Source: an uncultured Thermotogae bacterium (lineage in GTDB: Bacteria; Bipolaricaulota; Bipolaricaulia; UBA7950; UBA9294). Taken from it: 53,216 nucleotides of DNA. Below the pieces are notes generated by a model that saw nothing but the letters and a program-made list of their open reading frames with translations, was not told the DNA's origin and ran no database searches. The position numbers were made by a program, and so were the translations under genes. The stretch is taken from contig CAZKAB010000008.1 in the NCBI GenBank assembly GCA_964550615.1, positions 1-53,216 of the forward strand. The letters run 5' to 3'. Every line of letters starts with the position of its first letter. The stretch's first letter is position 1. This document shows, in pieces, positions 1 through 53,216 of the stretch.

Positions 1-183
1 TTCACTTGTCAATGAGCTACACTTATACTATACCTTGAAAGTGATTGTTTCAGACAGTAGCCATCACTTACTACAGAGAACATCTCTTGCGCTTACCACG
101 CGTGTCTCCTCCCGCGCACAACGTAAGCCCTTAAGCGGCCATTTGTCTCGGTGCTCCCACGGAAGCGGCGTAGAATCAAGGGC

Positions 184-660
184 ATGAAGAGACGAAGAGA
201 AGAGTTGAAGCGCGTGCTCAGACTCCTGCAGTTGTCTGCACTGCTGATAGTGGCGTTTGTTTTGTACGGGTGCCTTGCTTCGTTCACTCCGATTGATATC
301 GCCGGCACGTGGAGCGGGACAATTGCGTGGACCGAAGGGCCAGCGGCCGGGTTCACAACGCCGATTATGCTGATACTCACGCAGGATGGAACCGATATTA
401 CTGGCGAGATTGGACTAACGGGGCCAGGATCAACGCCATTCTCCGTGCCGATCACAGAAGGAACGGCCGGCAGTAGCTCGTTCACCATAACCGGAAGTGG
501 AAGCATGGATGTGATAGCGCCACCGGTCGCCATTGCCATCAATCTGCATGGAGATAGCGATGGCCAGACGGTGACCGGGACCGGTACGCAGACGATCAAC
601 AGCGCGATTTACGCTTTCACTTGGACAGCCACTCTGACCGCGCCGCCGCCGGAGGACTGA
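184..660 (+). CDS. Hypothetical lipoprotein (beta-rich mature domain)
   Basis: ORF 151..660; ATG at 184 chosen (TAGAAT at 171-176 lies 7 nt upstream). Basic N-terminus, hydrophobic stretch and lipobox-like LYGC; Thr/Gly-rich mature part. Confidence 0.6.
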   Translation: MKRRREELKRVLRLLQLSALLIVAFVLYGCLASFTPIDIAGTWSGTIAWTEGPAAGFTTPIMLILTQDGTDITGEIGLTGPGSTPFSVPITEGTAGSSSFTITGSGSMDVIAPPVAIAINLHGDSDGQTVTGTGTQTINSAIYAFTWTATLTAPPPED

Positions 661-847
661 GCCGCGAACCGCATGAGGGGATTGTGCGGTGTGTGTGCGA
701 AGGCACGTCGTGTGAGTGCGGAATCGGGAGGCACCTCGCCTCAGGGCTCGATGTGAGTCATGTCGTCATCGTACGCGGATCCTTCCATCGTTTCAGTGAA
801 TAGAGCGATCTCTCGGCACGACGGCGCTAGCTGTCACGCTTGCGTGA

Positions 848-856
848 TGGTAGAAT
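848..856 (+). promoter_or_regulatory. Extended -10 promoter (TGgTAGAAT) for the gltX operon
   Basis: TGGTAGAAT at 848-856; SD GGGAG at 880-884 precedes ATG 892. Confidence 0.55.
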
Positions 857-891
857 GAATGCAGGTGAGGATAAGGAAAGGGAGTAATGAG

Positions 892-2175
892 ATGGTCAGA
901 GTGAGATTCGCCCCCAGCCCGACCGGATATTTGCACGTCGGCGGGGCGCGCACGGCGTTGTTCAACTGGCTGTACGCCCGTCATCACGACGGTGCGTTCA
1001 TCCTGCGGATAGAAGACACCGATCAAGAGCGCTCAACGCAGGAATCGATCGATCAGATTGCCGAGGCAATGCAGTGGTTGGGGCTTGATTGGGATGAGTA
1101 CTATCGCCAGACGGATCGCACCGACGTACATCAAAATGCGGCACGGCGGCTGCTGGATAGCGGCGCCGCCTATGAGCAGGATGGTGCATGGTGGTTTCGC
1201 ATCCCTGCGGGCGAGACGGTGGTGCGCGACGCACTGACCGGAGATGTGCGATTCAGTCACGACGAAATCAAGGATTTCGTCATCCGTCGCTCCGATGGGA
1301 GCTTCGTTTACAACTTTGTTGTAGTAGTGGATGACGCCGATATGGGAATCACCCACGTTATCCGCGGCGACGATCACCTGACGAACACTCCCAAACAGAT
1401 TCTCTTATATCGAGCGCTGGGAAGAGAGCTTCCTTCTTTCGCGCATCTGCCGATGATCCTCGGGCCGGATCGTACACGGCTTTCGAAGCGCCACGGAGTA
1501 ACCTCGGTACTCGAGTACAAACGCCGTGGATTCCTCCCCGAGACAATGGTCAACTTCTTCGCCCGCCTTGGCTGGTCGCACGGCGATCAGGAGGTGTTCA
1601 CGCGTGACGAGTTGATTCGGCTGTTCGATCTGGACGCCGTTGGGAGTTCCGCCGCTGTGTTCGATGAAGAGAAACTGCGCTGGCTGAATCAACAGCATCT
1701 CAAGACAGCCGATCCTGCGCGGTTGGTGGATCTGTTGCAACCGTTTGTCTGTTCAAGAGGGGCGGTTACTGAATCGATGTGGAAAGAAGCCGGAACGGAT
1801 CGACTCGCGCAAGGTGCGTCCTTGTTGCGTCACCGTTGCCACACCCTGGTTGATCTGGCGGAGATGATGTTGATCCTGTTCCCGGTTCCGATGGTGAGTG
1901 AAGTCGATCTTAATATCGATGAGCGCCAGGCCGAGCTAGTTTCAGCGGTATGCGATTCCTTTGCCGGCGCGAAGTCGTTTTCGCATGAGGATGTGGAAAC
2001 GCTGCTACGCGACACTCTGTCGGCAAGAGGGGCAAAGCTGAAAGATGTGGCTGCCGTGATCCGCGCCGCCGCAACGGGACGTGCCGTCGGTCCGGGGCTA
2101 TTCGACATTCTGTCGGTCATCGGAAACGATCTTGTCGCACAACGGCTGCGGGCGATTGAGGGAGCGGATCGATGA
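892..2175 (+). CDS. gltX: Glutamate--tRNA ligase (short form)
   Basis: VRVRFAPSPTGYLHVGG (HIGH), LRIEDTD, HVIRGDDH, RLSKR (KMSKS), C-terminal anticodon domain ending GPGLFDIL. Start set at ATG 892 from the SD. Confidence 0.97.
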   Translation: MVRVRFAPSPTGYLHVGGARTALFNWLYARHHDGAFILRIEDTDQERSTQESIDQIAEAMQWLGLDWDEYYRQTDRTDVHQNAARRLLDSGAAYEQDGAWWFRIPAGETVVRDALTGDVRFSHDEIKDFVIRRSDGSFVYNFVVVVDDADMGITHVIRGDDHLTNTPKQILLYRALGRELPSFAHLPMILGPDRTRLSKRHGVTSVLEYKRRGFLPETMVNFFARLGWSHGDQEVFTRDELIRLFDLDAVGSSAAVFDEEKLRWLNQQHLKTADPARLVDLLQPFVCSRGAVTESMWKEAGTDRLAQGASLLRHRCHTLVDLAEMMLILFPVPMVSEVDLNIDERQAELVSAVCDSFAGAKSFSHEDVETLLRDTLSARGAKLKDVAAVIRAAATGRAVGPGLFDILSVIGNDLVAQRLRAIEGADR

Positions 2176-3326
2176 GCCGTCGCTATTTGTGGATGGGTGC
2201 CGTTCTCAGCATCCTTGCTTCCGCGGCCGCATTTGCAGCGACGGCCGACTTGCACTATGTCGACTCGATACTCGATCTGACGAGCTACTATCATCCGCAA
2301 GGGATTCAGCTCTCTTCGCAACCGATTCCCGCTCTGACCGAGCCGAGCTATCACGGGACTGCAATGTATGGGCTTGTCCCGCTTGGAGGAATGCGGTTTC
2401 CGGTTGTACTGGATTCAGACGGCGGGAGCGGAACGCTGTATGTGGACGTTGATGGAAGCGGCGCCCTATCCGCGGCGAGCTGGATGAGTCACGGACAGGA
2501 CGGGAACTACCTGGCGAGCGTATCATTCCGGCTCTCCGGAGAAGCCGTTGATGAGAGACGCTATCGCGCCTTCCTCATGTGGAACCCGGATACGCCCAGC
2601 GTGCTTACCTACTGCCGTGACAACTACGAGAGCGGCGAAATCGATCTCGATGGTGCGATGTACAAGATTGCCATCATTGATGAAAACAGTGACGGGGAGT
2701 TCGACGATCTTTCAGGCGGAGTGTTTCTCATCGATCTTGATCGGGACGGAACGATTCTGGCGTCGCCGGATTCGCACGAGCGGTACAGGTTGGATGAGGC
2801 GTTCAACATTGGCGGCGAAGTATATGCTGTTACCAGGGTAACGGCCGACGGCTCGCAGATCGAAATCGACAAGAGCGACACGTGGGTTGATCCAAAGCCG
2901 CCGCTCGAGGTTGGATATCCTGCTCCGGACTTCTCACTCACCGATTATGAAGGCGACAAGATACAGCTTTCATCCCTGCAAGGAAAGATCGTACTGATAG
3001 ATTTCTGGGCGAGCTGGTGTTCGCCTTGTCGGGACGAGCTCGCGAATGTCGAAGCGATCGCCAACGAGTACGCCGATGACGGTGTTGTTGTTCTTGGAGT
3101 TGATATCGATCGAAACGAAGGGGCGTTTGCCGGCATCGTGTCATCGTTCGGGCTCACCTATCGTCAGATCTTTGATGGCGCCGACGGCCCAGTCTCTTCT
3201 CTGTATCGTGTTATCGGGATTCCGATGACATACCTGATCGATCGCCAAGGCATTATTCGCGGCAAGCGACTGCGGGGGGATACGCTGCGGCAGGCGATCG
3301 ACGGGCTTGTGGGAGAAGGTAAGTGA
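2172..3326 (+). CDS. Secreted TlpA-family disulfide reductase with a large N-terminal domain
   Basis: Signal peptide; C-terminal APDFSL...LIDFWASWCSPC...GIPMTYLIDRQG; DxDxDG-like motifs in the N-domain; ATGA overlap with gltX. Confidence 0.85.
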   Translation: MSRRYLWMGAVLSILASAAAFAATADLHYVDSILDLTSYYHPQGIQLSSQPIPALTEPSYHGTAMYGLVPLGGMRFPVVLDSDGGSGTLYVDVDGSGALSAASWMSHGQDGNYLASVSFRLSGEAVDERRYRAFLMWNPDTPSVLTYCRDNYESGEIDLDGAMYKIAIIDENSDGEFDDLSGGVFLIDLDRDGTILASPDSHERYRLDEAFNIGGEVYAVTRVTADGSQIEIDKSDTWVDPKPPLEVGYPAPDFSLTDYEGDKIQLSSLQGKIVLIDFWASWCSPCRDELANVEAIANEYADDGVVVLGVDIDRNEGAFAGIVSSFGLTYRQIFDGADGPVSSLYRVIGIPMTYLIDRQGIIRGKRLRGDTLRQAIDGLVGEGK

Positions 3327-4324
3327 GCTATCGGGCGAGTGTCCGAGCTATCTTGCTCTTGCTCGCCACATGTCTCATCACCGGTGCTGTCGCGTGGGCG
3401 CAGTCGCCGATCCTGAAGTTCACCGTTTCTCCCGATGACGTCTCACTTTCTCCTGGGGGGACTGCGGCAATTGAGGTAAGAGTCGACAACGGCTCCGTAT
3501 ATCAGGCTGACGACATCGCCGTGAGCTTGTCTCCGACCGGTGGGATTACACTTGATCCGTCCGAGGTGTCAGTAGTTGAGATCGCGCCGTTTGCTGCGAG
3601 CACCGTCGCTGCAAATCTGGTCGCATCCTCCTCTCTTGCGGAAGGTCGATACGGTCTATCCCTCGACGTGATATATACGTATTGCATTGATATCAGTTGT
3701 TTCCAAATTGTGGAACAGATTCCGCTTACGGTTGCCGTCAGTAAAACGGCAGTGGCTGCCCCGGTGGCGGTGCGCGTGCATCTCCCACCTTGGCTATTGC
3801 CCGGTGCGGGGGCGGTGCTAATTGCATTGGGATTGGGCCTGTGGCGATTCCGCGACCAACGTCTGCCCCTGTACGTAATCCTGACCGTTCTCGTCGTTGT
3901 GGGGCTGGCCTACGGCGTTTCCCGCGGCCAGCATGAACAAGCGCAAGAGATCGCGGCCGTACTCTGCACGTCGTGCGTAGGGATCGAATCGGCGGAGCCG
4001 GGAGCCCCTTCCCTAACGCCCGCGGGCTTGGCGGCTCTGGGAGGAGTCACTTCTGATGTTGACCTGATAGTCTTCTTCGCTCCATGGTGCCACACCTGTC
4101 CGTATGCGGAAGCGATGGTGGAGCAGATGGCGGCAGCGAACGAACACATCCACTACCAATTCATCGATGTCAGCACTCAACGTGATCTGGCGATGAAGCA
4201 CGGTGTCATACGTTCCAATCGGACTATCGTTCCGGCGATCGTCCGCACGGACACGGGTGAAGTGATATTTGGGATTGAAGATCTGGAGAGCCGCTTGCTT
4301 CACATGTTGGGAGTGGGGACATGA
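3323..4324 (+). CDS. Multi-domain membrane redox protein: Ig-like C-x4-C domain, 2 TM helices, CxxC-VGI motif, thioredoxin domain
   Basis: Signal peptide; YTYCIDISCF; two hydrophobic segments; VLCTSCVGIE; FFAPWCHTCP and TIVP cis-Pro loop; GTGA overlap with the upstream gene. Confidence 0.75.
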   Translation: MSYRASVRAILLLLATCLITGAVAWAQSPILKFTVSPDDVSLSPGGTAAIEVRVDNGSVYQADDIAVSLSPTGGITLDPSEVSVVEIAPFAASTVAANLVASSSLAEGRYGLSLDVIYTYCIDISCFQIVEQIPLTVAVSKTAVAAPVAVRVHLPPWLLPGAGAVLIALGLGLWRFRDQRLPLYVILTVLVVVGLAYGVSRGQHEQAQEIAAVLCTSCVGIESAEPGAPSLTPAGLAALGGVTSDVDLIVFFAPWCHTCPYAEAMVEQMAAANEHIHYQFIDVSTQRDLAMKHGVIRSNRTIVPAIVRTDTGEVIFGIEDLESRLLHMLGVGT

Positions 4325-5151
4325 GATTGTCGATCATGCGGAGGATAAGCCAGTTCTTCGGAATTGTACTCGGCTTGTTCGGAGCTACCGGGATCGGGAT
4401 GACGCACATTATCTTCCCCGGCCTTCACTGCTACGCCTGCCCGCTTGCGGTGACGATCTGCCCGATCGGGCTGATGCAGAATCTCGTGGTCTATGGAACG
4501 TTTCCCTACTTCTGGATCGGCGCGATTGTCGCCTATGGCTTGCTTGCCGGAAGAGGATTCTGCGGCTGGTTCTGCCCGTTCGGAACGTTGAACGATCTTC
4601 TGTCTTTCCGGCGCGTGCGCATCAGCAGGCCCATCTCATATTCCAAGTTTGTTGTGCTGGCGGGGACGGTAGTCGCTGCGTGGGCATTCGCCGACACCAT
4701 GTTCTGCAAAATATGCCCGGCCGCATCACTTGAGGCGTCGATCCCCTATCTCTTTCTAGGCGTGGCACATGTCAATCGCCCATTTGTCGTGCACATGATT
4801 ACGCTTGGCCTTACGCTACTGGGGATGTTGTTGATCGCGCGCTTCTGGTGCCGCTACCTGTGCCCAATGGGGGCGTTGCTTTCGCTGTTCAACCGCGTAA
4901 GCTTCCTTCATCTCACACTTGACACAAGCCGTTGCGGACGATGTAGCGATTGTGCCTCGTCCTGTCCGATGGGAATCAATCCGCACGAAGACCACGACGA
5001 TCACAACTGCATCAAGTGTGGGGAGTGCGCTTCCGCGTGCTCGTTTGACGCTCTCAAGCTGACATTTGCTCCGCAGATCACGCACGAACGGAACGCTCGG
5101 AAGGTTGCGGATGAACGACGCGCACAACAAGGATCAAGGGACGGATCGTAG
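4321..5151 (+). CDS. NapH/MauN-like membrane 4Fe-4S binding protein
   Basis: LHCYACP, FCGWFCPFG, FCKICPA, WCRYLCPMG, and two ferredoxin motifs CGRCSDCASSCP and CIKCGECASAC; several TM segments. Confidence 0.9.
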   Translation: MRLSIMRRISQFFGIVLGLFGATGIGMTHIIFPGLHCYACPLAVTICPIGLMQNLVVYGTFPYFWIGAIVAYGLLAGRGFCGWFCPFGTLNDLLSFRRVRISRPISYSKFVVLAGTVVAAWAFADTMFCKICPAASLEASIPYLFLGVAHVNRPFVVHMITLGLTLLGMLLIARFWCRYLCPMGALLSLFNRVSFLHLTLDTSRCGRCSDCASSCPMGINPHEDHDDHNCIKCGECASACSFDALKLTFAPQITHERNARKVADERRAQQGSRDGS

Positions 5152-6345
5152 CAGAATCGACGCGTAGACGGCACCAGTGATTATGAGCGTCAGTGCAATT
5201 GCGATCAGAATACCGACTGTGGTCGATGATGCGGGCTCCGCGCTGATTGTGTAGGCGGCGATTTCATACCCGAGCGGACGCCCTGGATAGGAAGGGTCTT
5301 CCGCCCATGCCTCCCAAGTCCATGTTCCCGCCTCGGATTGCGAGACAGTTTCTTTTCCCCAAATGAACGTTCCGTCCGACAACGGCCGCGCCGCCGGATA
5401 GAGGCTCTGTTTGGAGCGTGAGTAGTGAAGTGTCCCTCCTGAGGTCGAGGTGTGGTAGGCATAGCGTACATTGCCGCTTGGGTCGATCACGCGCGTGTAG
5501 AGAAAGAGCGGTGTCGCTCCGTCCGAGCCTTCTTGGACGGTCAGCGAACGCACCTGCGTCTGCCCAGCCTGAACGACCCCGTCCGGAGAGAACGACAATG
5601 AGATACGCAAATCTGACTGCAAAACGGCAGGGACCGGGCCGGACACGACCACGTAGCGGTCGATCGTGTACGACCCGAAAACGCCGTGATCGAGGGTAGT
5701 CTTCACGCCTGCGGAAGCAGCCGTGTCGCTGTTGTACGGATCGATAATTGTGTACGTGGCGGAGGCTTTCCCTGTAATTACCACCCAGTGACAGTCCTCG
5801 GTTTGGGCCGTTGTCCCATGGCAGTGGTTGCCCCAGTGGACACCACAGATGATCGGATACCCGTTCCGCAAGGATTGGTCAATCATCAGGCGAGCATCCG
5901 TTGCAAGTCCGTTCTCATTGTGGTTGACATATGTTGCTGTCGATATTTGCGGCGGTAGATTAGTCCATTCCAGACAACATGCACCCGAACCATCGCCGCA
6001 CTGGCCGTATCCGCCGTGTGTCTTCAGCCAGTCGTTCAGAATCCCCGGATCCATCCCCTTTTGAGTAGCGCCGGTGCAGGAAGAAGCCGCGGGTACGCTG
6101 AGTTCCACGCCGTAGTAGTCGAGGACCATGGCGAAGGACGTGATCAAGCATCCGGCAGATGCGACTGCGTCCGTGCAGCCGTTCGTTCCCATTGAACAAT
6201 TTCCCCAGTATCCGGTTGCGTTGATGTATGCCTGATTGAATGCGGGAACAGGGAGGCTGATGGTCTCTTGTTGCGCCGTTACGGGTACGACGATAAGAAA
6301 TGGGATGAAGGCGGCAAGAAGGACAAGATATGCTGCCTGCCTCAT
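5134..6345 (-). CDS. C39-like cysteine peptidase domain protein, secreted, with C-terminal membrane anchor
   Basis: Signal peptide; GCLITSFAMVLDYYG (Cys), HWVVITG (His), YTIIDP (Asp); C-terminal hydrophobic helix. Confidence 0.75.
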   Translation of the reverse strand: MRQAAYLVLLAAFIPFLIVVPVTAQQETISLPVPAFNQAYINATGYWGNCSMGTNGCTDAVASAGCLITSFAMVLDYYGVELSVPAASSCTGATQKGMDPGILNDWLKTHGGYGQCGDGSGACCLEWTNLPPQISTATYVNHNENGLATDARLMIDQSLRNGYPIICGVHWGNHCHGTTAQTEDCHWVVITGKASATYTIIDPYNSDTAASAGVKTTLDHGVFGSYTIDRYVVVSGPVPAVLQSDLRISLSFSPDGVVQAGQTQVRSLTVQEGSDGATPLFLYTRVIDPSGNVRYAYHTSTSGGTLHYSRSKQSLYPAARPLSDGTFIWGKETVSQSEAGTWTWEAWAEDPSYPGRPLGYEIAAYTISAEPASSTTVGILIAIALTLIITGAVYASILLRSVP

Positions 6346-7691
6346 AACGCCTGTTCTTCTCCCTCCCCCGATTGGGCGCGAATTGAGCGGGCCGCGATCA
6401 GCCCGCTGACGGCGGAGTAGATGATGCCACGGCAGTGACCGGACGCGTCACCGGCGACATAGAATCGGGGTATGGCCGTCTCCATCGTGGGTCTCACCGG
6501 ATAGCGCGTATCGTAGAATTTGATCTCCGGTGCATATAGGAAAGTATTGTCCGCGGTCAGGCCGGGGATGATGTTGTCCAACTGCTCCAGCCCTTCCAGC
6601 AGGTTGACAACAACGCGATCCGGAAGCGCCATGGAAATGTCACCCGGCGTTACGTCACTCAGTGTGGGGGAGATTGTCGCCCGCCGCAGCCGTTCCGTTG
6701 TGGAACGACGTCCGTTGTTTAGGTCTTTCAATCGCTGGATAATCGGCCTGCCGCCGCCAATCGTTGTTGCCAGTTTCGCAATCGCGCGGCCGTATTCGGT
6801 CGTATCCTCTACGGGGTTGGTAAGCTCGATGTGCGAGAGAAGTGCGAAATTGGTGTTGTCCGTCTTTTCGTCGTTCTCCGCATGTCCATTCACCAGCGTA
6901 AAATCGTCGTAGCTCTCCTTCACGACAAACCCGTGCGGATTTGTGCAGAAGGTGCGAACCATGTCATCGTAGGTGGCTGTGCGCACGCGTAGCTTGGCGT
7001 CGTACATCACCTGTTCGATGGGAGTGTAGATCTCGGCAGGGAATTCGACTCTTACGCCAACGTCAATCGGACCGTACTCGGTGATAATCCCCATCTTTCC
7101 CGCTTCCTCGCGCAGCCAATAAGCACCGGCACGGCCGGGGGCGGCGATGACGTAGCGTGCTTCGATATCCTCTGTCCCCGCAAGGATAAACGTATCTCCT
7201 CTTCGTTCGATGTGCTCAACCCTGTTCTCGAGCGAAGCGTGAGTCCCCTCCTCGACGAGATGCTGATAAAACCTATCGATGATCTGCCGGACGTGTGACG
7301 TACCCATGTGACGCTGTCGACCGCTGATGAATTCGATCCCGTATCGGCTGGCCATCTTCTTCAGCTCAAGCAACGCATGTTCGTCCTCGCCGGAGTATTT
7401 CTTTGGGGCGCCGAATGCCGTAAATGTGTCGTCGATTTGATCTATGTATGCCTGTATCACGGACTCGTTGTGGCCTATGCTTGCCGGGTCGCCGCCGATT
7501 TGCGGGGTCAGGTTGAGCTTGCCGTCGGAAAACGCGCCCGCTCCGCCTACTCCGAAACAAATGTGCGTCCGTTCGGTCGGTGCCTTGCCACGATCGATCA
7601 GCAGTACCTCAAGGCCGCTTCCGATAAGTTCCTTGGCAGCGAACAATCCCGCCGGTCCAGCGCCAAGTATTGCTACGTCCACCCGTCTCAT
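6342..7691 (-). CDS. FAD-dependent oxidoreductase (COG2509-like, function unknown)
   Basis: GAGPAG dinucleotide fold; GVGGAGAFSDGKL, RHMGT, VRTFCTNPHG, NGH, YAPEIKFY, GDASG. Start moved to ATG 7691, which overlaps the HAD stop as ATGA. Confidence 0.85.
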   Translation of the reverse strand: MRRVDVAILGAGPAGLFAAKELIGSGLEVLLIDRGKAPTERTHICFGVGGAGAFSDGKLNLTPQIGGDPASIGHNESVIQAYIDQIDDTFTAFGAPKKYSGEDEHALLELKKMASRYGIEFISGRQRHMGTSHVRQIIDRFYQHLVEEGTHASLENRVEHIERRGDTFILAGTEDIEARYVIAAPGRAGAYWLREEAGKMGIITEYGPIDVGVRVEFPAEIYTPIEQVMYDAKLRVRTATYDDMVRTFCTNPHGFVVKESYDDFTLVNGHAENDEKTDNTNFALLSHIELTNPVEDTTEYGRAIAKLATTIGGGRPIIQRLKDLNNGRRSTTERLRRATISPTLSDVTPGDISMALPDRVVVNLLEGLEQLDNIIPGLTADNTFLYAPEIKFYDTRYPVRPTMETAIPRFYVAGDASGHCRGIIYSAVSGLIAARSIRAQSGEGEEQAL

Positions 7692-8413
7692 AGGAGTATC
7701 CTCCGTAGTTCGCTCAATTGAGCGATCGTCATGTCTGCCGCGGTCCTTTCTGGATCCTTCTCCCCATCGGAAGTGACCCACACCGACCACATGCCGGCGT
7801 CGTGTGCTCCAATTATATCTGCCTGATATGAATTGCCTACGTATACGGCTTGCTCGGGGGCTGCCTGTACGTGCCTCAGCATTGTAGCAAACACGCGTCG
7901 ATCTGGCTTGTGGATTCCGGAATCACCCGAGACAAGTATGTGGCTAAAACTCGACTGTATTCTCAGCGCGTCAATCTTGTGCCATTGCAGGTCGCTCGGG
8001 CCGTTTGTCAGCAACCCGAGCGTGTAACGCTTGCCGAGATCGGCAAGGAGCGGGCGTGCGCCGTCGACAAGGCTAAGGGAATCTGCGCGCAAACCTGCAT
8101 AGAGACGTGACAGCGACTGGGCGAGTGTCCGGTCATCGACCCCATTCTCAGACAATAGGCGCGTCCATATCCGATCCCGCAATACTTCGGTGCTCTCATG
8201 ATCAGACTCCATTTCGAACCACAACGCATAGTATCGCGAAGCGGCCTGTTCCGGATCTCCGATCAGGTTATCTCTGCGGTGAACAAGAGACAGGGCAGCG
8301 GTCATTGCTTCCGCCACGCTCGTCTTGTAGTCGCACAGAGTTCCGTCGAGGTCGAAGATGACCGCGGACAAGTTGCGCGGAAATGACGGTTGAATGGCAT
8401 CCTCATTGCGCAT
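7688..8413 (-). CDS. HAD-superfamily hydrolase (subfamily IA)
   Basis: IFDLDGTL, LLTNG, HKPDRRVF, YVGNSYQADIIGA motifs. Confidence 0.9.
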   Translation of the reverse strand: MRNEDAIQPSFPRNLSAVIFDLDGTLCDYKTSVAEAMTAALSLVHRRDNLIGDPEQAASRYYALWFEMESDHESTEVLRDRIWTRLLSENGVDDRTLAQSLSRLYAGLRADSLSLVDGARPLLADLGKRYTLGLLTNGPSDLQWHKIDALRIQSSFSHILVSGDSGIHKPDRRVFATMLRHVQAAPEQAVYVGNSYQADIIGAHDAGMWSVWVTSDGEKDPERTAADMTIAQLSELRRILL

Positions 8414-8488
8414 ATCCTGTATATGTTAACCTGCTTGGCATGCGGGTACATCCCAAGAAGGTCTTTTCGACGGAAACAAGGGAGCGAA

Positions 8489-9049
8489 ATGCGGATCATC
8501 GGAGGGAGCAGTCGAGGGCGGAAACTCGTGGAGTGGCAAGCTGCTGGAATAAGGCCGATGCGCGACTTTGTGCGAACGGCGTTGTTCAACATTATTGGCG
8601 AGACGATATTGGAGGCACGCTTTCTCGATCTGTTTTGCGGAACAGGAAGCGTTGGCTTGGAGGCGCTCTCTCGTGGGGCGCGCGAAGTCACGTTCATCGA
8701 TCAATCTGCGGATGCGTGCGGGATTGTGCGCCGCAACCTCGATCAGCTAGGGTTTCTTGATCGGGCGCGCGTGCTGCATGTAGACTATGTCGAAGGGATC
8801 GACTACCTGGAGCGACGTGGCAAGAAGTTCGATCTTGTCTTTGTCGGTCCTCCGTACGACAAGGGACTTGCCGACGCTGCGCTGCGGCTGTTTTCGGAAC
8901 GGTCGATCCTTGATCCTGACGCGGTCGTTATCACCGAGGTGAGAAACAAGACGACCTTGGATCAACAGTATGGGCTACTCAAACAGATTGACAAGCGGGT
9001 GTATGGAGACAATGTGCTTGATTTCTATCGCGCGACGACCGGCAGATAG
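8489..9049 (+). CDS. rsmD: 16S rRNA m2G966 methyltransferase
   Basis: MRIIGGSSRGRKL, FLDLFCGTGSVGLEALSRGA, FVGPPY, YG near the C-terminus; SD GGGAG before ATG 8489. Confidence 0.92.
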   Translation: MRIIGGSSRGRKLVEWQAAGIRPMRDFVRTALFNIIGETILEARFLDLFCGTGSVGLEALSRGAREVTFIDQSADACGIVRRNLDQLGFLDRARVLHVDYVEGIDYLERRGKKFDLVFVGPPYDKGLADAALRLFSERSILDPDAVVITEVRNKTTLDQQYGLLKQIDKRVYGDNVLDFYRATTGR

Positions 9050-9082
9050 GCCGGATGTTGCGAGGCGTCTTGAGGAGATGCA

Positions 9083-9883
9083 GTGAACGATAAGAAGACA
9101 ATACTGATCACGAATGATGATGGGATTAACGCGCGCGGCTTGGTGGCACTCAAGGAAGAGCTTGATCGAGTGGCGTACGTGGAGGTGTATGCGCCGGATC
9201 GTAATTGGTCCGCTGCTAGTCGGACGATGACGTTTCACAAGCCGTTGCGGGTCGATCGCGTGCGCCTGTTGAACGGAAGCATCGGCCACATGACGAGCGG
9301 CACGCCGTCGGATTGCGTCTCTCTGGCTGTTCTTGGTCTACTCAAGGAGAAGCCCGATTTGGTCGTTTCAGGAATCAACGCCGGCCTCAATCTCGGTGAG
9401 GATGTCACCTACTCGGGAACGGTCGCGGCGGCGATGCAAGGTGCCCGTGCTGGAATTCCGGCGGTAGCCATGTCTATGGACATCGACGTTGAGGGACCGG
9501 AGGCACCCGACTACTCGCAGGCGGCAAACTTCGCAGCGCGACTGGCATCATTCATGCTGGAGTCCGATCCGCTTCCGGCAGGAGTGTTGCTCAATGTCAA
9601 TGTCCCCAGCCTATCGCGCGAGCGCCCACCTGAGGTGCGTCTCACACGCCTTGGAGGACTCGTGTACAAGAATTACCTGGTACATGGGAAGGATCCACGT
9701 GGCAGGAGTTACTACTGGATCACCGGTGAGCCGCGGACGAACCTGCCGCAGGAAGAGGAAGGAACCGACATCTGGGCGATCACGAACGGGTTCATCTCGA
9801 TTACGCCGATCCATCTCGACATGACCGATCAGCCGCTGCTCGACAAGTTGAAGGAGTGGGAGGAGCGCCCCTGGTTTGCGTGA
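9083..9883 (+). CDS. surE: 5'/3'-nucleotidase SurE
   Basis: ILITNDDGINARG, SGTPSDCV, VVSGINAGLNLG, YSGTVAAA, ISITPIHLDMT. Confidence 0.97.
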   Translation: MNDKKTILITNDDGINARGLVALKEELDRVAYVEVYAPDRNWSAASRTMTFHKPLRVDRVRLLNGSIGHMTSGTPSDCVSLAVLGLLKEKPDLVVSGINAGLNLGEDVTYSGTVAAAMQGARAGIPAVAMSMDIDVEGPEAPDYSQAANFAARLASFMLESDPLPAGVLLNVNVPSLSRERPPEVRLTRLGGLVYKNYLVHGKDPRGRSYYWITGEPRTNLPQEEEGTDIWAITNGFISITPIHLDMTDQPLLDKLKEWEERPWFA

Positions 9884-9890
9884 GAATAGC

Positions 9891-10166
9891 CTAGGCTTTC
9901 CAAATCGTCCATACGCCGACGATGATGAATAGGCAACCAGCCGTGTAGTGGACTGCGCGAATTGCTCCTTCCGGAATCAGCCGTGACATTACTGCGCCAA
10001 GCACAACGGCAAGAGCGGTAGAGAGGAGAAGAGCGGCTCCTGCCCCGATGAACACGGCCCATGGCGCGTTTGCCTCGGCAGCAAGGCCGAACGCGGCAAG
10101 CTGTGTCTTATCGCCGATCTCGGCCATGAACACGAGTACAAATGTGGAGAGGATCGTTCTGAGCAT
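9891..10166 (-). CDS. TMEM165/GDT1 (UPF0016) family single-repeat membrane protein
   Basis: FMAEIGDKTQLA signature; 3 TM segments; SD GAGGTGA. Confidence 0.9.
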   Translation of the reverse strand: MLRTILSTFVLVFMAEIGDKTQLAAFGLAAEANAPWAVFIGAGAALLLSTALAVVLGAVMSRLIPEGAIRAVHYTAGCLFIIVGVWTIWKA

Positions 10167-10188
10167 GGCTCACCTCCGGAATGTGAGG

Positions 10189-10217
10189 ATTCTACTGTGG
10201 CTGTCTTGCGGCGGCAA
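10189..10217 (-). promoter_or_regulatory. sigma70 promoter for the GDT1-family gene
   Basis: Minus strand TTGCCG (10217-10212), 17 nt, TAGAAT (10194-10189). Confidence 0.65.
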
Positions 10218-10230
10218 TCGTTTTCCGGGC

Positions 10231-10259
10231 TTGCCTCGCGTGTTCCTGCCGCATACACT
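10231..10259 (+). promoter_or_regulatory. sigma70 promoter, probably leaderless, for the 10266 ORF and comEA
   Basis: TTGCCT (10231-36), 17 nt, TACACT (10254-59), 6 nt, ATG 10266; no SD. Confidence 0.6.
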
Positions 10260-10265
10260 GCCCGT

Positions 10266-10781
10266 ATGTGGAAGAGAAAACGGTACCAGTTCTTCACAAA
10301 CGTCACGTATCGAACGTGCGGAACCTGTCTTTCCGAACACGGGCGAATCGCGAACCGCTCCGATGCGTTCTTGCAGTGCGACAACGATTGTGAGAGACAT
10401 GTCGTTCCGTTTTTCAGAAGTGAATTGGCGTACCGTCGTCGGCTACAGAAAGAGATGTTTGCGTCTTCCAAGGGGGAGTTGGAGCGGCGACGGCTGTTCA
10501 ATAGCGGGATTGCAGCATTGGGAGGAGATAACGAGCAGGCGCTCAATCTGTTGACGGCGTCGGCCCGCCATGACCTGTACATCCCGGAGGTGGAGCGGCT
10601 GATTGCTGCCAAGGAAGGAGTCTTGCGAGCCGACTCGGACTTACGGAGGAGACTTCTTGCCGTTTTCGCACGCGCTTACTCCGATAAGTTTGGCTGGTAC
10701 CGCTACGAACGATTGCCGGAGCCAATGCGGATTGCGCGTGAAACGGAAGGATTGCGACGCCTGCGGGAGATGTTCGAATGA
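10266..10781 (+). CDS. Hypothetical protein with Cys/His-rich N-terminus and helical C-terminus
   Basis: ORF 10197..10781, start re-set to ATG 10266; TCGTCLSEHG...CDNDCERH; ATGA overlap with comEA. Confidence 0.7.
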   Translation: MWKRKRYQFFTNVTYRTCGTCLSEHGRIANRSDAFLQCDNDCERHVVPFFRSELAYRRRLQKEMFASSKGELERRRLFNSGIAALGGDNEQALNLLTASARHDLYIPEVERLIAAKEGVLRADSDLRRRLLAVFARAYSDKFGWYRYERLPEPMRIARETEGLRRLREMFE

Positions 10782-11155
10782 GATCGCGGTACTCACACGC
10801 TCAGGAGATGGGCCTGGTAGTTCTTGTTGCAATGGGGATCCTGGCAAGCGGCGTCGCCATGTATGTCCCAAGGCTCATCCATCACCATCCGCCGGCCCCT
10901 ATCCCGGCGATTCTGCCAAACGTGCGAGTGATCGTGCCCACGTTTCTTGACTCACCTCCAAAGGTCGATATCAACACCGCCGGCGTTGATGAACTAGCAA
11001 CGCTTCCCGGAATTGGTGACGTGCTGGCGCAGCGGATCATCGCCTATCGGCAAGAACACGGATCGTTTCACACGATTGGTGAGTTGGCGAACGTCAGTGG
11101 CGTTGGCGATAGCGTCATTGCCAAGGTCAGCGCCCTAGTCACATTGGGACAGTAA
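10778..11155 (+). CDS. comEA: ComEA-family helix-hairpin-helix DNA-binding protein
   Basis: N-terminal TM helix; KVDINTAGVDELATLPGIGDVLAQRIIAYRQEHGSF...ELANVSGVG. Confidence 0.88.
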   Translation: MRSRYSHAQEMGLVVLVAMGILASGVAMYVPRLIHHHPPAPIPAILPNVRVIVPTFLDSPPKVDINTAGVDELATLPGIGDVLAQRIIAYRQEHGSFHTIGELANVSGVGDSVIAKVSALVTLGQ

Positions 11156-11315
11156 TCGTCGCATGGCTGCAGTTGGCGGTGTCGTTGGTGGATGCTCTGC
11201 CTGACTCGCAGTGCAGCAAACTGCAGCGTGATTTGTCGAGTACGCTTTGATCCCACTTCTGGCTGTCAGCTTGTTGTTGGCGCCATGAGATCGTCCGATA
11301 AGACCTGTTCGGCGA

Positions 11316-12275
11316 TTAGTAAAATACGCACCGGGTGCGGTGGCGTGATCGAGCCTTGTAGTGACGCCCCTGCCCCCGGTTCCAGAGAATGTAGTCGAGC
11401 TTGTGAGCGCTTGTCTCGCACCCCGAGCGTGTGAGTTCCTCGACGATCAATCCCACTGCGTGTACGGCGCAAGCGCGGATCTCGATCTCTTCTGGAGATC
11501 CCGACACAATCAAGTCTCCTCTCTCAATGCGAGCGACGAGAGCAGAGTCGTATGCCAATATCCCGTCGATGCGCAGCACATGCGGCACGAGGTTATCGGC
11601 GAAGATCGTCAGGCGATCAATATCTTCGAACTTTCCCAGCGACGTTCCGCCGAACGCCAGCGCCAGATCGGCTGCGGTGAGCTGAGCCCGCTTGTAGAAG
11701 GATACGGTCGCTCCATCATACACTGCGGTATCATCGAATAGCGGCATCTGTCGCAGAATCTCGACTAGTCTCGACGAAGATTGCTCCGCGGCAAGGATCA
11801 TATCGACGAATCTTCCGCGGAAGCGGTCAAGCAAGTAGCTGCCCAAGTCGTTGAGCGCCTTGGCGAAGAGGCACATTAGCTCAGCCGCCTCCGGCTGTCC
11901 CATGTCTTGATGAAAGATCTTGGCGCAATCCGCAGGCACTATCTCCGTGAGGGCATGTGCCGAAACCGGTCCGCGTGACGCGAAATGATCGTTCAAGTAT
12001 GATGCGATCGTGAAATAGCCGGACATCCCAGCGCGCTTTCGCAGATGAGGAAAATACCCTGACCCGAAATTGATCGCGTCAAGCGTGATGAGGAACGATG
12101 CCGTGTCTTCCCCGTGGTTCAAGTAATGGCGTGTCGGGTCCAGCACCGGCTCGTCCGATAGCGACTGGGAGAGATGCGCGCCGTACGATGCAATCCCCGC
12201 CGGATTAACGCGAACATGAGTTGCCCTCGCCGCCACGCGCGCACAACTGACGCGTACCTCGTCTAATGGATCCAT
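11316..12275 (-). CDS. Queuosine salvage protein (DUF2419 / QNG1 family)
   Basis: LDAINFGSG, FYKRAQL, LTIFADNLVPHVLRIDGIL, EIEIRA, LDYILWN; SD GGGAG. Confidence 0.88.
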   Translation of the reverse strand: MDPLDEVRVSCARVAARATHVRVNPAGIASYGAHLSQSLSDEPVLDPTRHYLNHGEDTASFLITLDAINFGSGYFPHLRKRAGMSGYFTIASYLNDHFASRGPVSAHALTEIVPADCAKIFHQDMGQPEAAELMCLFAKALNDLGSYLLDRFRGRFVDMILAAEQSSSRLVEILRQMPLFDDTAVYDGATVSFYKRAQLTAADLALAFGGTSLGKFEDIDRLTIFADNLVPHVLRIDGILAYDSALVARIERGDLIVSGSPEEIEIRACAVHAVGLIVEELTRSGCETSAHKLDYILWNRGQGRHYKARSRHRTRCVFY

Positions 12276-12394
12276 ATTCCACTCCCTGTTTAGGATTCAA
12301 GTGTAAGAGCGTATCCATGCGGGAGAGACAGCACAAGCAAGTTGTTTCCCGCGCGTACACTTGTGCGCTATAGTCTTACCGGAGGTGACTATCC

Positions 12395-12811
12395 ATGCGT
12401 AACATGAGATTCATGGCCGTCTTCGTTGTCATCATTGGACTGGTCGCATCGGTTGCCGCAGCTGCTGACGTGGTGCGCTTTACGCTCGCATCTGGGCAAG
12501 ATCTGGTACGGTATCCGGGGATTGTTCCGGTAAGCGAGAGACAGGACGCCGCGCCGCTATACGCCGTGGTCCTTCCCGGAACGAGCCTAGTCGTCATCAT
12601 CCGCCCGCTGACGGAGAGCGAATACGGCTCGTTTCAGGTGCAAGCGATCTCCGCGCAGATGATCGAGCAGCAGATGCTGGTTGCAGCAATAGTGCTGCCG
12701 CTGATGAATGAGAGCGACGTGGCGGCATTGTCAAAGGATCTGGTGGCGCTGCTTGAACGACAAGTGAATGAGATTAGCGGGTTCGACGTATTCACCGTGC
12801 TGGGCAACTAG
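12395..12811 (+). CDS. Hypothetical secreted protein; C-terminal half resembles XkdN-type tail-assembly chaperones
   Basis: Signal peptide ending VAAAA; IIRPLTESEY...AAIVLP...VNEISGFD; SD GGAGGTGA. Confidence 0.6.
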   Translation: MRNMRFMAVFVVIIGLVASVAAAADVVRFTLASGQDLVRYPGIVPVSERQDAAPLYAVVLPGTSLVVIIRPLTESEYGSFQVQAISAQMIEQQMLVAAIVLPLMNESDVAALSKDLVALLERQVNEISGFDVFTVLGN

Positions 12812-13059
12812 CCCCCTCCCACGGGAGGGAAAAGGGCGACCCGATCTCCTTGGTGCAGCTGTTGCTCTGAGGTGGCGACCCTTCCGTTGATGAACACAAG
12901 GTGGATTGCATCTCTCGGGATGGAGAGACTTTCGACGAGTTCGGCTACTTTCGTCTCGCGATCGACGTGCATTGCCGTTGGCTTGCCGGCGGAGATCCCG
13001 GGGACAAGGGCCGCGAGCGTCGCGTACAACAGCAAATCCACCTCAATCTGCTGGATCAT
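12808..13059 (-). CDS. moaD: MoaD/ThiS sulfur carrier protein
   Basis: VFING, GDRVALFPPVGGG C-terminus; downstream of aor. Confidence 0.9.
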   Translation of the reverse strand: MIQQIEVDLLLYATLAALVPGISAGKPTAMHVDRETKVAELVESLSIPRDAIHLVFINGRVATSEQQLHQGDRVALFPPVGGG

Positions 13060-13342
13060 CGCCGTGCTTCGGTTCGAAGTACCACTTGTACAGAAGCTGC
13101 ATATCGTCGGGGAAAAGACCTAGTCGATCGCCGGAGTGAAGTACACGGTCGAGTGAGGAGTATTCTCCGTTGACAAAGACATTTGCGCCCAGATCGGCCC
13201 TGTCAATCCCAATCGCAGCAACAGCAGTCGCGATCGTGTCTCCGTCGTCTATGTCGAGATAGACGATCGATTCTCCGCGAGGGTCGGTATCGGCAGCGAC
13301 GCGACGCAGTTTGCCGTATAGATGGACCTCAATTCGATTCAT
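13043..13342 (-). CDS. MoaD/ThiS-fold protein lacking the C-terminal Gly-Gly
   Basis: IEVHLYGKLR, VFVNG, GDRLGLFP followed by DDMQLLYKWYF... in place of PPVxGG. Confidence 0.75.
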   Translation of the reverse strand: MNRIEVHLYGKLRRVAADTDPRGESIVYLDIDDGDTIATAVAAIGIDRADLGANVFVNGEYSSLDRVLHSGDRLGLFPDDMQLLYKWYFEPKHGDDPAD

Positions 13343-13353
13343 GATTAGGTCCA

Positions 13354-13387
13354 ACGTGCGGCAGGCCGATTCTGGCTTGCCGCACGT
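13354..13387 (-). other. 14-bp stem-loop between aor and the MoaD-like gene
   Basis: acgtgcggcaggcc (13354-67) / ggcttgccgcacgt (13374-87) with one imperfect position, 6-nt loop, no U-tract. Confidence 0.6.
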
Positions 13388-13399
13388 CTGAATACAGAG

Positions 13400-15151
13400 C
13401 TAGCCAAGAATACTGTCCAGATCGTCATTTGAGATGTCCCACACCGCGTTGTGTGGCGGGAGCGGCTCACGGCTCATGAACTCAGGAAGGCGATCGTTTG
13501 CGGCCGTGAATCCGGCGCCGCGGTTAAACGCTTTCTCGATACCGATGATCTCTTTTCCGATTCTGACAACATCGTCGCCGGTCCAATGTGTGCCAAGGAT
13601 TCCGTTGCATTCGTCGACCATTCCATCAAATCCTGACGGAATGTCGAGGATGGCGAATGCAATGAACAGACAGTGGCCGCTCGAATCGATGAATGCGGTC
13701 GCATACTGGAATCCGCGCGTCATTTCCACTTTCTTCTTTTCCAGCGGATCGGCTTCGCCGGCGACGCCGAGGACCTCGGTGGCGATCGTGTAACCGGAGG
13801 TGTGATCGGCTCCCATCGTTGACACGGCATACGTCATTCCGATTCCCTTGATTGCGCGTGGTTCGTACGCAGGCATGTTCTGTCCCTTGACGGCGGGAAC
13901 GCGCTCTACGCCCAGTACACGCCCGGTCGTGACCGCGCCGCTGCCGAGTACGCGCCCAAGCGGGGTCCCTGTACCGATTTCATCAACGAGTTCAAGCGCC
14001 CTCTTCCCGTCACCGAAATTAGCGAGGCCGCCTTCCATTGCCACCGCGATCGTACCCCCGATCTCGATCGTATCGAGGCCGTATTCGTTGCATCTATTGA
14101 TAAGGTCGGCGATTGTATCAAGGTCATCGATTCCGCAATTGGGTCCGAACGCCCAATCGGACTCGTACTCAACGCATGACACATGTTCGCTCCCATCGCG
14201 ACGATACAGGGTGTTCGAGCATTGGATGATGCATCCGGGGCTACAAGCGTGGTTATAGACCTCTTTGCCGGTGCGTTCCTTGTTGATCTCGAAAATCGCC
14301 TCACCGGCGACTTTTGCTGCACCCTCAAACCGGCCGCTGCGGAAATTGCGCGTTGGAAGTCCCCCTGCCTCATTGATTATGTTTACCAGTACTGCCGTTC
14401 CGTACGCGTTCAGCGCTCCCTTTGGCTTGGTGATTGCGTGCGAGGTCAGTGCCTCGGCGAGTTTCTTTCGCCCTTGGTCGAACAACTCCTTGTTTGCGAT
14501 CTCCACGCCGGGGGCGTCGGTGTCGTCTAGAATGATGAACTTCAAGCCCTTGCTCCCCAGTACCGCGCCCATCCCGCCGCGACCCGAATAGCGGGTAGCA
14601 CGGCCTTTCATGTCGTTGAAGCAGACGCCGGCGCTTCCCAGGCGGTATTCGCCCGCCGTGCCGATACCGAGGATAGACGTATGCGACACGTCGCCGTGCT
14701 GGCGGAACAGGCTCTCGTAAGCGCTTCCGAGTTTCATTCCGACATACTCGTCTGCGGGGACGAACTTCACGCCATCCTTGTCGATCTTGATGGTCCAATA
14801 CTTGTCCTTCTCGGCAGGCTTACCCTCGACGATGATTGCCTTGATTCGCAATCGAGCGAGCATGTGGGCGAATGCGGTTCCGGCGTTCGATTCCTTGATT
14901 GTTCCTGTAAGCGGCGATTTTGCGCCCACAGATACGCGTGCGGAAGAGGGGGCAGCGGTCCCGCTGACAATGCCGGCGGCAATCACGACTTTGTTGTTCG
15001 GCCCGAGCGAGTGACACGTGGGTGGCACCTCATCGAAAACGATGCTTGATGTCAGCCAGCGTCCAGCCCTCTGGAGATATTTCTCTGGCACACTCTCAAA
15101 GGTGGCTGCTAGCTCAGTCATGTCGATACGCAAGATACTCTGCACGATCAA
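13400..15151 (-). CDS. aor: Tungsten aldehyde:ferredoxin oxidoreductase family protein
   Basis: GAKSPLTGTIKESNAG, GRGGMGAVLGSKGLK, GGLPTRNF, CSPGCIIQC, EYES, GLDTIE, PAYEPR, GADHT, DRLPEF; TTG/GTG start with SD AGGAG. Confidence 0.93.
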   Translation of the reverse strand: MIVQSILRIDMTELAATFESVPEKYLQRAGRWLTSSIVFDEVPPTCHSLGPNNKVVIAAGIVSGTAAPSSARVSVGAKSPLTGTIKESNAGTAFAHMLARLRIKAIIVEGKPAEKDKYWTIKIDKDGVKFVPADEYVGMKLGSAYESLFRQHGDVSHTSILGIGTAGEYRLGSAGVCFNDMKGRATRYSGRGGMGAVLGSKGLKFIILDDTDAPGVEIANKELFDQGRKKLAEALTSHAITKPKGALNAYGTAVLVNIINEAGGLPTRNFRSGRFEGAAKVAGEAIFEINKERTGKEVYNHACSPGCIIQCSNTLYRRDGSEHVSCVEYESDWAFGPNCGIDDLDTIADLINRCNEYGLDTIEIGGTIAVAMEGGLANFGDGKRALELVDEIGTGTPLGRVLGSGAVTTGRVLGVERVPAVKGQNMPAYEPRAIKGIGMTYAVSTMGADHTSGYTIATEVLGVAGEADPLEKKKVEMTRGFQYATAFIDSSGHCLFIAFAILDIPSGFDGMVDECNGILGTHWTGDDVVRIGKEIIGIEKAFNRGAGFTAANDRLPEFMSREPLPPHNAVWDISNDDLDSILG

Positions 15152-15232
15152 TCAACTCCTTTTGCGCACATTGTGCGTGTCGGTCATCTTGTCAGTTATG
15201 TAGGCGGGATCACGAATTTCCACGCTTGCTTC

Positions 15233-15261
15233 ACTATAGTGCAGAATCGCCGGCAGGACAA
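15233..15261 (-). promoter_or_regulatory. sigma70 promoter for aor
   Basis: Minus strand TTGTCC (15261-56), 17 nt, TATAGT (15238-33). Confidence 0.65.
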
Positions 15262-15342
15262 CCGAAAACACACACACTGCGCCGATAAACGCGACCAGCA
15301 TGAATCGAAAACCTCGAGCTTGCTCCTCTGATCGTCCGATGC

Positions 15343-15371
15343 TTGCTTTGCCGTCCCTGTATAGCTAGAGT
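15343..15371 (+). promoter_or_regulatory. sigma70 promoter for the 15413 gene
   Basis: TTGCTT (15343-48), 17 nt, TAGAGT (15366-71); SD AAGGAGG before ATG 15413. Confidence 0.5.
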
Positions 15372-15412
15372 TAGATGACTAGCGGCACATAACACAGAAA
15401 GGAGGCAGTTAG

Positions 15413-16510
15413 ATGAGAAGGGTGGGGGTATTGTTGGGACTGCTGTTGCTTTTTGGTCTTTCGTTGGGAGTAGAAGCAGTATCTCTGTGCGACTATCACT
15501 CGCCGATGACGGCGCTTACCGATGCTGGGCTTTCGCTTGCCTATCGGTATTTTGATGACGGCGCTACCCCCGGAGTGGATGTCAACGGGGGCAGGATAGC
15601 TGTCGACTACGATCAACTCTTCGATTCTGCCGACATCGGATTCTCGGTCAGTGGAACGACCGAAGTCACGCTTGATCAGTTTGTTCCCACGGGCTGGCTT
15701 GGCCAGGCGGCAGGGACATTCCGTTTCTATTTGGTACCGGATTCTTCCTTCTTCGCGTTCGGAGGCGCGGAGGGGGGCATGTCGCCAGGTTTGGTGGGGC
15801 TTGAGGTTCGAGCGGGGATGGGATACGGGCGCTTCACGGATGTGACGCCGCTCGCCAAGGCGGTAGAGATAGAAGAGGCGCTTGCTAATGAGCGGGCAAT
15901 CACGGAGAGCCTGACATCTGGCGTACTCATGGCCATTGCCAACGAAATTGGCAAGGAGGCGGAGTATGCCACGATCAAGGACTTGGTGGCGAAGATCGAG
16001 ACGTTGATCGAAGGGGCGAGCGGAATCAGCCTCGACGCGCACGCTCTGCTGACGATCGAGGAGATCGTGCTGATGACCGGCGATGATCGCAAGTGCGGCT
16101 GGGCGATCCAGGCGGGAGTCGGATACGAATTGATCGATCCATTCGGCGGAACAAAGGACGTCGTCATCGCTTGCAGCGGGGATGCTGCCTTTGCCTCCAC
16201 TCCCAAGGATCAGTTGGTAGTTCACGCCAGTTTCTCCGGACCGTTCGATATTGTGAACGAAAACACAATGACAGCCTCGGTCACATATGAGTACGAAATG
16301 TCTCAAGACACTCTCCTCACTGCGGATTATGCCTTGCAGCGCGCCAAGCAGGCGGGCGTCGCCGCCAGCATCAGCCACGCGGCGTCTGTCGGCCTTGGTT
16401 TCAATATCGGCGGCGCCGATGTGGGACTTCAGGTTTCTCTCACCAAGGATGCAGCTGATCCCGCGTGGTCAATTGATGTTTCGATCAACGCTGCGATGCA
16501 GCTGTTGTAG
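15413..16510 (+). CDS. Secreted beta-rich envelope protein (possible outer-membrane barrel)
   Basis: Signal peptide; alternating amphipathic strands in the N- and C-terminal parts around a helical insert; strong SD. Confidence 0.6.
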   Translation: MRRVGVLLGLLLLFGLSLGVEAVSLCDYHSPMTALTDAGLSLAYRYFDDGATPGVDVNGGRIAVDYDQLFDSADIGFSVSGTTEVTLDQFVPTGWLGQAAGTFRFYLVPDSSFFAFGGAEGGMSPGLVGLEVRAGMGYGRFTDVTPLAKAVEIEEALANERAITESLTSGVLMAIANEIGKEAEYATIKDLVAKIETLIEGASGISLDAHALLTIEEIVLMTGDDRKCGWAIQAGVGYELIDPFGGTKDVVIACSGDAAFASTPKDQLVVHASFSGPFDIVNENTMTASVTYEYEMSQDTLLTADYALQRAKQAGVAASISHAASVGLGFNIGGADVGLQVSLTKDAADPAWSIDVSINAAMQLL

Positions 16511-16525
16511 AGACGTGTTTCTGCA

Positions 16526-16567
16526 AGTGAAACGCGGATCACCAAAATGAGCGATCCGCGTTTCACT
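16526..16567. terminator. Perfect 15-bp hairpin between convergent genes
   Basis: agtgaaacgcggatc (16526-40) / gatccgcgtttcact (16553-67), 12-nt loop. Confidence 0.7.
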
Positions 16568-16598
16568 GTTCGCGCTGCAATAGCACAGACAGCATCTG

Positions 16599-17435
16599 CT
16601 AGTGTGCCCTTACGATGAATGTAACGGTCTCCTCCGGCGGGGCATCCTCCCACGAACGGCGATAGTCGAATCCGAGCGTCTGCACTCCGGGCGAAACCAC
16701 GTTGTAGCGGAAGAAGAACGTGCCGCCTCCTCCAGCTATCCCCGCATCGACCGGATCGGGGATATATTCGATACCTTCGATCTCTTCGAGAACATCGCCG
16801 TCCGACTCGTCTGCCAATAACCAGCCGTATCCGGTGGTTGGATTCCCGTGTAGGGCAAACACCAACAGATCACCCACGTTGATGTCGATCGGGGACTCGG
16901 ATGCTGGCGCGTCGAATAGCCGGTAGATTTTGAGCTGTGCGCCACACACAGAAGCATGCGATGTAACGCGGAGGTATCCCGATCTTTCCTCTGGTGACAT
17001 CACCTGCAGTTGTGCTTGGAACTCGCCCATCGTCGTGTCCACGGCGATCGTGTACGCTCCTTCAGAGAGCGGCATACCGGAGGAGTCGGAGAGGGTGAGG
17101 CGGCCCACCCATTCGTCGTATGAGGCGGGAAGCGCATCCGCCTCAATGTTGCCCGACACAAGTTCGCCATCCCCATTGAGCAGACGCAACCCGGTGACAA
17201 GCAACGGGTCGCACATGCAAGGGCACGGGTCATCTCGACCTATTTCTATTGCGAGCTCGTCTCCCGGCGCGAAACGGAACGTGCCAACCGTAGCTTGAAT
17301 CGGCCCCTCGGAGGAGACGGATGCCGAAGCGGAAGCGTGGCTACCGCCCTCGGCAAAGGCGACTCCTCCCAGGATCGGAACCAACAGCATTGCAAGGAAC
17401 AGGCAATAGGCTGGTTTTCTATTCATTGGGATCAC
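16599..17435 (-). CDS. Secreted protein with C-terminal chagasin/I42 cysteine-peptidase inhibitor domain
   Basis: Signal peptide; LHGNPTTGYGW, GGGGTFFFRY, FDYRRSWE motifs; N-terminal Ig-like domain containing CPCMC. Confidence 0.85.
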   Translation of the reverse strand: MIPMNRKPAYCLFLAMLLVPILGGVAFAEGGSHASASASVSSEGPIQATVGTFRFAPGDELAIEIGRDDPCPCMCDPLLVTGLRLLNGDGELVSGNIEADALPASYDEWVGRLTLSDSSGMPLSEGAYTIAVDTTMGEFQAQLQVMSPEERSGYLRVTSHASVCGAQLKIYRLFDAPASESPIDINVGDLLVFALHGNPTTGYGWLLADESDGDVLEEIEGIEYIPDPVDAGIAGGGGTFFFRYNVVSPGVQTLGFDYRRSWEDAPPEETVTFIVRAH

Positions 17436-17626
17436 CTCGGATTACATACCCGCAGTATGGCTGCGGGTTTCACTTCTGGAGATACACGACTCGCATAGGG
17501 CATACGACTGATCCCGGTCAGCGATTTTGCCCAGATGAGGAGCGTAGCGTAGAGTGGATGGGAACATGTCACTGCGGAAAAGACACTCAGGATAGCCGCA
17601 CATCTTACACGCACAAAGGTGGACAA

Positions 17627-18508
17627 TTGAAGATCAGACTTTCTGCTTGCTCAGCCTTTTCCCTGTCATCTGTCGTTCGATCGCACGGGTGGTCCGAACT
17701 TACGCCGTTTGGAATCTGCTCGGACGGGCTTGAGTATGTCGACCGCTTGGACTCGGGACGTGTAGTGGTGCTTCTCATCGCGCAGTACCGCAACGGAGTG
17801 ACCGTAGAAGTGAGTGATTGTCTGGACGATCTCGAACGGGAAGAAGTGGCGCGCAAGGTAGGCTGGATGGTGGGATTGAATCAGGACCTTTCCGCATTCT
17901 ATTCCGTCATCCGCAATGAACCCAGGCTGGCAAATGTTGAAGAACGGTCGCAAGGACGCGTACTGCGCTGTCCGACCCTGTTTGAGGATGCAGTCAAGAC
18001 AATCCTCACCACCAATACGAATTGGCGCGGCACGATGCACATGGTCGACGCGCTCGTTGCCGGCTTTGGCGATCCGCTTCCGTCAGACACGAAGCGCCAT
18101 GCGTTCCCCGCGCCGGAAAGGATCGGAGGTTTGGATCCGGAAGAACTGCGTACGGTCGCGCGACTTGGCTATCGCGCTCCTCACGTGGTCGAGCTGGCGC
18201 GCGCAGTCGCCACGGGTGGCTTGAAACTGGAATCGTTCAAGGACACTGAAATGACGACGCACGAACTCCGAAAATGCCTGCTTGCAATCAAGGGCGTGGG
18301 CCCCTATGCGGCGGCGAACCTTCTGATGATCATCGGTCGCTACGACTTCGTTCCCGTCGACTCATGGGCGGTCAGACTGGTATCGCGTGAATGGTACCAA
18401 GGAGAGCCGGTGGGAAAGGCGGAAGTGGAGGCGGCGTTTGCCCGCTGGGGTAAGTGGCAAGGGCTCTGTTACTGGTTATGGGATTGGGCGCATCGGAAAG
18501 GCGTCTAG
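17627..18508 (+). CDS. HhH-GPD DNA glycosylase (AlkA / 3-methyladenine glycosylase II-like)
   Basis: PTLFEDAVKTILTTN, FPAPE, LGYRA, LLAIKGVGPYAA, VPVDSW, WGKWQG; start set at TTG 17627 after AAGGTGG. Confidence 0.85.
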   Translation: MKIRLSACSAFSLSSVVRSHGWSELTPFGICSDGLEYVDRLDSGRVVVLLIAQYRNGVTVEVSDCLDDLEREEVARKVGWMVGLNQDLSAFYSVIRNEPRLANVEERSQGRVLRCPTLFEDAVKTILTTNTNWRGTMHMVDALVAGFGDPLPSDTKRHAFPAPERIGGLDPEELRTVARLGYRAPHVVELARAVATGGLKLESFKDTEMTTHELRKCLLAIKGVGPYAAANLLMIIGRYDFVPVDSWAVRLVSREWYQGEPVGKAEVEAAFARWGKWQGLCYWLWDWAHRKGV

Positions 18509-18577
18509 CGGTATCTGCCAACGGGAAACGGTTCGAACGACTTGAGGATAGGTATTCCTTCGTGCGACGAGCCTGGG

Positions 18578-19402
18578 CTACAGGAATGGAGTGATCGTCG
18601 CTTCCACAAGGTTGTCGGGTAATCCGTTGTAGCGGATCACGCCGTAGCGGTCGATGAGGATGGTGTGCGGCACAAATGATATCTGGTAGATGTCGGACGG
18701 TCGTTCAGAGAGATGAGATGGCTGCCAGAGGTTGATGAAGCCACCTAATCCCTCTTTTGCCAGATAATTCGCCGCGTCCTGTGGTGAACCATTGAGGATG
18801 ACGGTTATCACCACCACATTGTCATCTGTGAGGTCCGCTCGCAAGTCTTCCAAATGGGGGAGGGATGCTAGACAATGGGAGCAGGTAGTGCGCCAGAACT
18901 CGAGGATGACGACCTTTCCCAAGTAGTCAGATAGGTTATGATTTGCTCCTTGGAGATCGGGAAGCGTGAACAAGGGGGCCGCCTGCCCGACTTGTAGACC
19001 TGTGGGGACGTCGGCCCGCTGATAGGCCTTGTCGCTTATCAGATTGTCACCCATCGATACATTAGCTTCGGAAACGGTTATCGTGCTTGTCGAGCTGTTG
19101 CCGGCGCCTGCATCATCGAAGACCATCAGTGTCACTTCATAATCACCCGGGGCGGCGTAGACGTGCGTCTTCTTGTTACCCGATCCGGTATAGCCATCGC
19201 CGAAAACCCACTGATACGAGACAATCCTGCCATCGGGATCTTCCGATGCAGAGGCATCGAAGCGGACACTGAGAGGCGTTCCTCCCCCCGAGGATACGGA
19301 GAAGTGCGGAAGTGGTTGGTTGTTTGCAAGTGCTGTTCCCGCCACAACAAAAAGCCCGATCCCAAGGATAATGGCCGCCAAGACAGATGTCCTTTGCCTC
19401 AT
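18578..19402 (-). CDS. Secreted PKD domain plus TlpA/redoxin domain protein
   Basis: Signal peptide; FDASASEDPDGRIVSYQWVFGDG (PKD); APLFTLPDL...FWRTTCSHC...FVPHTILID; SD GAGGTGA before ATG 19402. Confidence 0.85.
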   Translation of the reverse strand: MRQRTSVLAAIILGIGLFVVAGTALANNQPLPHFSVSSGGGTPLSVRFDASASEDPDGRIVSYQWVFGDGYTGSGNKKTHVYAAPGDYEVTLMVFDDAGAGNSSTSTITVSEANVSMGDNLISDKAYQRADVPTGLQVGQAAPLFTLPDLQGANHNLSDYLGKVVILEFWRTTCSHCLASLPHLEDLRADLTDDNVVVITVILNGSPQDAANYLAKEGLGGFINLWQPSHLSERPSDIYQISFVPHTILIDRYGVIRYNGLPDNLVEATITPFL

Positions 19403-19508
19403 ATCGATCACCTCGTTGGAAGATAATAGCACAAAAGTATCGGTGCACCAGCCGGTACGAAAGGCGCCCGGGCGGATTGCCGGTTTGACAGCCTAACCCG
19501 GGCGACTC

Positions 19509-21833
19509 CTAGGCGGTGTTCTCACTAAGGGCTTGTAGCACGCGCTCTGGCGTGAACGGCGTCTCTGTCAGGCGCACTCCGATTGCGTCGTAGATAGCAT
19601 TGGCTATTGTCGGAATAGGGGCATTGATCCCGATTTCCGCGACCGATTTGGCGCCGAGCGGCCCGGTCGGCTCATATGAATCGACCAAGACTACGTCGAG
19701 CGGCGGCATGTCGAGCATGGATGGAATCTTGTAGTCGAACAGGCTCGGATTACGAACCCGTCCGAGAGAGCTTATCTGCATCTCCTCCGTCAGGGCGTAG
19801 CCGATTCCGTTTGCGATTGCCCCTTCCATTTGCCCCTCGGCCATGTTTGGATTGATGACCGTACCGCAGTCGGCGGCGACAACGTAGTTCAGGATTTTGA
19901 CGCGTCCTGTCTCAGTATTCACCGCCACTTCGGCGAAACTCGCCATGAACGGCGGCGGAGACTCCTGCGGCACGCTGGAAGCGGTTGCCCCGATCTGAAA
20001 CTGGTCTACGCGATACATTGCGCGCTCGCACACTGCGGCGAGTGAAACGCTTTTGCCCTCTGGGGTGTTTACGCTTTCTTGATCGACGGTGAGGCTGGAT
20101 GGGTCGGCGTCGAGCATGGAAGCGGCGACGCCGATGATTTGCTCGCGCACCTTCTCAGCCGCGCGTTTGACCGCCATCCCGGACACGTATGTCGTCGAAG
20201 AGGCATACGCACCCACGTCGAACGGGGTCAGATCGGTGTCCGACGAGTACACGATAACCTTTTCCAGCGGAACGCCAAGCACCTCGGCGGCGATCTGAGC
20301 AAGGATCGTATCCGACCCAGTCCCGAGGTCAGTCGCTCCGATGAGCAAGTTGAACGATCCATCCTCGTTCATCTTGATTGTCGCCGCGGCCATGTCGATC
20401 TCGGGAATTCCCGATCCTTGCATGTGAACGGACATTCCCACACCGTGCACCCAGGCGCCGTCACGGAATCTCCGCCCGTGTTTCTCGGCCCATCCGATAC
20501 GCTCTTCGCCGATATCGATGCAGCGGTCTAAGGCACAGCTCTTGATCGTGAACGCTACGCCTTCTCTCCCCTCTCCGAGCTTGGCGAAAATCGGAGAGGA
20601 TTCGCCGCTGCGGATGTGGTTCTTTCTGCGGAGCTCAACCGGATCAATGCTGAGTCGCTCAGCCAACTCATCCATCGCAACCTCAAGAGGGAAATAGCCC
20701 TGCGTTGCCCCGTAGCCGCGGTATGCGCCACCGACCGGAAGGTTCGTGTAGACCGCTCTCCCGAAGAAACGGACGTTCTCCGCCTTGTTGTACAGAGGAA
20801 GTGACTTAGACCCGGTGTTTGAGAGAACGGTAAGCCCGTGGCCTCCATATGCGCCGGTGTTCGAGATTCCCTCCATTTCGATCGCGTTCAACACGCCGTC
20901 GTTCTTCGCTCCGAGCTTGACTCGCACCCGCATCGGATGTCGCGTGCGCGAAGAGACGAACTCCTCTTTTCGGGTGAGTTCGATCAGTGCCGGCCTTCCG
21001 GTACGGAGCGTGACAAGTCCGGCGACGTCCTCCAGCAAGATCTCCTGTTTGGTGCCGAATCCTCCGCCGATGCGGGGCTTGATCACGCGGATGTGATGGA
21101 CGGGTATTCCCAACGCATAGGCAACGATCCTGCGCACGTGGAATGGAACCTGAGTGCTTGTGCGAAGGACGAGGCGGTTGTCATCGGCGAGATAGCTGAG
21201 CACGACGTGTGGCTCGATCGGCGTGTGTTGCGCATATTGCGTTTCGCATGTCGTCTCCACTACCACGTCCGATTCGGCGAAACCGCGCTCCACGTCACCG
21301 GCGGATATGTCTACGTTCGCGACGATATTCTTGGTTGATTCGTATATCCCGGTCGCATCCGCTTCATCATGGATAACTGGCGAGCCGGAGGCAAGGGCTT
21401 CATCTATCGATAGCACCGGGGGTAGCTTCTCATAGACGACCTCAATCGCGCTCAACGCTGCAAGTGCGATCTCTTCGGAATCCGCTGCAACGGCGGCGAC
21501 GCGATCTCCGATGAACCGGACCTTGTCATCGAACATACGGGTGTCGTAAGGGGATGGCTCGGGGAATCCTTGTCCGGCAGTGGTGAAACGGGTCGCCGGA
21601 GTATTCTTGTGAGTCAGGACGAGCGCAACACCGGGTATCGCTTCCGCCTTGCTCGTATCGATGGAGATGATCCTTGCGTGCGCGTGCGGGCTGTGGAGGA
21701 TCTTCACTTTGAGCGTACCGGGAAGATCGATGTCGTTCGTGAACTTCGGCTTTCCCGTCACCAAGCCGATTCCGTCGACCTTCTGCTTACTCTTCCCCAC
21801 GATGGAAAAGTCTCTGTTCTTCTCGCCCATCAT
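19509..21833 (-). CDS. Xanthine dehydrogenase family Mo-cofactor-binding subunit (XdhD/YgfN-like)
   Basis: SPHAHARI, RIGGGFGTKQE, AYRGYGATQG, DLGTGSDT, SSTTY, GAKSVAEI; start ATG 21833 in an ATGA overlap. Confidence 0.92.
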   Translation of the reverse strand: MMGEKNRDFSIVGKSKQKVDGIGLVTGKPKFTNDIDLPGTLKVKILHSPHAHARIISIDTSKAEAIPGVALVLTHKNTPATRFTTAGQGFPEPSPYDTRMFDDKVRFIGDRVAAVAADSEEIALAALSAIEVVYEKLPPVLSIDEALASGSPVIHDEADATGIYESTKNIVANVDISAGDVERGFAESDVVVETTCETQYAQHTPIEPHVVLSYLADDNRLVLRTSTQVPFHVRRIVAYALGIPVHHIRVIKPRIGGGFGTKQEILLEDVAGLVTLRTGRPALIELTRKEEFVSSRTRHPMRVRVKLGAKNDGVLNAIEMEGISNTGAYGGHGLTVLSNTGSKSLPLYNKAENVRFFGRAVYTNLPVGGAYRGYGATQGYFPLEVAMDELAERLSIDPVELRRKNHIRSGESSPIFAKLGEGREGVAFTIKSCALDRCIDIGEERIGWAEKHGRRFRDGAWVHGVGMSVHMQGSGIPEIDMAAATIKMNEDGSFNLLIGATDLGTGSDTILAQIAAEVLGVPLEKVIVYSSDTDLTPFDVGAYASSTTYVSGMAVKRAAEKVREQIIGVAASMLDADPSSLTVDQESVNTPEGKSVSLAAVCERAMYRVDQFQIGATASSVPQESPPPFMASFAEVAVNTETGRVKILNYVVAADCGTVINPNMAEGQMEGAIANGIGYALTEEMQISSLGRVRNPSLFDYKIPSMLDMPPLDVVLVDSYEPTGPLGAKSVAEIGINAPIPTIANAIYDAIGVRLTETPFTPERVLQALSENTA

Positions 21834-22303
21834 AAGGATCCTCCGCTCATCTTTTTCGCGGCCGACTTGACTGCTTTCACCTGTTTGACATAGCCGGTAC
21901 AACGACACAAATTCCCGGAAAGAGCTTCCTTGATCTCGTCTGTGCTGGGCTTAGGGTTATGAGTGAGAAGGTCAAGGGTTGCCATCTCCATTCCCGGCGT
22001 GCAATATCCGCACTGCACGGCTCCTTCCTCAAGAAACGCCTCCTGAATCGGGTGCAGCTTCCCGTCGTGTTCCAGACCTTCAGCGGTAATGACAGAGCCG
22101 CCATCTGCCTTGGCTGCGAAGACAAGGCACGAAGTCACTGCATGATCGTTGAGAATCACTGTACAGGCACCACAATCCCCTGATCCACACCCCTTCTTGA
22201 CGCTTTTGTATCCAGCGCTCCTCAGCAGTTCAAGCAAACTCTCGCCCGGCGTAATCTCGAATTCGCGGCATTCGTTGTTGACGGTTAGCGTGATTTTCAT
22301 CAT
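21830..22303 (-). CDS. Xanthine dehydrogenase family [2Fe-2S] subunit
   Basis: KKGCGSGDCGAC...SC, QCGYCTPG, NLCRCTGY. Confidence 0.95.
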   Translation of the reverse strand: MMKITLTVNNECREFEITPGESLLELLRSAGYKSVKKGCGSGDCGACTVILNDHAVTSCLVFAAKADGGSVITAEGLEHDGKLHPIQEAFLEEGAVQCGYCTPGMEMATLDLLTHNPKPSTDEIKEALSGNLCRCTGYVKQVKAVKSAAKKMSGGSL

Positions 22304-23151
22304 CCCTCCTCCGGTTTCTCCGAGATCTCAAGCAGACACCGCTTGATCAGTACGTAGATGAGCTGTCTGCGGTAGTCCGCACTTGCGCGGCGGTCGTCTG
22401 CGACAACGGTCGTATTCCGTGCCACGCGGGCCGCTTTGTCAATCGTCTCAAGTGAAAGAGCTGCTCCAAGCAGGGCATTCTCAGCTTCAGGCAGCCTTGT
22501 CGCGAGATATGGAGTCCCTCCGACTGCAATGCGCGCTGTCGCACACTTACCTGAGTGTATCTCTACCGCGCAAGCGCAGTTGACAAGAGCGATATCGAGT
22601 TCCGTGCGACCGAATTTCTGGAACGCTGCAGCGCAGCCGGCAGAAGGAACGGGAATTACCACCTCGCGCACAATTGATCCTGTCAGCAGGGCGCGCGACG
22701 CATACAGATCGGACAAGGGAATTGGCTCTGCCTCCTTGTCGTGTAACACAACTTGCGCATTGAGTGCAATGAAAAGCGGGATAACATCCGACCACGAGTG
22801 TGCACTCACAATCGTTCCTCCCACGGTCGCAAGATTGCGTAGAAGTGGCGATCCCACCTTCCTTAACATCTGTCCGATAACTCCGCCCAGTACGCGACTG
22901 ATTGTCCGGTCGCCCAATAACTGCGCAAACGTTGTTGCAGCGCCGATCGCAATCGCAACAGGACGTTCCTCGACGTAGGAAAGGCCAAGCTTGGAGATAT
23001 CGATCAACGTTGTCACATCAGCGGGAAGGAAGCGCGCAAGATCGATCCCCCCACCGATGATGCGCGCCGTTTTTCCGCACTTTCGCAACAGGGCGTGCGC
23101 TTCATCCAGCGAGGATGGCCGCGCATAATCCATAAGTTGACTGCGAGACAC
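22300..23151 (-). CDS. Xanthine dehydrogenase family FAD-binding subunit
   Basis: YARPSSLDEA, IIGGGIDL, LRNLATVGG, DDRRASADYRR; GTG start after GGAGGGA. Confidence 0.9.
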   Translation of the reverse strand: MSRSQLMDYARPSSLDEAHALLRKCGKTARIIGGGIDLARFLPADVTTLIDISKLGLSYVEERPVAIAIGAATTFAQLLGDRTISRVLGGVIGQMLRKVGSPLLRNLATVGGTIVSAHSWSDVIPLFIALNAQVVLHDKEAEPIPLSDLYASRALLTGSIVREVVIPVPSAGCAAAFQKFGRTELDIALVNCACAVEIHSGKCATARIAVGGTPYLATRLPEAENALLGAALSLETIDKAARVARNTTVVADDRRASADYRRQLIYVLIKRCLLEISEKPEEG

Positions 23152-23434
23152 GATTCCCTCCTTGTTTTCTAGTCAGTTACAGTAGTTATCGCGATAGAAT
23201 GGCGCGAACTGCTATTGCTCGCGTGAAAATGTACACCAACTCGCAGATGGGAATCAAACGATACCAGCACTTCGCGTGTAAGTGTCTAATGGAAGCATAG
23301 AAGACGTCTCCGTCATACGTATCAAGATTTGCCGTTGCGCTTTGTGGTGCACGGCGGATAATTTGATTTGCAGTGTGGTGGACCGCTTGATTGAGGAGAG
23401 ACAGCAGGATGATAATGTGTAGAGGAGGCGGTAG

Positions 23435-23686
23435 GTGAATAAAATTGAGGTATTTGGCACGGGATGCCTTATGGGATGTTCTACATGCAAGATCTCTCCT
23501 GAAGCCGTGAGTAAGGCTCTCTCCGACCTCGGATTGACCGCGCGAGTGCTGCAGGTGAATGATATCGGGGATGCCCAAGCACGGGGTATCAAGCATCTGC
23601 CGGCACTGGTGATCGACGGCGTGGTGAAGGCGGAAGGAAAGGCATTGACTATTGACGAGATCAAGGCGATACTGCAACAAGCATGA
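23435..23686 (+). CDS. Small redox-active disulfide protein (TM0996/MTH895-like)
   Basis: IEVFGTGCLMGCSTC, PALVIDGVVKAEG; SD GAGGAGG. Confidence 0.85.
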   Translation: MNKIEVFGTGCLMGCSTCKISPEAVSKALSDLGLTARVLQVNDIGDAQARGIKHLPALVIDGVVKAEGKALTIDEIKAILQQA

Positions 23687-23717
23687 GAAGACAACAATCG
23701 TACCTTAGGAGGGAAAA

Positions 23718-24416
23718 GTGAACAGGATCATCGTCGGTTTGATGGCAATTGTCCTGCTGGCTGGGGTTTCGTTGCTGGCGGCGCCGGTGATAACGGCTGG
23801 CGGCGCAGTGTACGATTTCGGCACAGTGATAGAGGGAGCGTTCGTTACGCACACATTTGTGCTGACCAATTCAGGTGATGCGACGCTGACAATCACGCGC
23901 GTGACAACGAGCTGCGGTTGCACGACAACCGATCTCTCGCAGACCAGCCTTGCGCCCGGAGATTCGGTCAATCTCGACGTCAATTTCGACTCGGTCGGCT
24001 TTGGCGGCCAGACAGTGACCAAGCTCATCTATGTAGAGTCGAACGATCCCACACAACCGAAGTTCGTGCTTCAATTGAAGGGGAATGTGAATCGCGCGCA
24101 GCCATACAACATTGCCTGCGGCGACCTGAACTACCTCTTCTATCTGCTGGTCGATCTACGAGATCAAGATTCATACGCATCATCGCACATGCTTGGTGCG
24201 GTCAATATTCCCTACAGCGAGCTGACCGATTGGATGGACCGCCTCCCTACAGGGGTGCTGATCGTACTCTATGATGAAGATGGTACGAAGAGCGATCAAG
24301 CGGCGCAGATGCTGAATAAGAACGGGTTTCCTGAGGCGAAAAGCCTTCTGGGTGGGTTCGACGAGTGGACGCGGATATTCAAAGACAAGTTTGTCATCTC
24401 TGACCAAGATAAGTAA
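23718..24416 (+). CDS. Secreted DUF1573 plus rhodanese-like domain protein (copy 1)
   Basis: Signal peptide; FVLTNSGD...TSCGCT...LAPG; LVDLR...HMLGAVNIP...YDEDG...LLGGFDEW. Confidence 0.85.
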   Translation: MNRIIVGLMAIVLLAGVSLLAAPVITAGGAVYDFGTVIEGAFVTHTFVLTNSGDATLTITRVTTSCGCTTTDLSQTSLAPGDSVNLDVNFDSVGFGGQTVTKLIYVESNDPTQPKFVLQLKGNVNRAQPYNIACGDLNYLFYLLVDLRDQDSYASSHMLGAVNIPYSELTDWMDRLPTGVLIVLYDEDGTKSDQAAQMLNKNGFPEAKSLLGGFDEWTRIFKDKFVISDQDK

Positions 24417-24594
24417 GACAACAGAGCACTCTGGTGAGGCGAGGAAGGCGAAACAGCCACTCGCCTCATTCTGTGCACCGCAGAGACAAGCAGGCTCTGG
24501 TTGGAGGAACGGCGAAGCTACGTTACCATCTTTGGACCGCGCACGGCAAGGGCTCTACTTGTCCTGCTGGAATGAGTGGCGCTTACCGGTGTCC

Positions 24595-24624
24595 TTGCAG
24601 CTCGAATGAGCTTCAGTATAAATT
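24595..24624 (+). promoter_or_regulatory. Possible internal sigma70 promoter before copy 2
   Basis: TTGCAG (24595-600), 18 nt, TAAATT (24619-24); SD AAGGAGG before ATG 24661. Confidence 0.4.
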
Positions 24625-24660
24625 CTAAGGATCTCATCGCAATGACAAGGAGGATTTGAG

Positions 24661-25359
24661 ATGAAGAGAGCGGCGGTTCTCACGTTGGCGGTCTTTGTAT
24701 TTTGCAGTGTTGTTGTAAGCGCTACGCCGAAGATACAAGTGGATGCTGATACATACAACTTCGAAAGTGCCGTTGCCGGAACGTTTGTGACGCACAAGTT
24801 CGTTATCACCAACGTAGGTGACACTCCGTTATCGATCAGAAACGTTCGAACCAGCTGTGGATGCACCGTCGTTGATCTCACTCAGAAGGTTCTTGCGCCC
24901 GGGAAATCGGTTGATCTGGAAGCGAAACTAAACACAAACGGGTATCTTGGAAAGGTGGCGAAAACCGTATACGTGGAGAGCGATGATCAGACGAATCCGA
25001 CACTCGTCCTTCACCTGAGCGGTGTGGTTGAGAAGGCGAAGCCGTTCCACATGAGCGTCGGTGACCTTGAGTACATGTTCTACCTCCTAATCGATCTGCG
25101 TACGCCGGACGAGTATGCATCTGCGCATCTACTGGGAGCGATCAATGTCCCGTATGATGAGATCGGCGGTTGGATCGATCGCTTTCCCAAGAACGTCTTG
25201 CTGGTCTTCTACGACGAAGATGGAACCCTTGGAGATCAGGTGGCACAGATGCTGAACGCCGACGGTTTCGCAGATGCCAAGAGCCTGATGGGTGGTTTCG
25301 ACGAGTGGGCCGACGTGCTGGGCGATCAGTTTGTTGTCCATAGTATGGCCGATGAATAG
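24661..25359 (+). CDS. Secreted DUF1573 plus rhodanese-like domain protein (copy 2)
   Basis: Tandem paralog: TSCGCT, LIDLR, HLLGAINVP, YDEDG, LMGGFDEW. Confidence 0.85.
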   Translation: MKRAAVLTLAVFVFCSVVVSATPKIQVDADTYNFESAVAGTFVTHKFVITNVGDTPLSIRNVRTSCGCTVVDLTQKVLAPGKSVDLEAKLNTNGYLGKVAKTVYVESDDQTNPTLVLHLSGVVEKAKPFHMSVGDLEYMFYLLIDLRTPDEYASAHLLGAINVPYDEIGGWIDRFPKNVLLVFYDEDGTLGDQVAQMLNADGFADAKSLMGGFDEWADVLGDQFVVHSMADE

Positions 25360-25409
25360 GCGACGTGGCCGGCTGCGCGCAACGGACCGGCGAAAGGAGC
25401 GGCCCTAGA

Positions 25410-26504
25410 GTGAACAAAACAGTAGTTGTATTGATAGCGGTGCTGCTTTCGTATGCGTTTGTTGCAGCTGCAAGCGAAGTCAATATCGTCTATTTTTACG
25501 AAAACGGCTGTCCTCACTGTGCACGCATCGACGAATTTCTCCAGCGCATGCAGCAAACCTATGAGGAAATCGTGATCGACAGCTATGAGATTCATGCGGA
25601 AGGCGCTATTGCGCTCCTGCATCGCTTAGAAGCGTTGTACGGAGAAGAGCAGTTGGATGTGCCGATCGTGTTTATCGACGACCAGTGCTTCCACGGAGCA
25701 GGTCGGGCGGTTGAGTACAACATCGAACAGGAGATCAGGCAGGCGGTCGATAGCGGGTCGACGGCGCCGCTCGATCGACTGGCGCAATCTGAGCACGCGA
25801 ATTCCACTGCCACTCGCAAGCTCACGATACCTGCTGTTCTGGCCGCCGCTGCTGTCGATGCTGTCAATCCATGCGCATGCGCAGTGTTGATCCTACTTCT
25901 TGGAACGCTTATCGCGGCAGGAAAGCGGCGCAAGATAATCGGTGCCGGTCTCGCGTTTACCGCGGCCACGTACATCTCATACCTATTGATGGGCCTTGGG
26001 CTGTACACGGCCATTCAAGCGACGCGGCTGCAGCACATGATCTATCTTATCGTTGCCTGTCTGGCGATTGTCGTTGGTCTATGGGAGATGAAGGACTACC
26101 TGTGGTACGGGCGCTGGTTTACGATTGAAGTACCGAACTCATGGCGTCCGGCCCTTAAGCGGATCACGTCGAGCGTGACGTCCGTTCCAGGTGCATTTGC
26201 GGTCGGCTTCCTGGTAAGCCTATTCCTCCTGCCGTGTACGTCAGGTCCGTACATAATCATCCTCGGCCTCCTTGCACAGACGACGACGCGTGAGTACGCG
26301 ATCATGATGCTGGCACTCTACAATTTCATCTTCGTGCTTCCGTTCATCATCATCACGTTAGGGGTTGCCTTTGGTTTCACCACGACCGCGAGGGCGGAGA
26401 AGTGGCGACGTGAGCGATTGGACAAGCTGCATTTGATCACTGGTATTATCATGGTAGCGCTGGGGATCACCATGCTGGTTCTGATGCAGTTTGGATATAT
26501 GTAG
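25410..26504 (+). CDS. Thioredoxin-like domain fused to a CcdA/DsbD-beta membrane domain
   Basis: FYENGCPHC; TM domain with DAVNPCACAV and LLPCTSGPY; GTG 25410 after AAGGAG. Confidence 0.88.
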   Translation: MNKTVVVLIAVLLSYAFVAAASEVNIVYFYENGCPHCARIDEFLQRMQQTYEEIVIDSYEIHAEGAIALLHRLEALYGEEQLDVPIVFIDDQCFHGAGRAVEYNIEQEIRQAVDSGSTAPLDRLAQSEHANSTATRKLTIPAVLAAAAVDAVNPCACAVLILLLGTLIAAGKRRKIIGAGLAFTAATYISYLLMGLGLYTAIQATRLQHMIYLIVACLAIVVGLWEMKDYLWYGRWFTIEVPNSWRPALKRITSSVTSVPGAFAVGFLVSLFLLPCTSGPYIIILGLLAQTTTREYAIMMLALYNFIFVLPFIIITLGVAFGFTTTARAEKWRRERLDKLHLITGIIMVALGITMLVLMQFGYM

Positions 26505-26513
26505 GAGGATTGG

Positions 26514-27008
26514 ATGACGAAGAGACGTATATTGTTGATGCTTCTGGGTCTTGTTGCACTGATCGGCCCGGCATTATTTGCGCAGGTCCAGACGGAATCG
26601 CAGACACCCACGCCAATGATACTCGTATTCTACGAAGACGGCTGTCCAAACTGCATACGCATGGAAGGGCTCTTGGACAACCTCCTCACCGACCACGATG
26701 ACGTTACAGTTGTGCGCTATGAGATAAACGCTCCCGGAAGCACGGCGCTATTGTGGAAGCTATCTGCGCATTATGGGATTGTGACTACGCAGGTTCCAGT
26801 GATATTCGTGGGAGATAAGGCAATTGTGGGGGCGGGTCGGACACAGGAAATCACCTTGCGAACGGCAATCGGCGACTGTATCAGCCAAGGGTGTCCATCG
26901 CCGCTCGAATATGTAGAAGGAGGCTGGAGCGTACTGCGCGACCTGCTCGCCCTCGGCGCGTTCATCGGCCTGTTTGTTGCGCTGCTCCTATTTCAAAGCG
27001 GTTCATGA
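26514..27008 (+). CDS. Membrane-anchored thioredoxin/glutaredoxin-like protein
   Basis: Signal peptide; FYEDGCPNC, VPVIFVGD, C-x3-C (CISQGC); C-terminal TM helix. Confidence 0.8.
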   Translation: MTKRRILLMLLGLVALIGPALFAQVQTESQTPTPMILVFYEDGCPNCIRMEGLLDNLLTDHDDVTVVRYEINAPGSTALLWKLSAHYGIVTTQVPVIFVGDKAIVGAGRTQEITLRTAIGDCISQGCPSPLEYVEGGWSVLRDLLALGAFIGLFVALLLFQSGS

Positions 27009-27052
27009 GACGGTCACGCTCCGTCAATACGTTGGCTCGCTGATAGCGGGAG

Positions 27053-27868
27053 GTGATGGAGAGCGTGGATGAAACCAGATCCGGCCAATTTGCGAGCCTT
27101 TCCAATGAGCGTCTAATCGAACTTCTTCGGCACTTGGCTGATGAAGGCTGTGACTCGGCGTATGTCTCTCATCTGCGAGAAGAGATCATCCAACGCAACA
27201 TCGGGCTGGTGAAGGCGATTGCGATTCAGTTCCTCAATTCCGGCGAGCTGCTTGATGATCTGGTGCAGGCCGGCTACATTGGGCTGTTGAACGCGGTCAC
27301 CAACTTTGACTTGGCGCGCAACATTCTGTTCTCGACCTATGCCACCTACTTGGTCAGGGGGGAGATCAGGCACTACATTCGCGACAAGCACTCCACCATC
27401 CGCGTCCCCCAGTGGGCACAGTCAATGGGGAAGAAACTGAAAGAGGTGGAAGAGGCATTCTTTCAGGAGAACGGGCGGCCTCCGCTGATTGGTGAAATCG
27501 CCGAGCGCATGGAATTGGGTGAGAAACAAGTGATCGATCTGCTGCGCGGACGCAATGCGATGGCATACGTGTCAATAGACCAGGAGCGCCGTGGCCAGGA
27601 TCCACGTCCGCCGGCTCCGTCGCTGGATAGCATTTATCCTCGAGACGAATCGGTCTCCTCTGAACTAAACGTGCGCATAACAATTGCCATTGAGCAGCTG
27701 GTGGCGATACAACAGCAGGTGATCAGAGGTTTGTTCTATCAGGCGAAGAGCCAAAGCGAATTGGGCGAAGAACTGGGATTGTCTCAGCGTCAGGTGTCAC
27801 GGCTGAAAGAGAAAGCCTTGCTGCAGATGAAGGAAAGATTGGGCGGTGACGCAGACACCGGGGACTGA
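27053..27868 (+). CDS. SigB/SigF/SigG-type RNA polymerase sigma factor
   Basis: DDLVQAGYIGLLNAVTNFD, FSTYAT...GEIRHYIRDK...IRVP, region 4 SQSELGEELGLSQRQVSRL. Exact start (27053/27056/27065) uncertain. Confidence 0.9.
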   Translation: MMESVDETRSGQFASLSNERLIELLRHLADEGCDSAYVSHLREEIIQRNIGLVKAIAIQFLNSGELLDDLVQAGYIGLLNAVTNFDLARNILFSTYATYLVRGEIRHYIRDKHSTIRVPQWAQSMGKKLKEVEEAFFQENGRPPLIGEIAERMELGEKQVIDLLRGRNAMAYVSIDQERRGQDPRPPAPSLDSIYPRDESVSSELNVRITIAIEQLVAIQQQVIRGLFYQAKSQSELGEELGLSQRQVSRLKEKALLQMKERLGGDADTGD

Positions 27869-27901
27869 AGACCGCCGCTATTAGGTAGAATCATATTAGA
27901 G

Positions 27902-28192
27902 ATGTGTAATATGGCAACCGATCTTCTTGGGTTAATCGAGATTTCCATTGAGAGTCTGCGCCGCTGCATCGATTTCTTCGATGCGGCCAAACATACGAAC
28001 GGCGTCACGGAACTTGCCTCGGTGCTCGCCGAGATCAATAGATATCTGGAGCGGGTCGATGAAGATCCTCTGCTGAAAATCGCGTCCATCGATCGCGAGG
28101 GGATCGCGGATCGTCTACACGGGATCGAAGATGACCTGGCAGCGATCATCACAGACTTCGATACCGGAGAAGAGCAGGTTATCGAAGCATAG
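27902..28192 (+). CDS. Hypothetical small acidic helical protein
   Basis: 96-aa ORF filling the intergenic gap; TAGAAT at 27886-91 upstream; no family recognised. Confidence 0.55.
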   Translation: MCNMATDLLGLIEISIESLRRCIDFFDAAKHTNGVTELASVLAEINRYLERVDEDPLLKIASIDREGIADRLHGIEDDLAAIITDFDTGEEQVIEA

Positions 28193-28198
28193 AACGCG

Positions 28199-29626
28199 CT
28201 ATTGAGTCTCCGCCGTATAACCTGCGTCAGTTCGATTCAGCTTTATCTGCGTCGTTTGCCCCGATTGAACGTTGACGTTTTCCAGCACGAGGGGCGGGCT
28301 TGTTAGAATCACGACGCGATAGGTCCCTGATGGAAGCTGAGGTCCGGTCTCTCCCAATACTCCTTCGAACACTTTCTGCCCTTGATCGTCGAATACCTGA
28401 TAGGTCATTCGAATTGCGCTTTGCAGGGCAATACGCAACTGCTCGCTACTCTGAGCGGAATAGTAGGTGCCTTGAGTCGTCTCCGCGATCTGGCGCAACT
28501 GATCAACAGCACTGCTTTGTCCAGCGACATTGAATCCGACCACGTCTATGTGCAGGCTGGGCCAAGAAGCGACAAGCTCACGCGCGGCCGACACTGGGTT
28601 CCCATGACAAGTTTCCATGCCGTCGCTCACTAGGAGAACGAGCTTCGAATCAGCTGGATTGCTGAAGTCTCCCTCGGCTTGCTGTAATGTATACGCAATA
28701 GGAGTTGGTCCGCCGGTCTCAATCGCCTGAATCTGTGCATGCAGGGCAGCGCGATCGAGCGGCCCGACGGGGAGCAGAAGCCGGCTGAATTCACATCCGC
28801 CGAATATGCGCAATCCCACATCTATTCCTTCCGGGAGCTCCGAGACCACATCGGTTAAGACCTGCTTGGCGGCGACGATCTTCGTTGATGTCTCGAATGC
28901 CTCGTCCATGCTTGACGAGGTATCAAGGATGATCAACACATCCTCCGGGCCTCCGCCGACGGAAAGCGAGAGGGCGCCAGCCGGGAGGAGCTGTAGAGAT
29001 CCAAAATCACTGCCCTGTTGCTGCAGCGAGACAGCGTTCCCCATTGCGCCTACGGCATCGATACTCGGACCCGGACAAGGGGAGTGGTCCTCATCGGCCG
29101 GAACGTCTGACAGACGAACAAACCGGAACTCTTCGTTCGCAGCAGCATAGGGGCCGATATCGATTGCCGCCGGATAGCCGGTCACTTCCCCTACAAGCGT
29201 GAAGTTGATTCCGTCCGTGCTGATCTCGACACGACACTTCTTGTTATTGGTGATGTAAACGAACAAGTCGTTCCCCGGGCCGTCGACGAGTATGTTGTCG
29301 GTGAACTCAAGGACGAGGCTCCCTCGATTGTCAATCTCGCTTAGGCGGAATCCAAGCGCGACGGCACACGGAGCGCAGCCCGAGCACCCGCTGCAAGTCC
29401 CACTGGTGCAATCAGGCGGACCCAGAGCGGCGTTAGGATTGCCGTAAGCGCAGTCGACACAACTTGCTGCAGTGTAAGAGATCGCTCGGTCGGCGAACGA
29501 GACATCACCAAGCGGGAATGTCACCCCCGCATAAGTGGTCGACTGGGCGATCAGGGTTGTGGCCGCGATGGCGACCATCAGAAGTAGAATCGTACCCGTG
29601 ATCATTGCTCGATATCGGCTGCTCAT
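28199..29626 (-). CDS. Secreted Cys-rich beta-sandwich plus VWA domain protein
   Basis: Signal peptide; ALGPPD...DGPGNDLFVY...STDG...FRFVRL; MIDAS DTSSSM, GPTPI, SDGMETC; SD GGGGGTGA before ATG 29626. Confidence 0.8.
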   Translation of the reverse strand: MSSRYRAMITGTILLLMVAIAATTLIAQSTTYAGVTFPLGDVSFADRAISYTAASCVDCAYGNPNAALGPPDCTSGTCSGCSGCAPCAVALGFRLSEIDNRGSLVLEFTDNILVDGPGNDLFVYITNNKKCRVEISTDGINFTLVGEVTGYPAAIDIGPYAAANEEFRFVRLSDVPADEDHSPCPGPSIDAVGAMGNAVSLQQQGSDFGSLQLLPAGALSLSVGGGPEDVLIILDTSSSMDEAFETSTKIVAAKQVLTDVVSELPEGIDVGLRIFGGCEFSRLLLPVGPLDRAALHAQIQAIETGGPTPIAYTLQQAEGDFSNPADSKLVLLVSDGMETCHGNPVSAARELVASWPSLHIDVVGFNVAGQSSAVDQLRQIAETTQGTYYSAQSSEQLRIALQSAIRMTYQVFDDQGQKVFEGVLGETGPQLPSGTYRVVILTSPPLVLENVNVQSGQTTQIKLNRTDAGYTAETQ

Positions 29627-29727
29627 TGGATCACCCCCGATCGTCTGCAGCGTATTCGTCAAACCATCATAGGACGATTCGCGCTAAATGACAAGTAAAC
29701 AGAAGTCTTAACGCTGCGAATCGAATG

Positions 29728-29756
29728 TTGACACGCATGTGCTGGTTGGCTAACAT
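29728..29756 (+). promoter_or_regulatory. Strong sigma70 promoter for tRNA-Leu and the fab operon
   Basis: TTGACA (29728-33), 17 nt, TAACAT (29751-56). Confidence 0.8.
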
Positions 29757-29766
29757 CAGAATCGTT

Positions 29767-29856
29767 GCCGAGGTGGCGGAATTGGCAGACGCGCATGGTT
29801 GAGGGCCATGTGGACCTAGAACGTCCGTGCGGGTTCAAGTCCCGCTCTCGGCACCA
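29767..29856 (+). tRNA. tRNA-Leu (anticodon GAG)
   Basis: Acceptor stem GCCGAGG/TCTCGGC; anticodon arm CATGG-TTGAGGG-CCATG; long variable arm; GTTCAAGT T-loop; encoded CCA. Confidence 0.97.
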
Positions 29857-29886
29857 GTTCAAAAAACGCTCCGGAGATGCCCAGTT

Positions 29887-30900
29887 ATGCGGATCCTGTT
29901 GGACGTTATGGGGGGGGATCTCCCGCCTTTTGAAATCGTGAAGGGGGGAGTTGCGGCTGGACATCGTCTAGGTGCAGACATTCTATTTGCCGGTGAAGTG
30001 GATGTAATTCGCAATGCCATCGTTGTGTTGCACGAGCGCGAAGGCGAACAATTCTCGATCCTCCCATCTTCTCAGACCATCTCAATGAACGAGCCGCCGG
30101 TGCGAGCGGTACGCGCCAAGCGTGATTCCTCTTTGGTCAACGGCCTTATGGCGCTGAGAGAACACAGAGTCGATGGCTTTGTCTCTCCCGGGAATACTGG
30201 CGCTGTTGTTGCGGGCGCGATCTTCATTGTCGGAAGGATTCAGGGGATTCCGCGGCCGGGCATTGCGGCGACCATACCTACTATTTCAGGCAAAGATATC
30301 GTGGTTGTAGATGTAGGGGCGAATGTCGATTGTACTGCGAAGCATCTCCTTCACTTTGCGTTGATGGGGCTGACGTACGTCCGTGACATGCTGGGAATCT
30401 CCGATCCGACGATCGGGCTTCTCAGCATAGGTACGGAAAAATCCAAAGGAAACAAGCTCATCCATCGTGCGTTCGATCTATTACAGGATAGCCCCCTCCC
30501 GTTTGTCGGGAATGTGGAAGGTCATCATCTTTTGTCTGAGCGGCCGGTTGACGTTGTCGTCTGCGACGGATTCATCGGAAACGTGTTTCTCAAAACGCTG
30601 GAGGGAGGTATCGCAGCAGTGACCGATCTGATCAAACAAGGGGTGAAGGAGGCTCCCGCAGCGAAGGTGGGGGCACTTCTGATGCGCCCTGTTTTCTCAC
30701 GTTTGCGCGAAAAGATGGCCTACAACAGATTTGGAGGGGCTCCTCTACTTGGCGTGGGGGGAAGCGTGGTCATTGCGCACGGCCGTTCTGATGCCGAGGC
30801 GATAGAGTCGGCGATCGATGTTGCGTGTCGCGCGGGCGAGTGTCGGTTGAATGAGACGATAGCCCAAGGAATGTCGGGATGGAGCAGCGATGGGTGCTAG
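29887..30900 (+). CDS. plsX: Phosphate acyltransferase PlsX
   Basis: ILLDVMGGD, SPGNTGA, IPRPGI, DVGANVD, VVVCDGFIGNVFLK, GGAPLLGV, HGRSD. Start re-set to ATG 29887 because the ORF-track start lies inside the tRNA. Confidence 0.95.
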   Translation: MRILLDVMGGDLPPFEIVKGGVAAGHRLGADILFAGEVDVIRNAIVVLHEREGEQFSILPSSQTISMNEPPVRAVRAKRDSSLVNGLMALREHRVDGFVSPGNTGAVVAGAIFIVGRIQGIPRPGIAATIPTISGKDIVVVDVGANVDCTAKHLLHFALMGLTYVRDMLGISDPTIGLLSIGTEKSKGNKLIHRAFDLLQDSPLPFVGNVEGHHLLSERPVDVVVCDGFIGNVFLKTLEGGIAAVTDLIKQGVKEAPAAKVGALLMRPVFSRLREKMAYNRFGGAPLLGVGGSVVIAHGRSDAEAIESAIDVACRAGECRLNETIAQGMSGWSSDGC

Positions 30901-31867
30901 GATCAGTGGGACCGGCAGCAATCTACCTATTAGGTGTCTGACAAACCGCGATCTTGAGAAGATCGTGGATACATCCGACGAATGGATCGTACGGCGAACG
31001 GGCATCCACACGCGCCACCACCTGTCTCCGGATGAATCACCGGCAGATATGGGAATTGCCGCAGCGAAGCAGGCGCTCGCCACTGCCGGGATCGTCCCAC
31101 AACAGGTCGATCTGCTTATCGTGGCGACCAATTTTCCCGACATGATCTGCCCAGGATCGGCGCCGTTCATCGCCAGCGGGCTTGGTCTCGATCAAACGCC
31201 TTTTTTTGACTTGAAGGCGGGTTGCTCCGGCTTTGTCTATGGGATGGCCGTTGCCGACGGGCTGATTCGATCCGGTCTGTACGAGCGGATTCTCCTCGTG
31301 GGTAGCGAGGCGCTCTCGCGTGTCACCGATTGGAGTGACAGGAAGACGTGTGTATTATTCGGCGACGGCGCCGGAGCCGTACTGCTCGAGGCGGGCGAAA
31401 GAGACGAAGGCGTGCTCGGAAGCGCCCTGTTCGGTGACAACAGCAAGGCGCTTCTGCTTCACCTCCCCGCAGGCGGAACCGACATGCCGGCGAGCGAGCA
31501 GACGGTGAGAAATCGCGAACACTATCTCAAGATGGAGGGTGCAGGTGTGTTCCGTAGCGCCGTTCCAATGATGGAAAGAGCTACCCGTGCAGCGCTTTCG
31601 GCAGCCTCGCTCGGCCTCGACGACGTCGATTGGGTGATTCCGCACCAGGCAAACATCAGAATTATTGAATCACTTGTCAAGCGGCTGAAGGTCGACGAAT
31701 CGCGCGTGATTGTCAACCTCGATCGAGTGGCGAATACTTCCACCGCCTCCATTCCCATTGCCCTGGATGAAGCGTACCGTGAAGGCAAGCTCGGAGCTGG
31801 CGACATCGTTGTCATGACGGCATTCGGAGCAGGGGCGACTTATGGTGCGGTGGTGGTGAAACTGTGA
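30890..31867 (+). CDS. fabH: Beta-ketoacyl-ACP synthase III
   Basis: DLKAGCSGF, VLFGDGAGA, IPHQANIRI, VANTSTASIP, AFGAG. Confidence 0.96.
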   Translation: MGARISGTGSNLPIRCLTNRDLEKIVDTSDEWIVRRTGIHTRHHLSPDESPADMGIAAAKQALATAGIVPQQVDLLIVATNFPDMICPGSAPFIASGLGLDQTPFFDLKAGCSGFVYGMAVADGLIRSGLYERILLVGSEALSRVTDWSDRKTCVLFGDGAGAVLLEAGERDEGVLGSALFGDNSKALLLHLPAGGTDMPASEQTVRNREHYLKMEGAGVFRSAVPMMERATRAALSAASLGLDDVDWVIPHQANIRIIESLVKRLKVDESRVIVNLDRVANTSTASIPIALDEAYREGKLGAGDIVVMTAFGAGATYGAVVVKL

Positions 31868-32754
31868 ATGCGAACGAACAGCGCGCGTTTCTCTTCCCCG
31901 GTCAAGGGACGATCCCCGATGCGGTCGCTTGCTCGCATCCGATCGGGTGTGACCTTTACGCACTTGCCGAGCAGAGTGGCCTTCCATTGCGAGAATGGAT
32001 AGCAAACGGAGATAACGATCGCCTGCGTCAGACCGATGCCGCACAGCCGGCGATCTTCATCGACAGCATCGTCAAGTACATGGCCCTAAGAGAGAGCGGG
32101 ATGCTGCCAATGGCTGTCGCCGGCCACAGCCTTGGAGAATATGGTGCGCTCGTTGCCGGCGGCGTACTCGATCCTCTCGAAGCGCTACGGGTCATCATTG
32201 AGCGGGGCAGACTGATGGGGCTCGTAGAAGGTGGTGGAATGGCCGCGATCGTGAAGCTTCCGGCGGAACAAGTATCCGATCTCTGTGATCGTCTCGATGT
32301 TGAGATCAGTGTCGCAAACATCAACGGGCCGATGCAGGTTGTCATCTCCGGAAACGATGATGCGCTCGCACAAGCTATGAGCGCCTGCGAAGGCGCTGGC
32401 GGGCGGGCGATCAAGCTGAACGTATCCGGTCCCTTTCACTCGCCGCTGATGGCGGGTGCGGAGGCGGCGCTTGAGCCGATGATCGAGGAATTGTGTTTTC
32501 GCGCGCCATCAGTTCCGTTTGTGTCAAGCGTTAGCGGCCACGAGGAGCGGGATCCGTTGGAGATCAAAGAACTGCTCTTGACGCAAATCACTGCCTGCGT
32601 GCAGTGGGTGAGCGTGATCGAATCGCTTGTTCAAATGAATATCGATGCTGCGGTAGAGGTCGGCGCTGGCAGGGTATTGACCGGCCTGGGTGCACGCATT
32701 ACCAAGGAGATCGAATTCTCCGCGCTGAAGGAGGTTTCCGATGGCGCGATTTGA
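31864..32754 (+). CDS. fabD: Malonyl-CoA:ACP transacylase
   Basis: AFLFPGQG, AQPAI, AGHSLGEYGA, LNVSGPFHS, EVGAG. Confidence 0.96.
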   Translation: MNANEQRAFLFPGQGTIPDAVACSHPIGCDLYALAEQSGLPLREWIANGDNDRLRQTDAAQPAIFIDSIVKYMALRESGMLPMAVAGHSLGEYGALVAGGVLDPLEALRVIIERGRLMGLVEGGGMAAIVKLPAEQVSDLCDRLDVEISVANINGPMQVVISGNDDALAQAMSACEGAGGRAIKLNVSGPFHSPLMAGAEAALEPMIEELCFRAPSVPFVSSVSGHEERDPLEIKELLLTQITACVQWVSVIESLVQMNIDAAVEVGAGRVLTGLGARITKEIEFSALKEVSDGAI

Positions 32755-33472
32755 TGGCCAGGTTGCGATTGTCACGGGGGGTACACGCGGGATCGGGAGA
32801 GCGATTGTCGAACTGCTCCACCACGAAGGCTGCAGCGTTGCGGTCTTTGCGCGCGGAGTAGGTGCGGGGCGTTCGTTGGAGCAGGGAATGGATCGTTGCC
32901 AGTACTATCCGGTTGATGTCGCCGATGCAGAACAGGTAAACGATGCAGTACGAGACGTGTACGAAACGCAAGGGGGCATCGATTTCCTTGTCAACAACGC
33001 CGGAATCACGCGTGACGGCCTCATCCTTCGCATGAGCGAAGCTGATTGGCAGCAGGTGATATCGACTAATCTTCAAGGAGCATACAATTGCATTCGCGCT
33101 TGTCTCCGCCATATGGTAAAGGCAAGAAGCGGTGCCATCGTCAGCATTGGGTCGCTGGTCGGAGAGACGGGAAACGCCGGTCAAGCGAACTATGCCGCCT
33201 CCAAAGCCGGCCTGATCGCACTGTCCCGCAGTGCTGCCAAAGAGGTGGCCGGCCGGGGTGTAAGGGTGAACGTCGTTTCCCCCGGATTCATTAAGACAGA
33301 AATGACCGATGTTTTGAGTGAAGAGGTCCGTTCCGGGTATCTCTCTCGTATTCCAATGCGGCGAGAGGGCGCAACCGATGAGGTGGCGCAGGTTGTGGCA
33401 TTCTTGCTTTCGCCGCATGCTTCTTATATAACTGGGCAAGTTGTTGGCGTTAATGGGGGGCTTTATCCCTAG
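32741..33472 (+). CDS. fabG: 3-oxoacyl-ACP reductase
   Basis: [42 protein letters not shown]; fab operon context. Confidence 0.95.
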
Positions 33473-33515
33473 TAGAAGACTAGTAGAGCAAAATGCAAAG
33501 GGAGGCGTACATAAA

Positions 33516-33770
33516 ATGGACGATATTGCGGGCAAGGTGCGTACGATAATCTCCGAACAACTGATGGTGGATCCCGAGGAGGTCACTGATGAGGCTTCGT
33601 TCGTGGAAGACCTGGGGGCAGATTCGCTCGATACAGTGGAACTTATCATGGAGTTCGAGGATGAGTTCGGTGTAGAGATCTCGGATGAAGACGCTGAAAA
33701 GATCTCGACCGTTGGCGAAGCGGTCGTCTACATGACCAAGCTGTTAGGAGACAAGGACAAGAAAGAGTAG
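33516..33770 (+). CDS. acpP: Acyl carrier protein
   Basis: [17 protein letters not shown]; SD GGGAGG; ATG 33516. Confidence 0.97.
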
Positions 33771-33788
33771 CAATTTTTCGCGTGCTGA

Positions 33789-33824
33789 AGGGGCAACGAG
33801 ACACGCTTGTCCCTCTTTTCTTTT
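33789..33824 (+). terminator. Possible intrinsic terminator after acpP
   Basis: aggggcaa / ttgtccct stem (one G-U pair) followed by cttttctttt. Confidence 0.45.
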
Positions 33825-33844
33825 CCCCGAGCGGGTGACCTATC

Positions 33845-34354
33845 ATGTATATCGAGGTGATCGGTATGCGAGAGGGTGACCGGCGTACTGTAGTGGGCAA
33901 AGGAACCGCTAATCCCTATCACGAGTCACAAAAGTATCCAGAGGTAACGCGCTGTCCGCGCTGTGGCCTTGTGTACTGTGACGGTCGCTGGCAGGCGACG
34001 CAGATTCCGCTTAGTCCGCCGTTTGATGAGATCAACTGTCCGGCATGCAGGCGGGAGATCGATCGCTACCCAGGAGGACTGGTGCGGCTGCGCGGCGCCT
34101 ATCTGGAGAAGCATCGCGATCAGATCATGCACATTGTGCATAACCAGACTTCTGCGGCGACGGCAGCTCGTCCGTTGCAAAGGATCATGTGGATTGATGA
34201 TGGCGATAGTGGGCAAGTAGAGATTGCCGTCACTAACGGTCACCTGGCGATGAGAATCGGAAAAGCGATCACGCATGCGTGCAAGGGAGAGCTGGCTGTG
34301 AAACGCGCCGATCGCGATCAACTGGTGCGCGTTTACTGGGATAGGGAGGAATAA
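33845..34354 (+). CDS. BCAM0308-family protein
   Basis: CPRCGLVY...W, CPACRR...YPGGLV.L.G, PLQRIM, IGKAI, VRVYW. Confidence 0.75.
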   Translation: MYIEVIGMREGDRRTVVGKGTANPYHESQKYPEVTRCPRCGLVYCDGRWQATQIPLSPPFDEINCPACRREIDRYPGGLVRLRGAYLEKHRDQIMHIVHNQTSAATAARPLQRIMWIDDGDSGQVEIAVTNGHLAMRIGKAITHACKGELAVKRADRDQLVRVYWDREE

Positions 34355-34966
34355 ATGTTGGAGATGCGGTCACGGTCGATCGGCGGCTTCCTGAGCGATC
34401 TCGCATCCGCGAGTCCGACGCCGGGTGGGGGGAGTGTGGCTGCTCTTTCCGGGGCGATCGCTGCAGATCTTGGGCGGATGGTATGTAGCCTTGCCCTGAA
34501 GAAGAGCGCCAAAGAGGAACTGGCCGCCCTCAACGATTCGTTTACGGTGCTGGAAGCGGAGTTGCTCGACCTCGCAACGGCGGATGAGCAAGCGTTTGAT
34601 TCCGTGATGACTGCCTACGGCATGGATCGTGCGGACGACGGGCGCGCTGAGGCGATAGCACGGGCATTGCAGCGGGCAACAGAGGTGCCGCTAACCACGG
34701 CCGAACGTGCCGTTGCACTGCTTGATGTATTATGTCGACTTGCTCCACTGGGAACGCGCCACAGCATCAGCGATGTCGGTGTGGCGGCATATATGGCAGA
34801 CGCAGCCCTGCGGTCGGCACTGCTCAATGTGGAGGTAAACCTGGCTTATCGACAGGATCAGCGCGAAACCGATCGCCTGGCCGTGGTCGCGGCAGGAATG
34901 CGAGAGCGTGCGAGCGCGCTTGTCGAACAGACGATATACCAGGTTCAAACCAGGCTCACCAAATGA
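34355..34966 (+). CDS. Cyclodeaminase/cyclohydrolase (FTCD C-terminal) family protein
   Basis: LASASPTPGGGSVAAL, DEQAF, ISDVGVAA, LLNVEVNL. Confidence 0.9.
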   Translation: MLEMRSRSIGGFLSDLASASPTPGGGSVAALSGAIAADLGRMVCSLALKKSAKEELAALNDSFTVLEAELLDLATADEQAFDSVMTAYGMDRADDGRAEAIARALQRATEVPLTTAERAVALLDVLCRLAPLGTRHSISDVGVAAYMADAALRSALLNVEVNLAYRQDQRETDRLAVVAAGMRERASALVEQTIYQVQTRLTK

Positions 34967-35691
34967 CGTCGATCGGCGTCATCTCTGATGTGCATGCGAA
35001 TATTACTGCGTTGGAGGCTGTGCTTGCCGATCTCCACGCAGAAGGAGTGGAGTGCATCGTATGCTGCGGCGATGTCGTAGGATACGGCCCATGGCCGAGA
35101 GAAGTGATCGCGCGTCTGCGTGATGTGGATGCGCTCTGCGTGCAAGGGAATCATGACGCCGCTTCAATCGGTGCGTTCCCGAGCGATCACTTCAATGCCG
35201 ATGCGCGTGCCGCGATCGACTGGACGCGCGCCGCACTGGATCAGGAGGATCTGCAATTCCTTGCCGATCTTGAGCAAATGTACATTGGCGATGACTTTGT
35301 CCTCGTGCACGGAAGTCTGCGCGGTCCGTTATGGGAGTATATGCGGGATGCGTTCGTCGCGAGGGAGAGCTTCCCGCTTCTTGCGCGGTCGATCGGCTTG
35401 TTCGGGCATTCTCATATTCAGGGCGGGTTTGTTCGTTTCGGCGAACACGTCGACGCGATTACTCCAGGTCGGCCGATCGCGATCGTACCCGGACGGCAGT
35501 ACTTGATCAATCCGGGGAGTGTCGGTCAGCCGCGGGATGGCGATCCCCGCGCCGCATACGCAATTGTCGATCTTGACTGCGACAGCGTGTTGTTCAAACG
35601 TGTCGCGTACGACATCAAACCCGTGATGCAGCGAATTGAGCATGTCGGCCTGCCTCGAAGGTTTGGCGAGCGACTGGAGGCGGGGAGATAG
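34963..35691 (+). CDS. Metallophosphoesterase (calcineurin-like)
   Basis: SDVHAN, GDVVGYG, GNHD, HGS, GHSH, NPGSVGQPRDGDPRA; true start ATG 34963 in an ATGA overlap. Confidence 0.92.
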   Translation: MTSIGVISDVHANITALEAVLADLHAEGVECIVCCGDVVGYGPWPREVIARLRDVDALCVQGNHDAASIGAFPSDHFNADARAAIDWTRAALDQEDLQFLADLEQMYIGDDFVLVHGSLRGPLWEYMRDAFVARESFPLLARSIGLFGHSHIQGGFVRFGEHVDAITPGRPIAIVPGRQYLINPGSVGQPRDGDPRAAYAIVDLDCDSVLFKRVAYDIKPVMQRIEHVGLPRRFGERLEAGR

Positions 35692-36474
35692 ATGGAAGAA
35701 CGGGCGCTTGCGGTGGCAGCCGGCGCTGCCCGAAGGGTGGGAGCGATTCTGCGCGGTGGATTGAACGCGGAAAAGGGTGCAAAGGAGAAGGCACATCGGC
35801 ATGATCCGGTCACCGTGTTCGATCGTCGCTCCGAAGAGATTCTCGTTGCTGCGGTCGAGGAGTCATTCCCCGATCATGCTATCCTGTCCGAAGAAGGAAC
35901 GAGAAAGAAAGGAACGTCAGAATATACCTGGATCATGGATCCACTTGATGGGACGAACAACTTCCTCCGCGGGATTCCGCATCTGTCCATCTCGCTGGCG
36001 CTGGCAGTCGATTCGCAGACGCGGATGGCGTGCATCTACGACCCAATGCGTGACGAGATGTTCTCGGCGATCGCCGGCAGAGGGGCGTTCATGAATGGCA
36101 TCCCTCTATGCGTAAGCGGGCAAGAGCGGATTGAAGGAGCCATGGTCGGCGTCGGCTTCTCCTCTCGCCCGGAACGCGCGCTGCGCACGCATGCAACGCT
36201 CGCCTCTCTCATTCCCCACGTGCGTGCGCTGCGCACCTTAGGCTCAGCTTGCCTCGATCTGGCGTATGTCGCCGCCGGTCGATTCGACGTGACATGGTAT
36301 CTTTCCCTTTCCCCGTGGGATGTGCAGGCGGCTAACTTGCTCATAACCGAGGCCGGTGGTCGCGTGTCCGATCTTGTCGGCGGAACGCTCGTCGATCCGG
36401 AGAATGGAATCGTGGCATCGAACGGGCGCTTGCACGACGAGATGATCGCGATCATTGCCGGGGGAGAGGAGTGA
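35692..36474 (+). CDS. suhB: Inositol monophosphatase family protein
   Basis: ILSEE, WIMDPLDGTNNF, GSACLDLAYVAAGRFD, PWDVQA. Confidence 0.9.
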   Translation: MEERALAVAAGAARRVGAILRGGLNAEKGAKEKAHRHDPVTVFDRRSEEILVAAVEESFPDHAILSEEGTRKKGTSEYTWIMDPLDGTNNFLRGIPHLSISLALAVDSQTRMACIYDPMRDEMFSAIAGRGAFMNGIPLCVSGQERIEGAMVGVGFSSRPERALRTHATLASLIPHVRALRTLGSACLDLAYVAAGRFDVTWYLSLSPWDVQAANLLITEAGGRVSDLVGGTLVDPENGIVASNGRLHDEMIAIIAGGEE

Positions 36475-37385
36475 GAAGGGGGGGAGTTGGTCGCGGTCTG
36501 GATGTCTACCGTGACATCATTCCCGATTGGGAGGATTTTGTCGTTGCCTGTTCCCGTCCGCTTCCGACGACGCTAAGGGTCAATACGCTTCGTGCCGCGC
36601 CGTCTGCGCTTTGCGAGCGTCTGTCCCGCAAGGGCTTCTCTCTTGCTCCCGCGGAGTGGACGGATGATCTGCTAACGGTTGATGATGCTGCCGTGAGCCG
36701 CACGGTAGAGCATTGGCTTGGCATGTTCTACATCCAGGAAGCGGTACAAACCTTTCCTGTACTCGTGCTCGATCCAAAACCCGGGGAGACGATCCTGGAT
36801 ATGTGTGCCTCTCCGGGAGGGAAATGCACGCACATCGCCGCGCTAATGCAGGGTCTCGGAGCGCTTGTCGCCAACGAGCCGCTGGGGCAGCGGCAGCCAG
36901 CTCTCCTTTCCAACCTGAACCGGTTGGGTGTAATGAATGTTACAGCCACATCATATCGTGGAGAGTCTTTTCCAATGCAGACGCGCTTCGATCGCATCCT
37001 TGTGGATGCTCCCTGTTCTGCGGAGGGAACGCTACGCAAGGAGTCGTCGTTGCGTGACGGTGCGAGCGAATCGGCGATTGCCCGCTTGTCGAGGTTACAG
37101 AGACGATTGATTCTTAGGGCGTACGATCTGCTTATGCCAGGGGGAGTCCTCGTCTACTCGACGTGCACATTTGCCCCCGAGGAGAACGAGGAGACTATCG
37201 TCTATCTTCTTAAGGAACGTGACGCGATTCTGGTGCCGATCACGCTTACGATTCCTTGTTCGCCAGGGATCACACGATGGGCGGAGAAAGTGTATTCGGA
37301 TGTCGTCAGCGGATGCGTTCGCATTTATCCGCATCAGATAGACAGCGGAGGAGGCTTCATTGCCCGCATCAGAAAGCCTTCGTGA
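36471..37385 (+). CDS. RsmB/NOP2-family RNA m5C methyltransferase, catalytic domain (RsmF-like)
   Basis: PTTLRVNTL, FYIQE, LDMCASPGGK, ILVDAPCSAEG, VYSTCTFAPEENE, GGFIARIRK. Confidence 0.92.
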   Translation: MRRGGVGRGLDVYRDIIPDWEDFVVACSRPLPTTLRVNTLRAAPSALCERLSRKGFSLAPAEWTDDLLTVDDAAVSRTVEHWLGMFYIQEAVQTFPVLVLDPKPGETILDMCASPGGKCTHIAALMQGLGALVANEPLGQRQPALLSNLNRLGVMNVTATSYRGESFPMQTRFDRILVDAPCSAEGTLRKESSLRDGASESAIARLSRLQRRLILRAYDLLMPGGVLVYSTCTFAPEENEETIVYLLKERDAILVPITLTIPCSPGITRWAEKVYSDVVSGCVRIYPHQIDSGGGFIARIRKPS

Positions 37386-37821
37386 AGAGACGGTCTCATA
37401 TCTGAATGCTCGCTTCGGTGTTTCGCGCGGCGACCTTGCCGACATTTTGTTTGTAGAGAAGAAAGATGAGATCTGGGCGGCTACTGCGGACGTGCCGGCT
37501 GGGCTTGTTGCCAGTCGCCCGGCTGGGCTGCGCGCCTTGAGGCGTACGCGCGAAGGGTTCAAGCCGACAAGCGTCTTCTTGCGCTCTATCGGCAAGTGGA
37601 TCACTTTCTCACGCATTGAGATTGAATCTGTCCTCGAGCTGCAGCAATTCCTTCTCGGGCAGCCGGTGCCGTGCGCAATCGGGGATGGATTTGCCGCCGT
37701 CTCATTTTGCGGTGACGTCATCGGTTGTGGTGCAGCAAGAGGCGGGCTTGCCCGTACCGTCATCCCCACCCATATGAGGCGTGAGCTGCTTGGTTGCCTG
37801 GAAGCGGAAGCGAATACGTAA
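37360..37821 (+). CDS. Probable NIP7/PUA-like accessory domain of the RNA methyltransferase, encoded separately
   Basis: YLNARFG...EIW...AGLRALRR...FKPTS...VIGCG; TTG 37360 with SD GGAGGAGG 5 nt upstream. Confidence 0.6.
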   Translation: MPASESLREETVSYLNARFGVSRGDLADILFVEKKDEIWAATADVPAGLVASRPAGLRALRRTREGFKPTSVFLRSIGKWITFSRIEIESVLELQQFLLGQPVPCAIGDGFAAVSFCGDVIGCGAARGGLARTVIPTHMRRELLGCLEAEANT

Positions 37822-37860
37822 GCACATCTGCCGATCGTCGAATCCCCATCATTAAGCAGT

Positions 37861-37916
37861 GTAATCATGATTACGGAAATTGGTCACCTTGTTTTGGTAT
37901 GATGGTCCATGCATGG
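37861..37916 (+). promoter_or_regulatory. Extended -10 promoter flanked by two perfect palindromes
   Basis: GTAATCATGATTAC (37861-74); TGgTATGAT (37895-903); CCATGCATGG (37907-16); SD AAGGAGG before ATG 37939. Confidence 0.55.
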
Positions 37917-37938
37917 GTACGTGTTTAAGGAGGTTGGA

Positions 37939-40065
37939 ATGCACAGCAAAGTATATCTTGGTGCGATCCTGTTATTGCTGGGAGCGTTGTTCATCCCGCT
38001 CACAGCTTGGGGGGCATCGGCAGACTCTTCAAATCTTGTCTTCATTCTCGATGCGTCGAATAGCATGAACAAGCCGTTCGGCGATGTGACTCGTGTCGAT
38101 GCGGCTAAGGAAGCACTCAGCGAACTGCTAACCAGCATGCCTGCGGGAGAAGACGTCGGTCTAATCATCTACGGCAATCAGATCAACTACAAGAATGAGG
38201 CGGAGAGCTGTAATGACATCTCTTTCCCCTTTCCTGTTACTGCATTTGACGACAACGTGCGTAGTAAGATGATCGCTGCCATCAGCGGCGTGAGAGCGCA
38301 GGGCAAGACGCCGCTGGCAGATTCTCTCACGGAAGCGGCAAACGCACTTTCCGCGACCGGGCAGGGAGGCGTCATCGTGCTCCTTAGCGACGGTGAAGGA
38401 AACTGCGGCGGAGAGTCGGCTGTGGTTGCCGATATGATCGCCAAGATGGACCCTCAAATCACGGTTTATGTCGTCGGACTCGACATCGAGCAGGAGGCGG
38501 GTGACACGCTACGGACAATCGCTGATGCCACCAATGGCCGCTACTGGAGCGTGAACGAGGCAAGCGGGCTTTTGAGCGCACTCCTTTCCGCTGTTGGGCA
38601 GACTTCCGGCCAAGCGGAATCAACCGAGCCGAGAGGTGGAATCCCCGCCGGCTATGAGCGCTTCGGTGTAACAAACGTCATCTATGGCACAGAAGGGAAC
38701 GACGTTCTCTACGGCACCTCCGCCAACGATCTGATATTCGGCCTTGGCGGCGATGATTTCATCATCGGCTTGGGTGGAAATGACGTTCTCATTGGCGGTG
38801 CCGGCAATGATATCATAGAAGGCATGGACGGTTGCGACATCATCAGCGGCGGCGCCGGCGATGATACACTGTTCGGTGGAGCCGGAGACGATACGCTGTG
38901 TGGCGACGACGGCAACGATTCGCTGGAGGGCGAAGCCGGAAATGACGTCCTTGCTGGCGGCCCCGGAAACGACAAGCTCCTCGGCGGCGCGGGCCTTAAC
39001 CTCCTCTACGCAGGCACTGGTAATGACATACTCATGCAGGGGAAAATCATGCAGGATGCGTGTGCTGCGTGCCCGCTTCCCTTGCCGTCCAGCTCGTGTC
39101 CTCCTCCCGCGCCATGCAGTCCCCCTGCTCCATGCAACAGCGTCATGCCTACTCCCCCGACAACTTGCACACCTCCCGCTCCCCCTGCGCCTCCAACCAC
39201 TGGGTGTTGCTATCCGGCCATCAAGACGGTCGATGAAGGCTCGACCATTCAACTGCATGGGACCGTAACCGATTCGGATTGCGGAGCATGCAATATACGT
39301 TGGAGTGCTGAAGCGGGATCGTTCGATGATCCCACAAGCCTCGATCCAATGTATACCGCGCCAATGACCGATTCCTGCGACGGACGCGATGTCTGCGTTA
39401 CGCTGGTAGCCACTGATGGTTGCGGCGCAACGGGAAAGGATTCATTCGTGCTGCACATCAGAAACGTCAACAACCCGCCACGCGTCAATGCGGGCCCGGA
39501 TGTCGTTGTCGATGAAGGCGGGACGGTTCAACTTGCGCCCGCTGTCTCTGATCCGGATGGAGATGCACTCCGATATCACTGGAGCATCCCGTGCGGGGAC
39601 GGTGTGCTGACGGACGCGACTCTCCTTAACGCCGTGTACTCAGCGCCTCTAGTCGGCGCCTGCGATGGCGCAGACATAGTACTCAAGCTCACCGTCATCG
39701 ATTCCTGCGGTGCCAGTGCGGAGGATAGCGTTACCATTCACGTACGGAACTTGAACGCACCTCCGATCGTCGAGCTCGGCCCTGGCTTCTGCATGACTGA
39801 GGCGACTTCAGCCATACTGCACGCGGTCGCAAGCGACCCGGAATGCGGACCTCTTACCTACTACTGGACCGCATCCGCCGGCACATTCGATGATGCGTTC
39901 TCGGCCACTCCCTGTTTCAGCGCACCTAATGTCTCCAACTGTGACGGTGAGGACATTATGGTAAGCCTGACGGTGACCGACGTGTGCGGAGCGAGCGCAA
40001 GTGACTCGTATGTGATTCACGTGCAAAACGTCAACACGCCACCTGTTGTCAAGGCGGATCCGTAG
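37939..40065 (+). CDS. Secreted VWA + RTX-type Ca-binding repeats + Pro/Cys linker + 3 PKD/Ig-like repeats
   Basis: Signal peptide; MIDAS DASNSM; many GGxGxDxLx nonapeptides; three ~95-aa repeats with VDEG..W..G.F/L.D..Y/F.AP...CDG.D...DxCGA. Confidence 0.85.
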   Translation: MHSKVYLGAILLLLGALFIPLTAWGASADSSNLVFILDASNSMNKPFGDVTRVDAAKEALSELLTSMPAGEDVGLIIYGNQINYKNEAESCNDISFPFPVTAFDDNVRSKMIAAISGVRAQGKTPLADSLTEAANALSATGQGGVIVLLSDGEGNCGGESAVVADMIAKMDPQITVYVVGLDIEQEAGDTLRTIADATNGRYWSVNEASGLLSALLSAVGQTSGQAESTEPRGGIPAGYERFGVTNVIYGTEGNDVLYGTSANDLIFGLGGDDFIIGLGGNDVLIGGAGNDIIEGMDGCDIISGGAGDDTLFGGAGDDTLCGDDGNDSLEGEAGNDVLAGGPGNDKLLGGAGLNLLYAGTGNDILMQGKIMQDACAACPLPLPSSSCPPPAPCSPPAPCNSVMPTPPTTCTPPAPPAPPTTGCCYPAIKTVDEGSTIQLHGTVTDSDCGACNIRWSAEAGSFDDPTSLDPMYTAPMTDSCDGRDVCVTLVATDGCGATGKDSFVLHIRNVNNPPRVNAGPDVVVDEGGTVQLAPAVSDPDGDALRYHWSIPCGDGVLTDATLLNAVYSAPLVGACDGADIVLKLTVIDSCGASAEDSVTIHVRNLNAPPIVELGPGFCMTEATSAILHAVASDPECGPLTYYWTASAGTFDDAFSATPCFSAPNVSNCDGEDIMVSLTVTDVCGASASDSYVIHVQNVNTPPVVKADP
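38660..39030 (+). repeat. RTX (hemolysin-type calcium-binding) nonapeptide repeats
   Basis: GLGGDDFII, GLGGNDVLI, GGAGNDIIE, GGAGDDTLF, GGAGDDTLC, GEAGNDVLA, GGPGNDKLL; coordinates approximate. Confidence 0.85.
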
Positions 40066-40097
40066 TCGGATCCTAGAAACGAAAGCGTCATTGGCTG

Positions 40098-40129
40098 ATC
40101 TGCTCCGCCCGTTACCGGGCGGAGCAGAT
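40098..40129. terminator. Perfect 13-bp hairpin at a convergent gene junction
   Basis: atctgctccgccc (40098-110) / gggcggagcagat (40117-129); the DUF501 stop codon lies in the loop. Confidence 0.65.
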
Positions 40130-40666
40130 TACTTCTTGTGCTGGACACTCATATACGGGGAGTTCCAGCAACGCCAAGTCGCCGATTGGATTGGTGCGTG
40201 CGCGTGCGGCAGGTTCAAGCGCTGTCAGTGCGTGCGCAACATGAAGATGCAAGCACTTCACGCGAGAAAACTCTGCTATTCCACCGATGCCGCGTTGCGT
40301 AAGGGAATGCATCATCTTCTTCCTTTCTAGAGATTGACGGTCAGCTTCAGTCAGGAGAGACCGGCGATCTCGAATGTAGCTGAGATGGGCACTAACAACC
40401 ATGGCGGCGAGAGAGGCATCGGACTGCAATTGCTTCTCAATCCGGACGATCATCCCGGATGCTTCCAGATGAGCGATCTGGCGCGAGAGAAACGGGCAGG
40501 AGAGCCAATAGATGGTCGGAAAGGGCTTCCCCTCGACTACGGGATGGACAACGAGGACCTGTGGATATCCGTGCGCGCACCGTCGAGCGACTCCGAGCAA
40601 CGCACGTCCGCGGCGGCCGAGTTGCTTCGCGATCACGGCTCTATCTTCTAGCGATACAGGTTCCAT
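40112..40666 (-). CDS. DUF501 family protein
   Basis: KQLGR, RC.HGYPQV, PFPTIYWLSCP, GIGG, VKCLH.HVAHAL. Confidence 0.9.
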   Translation of the reverse strand: MEPVSLEDRAVIAKQLGRRGRALLGVARRCAHGYPQVLVVHPVVEGKPFPTIYWLSCPFLSRQIAHLEASGMIVRIEKQLQSDASLAAMVVSAHLSYIRDRRSLLTEADRQSLERKKMMHSLTQRGIGGIAEFSRVKCLHLHVAHALTALEPAARARTNPIGDLALLELPVYECPAQEVICSAR

Positions 40667-41391
40667 TGATCACTCCCGTATTTCTCGCGCTTCAATCTGG
40701 CGGCGTGAGCGATTTCTTCTTCATTACACTCATCGGCTTTCGCAGGCGCCGAGACGAGATTTGAGATTGGCCGTGCAAGAGCGAGGGAAAGCTGTTCCAT
40801 AGTTGTCCTGGGAAAGATCTGGGAGAGGAATGCGACCTCGCGCGGGCGTGACGGGACGAATTTAGCGCTGTACGACGGATTCATTGCACGCAGAATCCGA
40901 GGCAGTGAAAGCGCCGGTGGATGAACGAGCAGCGTCGTATGATAGAGGAGCGTCGTTCCTCGGCGGACCTGTGCTGCACCTGCGATCTTCTTTTCGTCGA
41001 TCATGATCGCGTTCGTGTCAACGCGGGAATCTATTCCAACGCGACGTAGAGCATGCACGAGTGCCTCTCCGACCACCTGATATGTTGTTGTGACCCCCCC
41101 CAGCGAGCGGGCGTCGCGTATTACGAGGGACAGATTGAGGTTGCCCGGGTAGTGATAGACGGCCCCTCCTCCGCTTATACGTCGCAGGACCGGAATGTGT
41201 TCGACGGCGGCGTAGTCCAAATTGACTTCGCTCGCCGCCGACTGCGACCGTCCGATGACGGCGGCACGATCATTCACCCACAGGCGGAGGACATCGTGTT
41301 TGCTGTTCTGAGCGCATACGAGCAGGGCCTCATCCAATGCAAGTCCGGAGGCGGGATCGATCGGCGCGATGTCTGCGATCAGGCGGAGCAT
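40648..41391 (-). CDS. Lipoate-protein ligase family catalytic domain (LplA/LipM/LipL-like, no C-terminal domain)
   Basis: LALDEALL, LRLW, VIGRSQ, RRISGGGAVYH, KKIAGAAQ, KYGSDQWN. Confidence 0.88.
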   Translation of the reverse strand: MLRLIADIAPIDPASGLALDEALLVCAQNSKHDVLRLWVNDRAAVIGRSQSAASEVNLDYAAVEHIPVLRRISGGGAVYHYPGNLNLSLVIRDARSLGGVTTTYQVVGEALVHALRRVGIDSRVDTNAIMIDEKKIAGAAQVRRGTTLLYHTTLLVHPPALSLPRILRAMNPSYSAKFVPSRPREVAFLSQIFPRTTMEQLSLALARPISNLVSAPAKADECNEEEIAHAARLKREKYGSDQWNLYR

Positions 41392-42251
41392 GCGGTAATG
41401 GTCTGTGCGGCGCGGTATGAGCTACGCACCAACGGTCCGGACATTACGAAGCGGAAGCCGATGTTGCGGGCATCCTCCTCGAACGTTGCAAATTCCTCCG
41501 GCGATAGGTATCTTGTCACGAGCGCCGAAGCGTCGGTTGGAGCGAGGTATTGTCCCAGTGTCAGTGCGTCAACACCAACGAGTCGCAGTTCGCGCATTGC
41601 GTCAAGTACCTCTTCTCGCTTTTCGCCCAAGCCAAGCATGATCGAACTCTTGGTGATCACATGTGGCGACATCTCTTTGATCCGCTCGAGTACGCGCAGG
41701 GAAAGGTCATGACCAGCGCGGGGATCGCGCAGTCCGGGCGAAAGACGACGTACGGTTTCGATGTTGTGCCCAACCACGTCCGGACCGCTTGCCACGAGCG
41801 CGGCAAGCGCCTCCTCGTTTCCGGCAAAGTCGGGGATGAGCGCCTCGATCCTTATCCCAGGGGAAAGGGTCCTAATCCCGGAGATTGCGGCGGCAAACAA
41901 GCTCGCGCCTCCGTCTGCGAGGTCGTCGCGATCTACGGAAGTGAGGACGACGTACCTGAGGCCAAGATCGGCGATCGCCGATGCCAGCCGCGCCGGCTCT
42001 CCCCGATCGACCACCCCCTTCGGATTTCCCGTCGGGACGGCACAGAATAGGCAGGCGCGCGTGCACATCTCTCCCAGGAGCATGAATGTGGCGGTCTTTT
42101 GTTCCCAGCATTCGGCTGCGTTCGGGCAGCGCGCACCTTGGCAAACGGTCGTCAATTGATGTTTGTCCAGCAGATCGCGTATCGTGCGCATTCCCGACGC
42201 TTCCGCGTGCGCATGAGCTCTCACTTTAAGCCAGCTCGGTCGTCTATCCAT
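41379..42251 (-). CDS. lipA: Lipoyl synthase
   Basis: VCQGARCPNAAEC, CTRACLFC, TSVDRDDL, HNIETV, GQYL, VRSSYRA. Confidence 0.97.
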   Translation of the reverse strand: MDRRPSWLKVRAHAHAEASGMRTIRDLLDKHQLTTVCQGARCPNAAECWEQKTATFMLLGEMCTRACLFCAVPTGNPKGVVDRGEPARLASAIADLGLRYVVLTSVDRDDLADGGASLFAAAISGIRTLSPGIRIEALIPDFAGNEEALAALVASGPDVVGHNIETVRRLSPGLRDPRAGHDLSLRVLERIKEMSPHVITKSSIMLGLGEKREEVLDAMRELRLVGVDALTLGQYLAPTDASALVTRYLSPEEFATFEEDARNIGFRFVMSGPLVRSSYRAAQTITACSA

Positions 42252-42954
42252 TGAGTCTCTCCCAGTAGTATTCAGGGTCGCCGAGGGCGATATTCCAGTC
42301 GAAAACGGCTTCCATATGCTTCAAGAGGCGCCCTTCCACCTCGGCCATTCCGGGTGCTGGAGCCACAAGATCGCAGAGCGAGATCATCTCTATTGACATG
42401 CCGCAAGGATTGATCATCGCGAAGTGATCGCTGTTAACACTTATGTTTAGCGCCAGCCCGTGTTCTGTCACCCAATGACGTACCGATACTCCGATGGACG
42501 CGATCTTGCGATCATCAATCCACACGCCGGGTAACCCCGCTCTGCGAACAGCATGCAAGCTAAACTCGGTCAGAAGACCTATCATTGCCTGTTCTAGACG
42601 ATTGATGTATTTCTTGATATCACGGCCGTAACTGCGCAGGTCGATGATCGGGTACACAACGAGTTGGCCGGGACCGTGGTAGGTTATGTCTCCGCCGCGC
42701 TCGATATCGTATACCGGAATCCCTTCTGACTGCAATTCCTCTTCGGATATCCGGATGTTTGAGCGTGAGCCGCTGCGGCCGATTGTGAATACGGGATCGT
42801 GTTCCACTGTGATTACGGTGTCTCCTATTTCGCCGCGGCAGCGCATGGAATGTAGCAGGCGCTGCAGTTCGTGCGTGCGCGCATATTCGGCGCGGCCGAG
42901 CGCAAGATGAACAACCTGTTGCCAGTGATCAGTCGAGTTCGGCAAGGACATCAT
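42244..42954 (-). CDS. lipB: Octanoyltransferase
   Basis: EHDPVFTIG, ERGGDITYHGPGQLVVYP, KIASIGV, HGLALN, INPCG; start re-set to ATG 42954 or 42951. Confidence 0.93.
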   Translation of the reverse strand: MMSLPNSTDHWQQVVHLALGRAEYARTHELQRLLHSMRCRGEIGDTVITVEHDPVFTIGRSGSRSNIRISEEELQSEGIPVYDIERGGDITYHGPGQLVVYPIIDLRSYGRDIKKYINRLEQAMIGLLTEFSLHAVRRAGLPGVWIDDRKIASIGVSVRHWVTEHGLALNISVNSDHFAMINPCGMSIEMISLCDLVAPAPGMAEVEGRLLKHMEAVFDWNIALGDPEYYWERLNG

Positions 42955-43177
42955 TGAATCGTGCTTTTTCTCCTGCTTTACGGACGATGCGTTTGACATG
43001 CCCGGAGTGGGGGGCATCGACGACGAATGTTGTCTTCTCCGTCTCCACTTCCAAGATGTCATCACCCGCGTCGAAACTATCTCCCTCTGCCTTCATCCAT
43101 TCAATGATTGTCACTTCATTGACATCCCCGAGATCCGGCAGCCGCAAGACACTATCTGCATCACCTTGGTAATCCAT
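42929..43177 (-). CDS. Stand-alone E2-type lipoyl carrier domain
   Basis: LPDLG...IIEWMKAEGD...ILEVETEK...APHSG; SD GAGGAGG before ATG 43177. Confidence 0.88.
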   Translation of the reverse strand: MDYQGDADSVLRLPDLGDVNEVTIIEWMKAEGDSFDAGDDILEVETEKTTFVVDAPHSGHVKRIVRKAGEKARFNDVLAELD

Positions 43178-43320
43178 TACACCCTCCTCTTTGCGGATAC
43201 TAGCCGATTGCGCCGTTGCTTTCATCTTGCCCATTGTCATGGCAATCCGCTATAGTGGGGCACCGCGGCGGACGCTATGCCGACAAGTTCTTGCCGCGAG
43301 CGAAAGCGAGGTGCGCGACA

Positions 43321-43914
43321 GTGCTGGTGGCAAGGATTTCCGATCCCGATCTTCCACTCATGGTGATTGAGGTCTTGGAGACGGGTGGGGTACTCATCTT
43401 TCCCACTGATACGGTGTATGGGATAGGCGGCAACCCATGGGATGAACGTGCGCTTGAACGGGTACGGATGTTGAAGGATCGAGATCGCAGGCAGCCGTTC
43501 AGCTTGCACTTGGCTTCTGTGGAAACAATCGACCGATTCGCGTCTATCAATGCGGATATGCGGAGTGAACTGGTGCGATTCCTGCCGGGCCCGATAACGT
43601 TCCTTCTTCCGGCAAATGAGTCGGCACCACCGTCCGCTGTCATGGATGGCAAGGTTAGCGTCCGTGTTCCCGCCCATCCGTTCTTTGCTTCCATCATGCA
43701 CCAGCTTGATCGGCCGTTGTTTGGGACAAGCGTGAATCGTTCCGGCGCTCCACCGCTAATCGCCGTCGATCAGATGATTGAGCAGTTCTCGGGAGTCGAT
43801 CTACTTGTGGAGGGTGTAGTAGATGGGGCGAGTGCGTCCGCAATCATCGACATAACGGTGGATCCTCCAGTCGTATTGCGTGGCGATCTCCCACCCGGTT
43901 TTGGAAGCCTGTAG
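43321..43914 (+). CDS. tsaC: Threonylcarbamoyl-AMP synthase (YrdC/TsaC)
   Basis: IFPTDTVYGI, K.R...PFSLH, PGPITFL, VRVPAHP, TSVNRSG, SAIID; GTG 43321 after GAGGTG. Confidence 0.9.
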   Translation: MLVARISDPDLPLMVIEVLETGGVLIFPTDTVYGIGGNPWDERALERVRMLKDRDRRQPFSLHLASVETIDRFASINADMRSELVRFLPGPITFLLPANESAPPSAVMDGKVSVRVPAHPFFASIMHQLDRPLFGTSVNRSGAPPLIAVDQMIEQFSGVDLLVEGVVDGASASAIIDITVDPPVVLRGDLPPGFGSL

Positions 43915-44020
43915 GCAGCCAACAGTGCAGAGTGCCTAGCGCAAGGCGCAGAATACGTGCAACCGACGATCGGGTTCTCTTTGGGAAGACGAGCGGCTGG
44001 AACAGGTGAACGAAGGCCGC

Positions 44021-44050
44021 TTGCCACAACGGCGACGGCCGCACTATAAT
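44021..44050 (+). promoter_or_regulatory. sigma70 promoter, probably leaderless
   Basis: TTGCCA (44021-26), 18 nt, TATAAT (44045-50), 6 nt, GTG 44057 (in-frame ATG at 44060). Confidence 0.7.
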
Positions 44051-44056
44051 GTCTTT

Positions 44057-44590
44057 GTGATGAAAAAGATGAAAGGGGCGGCAGATGTTCTCACGTTGTC
44101 GCGGGGAGCGATCGCGCTCGTGATCTTTTCCCTCGGCTTCCTTGGTGAAACTGCATTGGCATGGGTGATCCTGCTCACCATGATCGGCTGGACCACTGAC
44201 ATCTTTGACGGCCGCCTTGCGCGTCGGCAGAACAAGCCGCCCACGTGGGTGGGAGAGCATGAGTTTGCGTTTGACATGATAATGGTGTTTGCCGCGCTCT
44301 GTTATCTGGTAATGGCGGGGATGATTCCCGTTCTCCCGGCAGCGATATACGTGGCGGTGGCGACGCTGTTCATCATAGTATTCCAGTCGAAGTCTGTTAC
44401 GATGTCGTTTGCCTTCCCATTGGTGGTGCTGCCGCTCGTAATCGCTTATCTCAAGGCCCCACGTGTGGCGTATCTGTACATTGCCTGGATCTGCCTCGCG
44501 TTGCTGCTCGATTGGCACCGATTCGTCGGCGTCGTTCGCGAGTTTCTTCATAACGCCAAGGCACTTCCTAAGAGGTTTTGGGGCGACTGA
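44057..44590 (+). CDS. CDP-alcohol phosphatidyltransferase family protein
   Basis: ADVLTLSR, TDIFDGRLARR; multiple TM segments. Confidence 0.8.
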   Translation: MMKKMKGAADVLTLSRGAIALVIFSLGFLGETALAWVILLTMIGWTTDIFDGRLARRQNKPPTWVGEHEFAFDMIMVFAALCYLVMAGMIPVLPAAIYVAVATLFIIVFQSKSVTMSFAFPLVVLPLVIAYLKAPRVAYLYIAWICLALLLDWHRFVGVVREFLHNAKALPKRFWGD

Positions 44591-45595
44591 CTAGAACAGT
44601 CCTCCGGTCCGTTCCTTGCCCAGGTGGAGATAGGCACGCTCTGTGGCTGTTCGTCCTTGTGGCGTACGCTGAATAAATCCCTCCTGCAGAAGATAGGGTT
44701 CAATCATGTCGGTGATCGTGTCTTTTTCTTCCGACAGGGCGGCGGCGAGTGTTTCCAGCCCCACTGGGCCGCCATCGAACTTGGCCACGATCGCCTGTAG
44801 TAGAGCCAGATCACGTGTATCCAGCCCGACCTCGTCAATCTTGAGCATCTCGAGGGAACGTTGCGCTGTCTTGAGATCAACATCACCTTTTCCCTTGATC
44901 TGCGCGTAGTCGCGCGTGCGACGGAGAAGGCGATTTGCGATTCGGGGTGTACCGCGCGCCCGTTTAGCCAATTCGTGCGCCCCCTCGGGGGATACTTCTA
45001 TGCCGAGGAGCTTGCCGGTTCGGGTAATGATTAGCTCCAGTTCCTCTATCCGGTAGAAATCAAGTCGGAACGAGACCTCGAAGCGATCGCGCATCGGCGC
45101 CGATATCTGGCCGGCACGGGTCGTTGCGCCAATGAGCGTGAATGGTGGCACGTCGATCCGCAGAGACTGAGCGTTAGGCCCTTCTCCAAGGATGATGTCG
45201 ATTTTGTAGTCTTCCATTGCCGGATAAAGTATCTCTTCGACGTTTCTGCGCAGACGGTGGATCTCGTCGATGAAAAATATGTCGTGCGGTTTGAGATTCG
45301 TGAGAATCGATGCCAGGTCACCGGCCTTTTCAATTGCCGGACCGGAACTGGTGCGTATTCCCACTCTCATTTCCGATGCGATAATCTGCGCCAGCGTTGT
45401 TTTTCCCAATCCGGGAGGGCCATGAAGAAGCACGTGATCGAGCGGCTCTTCGCGCTCCTGCGCGGCGGCGACGTAGATACGTAGCTTCTCCTTAATATCT
45501 GTCTGTCCGATGAAGTCATCGAGGCGAGATGGCCGAACGTTGACGATTGTTGAATCTTCAGCGGATTGCAGCCCAATGATTCGTTCGGTCGGCAT
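44591..45595 (-). CDS. ruvB: Holliday junction branch migration helicase RuvB
   Basis: [61 protein letters not shown]. Confidence 0.98.
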
Positions 45596-45604
45596 TGTGT
45601 AATG

Positions 45605-45634
45605 ATTCTAACAAAGCAGAGTGAGTGCGGTCAA
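45605..45634 (-). promoter_or_regulatory. sigma70 promoter for ruvB
   Basis: Minus strand TTGACC (45634-29), 18 nt, TAGAAT (45610-05) with extended -10 TGt, 9 nt to ATG. Confidence 0.75.
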
Positions 45635-45673
45635 CCGCTTATCTGGAGATCGATGCGCGCGTACTGCCTTTCG

Positions 45674-45702
45674 CTGACGGCAGGCGAGCATTCGTGTACC
45701 AT
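45674..45702 (+). promoter_or_regulatory. sigma70 promoter for ribF
   Basis: CTGACG (45674-79), 17 nt, TACCAT (45697-702), 8 nt to ATG 45711. Confidence 0.5.
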
Positions 45703-45710
45703 TTTGTGTC

Positions 45711-46643
45711 ATGGACGAGAAGTGCAAGAATGGTTCCGTCGTATGTATAGGTACATTCGACGGTGTTCACCGGGGACATGTGGCGATTCTCAAGCGTGTC
45801 AATGAGATCGCAAGTGAAGATCGCCTAGACTTGGAGAGAGTAGCGTATTCGTTCATGCTTCCTCCTCGCTTTGAGACGTCCGGCTCGAAGCGTGGACTCC
45901 TCATCCCCGAGGACATCAAGGTGAAGATTCTTCTCCGGTACGTCGACCGTGTGGAACGGGTGAGGTTTGCTGATGTCTCTGATATTACGGCGGAACGATT
46001 CGTTTCAGACACGATCATCGGTCGATTGAATGCACGGGCGATCGTGGTCGGCGATCGATTTCGCTTCGGCCGCGGGCGTTCCGGCGACATCGCGAAGCTC
46101 AGGGAAATATGTGAACCAAAAAAGATCTTTGTTGCTTCGGTGCCGTCACAGGTGGTCGATGGCTCGTTAGTGAGCAGTACGCGCATCCGGCGCCTCCTTG
46201 CAGAGGGAATGATTGAATCTGCTACGGCGCTTCTCGGGCATCCGCCGCTCCTTGTCGGGCGCGTCGTTCACGGTGACGGTTTGGGCAGGGAGCTTGGATA
46301 TCCGACGGCGAATGTTGCCATAGGTTCGCGGATCATCATTCCACCAGATGGCATATATCTCGTGCATGCGTTTTGGAATGGTGATCGGTCGACAGGCCTC
46401 CTGTACATCGGCACACGTCCGACTCTCGGAGACGGGGAAGCGCGGTGTGAGGTCCATCTCTTGTCTCCGCCGACGTGCGAACTCTACGAACATACCGTTG
46501 AAGTGCAGTTGCTGCGTAAGCTTCGCGATGATCGGGCGTTCGCGTCGCTTGCCGATCTCAAACAGCAGATGGCACAGGATGTTAAGCAGGCGCGTGCCAT
46601 ACTTGCGACATGGAACGAGGTGGGAGAGCCGATGGCCGCTTGA
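45711..46643 (+). CDS. ribF: Bifunctional riboflavin kinase / FAD synthetase
   Basis: GTFDGVHRGH, VGDRFRFG, VSSTRIR, GRELGYPTAN, IGTRPT, EVHLL, LRDDRAF. Confidence 0.96.
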   Translation: MDEKCKNGSVVCIGTFDGVHRGHVAILKRVNEIASEDRLDLERVAYSFMLPPRFETSGSKRGLLIPEDIKVKILLRYVDRVERVRFADVSDITAERFVSDTIIGRLNARAIVVGDRFRFGRGRSGDIAKLREICEPKKIFVASVPSQVVDGSLVSSTRIRRLLAEGMIESATALLGHPPLLVGRVVHGDGLGRELGYPTANVAIGSRIIIPPDGIYLVHAFWNGDRSTGLLYIGTRPTLGDGEARCEVHLLSPPTCELYEHTVEVQLLRKLRDDRAFASLADLKQQMAQDVKQARAILATWNEVGEPMAA

Positions 46644-46668
46644 AAAACGACGGAAACCAGCTTACCAT
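46640..46668 (+). promoter_or_regulatory. Internal sigma70 promoter for tsaB-rpmB
   Basis: TTGAAA (46640-45), 17 nt, TACCAT (46663-68), 9 nt to ATG 46678. Confidence 0.6.
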
Positions 46669-46677
46669 TTCCACGGC

Positions 46678-47340
46678 ATGATAACGTTGGGTGTAGATAC
46701 GTCTGCCGCCGTCGGAGGAGTGGCACTGTGTGACGGTGACGAGACTCTGGCGGATATGACGATGGAGGCTCCTCTGCGGCACGCGGAGGAACTTTTGCCG
46801 TTGGTTGAACACGCGCTAAAGCGTGGCGGAATCAGGATTAATGACGTAAAGCTGGTTAGCGTCAACCGTGGGCCAGGCTCATTCACCGGGCTCCGGATTG
46901 GGTTGGCAACTGCAAAAGGCATCTGCCAAGCAAGAGGCATTCCGCTCGTTGGCGTTGACGGACTGCGAGCGTTTCGAGTGCGTATCGAATCCCACTTGCG
47001 TGTGTGCGTGGTGCTCAAGAACCGGCGCGACCTGTATTATGTGCAGTGGTTCGTCGGGGATACGCCGACGCAGTCGGTGTCCGTGATGTCGGGCGATGAT
47101 GTTGCTAGGAAGATATATCAGGAGAAGCGGCGGCTGTACCTGATCGGAAGCGGAGTTGATGGCTTGCGCGATCGTCTCCGGAAATGCGCGTGGGTCGAAT
47201 GCGCCTCGGATGAACTGAACCGTCAGTCACCGGTGTGGGTCGCACGCCTCGGTGAACAACGCTTCTCTCAGGATCAGTTGTACGATCTTGAGCCGACGTA
47301 TGTAGAGCCCGTTTTGGCGAAGATGAGCAAGCAACTGTGA
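46678..47340 (+). CDS. tsaB: tRNA threonylcarbamoyladenosine biosynthesis protein TsaB
   Basis: MITLGVDTS, HAEELLP, GPGSFTGLRIG, LEPTYV; start re-set to ATG 46678. Confidence 0.95.
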   Translation: MITLGVDTSAAVGGVALCDGDETLADMTMEAPLRHAEELLPLVEHALKRGGIRINDVKLVSVNRGPGSFTGLRIGLATAKGICQARGIPLVGVDGLRAFRVRIESHLRVCVVLKNRRDLYYVQWFVGDTPTQSVSVMSGDDVARKIYQEKRRLYLIGSGVDGLRDRLRKCAWVECASDELNRQSPVWVARLGEQRFSQDQLYDLEPTYVEPVLAKMSKQL

Positions 47341-47352
47341 GAGGTGAGCTAA

Positions 47353-47544
47353 ATGTCGCGAGTATGTGATGTCTGTGGGAAGCGTCCTTCAGCGGGAAAC
47401 CAGGTAAGTCACTCCATGCGGCACACGCGACGCGTGCGAGTGCCGAACATCCAGCATGTGCACGCCTATGTCGATGGCAAGAAAGTGTGGATCAACGCGT
47501 GCACGCGCTGCATAAAGTCGGGCAAAGTCGCCAAGGTCATATAG
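47353..47544 (+). CDS. rpmB: 50S ribosomal protein L28 (Zn-binding form)
   Basis: CDVCGK...GNQVSHS..HTRR...PNIQ...CTRCIKSG. Confidence 0.96.
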   Translation: MSRVCDVCGKRPSAGNQVSHSMRHTRRVRVPNIQHVHAYVDGKKVWINACTRCIKSGKVAKVI

Positions 47545-47617
47545 CGGCTCAAGACAAGACATCTTGTCTGTCCGTTAGGGGGAGTTCAAGACGGTCTCTG
47601 AAAGCGATCGGAAGCAA

Positions 47618-48043
47618 TTGCAAACCGGACAAACGGTCACAGGAACAGTTGTCCGAGTGATTGAACAGGGAGTCGTTGTTCTACTAGACAATGAGACAAC
47701 CGGCTTGATTCCTGTCTCGGCTTCACTTTCACTCGCGACGATGCAAGAACGATTCTCTTCAGGTGCGGAAGTTTGCGTGTACATCGCTGCCTCCCGTACG
47801 GAGGGAGAACATGCGTTCTCTCTCTCGCCGGCCGCGAGAGACGAGGCAGTGGCCGAGTTCGATCGCGAATTCGACCGGTTGAATCATGTGCTGACCAATT
47901 GCTCTTCGCGGGTGGAAACACCGCGTTCTCCGGTCGAGAAGACGTCTGTGGAGGAACAGATCGAGGAGTGGATTGACGAAGTAGAAGATGGGCTCGGCCG
48001 CCTGCGAAAACATCGCGGGAAAAGATTGAGTGAAGAGTTCTAG
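47618..48043 (+). CDS. S1 RNA-binding domain protein (YugI/GSP13-like)
   Basis: GQTVTGTVVRV...TGLIP; C-terminal EEQIEEWIDEVEDGLGRLRK; TTG start with weak SD. Confidence 0.65.
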   Translation: MQTGQTVTGTVVRVIEQGVVVLLDNETTGLIPVSASLSLATMQERFSSGAEVCVYIAASRTEGEHAFSLSPAARDEAVAEFDREFDRLNHVLTNCSSRVETPRSPVEKTSVEEQIEEWIDEVEDGLGRLRKHRGKRLSEEF

Positions 48044-48071
48044 AGCAGACACACCATAGATGGAGGCCCTA

Positions 48072-48296
48072 ATGCCAAAGGGAACAATCACGATCGACAA
48101 GGAGCGATGCAAAGGATGTGGCCTGTGCATTGCCGCTTGCCCGCATCAGGTACTTGCCTACTCGGGAGAGCTGAATCGCAGCGGCTACAATGTCGTTCGC
48201 ATGGCAAATCAAGATGCTTGTGTCGGATGTGCTTTCTGCGCACTCACTTGTCCGGATATAGCCATCGAGGTCTACCGCGAGAAGATTGCTGTCTAG
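48072..48296 (+). CDS. 2-oxoacid:ferredoxin oxidoreductase delta subunit (2x[4Fe-4S])
   Basis: CKGCGLCIAACP and CVGCAFCALTCPD; SD GGAGG before ATG 48072. Confidence 0.92.
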   Translation: MPKGTITIDKERCKGCGLCIAACPHQVLAYSGELNRSGYNVVRMANQDACVGCAFCALTCPDIAIEVYREKIAV

Positions 48297-48303
48297 AGGA
48301 GGA

Positions 48304-49362
48304 ATGATGGGGGAGAAGCTATTGATGCGCGGGAATGAGGTGATCGCAGAGGCAGCGATCCGGGCTGGCTGCCAGTGCTACTTCGCTTATCCGATCACTC
48401 CGCAAGCTGAGCTTTTGGAACACATGGCGGAGAATATGCCTCGTCTGGGGCGTACTTTCGTCCAGGCCGAAAGCGAGATAGCCGCGATCAGCATGGTCTA
48501 CGGCGCGGCCTCCGTCGGTGTAAGGACGATGACATCTTCCTCTTCGCCCGGCATCAGCCTGAAACAAGAAGGAATCTCCTATCTGGCTGGAGCCAGTCTG
48601 CCAGCGGTGATAGTCAACGTCGTTCGGGGCGGACCGGGATTGGGAGACATTGCTCCGTCGCAATGCGACTACTTTCAAGCAACAAAGGGAGGAGGGCATG
48701 GCGACTATCACATGATAGTCCTCGGTCCTTCAACCGTTCCCGAAGCGGGTGAACTGACTATGCTTGCGTTCGATCTGGCCGACAAGTATCGCACGCCGGT
48801 GATGATTCTCGCTGACGGTATGTTGGGGCAGATGATGGAGCCGGTAGAGCTTCCAATGCCGGTTGACATCGCTTCTCTTCCCAAGAAAGAATGGGCATTG
48901 ACCGGCGCTAAAGGGCGCGATCCAAACATCGTTCTGAGCTTCGATCTGGATCCGGAAGTCCTCAAGCAAATGAACCTCGAACTGCAGGAGCGGTATCGTG
49001 CTATCGAGGCTGCCGAGGTGCGGTACGAGGAGACAGAGACCGCCGATGCAGACATTGTTATTGCCGCGTACGGCACAGTAGCGCGTATCGCAAAGACTGT
49101 CATCCGCATGGCGCGCGCAGAAGGAATCAGACTCGGCCTCTTCCGTCCGATAACGCTGTGGCCGTTCCCATATCAACCTCTCAAGGCGCTTTCCGCACGC
49201 GTGAACACGGTGCTGACCGTTGAGATGAGCGCCGGTCAGATGCTGGAGGACGTCCGTTTGGCCGTCTGTGAACGGGCCGAAACGCCATTTTACGGCGAGA
49301 TGGGCGGTGTCGTGCCGACGCCGAGAGGAATCCTAAGCGAGGTGAGGAAGTATGCCGGTTAA
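48304..49362 (+). CDS. vorB: 2-oxoacid:ferredoxin oxidoreductase alpha subunit (VorB-type)
   Basis: GNEVIAEAAI, YPITPQ, QAESE, TSSSSPGISLKQE, RGGPGLG, KGGGHGDY, LFRPITLWPFP. Confidence 0.9.
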   Translation: MMGEKLLMRGNEVIAEAAIRAGCQCYFAYPITPQAELLEHMAENMPRLGRTFVQAESEIAAISMVYGAASVGVRTMTSSSSPGISLKQEGISYLAGASLPAVIVNVVRGGPGLGDIAPSQCDYFQATKGGGHGDYHMIVLGPSTVPEAGELTMLAFDLADKYRTPVMILADGMLGQMMEPVELPMPVDIASLPKKEWALTGAKGRDPNIVLSFDLDPEVLKQMNLELQERYRAIEAAEVRYEETETADADIVIAAYGTVARIAKTVIRMARAEGIRLGLFRPITLWPFPYQPLKALSARVNTVLTVEMSAGQMLEDVRLAVCERAETPFYGEMGGVVPTPRGILSEVRKYAG

Positions 49363-50110
49363 CGTGGAGAATATGGCAAAGGTTTTCTCAAGACCGCGAA
49401 GCCTTACCGATGCCCGCTCCACCTATTGCCCAGGATGCCAGCACGGGATACTTACACGCATTATCGGGCAGACGATCGACGAGTTGGGGATCGCCGAAAA
49501 GACGATTGTCATAGCTCCGGTAGGCTGTTCCGTCTTTGCGTATTTGTGGTACAAATGCGACGCGGTACAGGTGGCGCACGGCCGCGCCAGTGCCGTTGCC
49601 ACCGGGATAAAGCGTGCCAAGCCCAATCTGTTTGTCCTGTCGTATCAGGGTGACGGCGACTTCGCCAGTATCGGAACCGCAGAGTCGATTCACGCCGCCA
49701 ATCGGGGAGAGAACATCACCGTTATCTTCGTTAACAATCAAGTGTACGGGATGACCGGCGGGGAGATGGCGCCGACGACGCTCATCGGTCAGAAGACCAC
49801 GACGACTCCTTCCGGGCGTGATGCTGCTCAATTCGGCTATCCGATTCGCTTTTCCGAAATGATCGCTCAACTCGACGCGCCTGTATATGTGACGCGCCAG
49901 GCACTGTACGATACGAAACGGATTCTGGATACGACAAAGGCGATCAAGAAGGCGTTCATCAACCAAATGGAAGGGAAGGGCTACTCTTTGGTAGAGGTGC
50001 TCTCCAACTGCCCGACGAATTGGCACATGAAGCCGACCGACACGAACAAGCATGTTGCCGAAGTGGTGACTGACATCTTTCCCCTCGGCGATCTGGTAAA
50101 CAGGGGGTAG
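49352..50110 (+). CDS. 2-oxoacid:ferredoxin oxidoreductase beta (TPP-binding) subunit
   Basis: YCPGCQHG, PVGCS, HGRA, YQGDGD...NNQVYGMTGG, EVLSNCP. Confidence 0.93.
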   Translation: MPVNVENMAKVFSRPRSLTDARSTYCPGCQHGILTRIIGQTIDELGIAEKTIVIAPVGCSVFAYLWYKCDAVQVAHGRASAVATGIKRAKPNLFVLSYQGDGDFASIGTAESIHAANRGENITVIFVNNQVYGMTGGEMAPTTLIGQKTTTTPSGRDAAQFGYPIRFSEMIAQLDAPVYVTRQALYDTKRILDTTKAIKKAFINQMEGKGYSLVEVLSNCPTNWHMKPTDTNKHVAEVVTDIFPLGDLVNRG

Positions 50111-50112
50111 AA

Positions 50113-50649
50113 ATGGAACAGTCAGTGATCATTGCGGGATTCGGCGGACAGGGAGTGATTCTTGCGGGTAAGATTCTGGCGCAAGCGGCGATGGATCAAG
50201 GCTTGGCGGTTACGTGGCTCCCTTCCTATGGCCCGGAGATGAGGGGAGGAACAGCGAATTGCACTGTTGTCTTGTCGAGTGACGAAGTTGGTTCTCCGAT
50301 CGTCGATGAGCCTACCGCACTCATTGCCATGAACCTGCCATCGCTGGTGAAGTTCGAGCCGATCATGGCGGAAAATGGTACTGTCATCGTGAACAGCTCC
50401 CTCATCGACCGCAAAGTCGAGCGGAAGGATCTGAAAGAGGTTTCAATCCCCCTTAACGATCTGGGGGAGAAGGTCGGCAACCCAAGATCGATCAACATGA
50501 TTGCGCTCGGAGCGTATGTCAAGGCAACGGGGAGCGTTTCGCTCGGCGCGGTTAAGTCGGCGATGGCGAGCATGCTCAAGAAGAGCGGAAAGGAACGATT
50601 CATTCCCATGAATGAGCAGGCACTCGAGGCGGGATACAACGCCGCCTAG
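50113..50649 (+). CDS. 2-oxoacid:ferredoxin oxidoreductase gamma subunit
   Basis: IAGFGGQGV, SYGPEMRGG, NMIALGA. Confidence 0.93.
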   Translation: MEQSVIIAGFGGQGVILAGKILAQAAMDQGLAVTWLPSYGPEMRGGTANCTVVLSSDEVGSPIVDEPTALIAMNLPSLVKFEPIMAENGTVIVNSSLIDRKVERKDLKEVSIPLNDLGEKVGNPRSINMIALGAYVKATGSVSLGAVKSAMASMLKKSGKERFIPMNEQALEAGYNAA

Positions 50650-51172
50650 CGAAGAACAGCTACTCGAACGACATGAGATCTTCACGGGAAAGATCTTGCG
50701 CTTGGTCGTGGACCGCGTTGGGTTTCCGGATGGGTCGATCGCCAGCCGCGAGCTCGTCCTTCATCCGGGAGCCGCGGCAATCCTGCCGACCCTGCCGGAC
50801 GGCCGAATATTGCTTGTCAGTCAGTATCGGCACCCCGCACTAGCTTCGCTCTGGGAAATCCCGGCTGGGAAACTCAAACCCGGCGAGGACACGCTTGCCT
50901 GCGCCAAACGTGAGCTTCTGGAAGAGACGGGGTATGCCGCAGCCAAATGGGAAGAGGTGATGTCATTCTATTCTTCTCCTGGTTTCACTGATGAACGGAT
51001 CACCCTGTTTCGCGCATGCGTTCTCAATAAGGTGAGTGAGCCGCGCCTGGGGGAGATCGAATCCTTGCGCGTGATTGGACTCGACGAGACAAGGCGCCTT
51101 GTTGCAGACGGCACAATCTGCGATGCCAAGACAATCCTGGCGATCCTTACCCTGCAGCTGCCAGGGCGCTAG
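50612..51172 (+). CDS. NUDIX hydrolase (ADP-ribose pyrophosphatase-like)
   Basis: HPGAAAIL, QYR, EIPAGK...AKRELLEETG, SSPGFTDE, DAKT. Confidence 0.9.
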   Translation: MSRHSRRDTTPPSEEQLLERHEIFTGKILRLVVDRVGFPDGSIASRELVLHPGAAAILPTLPDGRILLVSQYRHPALASLWEIPAGKLKPGEDTLACAKRELLEETGYAAAKWEEVMSFYSSPGFTDERITLFRACVLNKVSEPRLGEIESLRVIGLDETRRLVADGTICDAKTILAILTLQLPGR

Positions 51173-51244
51173 AAGTGCCATCACGTCCCGCAGGAGGGCT
51201 TCCCTGGGTGGCGAGGGGCGACGAAAGCTTGTATTCTGAGGGGC

Positions 51245-53077
51245 ATGGCTGAAAAACATCGCATCAATGTTACAGACCGGGCGCGTCAGTGGTCACGTTC
51301 TCGTTCGAAGTTCTTCCGTTTCGGACGCGTGGAGGACGGCTCTTATAGGTTCTCTGGCGATTCTCTTCCCGCAGGCTTTCGCGTTATCGGCAACGGGCAA
51401 GTTGGAGGCAAAGCCCGCGGGCTGATTTTCGTCCTCGATCGGATGGCGAATGGGAAGCCTCTCACTGAGTACGATCACCTGCTTCGCCTTCCTGATTCTC
51501 TCGTGCTCGCGACTGACGTGTTCGACACGTTCATGATCAAGAACGGACTGGCGAAAATTGTCCGCGCGCGCTGCCGCGAGGATATTGGACCGGATGAGCT
51601 TCAGCAGCAGATCATCTCAGCGGAGTTTCCGGACGCTTCACGTAGTGCGCTTTCAGAGTTCCTCGCTGCGGAGCATCGTCCACTTGTTGTACGGTCATCT
51701 TCAATAATGGAAGACGACCCCGAGCACTCCTTTGCAGGGATATATCTCTCTGAGTTTGTGGGGAACACCGGGACGGAAGAGGATAGGCTGACATCGCTGG
51801 TCTCCGCGATCAAGCGGGTCTACGCCTCAACGTTTGGCAAGAACGCACGCGGGTACCGAAAGCGGCATGGGCTCAATTGGGAGAGGGAAAAGATGGCGAT
51901 CCTGATTCAGAATATGATCGGCCGTCACTATCCGCAAGACCTCTTCTATCCGCTAATTGGAGGAGTCGCGTTTTCCCTCAACTTCTATCCCTGGAACGAT
52001 CGGTTGCATGCGGAAGATGGAGTGGTCCGCCTCGTCGTTGGCGTAGGAACACGCGCAGTGGGACGTGAGTATGCGCGGGTGTTCTCGCCAACCGCACCCG
52101 GGCTGCGCCCTGAGGGATCCGACGAACGAGCGATCATCCGCTATTCACAGGAGACGGTGGATGTCCTGGACATGAGCGCAGGGCAACTCGATCAGACACG
52201 GCTTCCTCAGTTGCATAATCCGCTGTTGCGGGAAGTCTGTTCGGTAGTCGATTCCGATGGCGTGTTGAGCGAGCCGGTCTCTTCTTTGCCACCCGAAGGG
52301 CGCTACATCGCTTCATTCAGCCGCTTCATTGAGCGAAACACAACCATGCCGTTCAGCCCGCTCTTGAGGCAGCTTCTCTCCGAATTGCAGCGCCTATTCG
52401 AACAACCGGTAGACATAGAATTCGCAGTCAATTTTCCCGACACTGCAGACGGTGAAGAGACTCCTCTTTTCTACCTGCTGCAGGCGCGGCCGCTCGGAGG
52501 ACGTCCCGAACACCGAGTCATCAGAATACCCGCTCTTCCTGCCAGGCAGACGCTTCTTTCCTGCAATCGAGTGTTAGGAAACGGCAGACGCAAGGGCATT
52601 CATCACTTAGTGTTTGTCGATCCGACTACCTATCGGTGGGAAGAGGCATACGCGATCGCCCGCCGCGTTGGCCAGATCGATCAGCAGTTGGACGATGAAA
52701 GCTATGTGCTGATAGGCCCCGGGCGCTGGGGTACATCCAATCCGCAGCTCGGGGTGCCCGTGCAGTATGGCGAGATCACCGGAGCTTCGGTGATCGTCGA
52801 GATGGCGACCGAGGCTTTCTCTCCCGAACTGTCGTATGGGACTCACTTCTATGCCGACATGGTTGCAAGCGGCGTTCTCTACCTTCCGTTCGACGGCGAA
52901 CGCGGCGACCAATTCAACCGCACATTGCTCGATCGCCAGCAGATCGTATCGGCGGATGAATTTGTAAGGCACGTGTACTTCCCGGGAGGCTTGGACGCCT
53001 ATGCGGATGGAAAGGGTAAACGTGGAGTGATCGGGATCAATGGCGGGATGATACCAAAGATAGTTTCTCGGAGATGA
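51245..53077 (+). CDS. PEP/pyruvate-binding (PPDK_N, ATP-grasp) domain protein without a phospho-His domain
   Basis: GGKARGL, VRSSSIMED, FAGIY, EKMAILIQ, GVAFS, GVGTRAV, VDIEFA, LLQARP, GPGRWG, LSYGTHF. Confidence 0.85.
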   Translation: MAEKHRINVTDRARQWSRSRSKFFRFGRVEDGSYRFSGDSLPAGFRVIGNGQVGGKARGLIFVLDRMANGKPLTEYDHLLRLPDSLVLATDVFDTFMIKNGLAKIVRARCREDIGPDELQQQIISAEFPDASRSALSEFLAAEHRPLVVRSSSIMEDDPEHSFAGIYLSEFVGNTGTEEDRLTSLVSAIKRVYASTFGKNARGYRKRHGLNWEREKMAILIQNMIGRHYPQDLFYPLIGGVAFSLNFYPWNDRLHAEDGVVRLVVGVGTRAVGREYARVFSPTAPGLRPEGSDERAIIRYSQETVDVLDMSAGQLDQTRLPQLHNPLLREVCSVVDSDGVLSEPVSSLPPEGRYIASFSRFIERNTTMPFSPLLRQLLSELQRLFEQPVDIEFAVNFPDTADGEETPLFYLLQARPLGGRPEHRVIRIPALPARQTLLSCNRVLGNGRRKGIHHLVFVDPTTYRWEEAYAIARRVGQIDQQLDDESYVLIGPGRWGTSNPQLGVPVQYGEITGASVIVEMATEAFSPELSYGTHFYADMVASGVLYLPFDGERGDQFNRTLLDRQQIVSADEFVRHVYFPGGLDAYADGKGKRGVIGINGGMIPKIVSRR

Positions 53078-53171
53078 TCAAGAAGGGTTTCTTTCTTAGT
53101 GCTGCATGTAGTATCCTGGTAGTTACGGAGCAGGCCTTGCAAGGGAGTGTAGGCAATCATCAGGAGGGCCG

Positions 53172-53216
53172 ATGGCAGAAGTAACGCTGACCAAAGTGAT
53201 GAAGCGGTTTGGGGAC
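53172..53216 (+). CDS. Partial CDS: start of a MalK/UgpC-like ABC transporter ATP-binding protein (runs off the window)
   Basis: SD GGAGGG; ATG 53172 gives MAEVTLTKVMKRFGD, a typical N-terminus for sugar ABC ATPases. Confidence 0.65.
   Translation, partial: MAEVTLTKVMKRFGD

Follow-up and report, generated by a model that had tools for sequence, protein, structure and literature searches.

A NapH-like polyferredoxin gene linked to genes for a CxxC/thioredoxin membrane protein and a secreted redoxin: a putative Fe-S-driven reductant pathway across the membrane

A gene chain headed by gltX

The window is a stretch of 53,216 nucleotides (contig CAZKAB010000008.1) from an uncultured Thermotogae bacterium that GTDB places in the Bipolaricaulota. 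Near its start gltX is followed by three genes, which we call ORF A, ORF B and ORF C. Their features are as follows (positions are those of the window).

859..2175, + strand: gltX, glutamate--tRNA ligase, head of the chain (TIGR00464, 445 bits)
2172..3326, + strand: ORF A, TlpA/ResA-like secreted redoxin, 384 aa
ORF A, aa 1-24: signal peptide
ORF A, following about 215 aa: N-terminal domain without a family match
ORF A, aa 244-384: TlpA/ResA-like redoxin domain (Pfam AhpC-TSA/Redoxin 4e-23; NCBIfam ResA 1e-27)
3015..3029, + strand: active-site WCSPC, aa 282-286 in the redoxin domain of ORF A
3323..4324, + strand: ORF B, Ig-like/TM/CxxC/thioredoxin protein, 333 aa
3404..3742, + strand: Ig-like beta-sandwich of ORF B, NPCBM_assoc/CARDB type (aa 28-140)
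3683-3700, + strand: hairpin cysteine pair C121-x4-C126 of the Ig-like domain
3857..3988, + strand: CD1871A-like module of ORF B (aa 179-222), comprising TM helix 2, an amphipathic helix and CTSC
3965-3976, + strand: CTSC of this module, then VGIE
4040..4321, + strand: small thioredoxin/glutaredoxin-like domain of ORF B with WCHTCP (aa 240-333)
4088-4099, + strand: CHTC of this domain
4321..5151, + strand: ORF C, NapH-like membrane polyferredoxin, 276 aa
4429..4464, + strand: cysteines of predicted outer loop 1 of ORF C, C37-YA-C40-P (CYACP, 37-41) and C47-P48
4561..4578, + strand: first CX3CP of ORF C, CGWFCP (81-86; C81/C85), inner end of TM2, invariant
4705..4719, + strand: cysteines of predicted outer loop 3 of ORF C, C129-KI-C132-P (CKICP, 129-133)
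4849..4866, + strand: second CX3CP of ORF C, CRYLCP (177-182; C177/C181), inner end of TM4, invariant
4933..5040, + strand: two CX2CX2CX3C [4Fe-4S] motifs of ORF C (aa 205-215 and 230-240; Pfam Fer4 families)

Direct reading of the sequence places 4-base overlaps at each junction, ATGA at 2172-2175 (gltX/ORF A), GTGA at 3323-3326 (ORF A/ORF B) and ATGA at 4321-4324 (ORF B/ORF C), and a GGAG-like Shine-Dalgarno site lies upstream of each of the three. Such overlaps are frequent in operons and are unremarkable alone. The best PDB match of ORF A is ResA (4nmu, 3e-22), a weak match to MauD was also obtained (9e-5), and a family search with residues 1-248 gave no match.

ORF B consists of a signal peptide, the Ig-like domain, two TM helices, the CxxC module and the thioredoxin domain. 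Past the signal peptide it contains exactly three cysteine pairs, C121/C126, C215/C218 (CTSC) and C256/C259 (CHTC), and all six residues are invariant among 41 homologues. The AlphaFold2 model (pLDDT 83.7) comprises a signal helix, a beta-sandwich at residues 31-139, TM helices at residues 158-177 and 181-200, an amphipathic helix that CTSC terminates, and a Trx fold at residues 246-328. Foldseek matched the N-terminal domain to Ig-like domains, Pfam NPCBM_assoc was found in 10 of 28 members, and no relationship to the DsbD alpha domain could be detected. The pair C121/C126, which is also kept in the orthologue from a contig labelled Thermotogota (loci L005/L006), could be solely structural. 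The thioredoxin domain matches the NCBIfam PDO and MJ0307-type thioredoxin models and, in the PDB, PDO (1a8l/1j08) and MJ0307 (1fo5). ORF B has 137 homologues at E<=1e-3, and among 120 of these the ones with a source name are labelled Bipolaricaulota.

ORF C has four TM helices and a 2x[4Fe-4S] domain predicted by charge bias to be cytoplasmic. Pfam Fer4_5 is above its cut-off (2.6e-15) whereas the NapH/MauN models remain under theirs (NF007013, 86 bits against 234; TIGR02163, 72 against 213), and 7611 relatives were retrieved at E<=1e-3. In an alignment of 34 Bipolaricaulota homologues the CX3CP and [4Fe-4S] motifs are invariant, as are C37, C47, P48 and C132 of the outer loops, and C40 and C129 are almost so. 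Loop 1 is hydrophobic and may be re-entrant; loop 1 cysteines of this type are not known from E. coli NapH. PDB matches of ORF C are confined to the 2x[4Fe-4S] part and its AlphaFold2 model is poor (pLDDT 57.9).

A preliminary description, made from the sequence alone, had proposed the overlapping chain of gltX with ORFs A, B and C, a secreted TlpA with WCSPC, a membrane protein with three cysteine pairs predicted outside the cytoplasm and a membrane protein with two [4Fe-4S] and four CxxC/Cx3CP motifs. All of this held, including the coordinates of the overlaps; the pairs of ORF B are read directly and the side on which they lie is predicted. It had missed the DsbD-like layout of the outer domains of ORF B, with an Ig-like domain carrying its own cysteine pair. 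The proposed coupling to gltX held in part: the linkage is conserved in Bipolaricaulota only (loci L001-L003, of which L002 lacks ORF A) and gltX is not found at L005-L009, the only non-Bipolaricaulota loci with flanks inspected.

Conservation and natural fusions of the module

Neighbourhoods were counted in the best 80 loci of the ORF C clade. A TM helix followed by C-x-x-C-[IV]-G-[IL] adjoins the NapH-like gene on the same strand in 63 of them, just upstream in 62 and downstream in one, and these loci span many bacterial and archaeal lineages; elsewhere, with all six frames searched, the motif gave only 5 off-target matches. On NF040920 (cut-off 32) the small partners from loci of Firmicutes and Desulfobulbaceae reach 33-64 bits (top score 63.7), and they are members of the CD1871A family. 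Residues 179-222 of ORF B are a divergent copy of this family, homologous to the small partners: NF040920 itself gives only 10-13 bits on ORF B, under its cut-off, but an HMM of 55 stand-alone partners gives 32.8 bits on the module and profile-profile comparison with these proteins (hhalign) a probability of 97.4% (E 9.5e-12). The carriers are mostly strict anaerobes, including Bathyarchaeia, Methanofastidiosum, Lachnospiraceae and Bipolaricaulota. The ORF B-ORF C pair also recurs in the Thermotogota-labelled contig, with different flanking genes.

A Trx-fold gene is fused or adjacent in 41 of the 80 loci, with none within 1.5 kb in the other 39. The density of Trx-fold ORFs is 0.153 per kb within 1.5 kb and 0.013 per kb beyond, an approximately 12-fold enrichment, and the commonest order, redoxin, CxxC protein, NapH-like protein, agrees with that of ORFs A, B and C. 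The linkage of the three gene types thus greatly exceeds chance. Natural fusions cover all three pairings. NapH-like-TM-redoxin fusions have one predicted TM helix between the Fe-S and redoxin domains, with a single exception among those examined, and such fusions also occur in 9 of the 80 loci; ORFs A and B form a single in-frame polypeptide in loci L012-L014; and TM-CxxC-Trx proteins are encoded in a Bathyarchaeia MAG, a Methanofastidiosum MAG and the Thermotogota-labelled contig.

The synteny search across anaerobes, set beforehand as a test of the preliminary description, is therefore positive. Two outcomes that would have refuted it did not materialize: the genes are conserved together (63/80 for the CxxC module, 41/80 for a Trx-fold gene), and the NapH-like-TM-redoxin fusions speak against ORF C being part of a reductase encoded elsewhere. 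Its statement that small CD1871A-type proteins occur beside 4Fe-4S genes and redoxins was correct.

No CxxC partner is recognisable in 17 of the 80 loci, where radical SAM enzymes, multihaem cytochromes and AhpD-like proteins are found as neighbours, so the NapH-like core may be a general-purpose conduit. Since its outer cysteines are kept with or without a visible CxxC partner, there is no discriminating covariation. One could argue that, as a subunit of the NapH-like protein, the CxxC module serves only structure or assembly, for instance by providing ligands for an interfacial cluster, that the acceptor is not a Trx-fold protein, and that ORF A and the Trx domain of ORF B are served by a DsbD_TM-type protein. 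The presence of such a gene (25365-26504, DsbD_TM/CcdA-like) in the same window, the 39 loci without a nearby Trx-fold gene and the other neighbours of loci lacking the partner are in favour of this explanation. We consider it unlikely, because the recurrent NapH-like-redoxin and CxxC module-Trx fusions are difficult to account for unless a direct functional link exists, and Trx-fold genes are strongly enriched beside the NapH-like gene.

A second alternative, also improbable in our view, is metal handling of the CcoG/FixG kind, in which the polyferredoxin and its CxxC partner would reduce or traffic extracytoplasmic Cu(II) or Fe(III), the CxxC module being a metal-binding peptide and the TlpA-like proteins serving metallochaperone reduction. 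CcoG, a related membrane polyferredoxin, acts as a cupric reductase, and CxxC is a frequent metal-binding motif. Moreover the fusion proteins have Pfam matches to Fer4_18 (CcoG-type) and one neighbouring redoxin also matches SCO1/SenC. Against this, the partners that recur consistently, whether by fusion or as neighbours, are Trx-fold CxxC proteins. Moreover, the inspected loci contained no genes for metal transporters, chaperones or cuproenzymes, and the CxxC module of ORF B is covalently joined to a Trx domain, an arrangement in keeping with a thiol relay.

Relation to known electron conduits

The presumed task of ORFs A, B and C is that of DsbD, CcdA and ScsB, namely to supply extracytoplasmic Trx-fold proteins (TlpA/ResA/CcmG class) with reductant through the membrane. 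The outer part of ORF B resembles that of DsbD (a membrane-tethered Ig-like domain with a hairpin cysteine pair and a CxxC Trx-like domain), and the TlpA fusions are similar in architecture to DipZ and ScsB. In contrast, none of the three ORFs has a DsbD_TM domain by Pfam or NCBIfam, the membrane step would rely on a four-helix NapH-like protein with 2x[4Fe-4S] and a one-helix CxxC module, and the predicted donor is an Fe-S/ferredoxin system instead of cytoplasmic thioredoxin. The preliminary description had the system replacing the membrane domain of DsbD. This fails for the present organism: because the window also encodes the DsbD_TM/CcdA-type protein mentioned above (25365-27008 with its own Grx-like domains), which could in principle serve ORFs A and B instead of ORF C, we regard ORFs A, B and C as a parallel route.

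ORF C shares with NapH, NosR, RdhC (PceC) and MauN a core of four TM helices whose inner face carries two CX3CP motifs, and with NapH, NosR and MauN the C-terminal cytoplasmic 2x[4Fe-4S] domain. Members of this family are proposed to be modular transmembrane electron conduits (PMC8238504, PMC5928378), with extracytosolic FMN domains as targets (PMC8238504), and the CX3CP motifs common to NapH, NosR and RdhC may be redox-active disulfides (PMC5928378). ORF C differs by its extra invariant cysteines in both outer loops, by the absence of nap, nos, rdh or mau genes nearby and by its partners, a CxxC peptide module and Trx-fold proteins in place of NapG, an FMN-binding domain or a terminal reductase. 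In mauD/mauE/mauM/mauN clusters a TlpA-like redoxin (MauD) and the NapH-like MauN also occur together, as ORFs A and C do, but the mau structural genes are absent here, mau clusters are not known to contain the CxxC module, and to our knowledge MauD and MauN have not been shown to be functionally connected. The CD1871A family (NF040920) has no assigned function; ORF B aligns with the full model over residues 179-222 but in ORF B the module is flanked by a Trx domain on one side and by an Ig-like domain with an extra TM helix on the other.

A putative pathway from ferredoxin to secreted redoxins

In the ORF C clade the K+R content per 100 aa is 34 at the N-terminus, 2 in loop 1, 23 in loop 2, 5 in loop 3 and 14 after TM4, a bias that probably puts the CxxCP loops on the outer side of the membrane, with the Fe-S domain and the CX3CP motifs on the cytoplasmic side. 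Charge bias likewise predicts an N-in/C-out orientation for the CxxC module. In the A-B fusion proteins the signal-peptide-led TlpA domain runs straight into the Ig domain, and since the chain is continuous and should next cross the membrane twice, an outside position is expected for CTSC and the Trx domain, as for the Ig domain. The thiol domains are thus all predicted outside and the Fe-S domain inside, and a cytoplasmic location of CTSC and the Trx domain, which would have refuted the preliminary description, is not predicted.

We favour, with a probability of about 0.6, the reading that ORFs C, B and A constitute an Fe-S-driven pathway that supplies reductant through the membrane to thiol-disulfide oxidoreductases outside the cytoplasm. 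The analysis demonstrates the order of the genes, their domains and conservation, the fusions and a predicted topology; which donor and which clients take part, in which direction electrons flow and every single transfer step are inferred, without experimental or structural evidence. The cytoplasmic 2x[4Fe-4S] domain of ORF C would take up low-potential electrons, with reduced ferredoxin as the likely donor because ORF C has no nucleotide-binding domain. Electrons would then cross the four-helix core via the inner CX3CP motifs and, in the outer leaflet, C37/C40/C47 and C129/C132; these cysteines may be redox-active disulfides or ligands of additional Fe-S centres, their geometry not being given by the poor model. 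The outer cysteines would reduce CTSC of the CD1871A-like module docked at the outer face, and CTSC the tethered Trx domain (CHTC), possibly onward to C121/C126, an order that would mirror the gamma and alpha domains of DsbD. Finally ORF B would reduce the WCSPC site of ORF A, and perhaps other secreted redoxins, so that exported cysteines (or methionines, via partner enzymes) stay reduced. Fe-S centres can reduce disulfides, as ferredoxin:thioredoxin reductase and heterodisulfide reductase (HdrB/HdrD) demonstrate. These enzymes offer a chemical precedent for one-electron steps from cluster to disulfide, but they are soluble or on the cytoplasmic side and unrelated in sequence, and the analogy is mechanistic only. 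Also in favour of the pathway, ferredoxin-linked enzymes (AOR and 2-oxoacid:ferredoxin oxidoreductase) are encoded in the window.

The direction of electron flow rests solely on thermodynamics and family precedent. The same complex might run in reverse as a disulfide-forming system of the DsbB/VKOR kind, in which extracytoplasmic Trx-fold proteins oxidise exported proteins and electrons pass inward, first to CTSC and then through the NapH-like core, to end on a quinone or on the Fe-S domain in the cytoplasm. NapH has been viewed as a quinol-interacting membrane module (PMC5928378), the Trx domain of ORF B is nearest to the PDO/PDI type, which is able to oxidise or isomerise, and no evidence obtained here fixes the direction. 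Nonetheless we judge this unlikely. The partner redoxins, whose sites read WCxPC or WCGPC, are of the TlpA/ResA/CcmG class, in which no characterised member is known to be other than a reductant; reduction of ferredoxin-type clusters by a dithiol (about -120 to -270 mV) would be uphill; and the carriers are mostly strict anaerobes, many of which are not known to have quinones.

The central proposal of the preliminary description, an Fe-S route from cytoplasmic low-potential donors to extracytoplasmic thioredoxins, is supported by the comparative evidence, its chemistry and direction remaining inferred. No paper describing the system of ORFs A, B and C was found in the literature searched. These ORFs belong to a widespread, uncharacterised module of anaerobic bacteria and archaea. 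If the reductant pathway is real, outward delivery of electrons to extracytoplasmic thioredoxins would extend beyond the DsbD/CcdA-type proteins, so far its only known providers.

The gltX-A-B-C gene chain and its products

Judging by the source names of the nearest homologues of ORFs B and C, the window is inferred to belong to a member of Candidatus Bipolaricaulota (Acetothermia/OP1). The three genes of the module lie directly behind gltX and form with it a chain of four genes on the plus strand.

859-2175, plus strand: gltX, first of the four chained genes
2172-3326, plus strand: ORF A, secreted TlpA/ResA-like redoxin, 384 aa
3323-4324, plus strand: ORF B, Ig-like domain, two transmembrane (TM) helices, CxxC module and thioredoxin (Trx) domain, 333 aa
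4321-5151, plus strand: ORF C, NapH-like polyferredoxin, 276 aa

The start-stop overlaps reported in the preliminary description are real and can be read in the sequence (ATGA at 2172-2175, GTGA at 3323-3326 and ATGA at 4321-4324), and a GGAG-like ribosome-binding site precedes every one of the three. No promoter or terminator above chance was found in a scan of window positions 500-5600, and the unit is ended by a convergent gene (5134-6345, minus strand). This gene, which overlaps ORF C by 18 bases and is kept beside the module in distant Bipolaricaulota (loci L001-L003), encodes a secreted protein rich in Cys that resembles Peptidase_C39_2 and has a TM helix at its C-terminus; such an exported cysteine peptidase is, as a matter of speculation, a plausible client of a reducing pathway.

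Within Bipolaricaulota the gene order gltX-(A)-B-C-bacA is conserved, the ORF A homologue being missing in L002. Because the entire neighbourhood is syntenic in L001-L003 and A can be missing, synteny within this phylum proves little by itself. The undecaprenyl-diphosphatase gene bacA/uppP lies directly 3' of the ORF C homologue in all three loci:

L001, 7805-8584: bacA/uppP
L002, 7763-8551: bacA/uppP
L003, 7904-8587: bacA/uppP

It overlaps the ORF C homologue in L001 and L002 and is absent from the corresponding position of the window. The proposed coupling to gltX is true as an adjacency; a functional link was rejected, the linkage being limited to Bipolaricaulota, where the whole neighbourhood is syntenic.

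Three parts make up ORF A: a signal peptide, about 215 N-terminal residues without a match in a family search, and a C-terminal TlpA/ResA-type redoxin domain with the active site WCSPC. Its Trx fold is of the AhpC-TSA/Redoxin type (Pfam, 82 bits against a cut-off of 26), its best PDB match is ResA (3e-22), and CcmG/DsbE, TlpA, pneumococcal Etrx and the DipZ C-domain are also among the solved structures closest to it. By fold, WCxxC site and export signal the protein meets the criterion for an extracytoplasmic oxidoreductase of the TlpA/ResA/CcmG type; the subfamily cannot be assigned since the scores fall below the equivalog cut-offs of ResA, TlpA and DsbE. The scanned window ORFs included no gene for cytochrome c maturation.

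The AlphaFold2 model of ORF B is confident (pLDDT 83.7) and comprises a signal helix, an Ig-like beta-sandwich (31-139) and two TM helices (158-177 and 181-200) joined by the basic loop RFRDQR, followed by an amphipathic helix with CTSC (215-218) at its end; a linker leads to a small Trx fold that carries WCHTCP. The beta-sandwich domain is of a generic Ig-like/NPCBM_assoc type, with the pair C121-x4-C126 at a beta-hairpin. All six cysteines that follow the signal peptide are invariant in 41 homologues at only 37-88% identity, as is the stretch QHEQAQxIxxVLCTSCVGIE. Residues 179-222 fit the layout of CD1871A (NF040920), a family of small proteins defined by NCBI curators without an assigned function: one TM helix, an amphipathic stretch and CxxC-[IV]-G-[IL], with ORF C adjacent. 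The segment scores 10.2-13.3 bits, below the 32-bit cut-off, so the membership score is not met. In C. difficile papers the name CD1871 denotes either a conjugative-transposon gene or an ABC permease, and these mentions say nothing about this family.

The core of ORF C is of the NapH type, with a Fer4_5 domain (Pfam, 56.6 bits against a cut-off of 22), two CX3CP motifs (aa 81-86 and 177-182) and two [4Fe-4S] motifs (205-215 and 230-240); its four hydrophobic segments and a charge bias in agreement with them meet the criterion for NapH-type architecture. The cut-offs of the specific families are not met (86.4 bits against 234 for NF007013 and 71.6 against 213 for TIGR02163), and no napAB/napG, mau, nos or rdh genes were found among the ~30 larger window ORFs scanned, nor in loci L001-L009. 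ORF C is far more conserved than ORF B, with 67-79% identity among the listed homologues. In the ORF C clade (34 diverse members), lysine plus arginine per 100 residues amounts to 34 at the N-terminus, 2 in loop 1, 23 in loop 2, 5 in loop 3 and 14 after TM4. This bias predicts that the N-terminus, the CX3CP motifs and the Fe-S domain are inside and that loops 1 and 3, which hold the extra cysteines, are outside. The predicted topology agrees with that published for the homologues NosR and PceC, whose FMN domains face outward (PMC5928378). Both outer loops are hydrophobic, possibly re-entrant.

The outer-loop cysteines (C37, C40 and C47; C129 and C132) are all invariant within Bipolaricaulota, and at least four are always present on the outer face in the members inspected: among ORF C relatives from the representative-protein search, C129 is absent in P0261, P0265, P0271, P0281 and P0284 and C40 in P0244 (Thermotogota-labelled), the other outer cysteines being kept. 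Such a number would suit either a cluster site or a pair of disulfides. No covariation of these cysteines with the CxxC partner described below was detected, as they are conserved with and without it (four alignment rows were mis-extracted). For the CX3CP motifs of NapH, NosR and RdhC the choice between disulfides and cluster ligands has been left open in the literature, NosR containing up to 8 Fe per molecule (PMC5928378). A PDB search found no solved structure covering the ORF C membrane core. The AlphaFold2 model of ORF C was discarded (pLDDT 57.9 from a 34-sequence alignment); the alignment is too shallow for modelling because all 34 rows are at least 67% identical.

Gene fusions and neighbourhoods in other genomes

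With ORF C as query, an exhaustive HMMER search through 1.84 billion representative proteins returned 7611 relatives at E<=1e-3, a count that also takes in other NapH-like and ferredoxin-domain proteins. The best 150 matches are 31-47% identical, and many are 490-730 aa long. According to Pfam these long relatives are natural fusions of a NapH-like core and two [4Fe-4S] motifs with one or two Redoxin/AhpC-TSA domains carrying WCGPC-like sites; one cluster of such fusions comes from Oscillospiraceae. In all but one fusion examined, a hydrophobicity scan found a single TM helix between the Fe-S and redoxin domains, which places the redoxin on the membrane side opposite the clusters. A and B are fused in one frame of ~690 aa in three deep-branching Bipolaricaulota MAGs:

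L012, 1905-4004: A-B fusion
L013, 1920-4004: A-B fusion
L014, 1145-3493: A-B fusion

The partner of the NapH-like protein in Bathyarchaeia and Methanofastidiosum MAGs is a minimal TM-CxxC-Trx protein of 150-170 aa. Each pairwise link among A, B and C is thus backed by an independent gene fusion.

The A-B fusions also bear on topology, as their signal-peptide-led TlpA domain and the Ig domain share one compartment; with two helices following the Ig domain, CTSC and the Trx domain of ORF B are predicted to lie in the compartment of TlpA. The 12 residues that precede the helix in CxxC modules contain 3.2 K+R and 0.6 D+E, and the tail is net negative, from which an N-in/C-out orientation is predicted.

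Outside Bipolaricaulota the pair B-C was found on a Thermotogota-labelled contig, where the gene of an ORF C homologue 42% identical to that of the window shares 4 bases with the gene of a true orthologue of ORF B, a protein that combines a signal peptide and YLTCDDQTC with two TM helices, STLCISCVGLE and a WCKSCP-bearing Trx domain. A secreted WCGPC thioredoxin is encoded next, and the flanking genes are unrelated. Upstream of the NapH-like gene, locus L008 encodes a 48-aa TM protein ending in TLCLSCIGIG, L009 a 261-aa multi-TM protein ending in QICTECIGLG, and L007 an uncalled archaeal TM ORF of 53 aa ending in FICTSCLGLGG, with a secreted redoxin downstream. Another two 'Thermotogae'-labelled MAGs (L010 and L011) have ORF C homologues 70-74% identical to the window's and are, for this reason, probably Bipolaricaulota under another label.

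Two conserved clade peptides, derived from 8 sequences, were then used to scan a genome set with one member per GTDB species; this yielded 589 relatives, and the best 80 loci were analysed. These belong to Bipolaricaulota, Dehalococcoidia, Anaerolineales, Stahlbacteria, Dictyoglomota, Cloacimonadota, Zixibacteria, Acidobacteriota, Aminicenantes, Planctomycetota, Verrucomicrobia, Poribacteria, Desulfobulbaceae and other Deltaproteobacteria, many Firmicutes (Lachnospiraceae, Oscillospiraceae, Eubacteriales), one actinobacterium, and the Archaea Bathyarchaeia, Hydrothermarchaeota and Methanofastidiosum. A partner was defined as a same-strand ORF beside the NapH-like gene with a TM helix and, ~20 residues on, C-x-x-C-[IVLAM]-G-[IVLMF]. 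Such a partner is present in 63 of the 80 loci, just upstream of the NapH-like gene in 62 and downstream in one, and its motif forms the very C-terminus in 55 of the 63; elsewhere in all six frames of the 80 loci the pattern occurs only 5 times. An ORF with a Trx fold is fused to the NapH-like gene in 9 loci and lies within 1.5 kb in 32 more (41 of 80), the density of such ORFs being 0.153 per kb near the gene against 0.013 per kb further out. The commonest order, redoxin, CxxC protein, NapH-like protein, is that of A-B-C. The synteny test proposed in the preliminary description was therefore positive beyond Bipolaricaulota. These counts concern gene association, and a purely structural role of the CxxC peptide remains possible and is not excluded.

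Stand-alone partners from Firmicutes and Desulfobulbaceae score 32.9-63.7 bits against NF040920 (cut-off 32); the archaeal partners, like ORF B, are sub-threshold (10-18 bits) yet align over the full model. A profile of ORF B residues 176-226 matched one of 55 stand-alone partners with an hhalign probability of 97.4% (E 9.5e-12), a score that is partly by construction as the CxxC motif was used to collect both sequence sets.

The CxxC partner is absent in 17 of the best 80 loci, which have other neighbours. Those of the partnerless loci L025, L041 and L069, L055 and L058, and L059, L065 and L087 are AmmeMemoRadiSam-type radical SAM proteins, multihaem cytochromes c or AhpD-like (CxxC) proteins. 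This variety hints at exchangeable output modules, and the NapH-like core may be a general conduit, in line with the exchangeable outputs that Meheust et al. proposed for flavinylated partners (PMC8238504). Long extensions also occur in this family: the Methanofastidiosum NapH-like protein at L022 3983-6076 has a C-terminal extension of ~430 aa, predicted to be cytoplasmic, with Cys-rich Fe-S-like motifs, and P0272 (692 aa) has a similarly long one with an additional Fe-S motif and a Thioredoxin_3-like end. Both could be built-in electron input modules.

DsbD-type and other redox genes of the window

The window encodes further redox proteins:

13400-15151, minus strand: aldehyde:ferredoxin oxidoreductase
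18578-19432, minus strand: second exported redoxin, with signal/anchor helix, PKD domain and AhpC-TSA/Redoxin domain with CSHC
19509-23151, minus strand: xanthine-dehydrogenase-type molybdoenzyme and FAD subunit
23718-24416 and 24661-25359, plus strand: two paralogous secreted DUF1573 (Ig-like, CGC motif) and rhodanese proteins, directly upstream of the DsbD_TM fusion
25365-26504, plus strand: fusion of an N-terminal Grx/Trx-like domain (CPHC) and a DsbD_TM/CcdA-type domain (PF02683), 379 aa
26514-27008, plus strand: secreted or anchored Grx-like protein (CPNC), next after the DsbD_TM fusion
48286-49362, plus strand: 2-oxoacid:ferredoxin oxidoreductase alpha subunit

The product of 25365-26504 matches PF02683 over its full length (25.4 bits against a cut-off of 27.1, E 1e-5), has the membrane-domain motifs NPCAC and LPCTSGP, and represents a conventional transmembrane thiol conduit in the same genome. 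The criterion being a PF02683/PF13386 domain whose two half-repeats each hold a conserved Cys, we found no DsbD_TM match in ORFs A, B and C at E<=0.1 (Pfam), the fusion at 25365-26504 serving as internal positive control. Unlike DsbD and CcdA, ORF B has just two TM helices after its signal peptide and lacks the DsbD_TM membrane domain. Its N-domain was also considered as a homologue of the DsbD alpha-domain (DsbD_N, PF11412). A 28-member profile retrieved no DsbD structure from the PDB at E<=10, and a Pfam scan of the 28 N-domains gave no PF11412 match, only generic Ig-like/NPCBM_assoc ones; homology was rejected, the resemblance (Ig-like fold, hairpin Cys pair) being one of analogy. By the same analogy, ORF B can be viewed as a composite of a CD1871A-type module and a DsbD-like set of outer domains (Ig-like with a Cys pair, and Trx-like).

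Since the window encodes this DsbD_TM fusion, the organism is not DsbD-less, and the earlier claim that the module replaces the DsbD membrane domain fails here. The module and the DsbD-type protein are parallel systems in this organism, and in principle A could be served by the latter. The redoxin at 18578-19432 is a possible further client of either conduit, and the DUF1573-rhodanese pair may form an extracytoplasmic cluster for sulfur or thiol handling. The aldehyde, xanthine-dehydrogenase-type and 2-oxoacid enzymes represent ordinary anaerobic ferredoxin-linked metabolism.

Proposed electron path and its implications

An Fe-S-driven conduit that reduces extracytoplasmic Trx-fold proteins, as the preliminary description had proposed, remains the best-supported reading, to which we assign a probability of roughly 0.6; electron transfer and its direction are both inferred. 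By analogy with the beta to gamma to alpha relay of DsbD, thiols would plausibly be relayed from CTSC to CHTC, then possibly C121/C126, and on to WCSPC. Ferredoxin is inferred as donor because there is no nucleotide-binding domain, and ferredoxin-linked enzymes are encoded in the window. The reductive direction is inferred from the TlpA/ResA class of the partners, thermodynamics and the strict-anaerobe distribution; the opposite, oxidative flow through the same module is possible and not excluded, and the same holds for a CcoG-like metal function.

Reductant in the bacterial envelope serves cytochrome c maturation, disulfide isomerisation and the repair of oxidised Cys and Met, and to our knowledge there is no textbook route for it other than DsbD/CcdA-family proteins fed by cytoplasmic thioredoxin. 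A bolder form of the reductive conduit reading, to which we give a realistic chance slightly below even, is that the NapH-like four-helix protein and the one-helix CxxC peptide constitute a third, mechanistically distinct class of transmembrane reductant conduit, an Fe-S/cysteine wire that links the ferredoxin pool directly to extracytoplasmic Trx-fold proteins. Such a class would occur widely among anaerobic Bacteria and Archaea and would need neither DsbD/CcdA nor cytoplasmic thioredoxin. No paper describing a NapH-like/CxxC-peptide/redoxin system was found in the literature searched, the coverage of which is incomplete. Both parent concepts, NapH-like conduits and envelope thiol reductant pathways, are already known, and the system is therefore a variant of known concepts rather than categorically new.

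If the conduit reading is true, it would account for the supply of reductant to the many TlpA-like redoxins that strict anaerobes and archaea secrete, and would assign a function to the CD1871A small proteins as well as to the '4Fe-4S binding proteins', a large clade without annotation. Modular NapH-like conduits, so far tied to flavinylated partners, would gain a thiol output, and the long-open role of CX3CP in NapH, NosR and RdhC would become directly testable in a small two- or three-gene system. As the module is abundant in gut Lachnospiraceae and Oscillospiraceae, it may have a bearing on the oxygen tolerance of the anaerobic microbiota.

Follow-up and report, generated by a model that had tools for sequence, protein, structure and literature searches.

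The window, by which we mean the whole 53,216-nucleotide stretch of Bipolaricaulota DNA analyzed here, carries three genes in tandem on the forward strand, chained by 4-bp overlaps: a tlpA-like gene, a gene for a 333-residue protein of several modules, and a napH-like gene (Table 1). The product of the first scores 82 bits against PF00578, 58 bits against PF08534, and 97 bits against the ResA model NF002854. The initial annotation had described the central gene as a four-module fusion, and the fusion is real, with every feature named then, including all six cysteine codons, lying where it had been placed. Positions 1-9000 gave no match to Rfam, and no convincing internal promoters or terminators were seen in the region. 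Antisense open reading frames there have no support.

Table 1. Genes, domains, and motifs of the locus, with positions in the window.
Feature	Position (nt)	Strand	Description
TlpA/ResA-like gene	2172-3326	+	Exported; N-terminal domain of ~240 aa and thioredoxin domain (WCSPC); stop overlaps the next start (GTGA)
Four-module gene	3323-4324	+	333 aa, GTG start; signal peptide, Ig-like domain, TM1, TM2, CxSC module, thioredoxin domain
Sec-type signal peptide	3323-3400	+	aa 1-26; hydrophobic stretch 5-25; inferred cleavage between AWA and Q
Ig-like beta-sandwich	3401-3760	+	aa 27-146, extracytoplasmic; C121 (codon 3683) and C126 (codon 3698) in YTYCIDISCF bridge the last beta-hairpin
TM1	3791-3853	+	aa ~157-177, out to in, followed by cytoplasmic loop RFRDQR
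CD1871A-like module	3863-3988	+	TM2 (aa 181-200, in to out) and amphipathic segment QHEQAQEIAAVLCTSCVGIE; C215 (codon 3965) and C218 (codon 3974) in VLCTSCVGI (LCTSCVGIE), predicted outer face
Thioredoxin-fold domain	4049-4312	+	aa ~243-330, extracytoplasmic; WCHTCP active site with C256 (codon 4088) and C259 (codon 4097); cis-Pro P304
NapH-like membrane polyferredoxin gene	4321-5151	+	276 aa; ATGA overlap (4 bp) with the four-module gene
Partner motif A	4417-4482	+	HCYACP-x5-CP, predicted outer face
Partner CX3CP motifs	4561-4578 and 4849-4866	+	Predicted cytoplasmic face
Partner motif B	4693-4719	+	DTxFCKxCP, predicted outer face
Partner 4Fe-4S motifs	4933-4968 and 5008-5043	+	Two, by motif
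CcdA-like gene	25365-26504		Distinct from the four-module gene; holds the genome's single PF02683-like match (25827-26477)

Topology and conservation of the four-module protein

Two hydrophobic stretches, at about residues 157-176 and 181-200 with RFRDQR between them, are predicted transmembrane (TM) helices. The loop that joins them has on average 2.3 lysines and arginines against 0.1 aspartates and glutamates across 43 homologs. Neither the helices nor this loop contains a cysteine, and both cysteines of the CxSC motif follow TM2. Together with the signal peptide, the two helices and the K/R-rich loop lead to a predicted topology in which all three cysteine pairs face outside. Short homologs have one N-in TM helix each. 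A lipoprotein reading of LATC in the signal peptide was rejected because C17 is not conserved; Q27 is invariant in the 43 homologs.

The AlphaFold2 model (mean pLDDT of 83.5) has a beta-sandwich at residues 31-139 with C121 and C126 across its last hairpin, helices at 158-177, 181-200, and 203-217, and a thioredoxin fold at 246-328. Block means are mostly 86-93 over residues 31-120 and 83-98 in the thioredoxin domain, and pLDDT falls below 50 in the CxSC region of this monomer model. The C-terminal domain matches Pfam Thioredoxin and Thioredoxin_3 at about 21 bits and TIGR02187 at 36 bits, its PDB matches are of the Trx/PDO kind, and it has the CxxC at the N-terminus of helix 1 and the cis-proline loop of the thioredoxin superfamily. 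The modeled fold and the invariant CxxC and cis-proline agree with this, so that the domain is a thioredoxin, as had been proposed, with the exported fold and CxxC of a gamma-type domain.

Conservation of the cysteines is far above chance. All six are invariant in the 43 homologs, which share 36-88% identity, and C215, S217, C218, G220, C256, C259, and the cis-proline P304 stay invariant in a wider superfamily at 19-52% identity. The best-conserved stretch among the 43 homologs is TM2 with CxSC, and across the wider superfamily C-x-S-C-x-G is kept without exception. The Ig-domain pair is likewise kept without exception in N-domains of the hairpin type, even where domain identity is as low as about 10-25%, accompanied by Y118, Y120, F127, and Q128 around it and by N56, D63, P89, and F90 elsewhere in the domain. 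The N-domain is missing from the short homologs P0310, P0321, P0332, and P0299, and in P0283 and P0323 its cysteine pair sits elsewhere. Many homologs lack the N-domain altogether, so the core mechanism does not depend on its pair.

A link to the CD1871A family

Judged by gene context and profile-profile comparison, TM2 and the CxSC motif make up a divergent CD1871A-family module, and the earlier lead pointing from the CTSC region to CD1871A thus proved correct in substance. In hhalign the module matched CD1871A-type peptides at 98% probability (E 1.7e-13, 39 columns), a score inflated by the selection of those peptides for CxxC-x-G. Assignment by the family HMM alone was rejected as weak and non-specific: NF040920 gave 10.3-13.4 bits on the segment, under its cut-off of 32, and in a genome search the four-module protein scored 12.6 bits, with unrelated TM proteins scoring similarly. 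Small peptides encoded upstream of related genes reach 50-68 bits, and a gradient runs from these down to the 13 bits of the present protein.

The peptides and the present protein have in common a TM helix followed by G-(E/Q)-x8-A-x-x-(I/V/L)-C-x-x-C-(I/V)-G-(I/L), so that the single helix and CxxC-x-G-[IL] tail of the family are seen here at the profile level. Both are encoded directly 5' of the same NapH-like subfamily, and bona fide CD1871A peptides (50-68 bits) take the position of the four-module protein in loci of Clostridia and Acidobacteria. They differ in where the motif lies, at the C-terminus of a ~45-aa protein in the peptides and internally here, where C-x-S-C-x-G-[IL]-E is followed by a thioredoxin domain of ~110 aa and preceded by an additional TM helix and the Ig domain.

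The NapH-like partner and its gene neighborhood

The downstream product reaches 56.6 bits against Fer4_5 (PF12801; cut-off 22) and stays below the NapH/MauN cut-offs, with 86.4 bits against 234 for NF007013 and 71.6 bits against 213 for TIGR02163, and we therefore call it NapH-like rather than NapH. Its topology was assigned with the positive-inside rule. The motifs in Table 1 are invariant in distant partners, those on the outer face being kept at 36-44% identity. An AlphaFold2 model from a 12-sequence alignment had a mean pLDDT of 52.7, too low for a Foldseek search or for judging distances between cysteines, so that neither this model nor that of the four-module protein supports a contact between the two; no solved homolog of the membrane module was found by sequence. 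NapH-like proteins have been described as modular transmembrane electron-transfer units that serve extracytosolic mediators (PMC8238504), and CX3CP motifs as possible redox disulfides (PMC5928378).

The pairing with the four-module gene is consistent. Wherever the gene directly 3' of a homolog could be identified, it carried Fer4_5 by Pfam, at four Bipolaricaulota loci and in five of six distant lineages; in the sixth, the cut downstream gene bears the partner motifs. Of 101 Bipolaricaulota genomes, the two genes sit side by side in 49 and are both absent from 49; only three are discordant, two of these with a match at a contig end. Seen from the partner's side, the NapH-like subfamily was examined at 79 loci from many phyla, and at 58 of them a reading frame with CxxC-x-G lies upstream (41 small peptides and 17 proteins with a thioredoxin tail). 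The pair of a CxxC protein and a NapH-like protein is also found in archaea, Clostridia, Acidobacteria, and others, where the CxxC protein is usually a peptide of ~45 aa; the hosts include anaerobes such as Clostridia, Bathyarchaeia, and Methanofastidiosum.

Of 80 related loci, 37 have an adjacent TlpA-like reading frame, which shares the strand in 35 cases. Natural fusions of the TlpA-like and four-module proteins occur in P0261/P0262, L028-L030, and L040, and as open frames of ~700-900 aa across one Bipolaricaulota family (f3). The upstream TlpA/ResA-like product is likely a client of the four-module protein. No copper chaperone, Sco protein, or P-type ATPase was found among the called neighbors at the loci checked.

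The Ig-like domain and DsbD

The initial annotation had likened the N-domain to DsbD-alpha. What stands is an Ig sandwich with a conserved Y-x-x-C-x4-6-C on its last hairpin, near the end of the domain as proposed; the spacing is C-x4-C here rather than the C-x5-C of E. coli DsbD-alpha (TYQGC-x5-CYPP). Homology beyond this was not supported. Pfam DsbD_N (PF11412) matched neither the protein nor the six-frame genome at E<=1, nor 10 distant homologs at E<=10, in searches whose control, E. coli DsbD, was recovered at 129.8 bits. A profile search of PDB sequences returned no nDsbD at E<=10, even though that library contains nDsbD structures, those among the alignments listed being E. coli variants. 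The top 50 Foldseek hits all belonged to other Ig-like families. With hhalign, 30 columns over the hairpin aligned to E. coli DsbD-alpha at 11.6% probability, the DsbD homologs retrieved for a deeper profile being enterobacterial and at least 78% identical, and the whole-family profile was likewise negative or limited to the hairpin.

Relatives of the N-domain give weak NPCBM_assoc/CARDB matches, and the predicted fold is a generic one of the CARDB/NEW3 type, derived from a common surface Ig repeat without these cysteines. The cysteine hairpin resembles DsbD-alpha in position and motif style, and the rest of the domain does not; we keep the analogy at the level of the motif.

A proposed route for reducing power

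We lean, with slightly better than even confidence, toward a reading in which two proteins form a membrane redox complex, the four-module protein serving as its thiol-relay subunit on the outer side and the NapH-like protein as its partner. This reading draws on the architecture, cysteine conservation, predicted topology, gene coupling, and co-occurrence described above. Together they would probably send reducing power outward along an unstudied route without DsbD or CcdA. The step across the membrane is most likely made by the adjacent polyferredoxin, whose gene lay outside the initial annotation's finding. Electrons would flow outward. A low-potential cytoplasmic donor of the ferredoxin type would reduce the partner's two [4Fe-4S] clusters on the cytoplasmic side, from which electrons would move to its inner-face CX3CP motifs and then to CYACP..CP and FCKxCP at the outer face. 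Contact between the subunits would then hand them to C215/C218 and on to the thioredoxin pair C256/C259, from which they might also reach the Ig-domain pair C121/C126. Finally, the four-module protein would reduce the TlpA/ResA-like oxidoreductase encoded upstream, and through it clients in the envelope. As to origin, a CD1871A-type CxxC peptide of ~45 aa may have gained a C-terminal thioredoxin domain and, via an extra TM helix, a secreted Ig domain bearing cysteines. A CcdA-like gene is present in this genome as well, so the classical route could reduce the thioredoxin domain instead. We found no experimental literature on this system and nothing on CD1871A or on NapH-like proteins together with TlpA, CcdA, or ResA; what we found on NapH-like modularity was general accounts.

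Other explanations share parts of this evidence. In the one that we regard as unlikely though serious, the complex is reductive and its thioredoxin domain reduces clients directly, with the Ig cysteine pair structural or inert and the Ig domain acting as a spacer or client-binding module. This would suit the homologs in which the N-domain is missing or its pair displaced, the domain's derivation from a cysteine-free surface repeat, and the failure to find DsbD-alpha homology; the persistence of the pair and its flanks at such low domain identity speaks against it, and structural disulfides would seldom be expected in proteins that strict anaerobes export. It is rather improbable that electrons run the other way, with a DsbA-like thioredoxin domain re-oxidized through CxSC and the NapH-like protein to quinone or a cytoplasmic acceptor, as in DsbB/VKOR. 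In its favor, a membrane-proximal CxxC beside a thioredoxin domain recalls VKOR-Trx and DsbB, NapH proper is usually taken for a quinol dehydrogenase, which would suit a quinone-linked or oxidative direction, and NapH is viewed as a quinol-interacting subunit (PMC8238504, PMC5928378). Against it, the module is tied to TlpA/ResA-type proteins, which are typically reductive, its hosts are anaerobes, many of which are not known to have quinones, and a DsbB-like oxidase would have no need of a cytoplasmic two-cluster ferredoxin domain.

A role in metal handling, in which thiol-disulfide exchange is not the main function and a metal such as Cu(II) would be reduced or moved about in the envelope by the CxxC motifs and NapH-like protein, is suggested by analogy, CcoG being a NapH-like cupric reductase and TlpA-type proteins serving in copper-center assembly. 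The many CxxC and CP motifs would fit it. We consider it very improbable, given a thioredoxin domain with the CxxC and cis-proline canonical for thiol-disulfide oxidoreductases and called neighbors that include no copper chaperone, Sco protein, or P-type ATPase. Least probable of all, to the point that we give it hardly any weight, is a self-contained miniature DsbD whose two-helix CxxC hairpin moves electrons from cytoplasmic thioredoxin to gamma-like and alpha-like domains. The order of modules (an Ig domain with a cysteine pair, a membrane segment with CxxC, and a thioredoxin domain) recalls DsbD alpha-beta-gamma, as does the motif on the Ig hairpin, and the initial annotation had set a CxxC hairpin in the place of DsbD-beta. 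This part of the proposal failed: a two-helix hairpin with no cysteine in the membrane or cytoplasm cannot replace DsbD-beta, and here CxSC lies beyond TM2 on the outer side. The protein matches neither PF02683 nor PF11412, short homologs manage with one TM helix alone, and the NapH-like neighbor is obligate.

If the relay with the NapH-like partner is right, it would bear on how anaerobes supply their envelopes with reductant, which is used in cytochrome c and copper-center maturation, in repair of methionine sulfoxide and sulfenic acid, and in disulfide isomerization. To our knowledge, that supply depends on a single family of proteins, DsbD/CcdA/ScsB, which receive their electrons from cytoplasmic thioredoxin. 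The conserved operon, with its NapH-like Fe-S membrane protein, CxxC TM module, and exported thioredoxins, would work by a different mechanism and probably draw on the ferredoxin pool of anaerobes. CD1871A-family peptides, and with them a large orphan branch of NapH-like proteins, would thereby acquire their first function. More tentatively, and at somewhat less than even confidence, we suggest that NapH-like polyferredoxins with CD1871A-type CxxC modules are a third class of transmembrane disulfide reductase that works through Fe-S clusters, independent of DsbD/CcdA, drawing on ferredoxin-type donors, and widespread in anaerobic bacteria and archaea, in which the thioredoxin and Ig extension of Bipolaricaulota convergently re-creates the DsbD gamma-to-alpha relay. 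The Bipolaricaulota form joins all of its soluble relay domains to the CxxC module, and even to the TlpA client, so that the probable order of the relay can be read; with all of its cysteine pairs on one polypeptide, it would also be useful for cysteine trapping.

Comparison with known systems

The partner shares with NapH, NosR, RdhC(PceC), and CcoG a four-TM module, two CX3CP motifs, and a cytoplasmic two-cluster ferredoxin domain. Unlike them, it has extra conserved cysteine motifs on its predicted outer face and no FMN-binding domain, and its locus has no NapG or reductase genes nearby. Where NapH-type systems serve a flavinylated domain or NapG outside the cytosol, the mediator here would be a CxxC/thioredoxin protein. 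The CcdA-ResA/TlpA/Etrx systems of Gram-positive bacteria similarly place a membrane conduit for reductant beside an exported TlpA/ResA-like thioredoxin, in what would be the same envelope-reducing role. CcdA is a six-TM, two-cysteine transporter fed by cytoplasmic thioredoxin, whereas the conduit here would be an Fe-S protein with a CxxC TM module, and the CcdA-like gene of this genome is carried separately.

DsbD of E. coli, like ScsB/DipZ, consists of alpha (an Ig domain with Cys103/Cys109), beta (eight TM helices, PF02683), and gamma (a thioredoxin domain). The four-module protein resembles it in exporting both an Ig-like domain, whose last hairpin bears a Y-x-x-C-xN-C pair, and a thioredoxin domain with CxxC, in carrying three cysteine pairs within one membrane protein, and in its probable TlpA/CcmG-type client. 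It differs in having no DsbD_TM beta domain, its two TM helices being free of cysteines, in having no cysteine that faces the cytoplasm, and in an N-domain without detectable DsbD_N homology. The proposed relay would work much like DsbD gamma to alpha to CcmG, with the step that DsbD carries out through its own beta domain assigned to a separate Fe-S membrane protein. The cysteine hairpin on the Ig domain suggests two independent origins, and the likeness to DsbD is best read as convergence.

Domain anatomy and operon organization

The features described in the initial annotation, from the signal peptide and Ig-like domain to the thioredoxin (Trx) domain, were all found codon for codon in the target gene (see table), with RFRDQR linking its two hydrophobic helices. 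Modelled with AlphaFold2 from 43 homologs (mean pLDDT 83.5), the protein has an N-terminal helix, interpreted as the signal peptide, a beta-sandwich at residues 31-139 with C121 and C126 on its last hairpin, two helices spanning 158-177 and 181-200, a further one at 203-217 that includes CTSC and has pLDDT <50, and a confident thioredoxin fold at 246-328. The upstream TlpA-like gene and the target share a GTGA overlap of stop and start codons, the target and the downstream NapH-like partner share an ATGA overlap, and gltX overlaps the TlpA-like gene in the same manner, which makes the four look like a single operon. Neither an Rfam family nor a convincing promoter or terminator was found breaking it.

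Features in the window and at loci compared with it (L001, L002, L010)
Feature	Location	Coordinates	Strand	Remark
Target ORF	window	3323-4324	+	GTG start, 333 aa
YTYCIDISCF, target N-domain	window	Cys codons 3683 and 3698	+	translation
VLCTSCVGI, target	window	Cys codons 3965 and 3974	+	translation
WCHTCP, target Trx domain	window	Cys codons 4088 and 4097	+	translation
NapH-like partner	window	4321-5151	+	PF12801 56.6 bits
Membrane-anchored C39-like peptidase, FAD-dependent protein (FAD-depend_C), HAD hydrolase	window	5134-8413	-
Two paralogous exported DUF1573 (Ig-like, TSCGCT motif)-rhodanese fusions	window	23718-24416 and 24661-25359	+
Glutaredoxin-like (CPHC) domain fused to CcdA/DsbD_TM-like membrane domain	window	25365-26504	+	PF02683 25-26 bits, slightly under cut-off
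Grx/Trx-like protein, CPNC, C-terminal TM helix	window	26514-27008	+
BacA/UppP gene	L001	7805-8584
BacA/UppP gene	L002	7763-8551
BacA/UppP gene	L010	2680-3447

Each of the three distant Bipolaricaulota loci examined likewise has a C39-like peptidase and a HAD hydrolase after the redox operon, and two also have the FAD-dependent protein. Synteny thus extends past the operon, in part a reflection of close phylogenetic relationship. At two Bipolaricaulota loci, and also in a distant low-GC lineage, the gene after the NapH-like one has an overlapping start and encodes an undecaprenyl-diphosphatase (BacA/UppP). That position is empty in the window, where the next gene lies on the opposite strand. 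The window also holds a second thiol-redox cluster (23718-27008, +).

Conservation of the target

A homolog search returned 137 same-length relatives at E<=0.001; the best 120 are 37-88% identical to the target, and the source names among these 120 all point to Candidatus Bipolaricaulota. All six Cys are invariant in a 43-sequence alignment, whose most conserved stretch is QHEQAQGIAAVLCTSCVGIEE, immediately past TM2. In more distant relatives (19-52% identity), recovered by a full HMM search over 1.8 billion cluster representatives, C215, S217, C218, G220, C256, C259, P304 and G317 are invariant. Some of these have an N-domain with a Y-x-x-C-x4-6-C hairpin (P0266, P0273, P0275, P0281, P0284, P0288, P0294, P0298, P0300 and P0301), two carry a Cys pair at another N-domain position (P0283 and P0323), and four, of 152-168 aa, comprise one TM helix, CxSC and Trx alone (P0299, P0310, P0321 and P0332). 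These short homologs indicate that TM-CxSC-Trx is the core and the Ig domain an optional addition. One representative, P0272 (284 aa), apparently fuses the target C-terminal part to a NapH-like start across a scrambled junction; a frameshift or an assembly error, rather than a genuine fusion, is the most likely cause.

A CD1871A-type module next to a NapH-like partner

The initial annotation had proposed comparing the residues around CTSC with CD1871A-type models. The NCBIfam model of these CXXC peptides (NF040920, cut-off 32 bits) spans TM2 and CxSC end to end but scores only 10-13 bits, and unrelated TM proteins reach similar scores in a genome search, so that the score alone would not count. 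Gene context settles what this score could not. From named genomes spanning many phyla we gathered 80 partner-subfamily loci and tabulated 79; an upstream ORF with CxxC-[IVLMT]-G-[ILMFV] lies within about 200 nt in 58 of the 79. This ORF is a ~45-aa peptide ending ...CL(E/D/S)CIGIG at 41 loci, and at 17 it carries a ~112-aa Trx tail after the motif, including loci from Bipolaricaulota, a Methanobacteriota archaeon and Methanofastidiosum. NF040920 gives 50-68 bits on the peptides of two Clostridia loci and one Acidobacteriota locus, and 31, 17 and 10 bits on those of Gaiellales, an unclassified bacterial MAG and an archaeon, respectively. Aligned by hhalign, the target-family segment matches the upstream peptides with 98% probability (E 1.7e-13), with the caveat that these had been preselected by motif. 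The proposed likeness is thereby upheld, and by profile and context we assign the CxSC module to the CD1871A-type peptides.

At some NapH-like loci of Planctomycetota, Sedimentisphaerales and Verrucomicrobia (L053, L054, L056, L058, L069, L080, L089 and L093), a single-TM protein of ~85-150 aa replaces the CxxC peptide upstream. It ends ...(K/R)xTY(T/S)GExPxxCP(T/S), with a single C-terminal Cys, and may belong to another family of partners serving this membrane engine.

The partner itself scores 86 bits on the NapH model NF007013, under its cut-off of 234. Partners of distant homologs (36-44% identity) retain two CX3CP and two 4Fe-4S motifs, together with two extra motifs, P-x-L-x-C-Y-A-C-P-x5-C-P-x-G-x-x-Q and D-T-x-F-C-K-x-C. 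By the positive-inside rule, the N-terminus, CX3CP loops and ferredoxin domain are predicted to be cytoplasmic, and the extra Cys motifs to face outward from rather hydrophobic loops. At one locus of a low-GC lineage (L010 605-2683), the partner reaches 692 aa, with a long C-terminal extension bearing more Cys-rich motifs.

Wherever the gene directly downstream of the target is identifiable it is a Fer4_5 gene, often overlapping by 1-4 bp: Pfam finds it at four Bipolaricaulota loci and in five of six distant lineages, and in the sixth a contig end cuts the gene, yet the partner motifs are present. Among 101 Bipolaricaulota genomes, 51 have the target and 50 the partner. Both occur in 49, adjacent every time, and neither in another 49; only three genomes are discordant, and two of those matches sit at contig ends.

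The upstream gene product contains a TlpA/ResA-like domain (WCSPC). Throughout one Bipolaricaulota family, open frames of ~700-900 aa start with the TlpA-like protein and contain the target, whose match begins directly past the signal peptide; here the two form a natural fusion. A phmmer search with the TlpA domain found such an ORF in 37 of the 80 partner loci (on the same strand in 35), from Bipolaricaulota, archaea, Clostridia, Acidobacteria, Cloacimonadota and others, usually abutting the CxxC or NapH-like gene. The ~240-aa N-terminal domain of the window's TlpA-like protein (2172-2900) matched no Pfam family beyond faint EF-hand-like matches at aa 186-195 (DxDxDG-type loops).

Topology and the N-terminal domain

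The signal peptide directs the Ig domain out of the cytoplasm. Between the helices the loop is rich in Lys and Arg (mean 2.3 K+R vs 0.1 D+E), and the segment past TM2 is acidic, so TM1 should run out-to-in and TM2 in-to-out; short homologs, with a basic N-terminus ahead of their single helix, share the orientation of TM2. All three Cys pairs are therefore predicted to be extracytoplasmic, and TM1, the loop and TM2 contain no Cys. Together these points exclude the hairpin itself as a transmembrane electron carrier like DsbD-beta, the domain in whose place the initial annotation had put it.

Its other proposal, a DsbD-alpha-like N-domain, is not borne out by sequence or fold searches. Pfam DsbD_N, which finds E. 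coli DsbD at 130 bits, matched neither the target, nor the six-frame genome, nor 10 distant homologs (E<=10). A profile of 18 N-domains retrieved no nDsbD chain at E<=10 from a PDB library that includes 1VRS, 1JPE, 1L6P, 3PFU, 6DPS and 2K0R; its best, weak matches are Ig-like accessory domains of sialidase and a GH20 enzyme, and target relatives show weak NPCBM_assoc/CARDB matches. The Foldseek top 50 for the predicted N-domain comprises complement MG domains, TRAP subunits, PapD-like chaperones and glycosidase Ig domains, with nDsbD absent. Direct hhalign comparison with E. coli DsbD-alpha aligns 30 columns only, at 11.6% probability, exactly at the hairpin (LSLDVIYTYC-IDISCFQIVE of the target). 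Multi-repeat surface proteins match the N-domain over residues about 31-117, in repeats without the Cys hairpin, and in our reading a common surface Ig repeat gained a DsbD-alpha-type hairpin by convergence. The pair could be a purely structural disulfide, which we think unlikely: it is invariant wherever a hairpin-type N-domain is present and its flanks are conserved, which favours, without proving, a functional role.

A possible reductive relay

The best-supported model, to which we give somewhat better than even chances, is a reductive relay. Observation extends to the anatomy, the conservation, the predicted topology and the linkage of the genes; the electron-transfer steps are all our inference. 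A cytoplasmic low-potential donor would reduce the partner's [4Fe-4S] clusters, from which electrons would pass to the CX3CP motifs at its inner face, on to its outer Cys motifs and then to target C215/C218. These would reduce the Trx pair C256/C259 and, possibly through it, the Ig pair C121/C126, before the relay reaches the TlpA-like protein and then envelope clients.

NapH-like proteins have been described as modular transmembrane electron-transfer units feeding extracytosolic flavinylated domains (PMC8238504). For CX3CP motifs, either disulfide formation or cluster binding has been considered (PMC5928378). Flow in the opposite, oxidative direction, as in DsbB, appears quite improbable to us, and metal reduction as the function more improbable still. 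A separate CcdA-like gene is also present in the genome, and its product might in principle reduce the Trx domain instead. Our literature search found nothing on CD1871A, nor on a NapH-like protein paired with TlpA/Trx.

Comparison with known systems

In function the target would correspond to the periplasmic half of DsbD, with its order of gamma, alpha and CcmG-like client. It is no member of that family, since its N-domain gave no DsbD-alpha match and its hairpin is excluded as a DsbD-beta counterpart. It is a relative of the CD1871A peptides, divergent and extended by further domains, and its partner belongs to an orphan NapH-like subfamily. The kind of system involved, an envelope reductant relay, is known; particular to the window is the fusion of a CxxC peptide to a Trx domain and a Cys-bearing Ig domain, and the underlying membrane engine may, with substantial probability, represent a new class.

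Follow-up and report, generated by a model that had tools for sequence, protein, structure and literature searches.

The window, i.e. the whole stretch of 53,216 nucleotides analysed here, belongs to a Bipolaricaulota genome (87.5% complete) from a salt-marsh metagenome. The original prediction described five co-oriented genes for thiol-redox proteins, each with a distinctive cysteine motif, and the translations of the open reading frames bear this out for g1–g5, all on the plus strand. These genes and the features around them are:

23435–23686, plus strand: g1, 83 aa, MTH895/ArsE-family thioredoxin-like protein
23718–24416, plus strand: g2, 232 aa, DUF1573-rhodanese protein
24426–24476, plus strand: RNA hairpin, starting 10 nt past the g2 stop codon
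24661–25359, plus strand: g3, 232 aa, DUF1573-rhodanese protein
25365–26504, plus strand: g4, 379 aa, glutaredoxin-like domain and CcdA/DsbD-type core (Grx-CcdA)
26514–27008, plus strand: g5, 164 aa, anchored glutaredoxin-like CPNC protein
27053–27868, plus strand: g6, SigB/SigF/SigG-type sigma factor
27902–28192, plus strand: g7, small protein of 96 aa

Probable division of the gene row into two modules

The hairpin behind g2 is unusually stable (ΔG −29.6 kcal/mol, z −4.36; none of 200 shuffled sequences was equally stable) and has no U-tract, and in a related locus, L008, a hairpin of different sequence lies at the equivalent place (ΔG −30, z −4.2). On folding, the spacers g1–g2, g3–g4, g5–g6 and g6–g7 all turned out to be unstructured (z −0.3 to +1.2). 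The hairpin probably represents a transcript end or processing site dividing two modules. Because this strong hairpin is accompanied by a gap of 244 bp between g2 and g3, a position where relatives place a gene for an ArsR/SmtB regulator, the row probably consists of two units, g1–g2 (module A) and g3–g7 (module B), and not of the single unit originally envisaged; along these lines, some relatives carry g1–g2 without the rest (L009–L011), others g3–g4–g5 without the rest. Short metatranscriptome contigs map inside g2, g3 (25009–25364) and g4, amounting to a handful of 151-nt contigs with no bearing on operon structure.

The cluster had been taken to end at position 27008, where g5 ends, whereas the conserved block continues through g6 and g7. 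The product of g6 scores 180.6 bits against TIGR02980, below the cut-off of 234, and possesses Sigma70 r2, r3 and r4 domains; its gene follows g5 after a spacer of 45 nt, is found behind g5 in more than 20 loci, and probably belongs to the same unit as g3–g5. For g7 only a weak match to DUF5063 was obtained; wherever g6 lies behind g5, a homologue of g7 (87–106 aa) comes next.

DUF1573-rhodanese proteins, predicted to be exported, and their redoxin partners

The proteins g2 and g3 are 50% identical and match both PF07610 (DUF1573; 83.8 and 82.4 bits, cut-off 26.1) and PF00581 (Rhodanese; 53.1 and 50.1 bits, cut-off 22.2). With NF041425, the OS_HP2 model, they align over the full length at 88–89 bits, under its cut-off of 100, and they differ from OS_HP2 proteins (PF07610, NF041425) by the fusion of a rhodanese homology domain. 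We know of no experimentally assigned function for the DUF1573/OS_HP2 family. Both proteins have a hydrophobic N-terminal segment (residues 1–32 in g2), and hydrophobicity and charge predict g2 to be secreted or anchored, and g3 to be secreted. DUF1573 is an Ig/ASH-like domain with a CGC loop; for the AF2 model of g2 (pLDDT 91) the best fold match is 2qsv, a functionally uncharacterised protein from P. gingivalis, and ASH/PapD-like domains rank next. The motif SCGC (Cys 66/68) is a CxC (C-G-C) and not a CxxC motif. Both cysteines are invariant across 64 DUF1573 homologues, as are Cys 49, 170 and 291 in 44 homologues of g4 and Cys 44/47 in 18 of g5, so that these motifs are not a matter of chance. 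The CGC motif corresponds to the UGC of DUF1573 selenoproteins (PMC9312934, PMC13188914), with Cys in g2 and g3 in place of Sec; because such selenoprotein forms exist, it is plausible from sequence comparison that the DUF1573 cysteines are reactive, and the redox activity first ascribed to SCGC stands to that extent.

The special feature of the rhodanese domain is the replacement of its catalytic cysteine by aspartate in both g2 and g3. Asp 186 of g2 aligns with the cysteine of YCRTGGRS in 3tp9. Of 64 Bipolaricaulota homologues at least 90% have aspartate at this position, and forms with two rhodanese domains have it in both. For this reason the domain is unable to carry persulfide sulfur. 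Among its best matches by sequence are CEP41 and the first domain of 1yt8, which lacks the cysteine. As in these inactive rhodaneses (the N-terminal domain of tandem rhodaneses, CEP41), the active-site cysteine is replaced by aspartate and the loop is acidic (YDEDG; YD[ED]D); unlike them, the domains of g2 and g3 are exported and joined to a Cys-bearing Ig-like domain.

The thioredoxin-like protein g1 passes the model of the MTH895/ArsE family (TIGR00412; 65.3 bits, cut-off 62) and also matches PF13192 (Thioredoxin_3). Its motif GTGCLMGCSTC (Cys 11/15/18) is an unusual C-x3-C-x2-C arrangement, in which a four-residue insert precedes the canonical CxxC; relatives carry the canonical GCPKC, and the clade of the window GC[LP]xGC[SP][ST]C. 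A sequence scan for a signal peptide or TM-like segment found neither, and g1 is cytoplasmic. In relatives g1 travels with g2-type genes, lying immediately 5' of them in 10 of 74 testable loci and overlapping them by 4 bp in L009–L011; on the tree, g2 falls into a clade with L008–L011, all linked to g1. That g1 is cytoplasmic while g2, despite this tight coupling, is exported is counted against the relay discussed below.

In g4, a signal/TM segment is followed by an external glutaredoxin-like domain with GCPHC (Cys 49/52), and then by a six-helix CcdA/DsbD-type core with VNPC (Cys 170) and LLPC (Cys 291). Cys 49, 170 and 291 are invariant in the 44 homologues, whose family consensus is likewise GCPHC. 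The protein matches Glutaredoxin (30 bits) and DsbD PRK00293 (E 3e-11), and with 25.4 bits narrowly misses the DsbD_TM cut-off of 27.1; a fold search with g4 retrieved no CcdA structures. The DsbD_TM score below the Pfam cut-off, the outcome of the fold search and the CPHC of the external domain, an oxidising dipeptide of DsbA type, are also counted against the relay. The true start of g4 is probably GTG 25410, with AAGGAG 9 nt upstream and a 97%-identical homologue (P0121) of 364 aa. The protein g5, which comes after g4 in most Bipolaricaulota loci, comprises a signal peptide, a domain with GCPNC (Cys 44/47), a second cysteine pair (Cys 122/127) and a C-terminal membrane anchor, with TM-like segments at residues 4–27 and 138–164; the first pair is conserved in 18 of 18 homologues and the second in 15. 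A domain search gave weak Glutaredoxin-like matches only. By sequence the g5 domain is a paralogue of the N-terminal domain of g4, to which it is 36% identical over 97 aa (g4 residues 41–137).

Distribution and genomic neighbours

A survey of 121 Bipolaricaulota genomes found the DUF1573-rhodanese gene and g4 together in 95, the former only in four, g4 only in eight and neither in 14 (odds ratio 41.6, p 1e-9, a statistic that ignores shared ancestry). For 62 DUF1573-rhodanese genes the available sequence extends 1.5 kb or more beyond the 3' end; directly behind them lies g4 in 24 cases and g5 in eight. The same order, DUF1573-rhodanese then Grx-CcdA, recurs in three foreign genomes, from Zhuqueibacterota (L087), KSB1 (L090) and a third lineage (L094), whose DUF1573-rhodanese copies are ≈ 32–35% identical; the pair is present in only two of 81 genomes of the foreign phylum and therefore behaves as a mobile cassette. 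The foreign copies keep only the equivalent of Cys 68, and their rhodanese catalytic position holds Cys in Zhuqueibacterota and Ser in KSB1 and G125. The synteny check proposed at the outset has come out in favour of co-conservation of DUF1573-rhodanese and Grx-CcdA.

On the DUF1573-rhodanese tree each paralogue clade is consistent in its neighbours, with clades linked to g1, to an ATPase (100/100), to ATPase, ArsR and g4 together, and to g5, and a foreign clade linked throughout to g4; the nearest neighbour of g3 is the g4-linked L034. The partners are the MTH895-like thioredoxin, Grx-CcdA, its membrane paralogue, a TlpA-like redoxin (directly 5' in L029 and L058) and a Cd/Zn/Pb-type P1B ATPase with ArsR/SmtB. 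This ATPase lies directly 5' of DUF1573-rhodanese genes in nine loci, scores 496–516 bits against TIGR01512 (cut-off 313.5) and shows the CPC motif, the Lys of TM5 and the DxG of TM6; ArsR/SmtB regulators with a CVC motif occur within or next to the cluster in 17 of the fetched loci. With these P1B-2 ATPases and regulators in the clusters of relatives, the role in handling metal(loid)s hinted at early on has become better supported. The link is borrowed from the paralogues of other genomes, since the window holds no metal pump or ArsR gene and the genome no close CadA-type orthologue; that it does not come from the locus itself is a further observation counted against the relay.

A proposed reductant relay to DUF1573-rhodanese and its alternatives

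The best overall reading, to which we assign a probability of roughly 0.6, is that of an extracytoplasmic thiol system of two abutting modules, of a type widespread in Bipolaricaulota. The CcdA-type core of g4 would draw reducing equivalents from a dithiol donor in the cytoplasm, pass them across the membrane via the cysteines of NPC and LPC, and hand them to its own external CPHC domain, to g5, or to both; in the secreted DUF1573-rhodanese protein, these external domains would then hold the C66-G-C68 loop reduced or restore it at each turnover. Electrons are assumed to flow in this direction by analogy with known CcdA/DsbD proteins. In module A the second paralogue, g2, would be paired with the cytoplasmic g1. 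That the relay is dedicated to DUF1573-rhodanese appears likely: the partnership predicted at the end of the chain is supported by the 121 genomes, by adjacency and by the foreign cassettes, whereas gene position is what hints that g1 might supply CcdA with electrons on the cytoplasmic side. DUF1573-rhodanese may be the working end and not a passive client, using its thiols to bind or carry a thiophilic species, for which a soft metal or metalloid is the likeliest candidate; its rhodanese domain, with Asp in place of Cys and the acidic YDEDG loop, would be a putative non-catalytic binding or docking module. A purpose in soft-metal or metalloid handling is put forward tentatively, at somewhat less than even odds.

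The nearest known parallel is found in Salmonella, where ScsB/ScsC (suppressor of copper sensitivity) and DsbD-DsbC act on the periplasmic copper protein CueP. There, too, a DsbD/CcdA-type protein sends reductant out to a protein of thioredoxin fold whose CxxC is rather oxidising, and this protein in turn maintains a secreted metal-handling protein with its cysteines in reduced form (here by proposal); there is also linkage to heavy-metal export genes and metalloregulators. The present system differs in its glutaredoxin-like domain, fused N-terminally to a minimal CcdA core, in the additional membrane-anchored paralogue g5, in a client (DUF1573 Ig-like domain and Cys-less rhodanese) unrelated to CueP, and in pumps of Cd/Zn/Pb and not copper type; by sequence there is no membership of the ScsB/ScsC families, and a match to ScsC in the PDB (E 0.08) covers only the surroundings of the CxxC. 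With CcdA-ResA/StoA of Bacillus and DsbD of E. coli, g4 shares the six-helix core, two Pro-Cys motifs and an external thioredoxin-fold acceptor, without their tie to cytochrome c maturation or sporulation. The acceptor domain is N-terminal in g4, whereas DsbD has its thioredoxin-like domain at the C-terminus and the Ig-like nDsbD at the N-terminus; the Ig-like cysteine protein is here a separate secreted protein.

A further resemblance is to SoxV-SoxS/SoxW-SoxY, which relies on a CcdA homologue (SoxV) together with thioredoxins of the periplasm to restore one reactive cysteine on an Ig-like carrier. By this analogy the DUF1573 cysteine might hold sulfane sulfur or a thiosulfonate adduct in sulfidic sediment, like SoxY or Sud, with Grx-CcdA stripping dead-end adducts as SoxV does with SoxS/SoxW. 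The salt-marsh source, the rhodanese fold, the cysteine retained at the catalytic position in Zhuqueibacterota and the single DUF1573 cysteine of the foreign copies, suited to mixed-disulfide or persulfide chemistry with a glutaredoxin-type partner, would fit such a carrier; a PKD protein adjoining one paralogue ends in ...GGCGCGG. It is nevertheless unlikely, given the loss of the sulfur-carrying cysteine in nearly all homologues and in KSB1 and G125. The locus has no sox genes, the reactive cysteine sits in an internal β-hairpin loop and not in a C-terminal GGCGG arm as in SoxY, and beside the paralogues seen there are no sulfur-oxidation or polysulfide reductase genes, the recurrent neighbours being metal pumps, metalloregulators and redoxins.

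Quite unlikely, too, is a generic supply of envelope reductant, mainly for cytochrome c maturation, with g4 as the CcdA of System II (ResB/CcsA), g5 as a ResA/CcsX-like apocytochrome reductase, and the DUF1573 genes as neighbours without special link. The genome does encode CcsA (155 bits), together with a ResB-like ORF, a P-type ATPase and, as a 645-aa ORF, a five-haem protein (five CxxCH motifs; contig C46), and g4 is the sole DsbD_TM-like gene found in it; a part for g4 in cytochrome c maturation is therefore conceivable in this organism, a point counted against the relay. Across the phylum, however, Grx-CcdA is independent of cytochrome c maturation genes: CcsA is present in only 29 of the 121 genomes, g4 occurs without CcsA in 83 and CcsA without g4 in nine (odds ratio 0.24), several CcsA-bearing genomes match g4 weakly and in the CcdA core only (≈ 30–36% identity), and among the loci seen g4 never lies beside ccs genes, while it adjoins DUF1573-rhodanese in three lineages outside the phylum.

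Oxidative folding, with DsbA-type domains of g4 and g5 inserting disulfides into secreted proteins, the CGC loop included, and the CcdA-like core moving electrons inward in place of DsbB or VKOR in an anaerobe, is very unlikely. It would explain the consensus CPHC, which contains the active-site dipeptide of DsbA, and a genome search that found neither DsbB nor VKOR, a result also counted in favour of the relay. To our knowledge, however, all characterised CcdA/DsbD/ScsB proteins carry reductant outward, and proteins of this type keep even oxidising CxxC partners (DsbC, ScsC) reduced; the foreign DUF1573 copies have a single cysteine and therefore no intramolecular disulfide, and the Sec forms point to a nucleophilic, reduced site. 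Finally, kinship with arsEFG-type organoarsenical detoxification, with g1 as ArsE and g4 as an ArsG-type efflux permease, can practically be set aside: g1 passes the ArsE-family model, orthologous clusters contain ArsR-type regulators and the g1 relative in L077 has an ArsP_1 permease beside it, but the nearly full-length match of g4 to ArsG reaches 24.2 bits against a cut-off of 200, the cluster has no ArsF-like or other ars gene, g4 bears the external CPHC domain and two PC motifs of an electron-transferring CcdA, and the associated pumps are Cd/Zn/Pb-type ATPases.

For the reductant relay to DUF1573-rhodanese, it is the linkage of these proteins to Grx-CcdA and, in relatives, to heavy-metal pumps that gives an uncharacterised family a testable function.

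Organization of the gene row

ORF calling on the window, whose sequence stems from a salt-marsh metagenome, gave seven genes in one orientation from 23435 to 28192; for the five that had been described in the original prediction, both coordinates and Cys motifs were confirmed.

Genes of the cluster (g1 to g7), and ArsR/SmtB-type genes inside the cluster in four relatives of the window (homologous loci, L)
23435-23686, +: g1, MTH895/ArsE-family thioredoxin-like protein, 83 aa (TIGR00412 65.3 bits, cut-off 62; PF13192)
23718-24416, +: g2, DUF1573-rhodanese fusion with N-terminal hydrophobic signal-like segment (PF07610 83.8 bits, cut-off 26.1; PF00581 50-53 bits)
24661-25359, +: g3, DUF1573-rhodanese fusion with N-terminal hydrophobic signal-like segment (PF07610 82.4 bits, cut-off 26.1; PF00581 50-53 bits)
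25365-26504, +: g4, Grx-CcdA fusion: TM segment, Grx-like GCPHC domain and DsbD_TM-like core of six helices (motifs VNPC, LLPC)
26514-27008, +: g5, signal peptide, GCPNC domain, second Cys pair, C-terminal anchor
27053-27868, +: g6, SigB/F/G-type sigma factor
27902-28192, +: g7, small protein, 96 aa, weak DUF5063 match
L014, 1228-1635: ArsR/SmtB-type gene
L022, 7500-7964: ArsR/SmtB-type gene
L027, 4963-5325: ArsR/SmtB-type gene
L028, 7624-8004: ArsR/SmtB-type gene

It is improbable that the row is transcribed as a single unit, as had been assumed for its first five genes, with a hairpin and a gap of 244 bp lying between g2 and g3. The hairpin (-29.6 kcal/mol, z -4.4 by folding) begins 10 nt past the g2 stop, and the closest relative, L008, has a hairpin of unlike sequence at the equivalent site. 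The gap also holds a plausible TTGCAG-16-TATAAA element and a Shine-Dalgarno site upstream of g3; the spacers g1-g2, g3-g4, g5-g6 and g6-g7 are unstructured by folding. A scan of 22800-28400 for consensus terminators returned none, the hairpin after g2 having come from folding instead, and Rfam gave no match within the cluster, its sole match being a tRNA at 29767-29853. Metatranscriptome contigs amounted to only five, all short and located on g2, g3 and g4, none of which informatively bridges a junction.

The four relatives listed carry their ArsR/SmtB-type gene in the g2-g3 position or between g1 and the DUF1573 gene. The ArsR gene appears to have been lost from the window and from L008, leaving the hairpin-bearing gap, which measures 63 bp in L008; a tblastn search for a remnant in the gap (24417-24660) with the ArsR/SmtB-type regulator of L003, which has a CVC motif, had no match anywhere on the contig of the window.

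The DUF1573-rhodanese proteins and their candidate redox partners

The two DUF1573-rhodanese proteins, g2 and g3, are 50% identical to each other, and score 89.1 and 88.2 bits with NF041425 (OS_HP2), under its cut-off of 100. The SCGC motif expected in both is present, its spacing being that of C-G-C, i.e. CxC and not CxxC. CGC is invariant among the homologues (n = 64) and is the counterpart of the UGC of selenoprotein forms; DUF1573 (PF07610) selenoproteins with a UGC motif are listed in two reviews of the prokaryotic selenoproteome (PMC9312934, PMC13188914). The NCBIfam label of the family is OS_HP2 (seleno)protein. A Sec/Cys pair classically marks a site as redox-active or nucleophilic. 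One homologue with an in-frame TGA was considered as a Sec form within Bipolaricaulota, and translation showed a plain stop codon. In the AF2 model (pLDDT 91), the turn that joins strand 57-64 to strand 69-73 in an ASH/PapD-like sandwich contains C66-G-C68; the DUF1573 fold resembles ASH/PapD-like domains, the nearest solved relative being 2qsv from P. gingivalis, which has no assigned function.

The notion of a catalytic rhodanese (PF00581) had to be given up: in the alignment, Asp186 stands where 3tp9 has the active-site Cys of its YCRTGGRS loop. Asp occupies this position in at least 90% of the homologues (n = 64), as well as in each domain of the 350-aa forms with two rhodanese domains, and CEP41 and the first, Cys-less domain of 1yt8 are among the best matches of the domain. 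Only its fold and sequence make it a rhodanese homology domain, and its residues predict it to be non-catalytic. Copies from outside the phylum have AAC or SSC as DUF1573 motif, so that only the Cys equivalent to C68 is universal; at the catalytic site of the rhodanese domain they have Cys (Zhuqueibacterota) or Ser.

The Grx-CcdA fusion g4 scores 25.4 bits with DsbD_TM (PF02683; cut-off 27.1), aligned to positions 5-215 of the model's 219, and matches DsbD PRK00293 at E 3.4e-11 over residues 139-371. Many homologues of about 50% identity have precomputed matches to PF02683, PF11139 or PF13386. Six TM-like segments follow the external domain, and N168-P169-C170 and P290-C291, the Pro-Cys pattern of helices one and four in a CcdA/DsbD_TM core, are invariant among the homologues (n = 44). 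The AF2 model (pLDDT 86.6) found nothing in the PDB at E ≤ 0.001 with Foldseek; the top 50 included no CcdA, only Trx/Grx matches to the N-domain. Since an AAGGAG site lies upstream of GTG 25410 and a 97%-identical homologue has 364 aa, this GTG is probably the true start of g4. Over 97 aa, the GCPNC domain of the membrane-anchored paralogue g5 shares 36% identity with the external domain of g4.

In its logic, the arrangement resembles CueP served by DsbD/ScsB with DsbC/ScsC, and SoxY served by SoxV with SoxS/W, but sequence matching assigns the cluster to none of these families. As to Scs, g4 lacks the N-terminal domains of ScsB, and only a marginal match to ScsC (4gxz, E 0.08) was obtained around the CxxC. 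The likeness to the Scs system is functional only, and Scs is copper-linked, whereas the ATPases beside DUF1573-rhodanese genes are of the Cd/Zn/Pb type.

The thioredoxin-like g1 is without a hydrophobic segment, lies above the TIGR00412 cut-off and has a CxxC near the N-terminus of a Trx fold of about 80 aa, as expected for the MTH895/ArsE family. Its C15 and C18 are, by alignment, the counterparts of the canonical CPKC in relatives, and Cys11 is an additional one within a 4-residue insert, which in the window's clade (compared with L008-L011, L014, L022, L027 and L028) converts GCPKC into GC[LP]xGC[SP][ST]C, i.e. three conserved Cys spaced C-x3-C-x2-C. Since this spacing is known from Fe-S cluster sites of the radical-SAM type, g1 may bind a metal or cluster instead of having a plain dithiol role. 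It lies immediately 5' of the DUF1573-rhodanese gene in 10/74 testable loci, with a 4-bp overlap in L009-L011. A different arrangement, in Acetothermia bacterium 64_32 (L077, 5211-8987), runs in the order ArsR, an ArsP_1 permease (PF03773), a DGC-domain protein, a small Fe-S protein, a canonical MTH895-like thioredoxin and DUF1573 with two Asp-rhodanese domains, and joins the widespread permease and thioredoxin pair to DUF1573.

Conservation and neighbourhoods

Synteny across Bipolaricaulota, which the original prediction had named as a check, supports it for DUF1573-rhodanese and Grx-CcdA, which are co-conserved and often adjacent. Among 121 evenly sampled genomes of the phylum, the former occurs in 99, often in 2-9 copies, and g4-like genes in 103; both are present in 95, DUF1573-rhodanese only in 4, g4 only in 8 and neither in 14 (odds ratio 41.6, p 1e-9, uncorrected for phylogeny). 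Neighbours were counted in 79 fetched loci, in which 62 DUF1573-rhodanese genes have enough downstream sequence: g4 is immediately 3' in 24 of these, and a g5-like gene in a further 8. In the well-supported clade of L005, L037, L039-L041 and L044, with two-rhodanese DUF1573 proteins, the g5-like protein follows without Grx-CcdA between, so that in those genomes the anchored paralogue would have to draw its electrons from elsewhere.

More than 20 loci share the block g4-g5-g6-g7, behind which come an opposite-strand VWA gene and plsX. Its sigma factor gene and 96-aa protein gene (27053-28192 in the window) stand directly behind the membrane Grx-like gene in each case; no RsbW/RsbV-type partner adjoins them. 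The small protein may regulate the sigma factor, and g6 and g7 may, to judge from this gene order, couple the block to an envelope stress response. The VWA gene of the window (28199-29662, minus strand), which is convergent with g7 and in conserved synteny with the cluster throughout the phylum, encodes a secreted protein with a Cys-rich stretch (residues 85, 90, 93, 96 and 99); another VWA match, paralogous to it, is present at 38032-38604.

In a maximum-likelihood tree (83 sequences), the members of each resolved clade have one neighbour type in common. The g2 clade goes with g1, several clades are linked to g4 and one to g5 alone, and the foreign clade is linked to g4 throughout. In a clade with 100/100 support, a P-type ATPase lies directly 5' wherever upstream sequence is available (4/6 members), and in the clade of L049, L056 and L069, a divergent ArsR, ATPase, DUF1573-rhodanese and Grx-CcdA stand in a row. 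The ATPases score 496-516 bits with TIGR01512 (Cd-type; cut-off 313.5) and combine an N-terminal CxxC domain with CPC in TM4, Lys in TM5 and DxG in TM6, the signature of Zn/Cd/Pb (P1B-2) pumps; the regulators pass the ArsR/SmtB metalloregulator model, some of them with CVC. In the window's own genome, the best matches to the CadA-type ATPase are only 31-40% identical. Two paralogues that at first seemed orphan (L029, L058) have a TlpA-like redoxin immediately 5'. The identified neighbours of paralogues are mostly thiol-redox proteins, soft-metal pumps and metalloregulators, L018 and L021 having unrelated ones.

Several further observations concern these loci. The window encodes at 18578-19432 (minus strand) a secreted PKD and AhpC/TSA (TlpA-like) redoxin, 45% identical to the TlpA-like gene of L058. 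In L038 (1595-2461), a PKD-domain protein directly 5' of a DUF1573-rhodanese paralogue ends in ...SSGGCGCGG, a Cys-Gly tail that recalls the GGCGG arm of SoxY. Loci labelled uncultured Thermotogae, Neomarinimicrobiota, Atribacteria or Caldisericota (L008, L012, L015-L018, L060, L065, L067 and others) nest in Bipolaricaulota clades, some with VWA/plsX synteny, and probably represent mislabelled or misbinned MAGs.

Outside the phylum, the Grx-CcdA family has at least 1359 matching clusters at 90% identity, and its members of about 50% identity come from KSB1, Zhuqueibacterota and DPANN archaea; two archaeal-type contexts that were inspected have no DUF1573 gene alongside. DUF1573-rhodanese lies directly 5' of Grx-CcdA in Zhuqueibacterota (L087), KSB1 (L090) and a third genome (L094). 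These foreign proteins are about 32-35% identical to g2, and 2/81 genomes of the phylum concerned carry them. Recurring abroad yet found in so few genomes, the pair behaves like a two-gene cassette that can be transferred; of the arguments for a functional link, this is the strongest.

A proposed dedicated reductant relay and its alternatives

We consider it likely, with a probability of about 0.7, that the cluster encodes a dedicated reductant relay. Electrons from cytoplasmic dithiols would pass through the NPC and LPC cysteines of g4 to its external CPHC domain and/or the anchored paralogue g5, and from there to the Cys loop of the secreted DUF1573-rhodanese proteins, which would thereby be kept reduced or freed from mixed disulfides or adducts. 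By its position, g1 is a possible donor. The DUF1573-rhodanese proteins would be the effectors, putatively acting at the cell surface by binding or transferring a thiophilic metal or metalloid, with the Cys-less acidic rhodanese domain as docking or binding module; this metal purpose is put forward tentatively, the odds being somewhat against it.

The main alternative, a sulfur carrier of the SoxY/Sud type, appears distinctly improbable. In oxidative folding, the CPHC domains would oxidize their clients; CPHC contains the dipeptide of DsbA, and the own genome is without DsbB or VKOR, but single-Cys clients, Sec forms and all that is known of CcdA indicate reduction, which is therefore preferred, leaving oxidation a minor possibility. 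Cytochrome c maturation by System II is rejected as the main role of g4. A CcsA-type match (PF01578) occurs in only 29/121 genomes; 83 of the 103 genomes with g4 are without it, and 9 of the 29 that have it are without g4. In the own genome, where g4 is the only DsbD_TM-like gene, a side role in cytochrome c maturation may nevertheless exist: contig C46 (4139-11540) encodes a 645-aa ORF with five CxxCH and a CcoO-like N-terminus, behind which lie a P-type ATPase of 769 aa, a ResB-like ORF and CcsA. Given this set and the rarity of CcsA, the lineage may use c-type cytochromes in respiration. A reading as an ArsEFG locus is rejected as the main explanation on the score of g4 with the ArsG model NF040495 (24.2 bits, cut-off 200), and no ArsF-like gene is present in the cluster.

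Returning to the relay, a broader and rather doubtful extension would regard DUF1573 as a widespread Ig-fold, extracytoplasmic carrier with a single nucleophile (Cys or Sec), receiving thiophilic metal or metalloid directly from P1B-type pumps or by cell-surface scavenging. With the acidic, Cys-less rhodanese domain as docking site for metal or partner, it would be reset by a dedicated minimal 'split DsbD', in which Grx-CcdA supplies the membrane and thioredoxin parts and DUF1573 takes the place of the Ig-like nDsbD. If true, this would be the first function for a large DUF with selenoprotein members, and would tie the Bipolaricaulota clusters and the KSB1/Zhuqueibacterota cassette together.

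No description of the cluster was found in the literature on DUF1573, arsEFG, CcdA with rhodanese, or Bipolaricaulota thioredoxins. Relative to that literature, Grx-CcdA as dedicated partner of DUF1573-rhodanese, the Asp-rhodanese fusion and the link to Cd/Zn/Pb pumps are new. DUF1573 occurs in Bacteroidota, Planctomycetota and many candidate phyla, and as selenoproteins; to our knowledge, this large family has no tested function. A dedicated, co-transferred electron supply and recurrent heavy-metal neighbours now offer a concrete hypothesis for it. A minimal fused Grx-CcdA exists, with about 50% identity among Bipolaricaulota, FCB-group candidate phyla and DPANN archaea, and loss of the Cys has not freed the rhodanese domain from strong constraint outside the cell. 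The CcdA-type proteins of cytochrome-less anaerobes would have clients beyond cytochrome c maturation.
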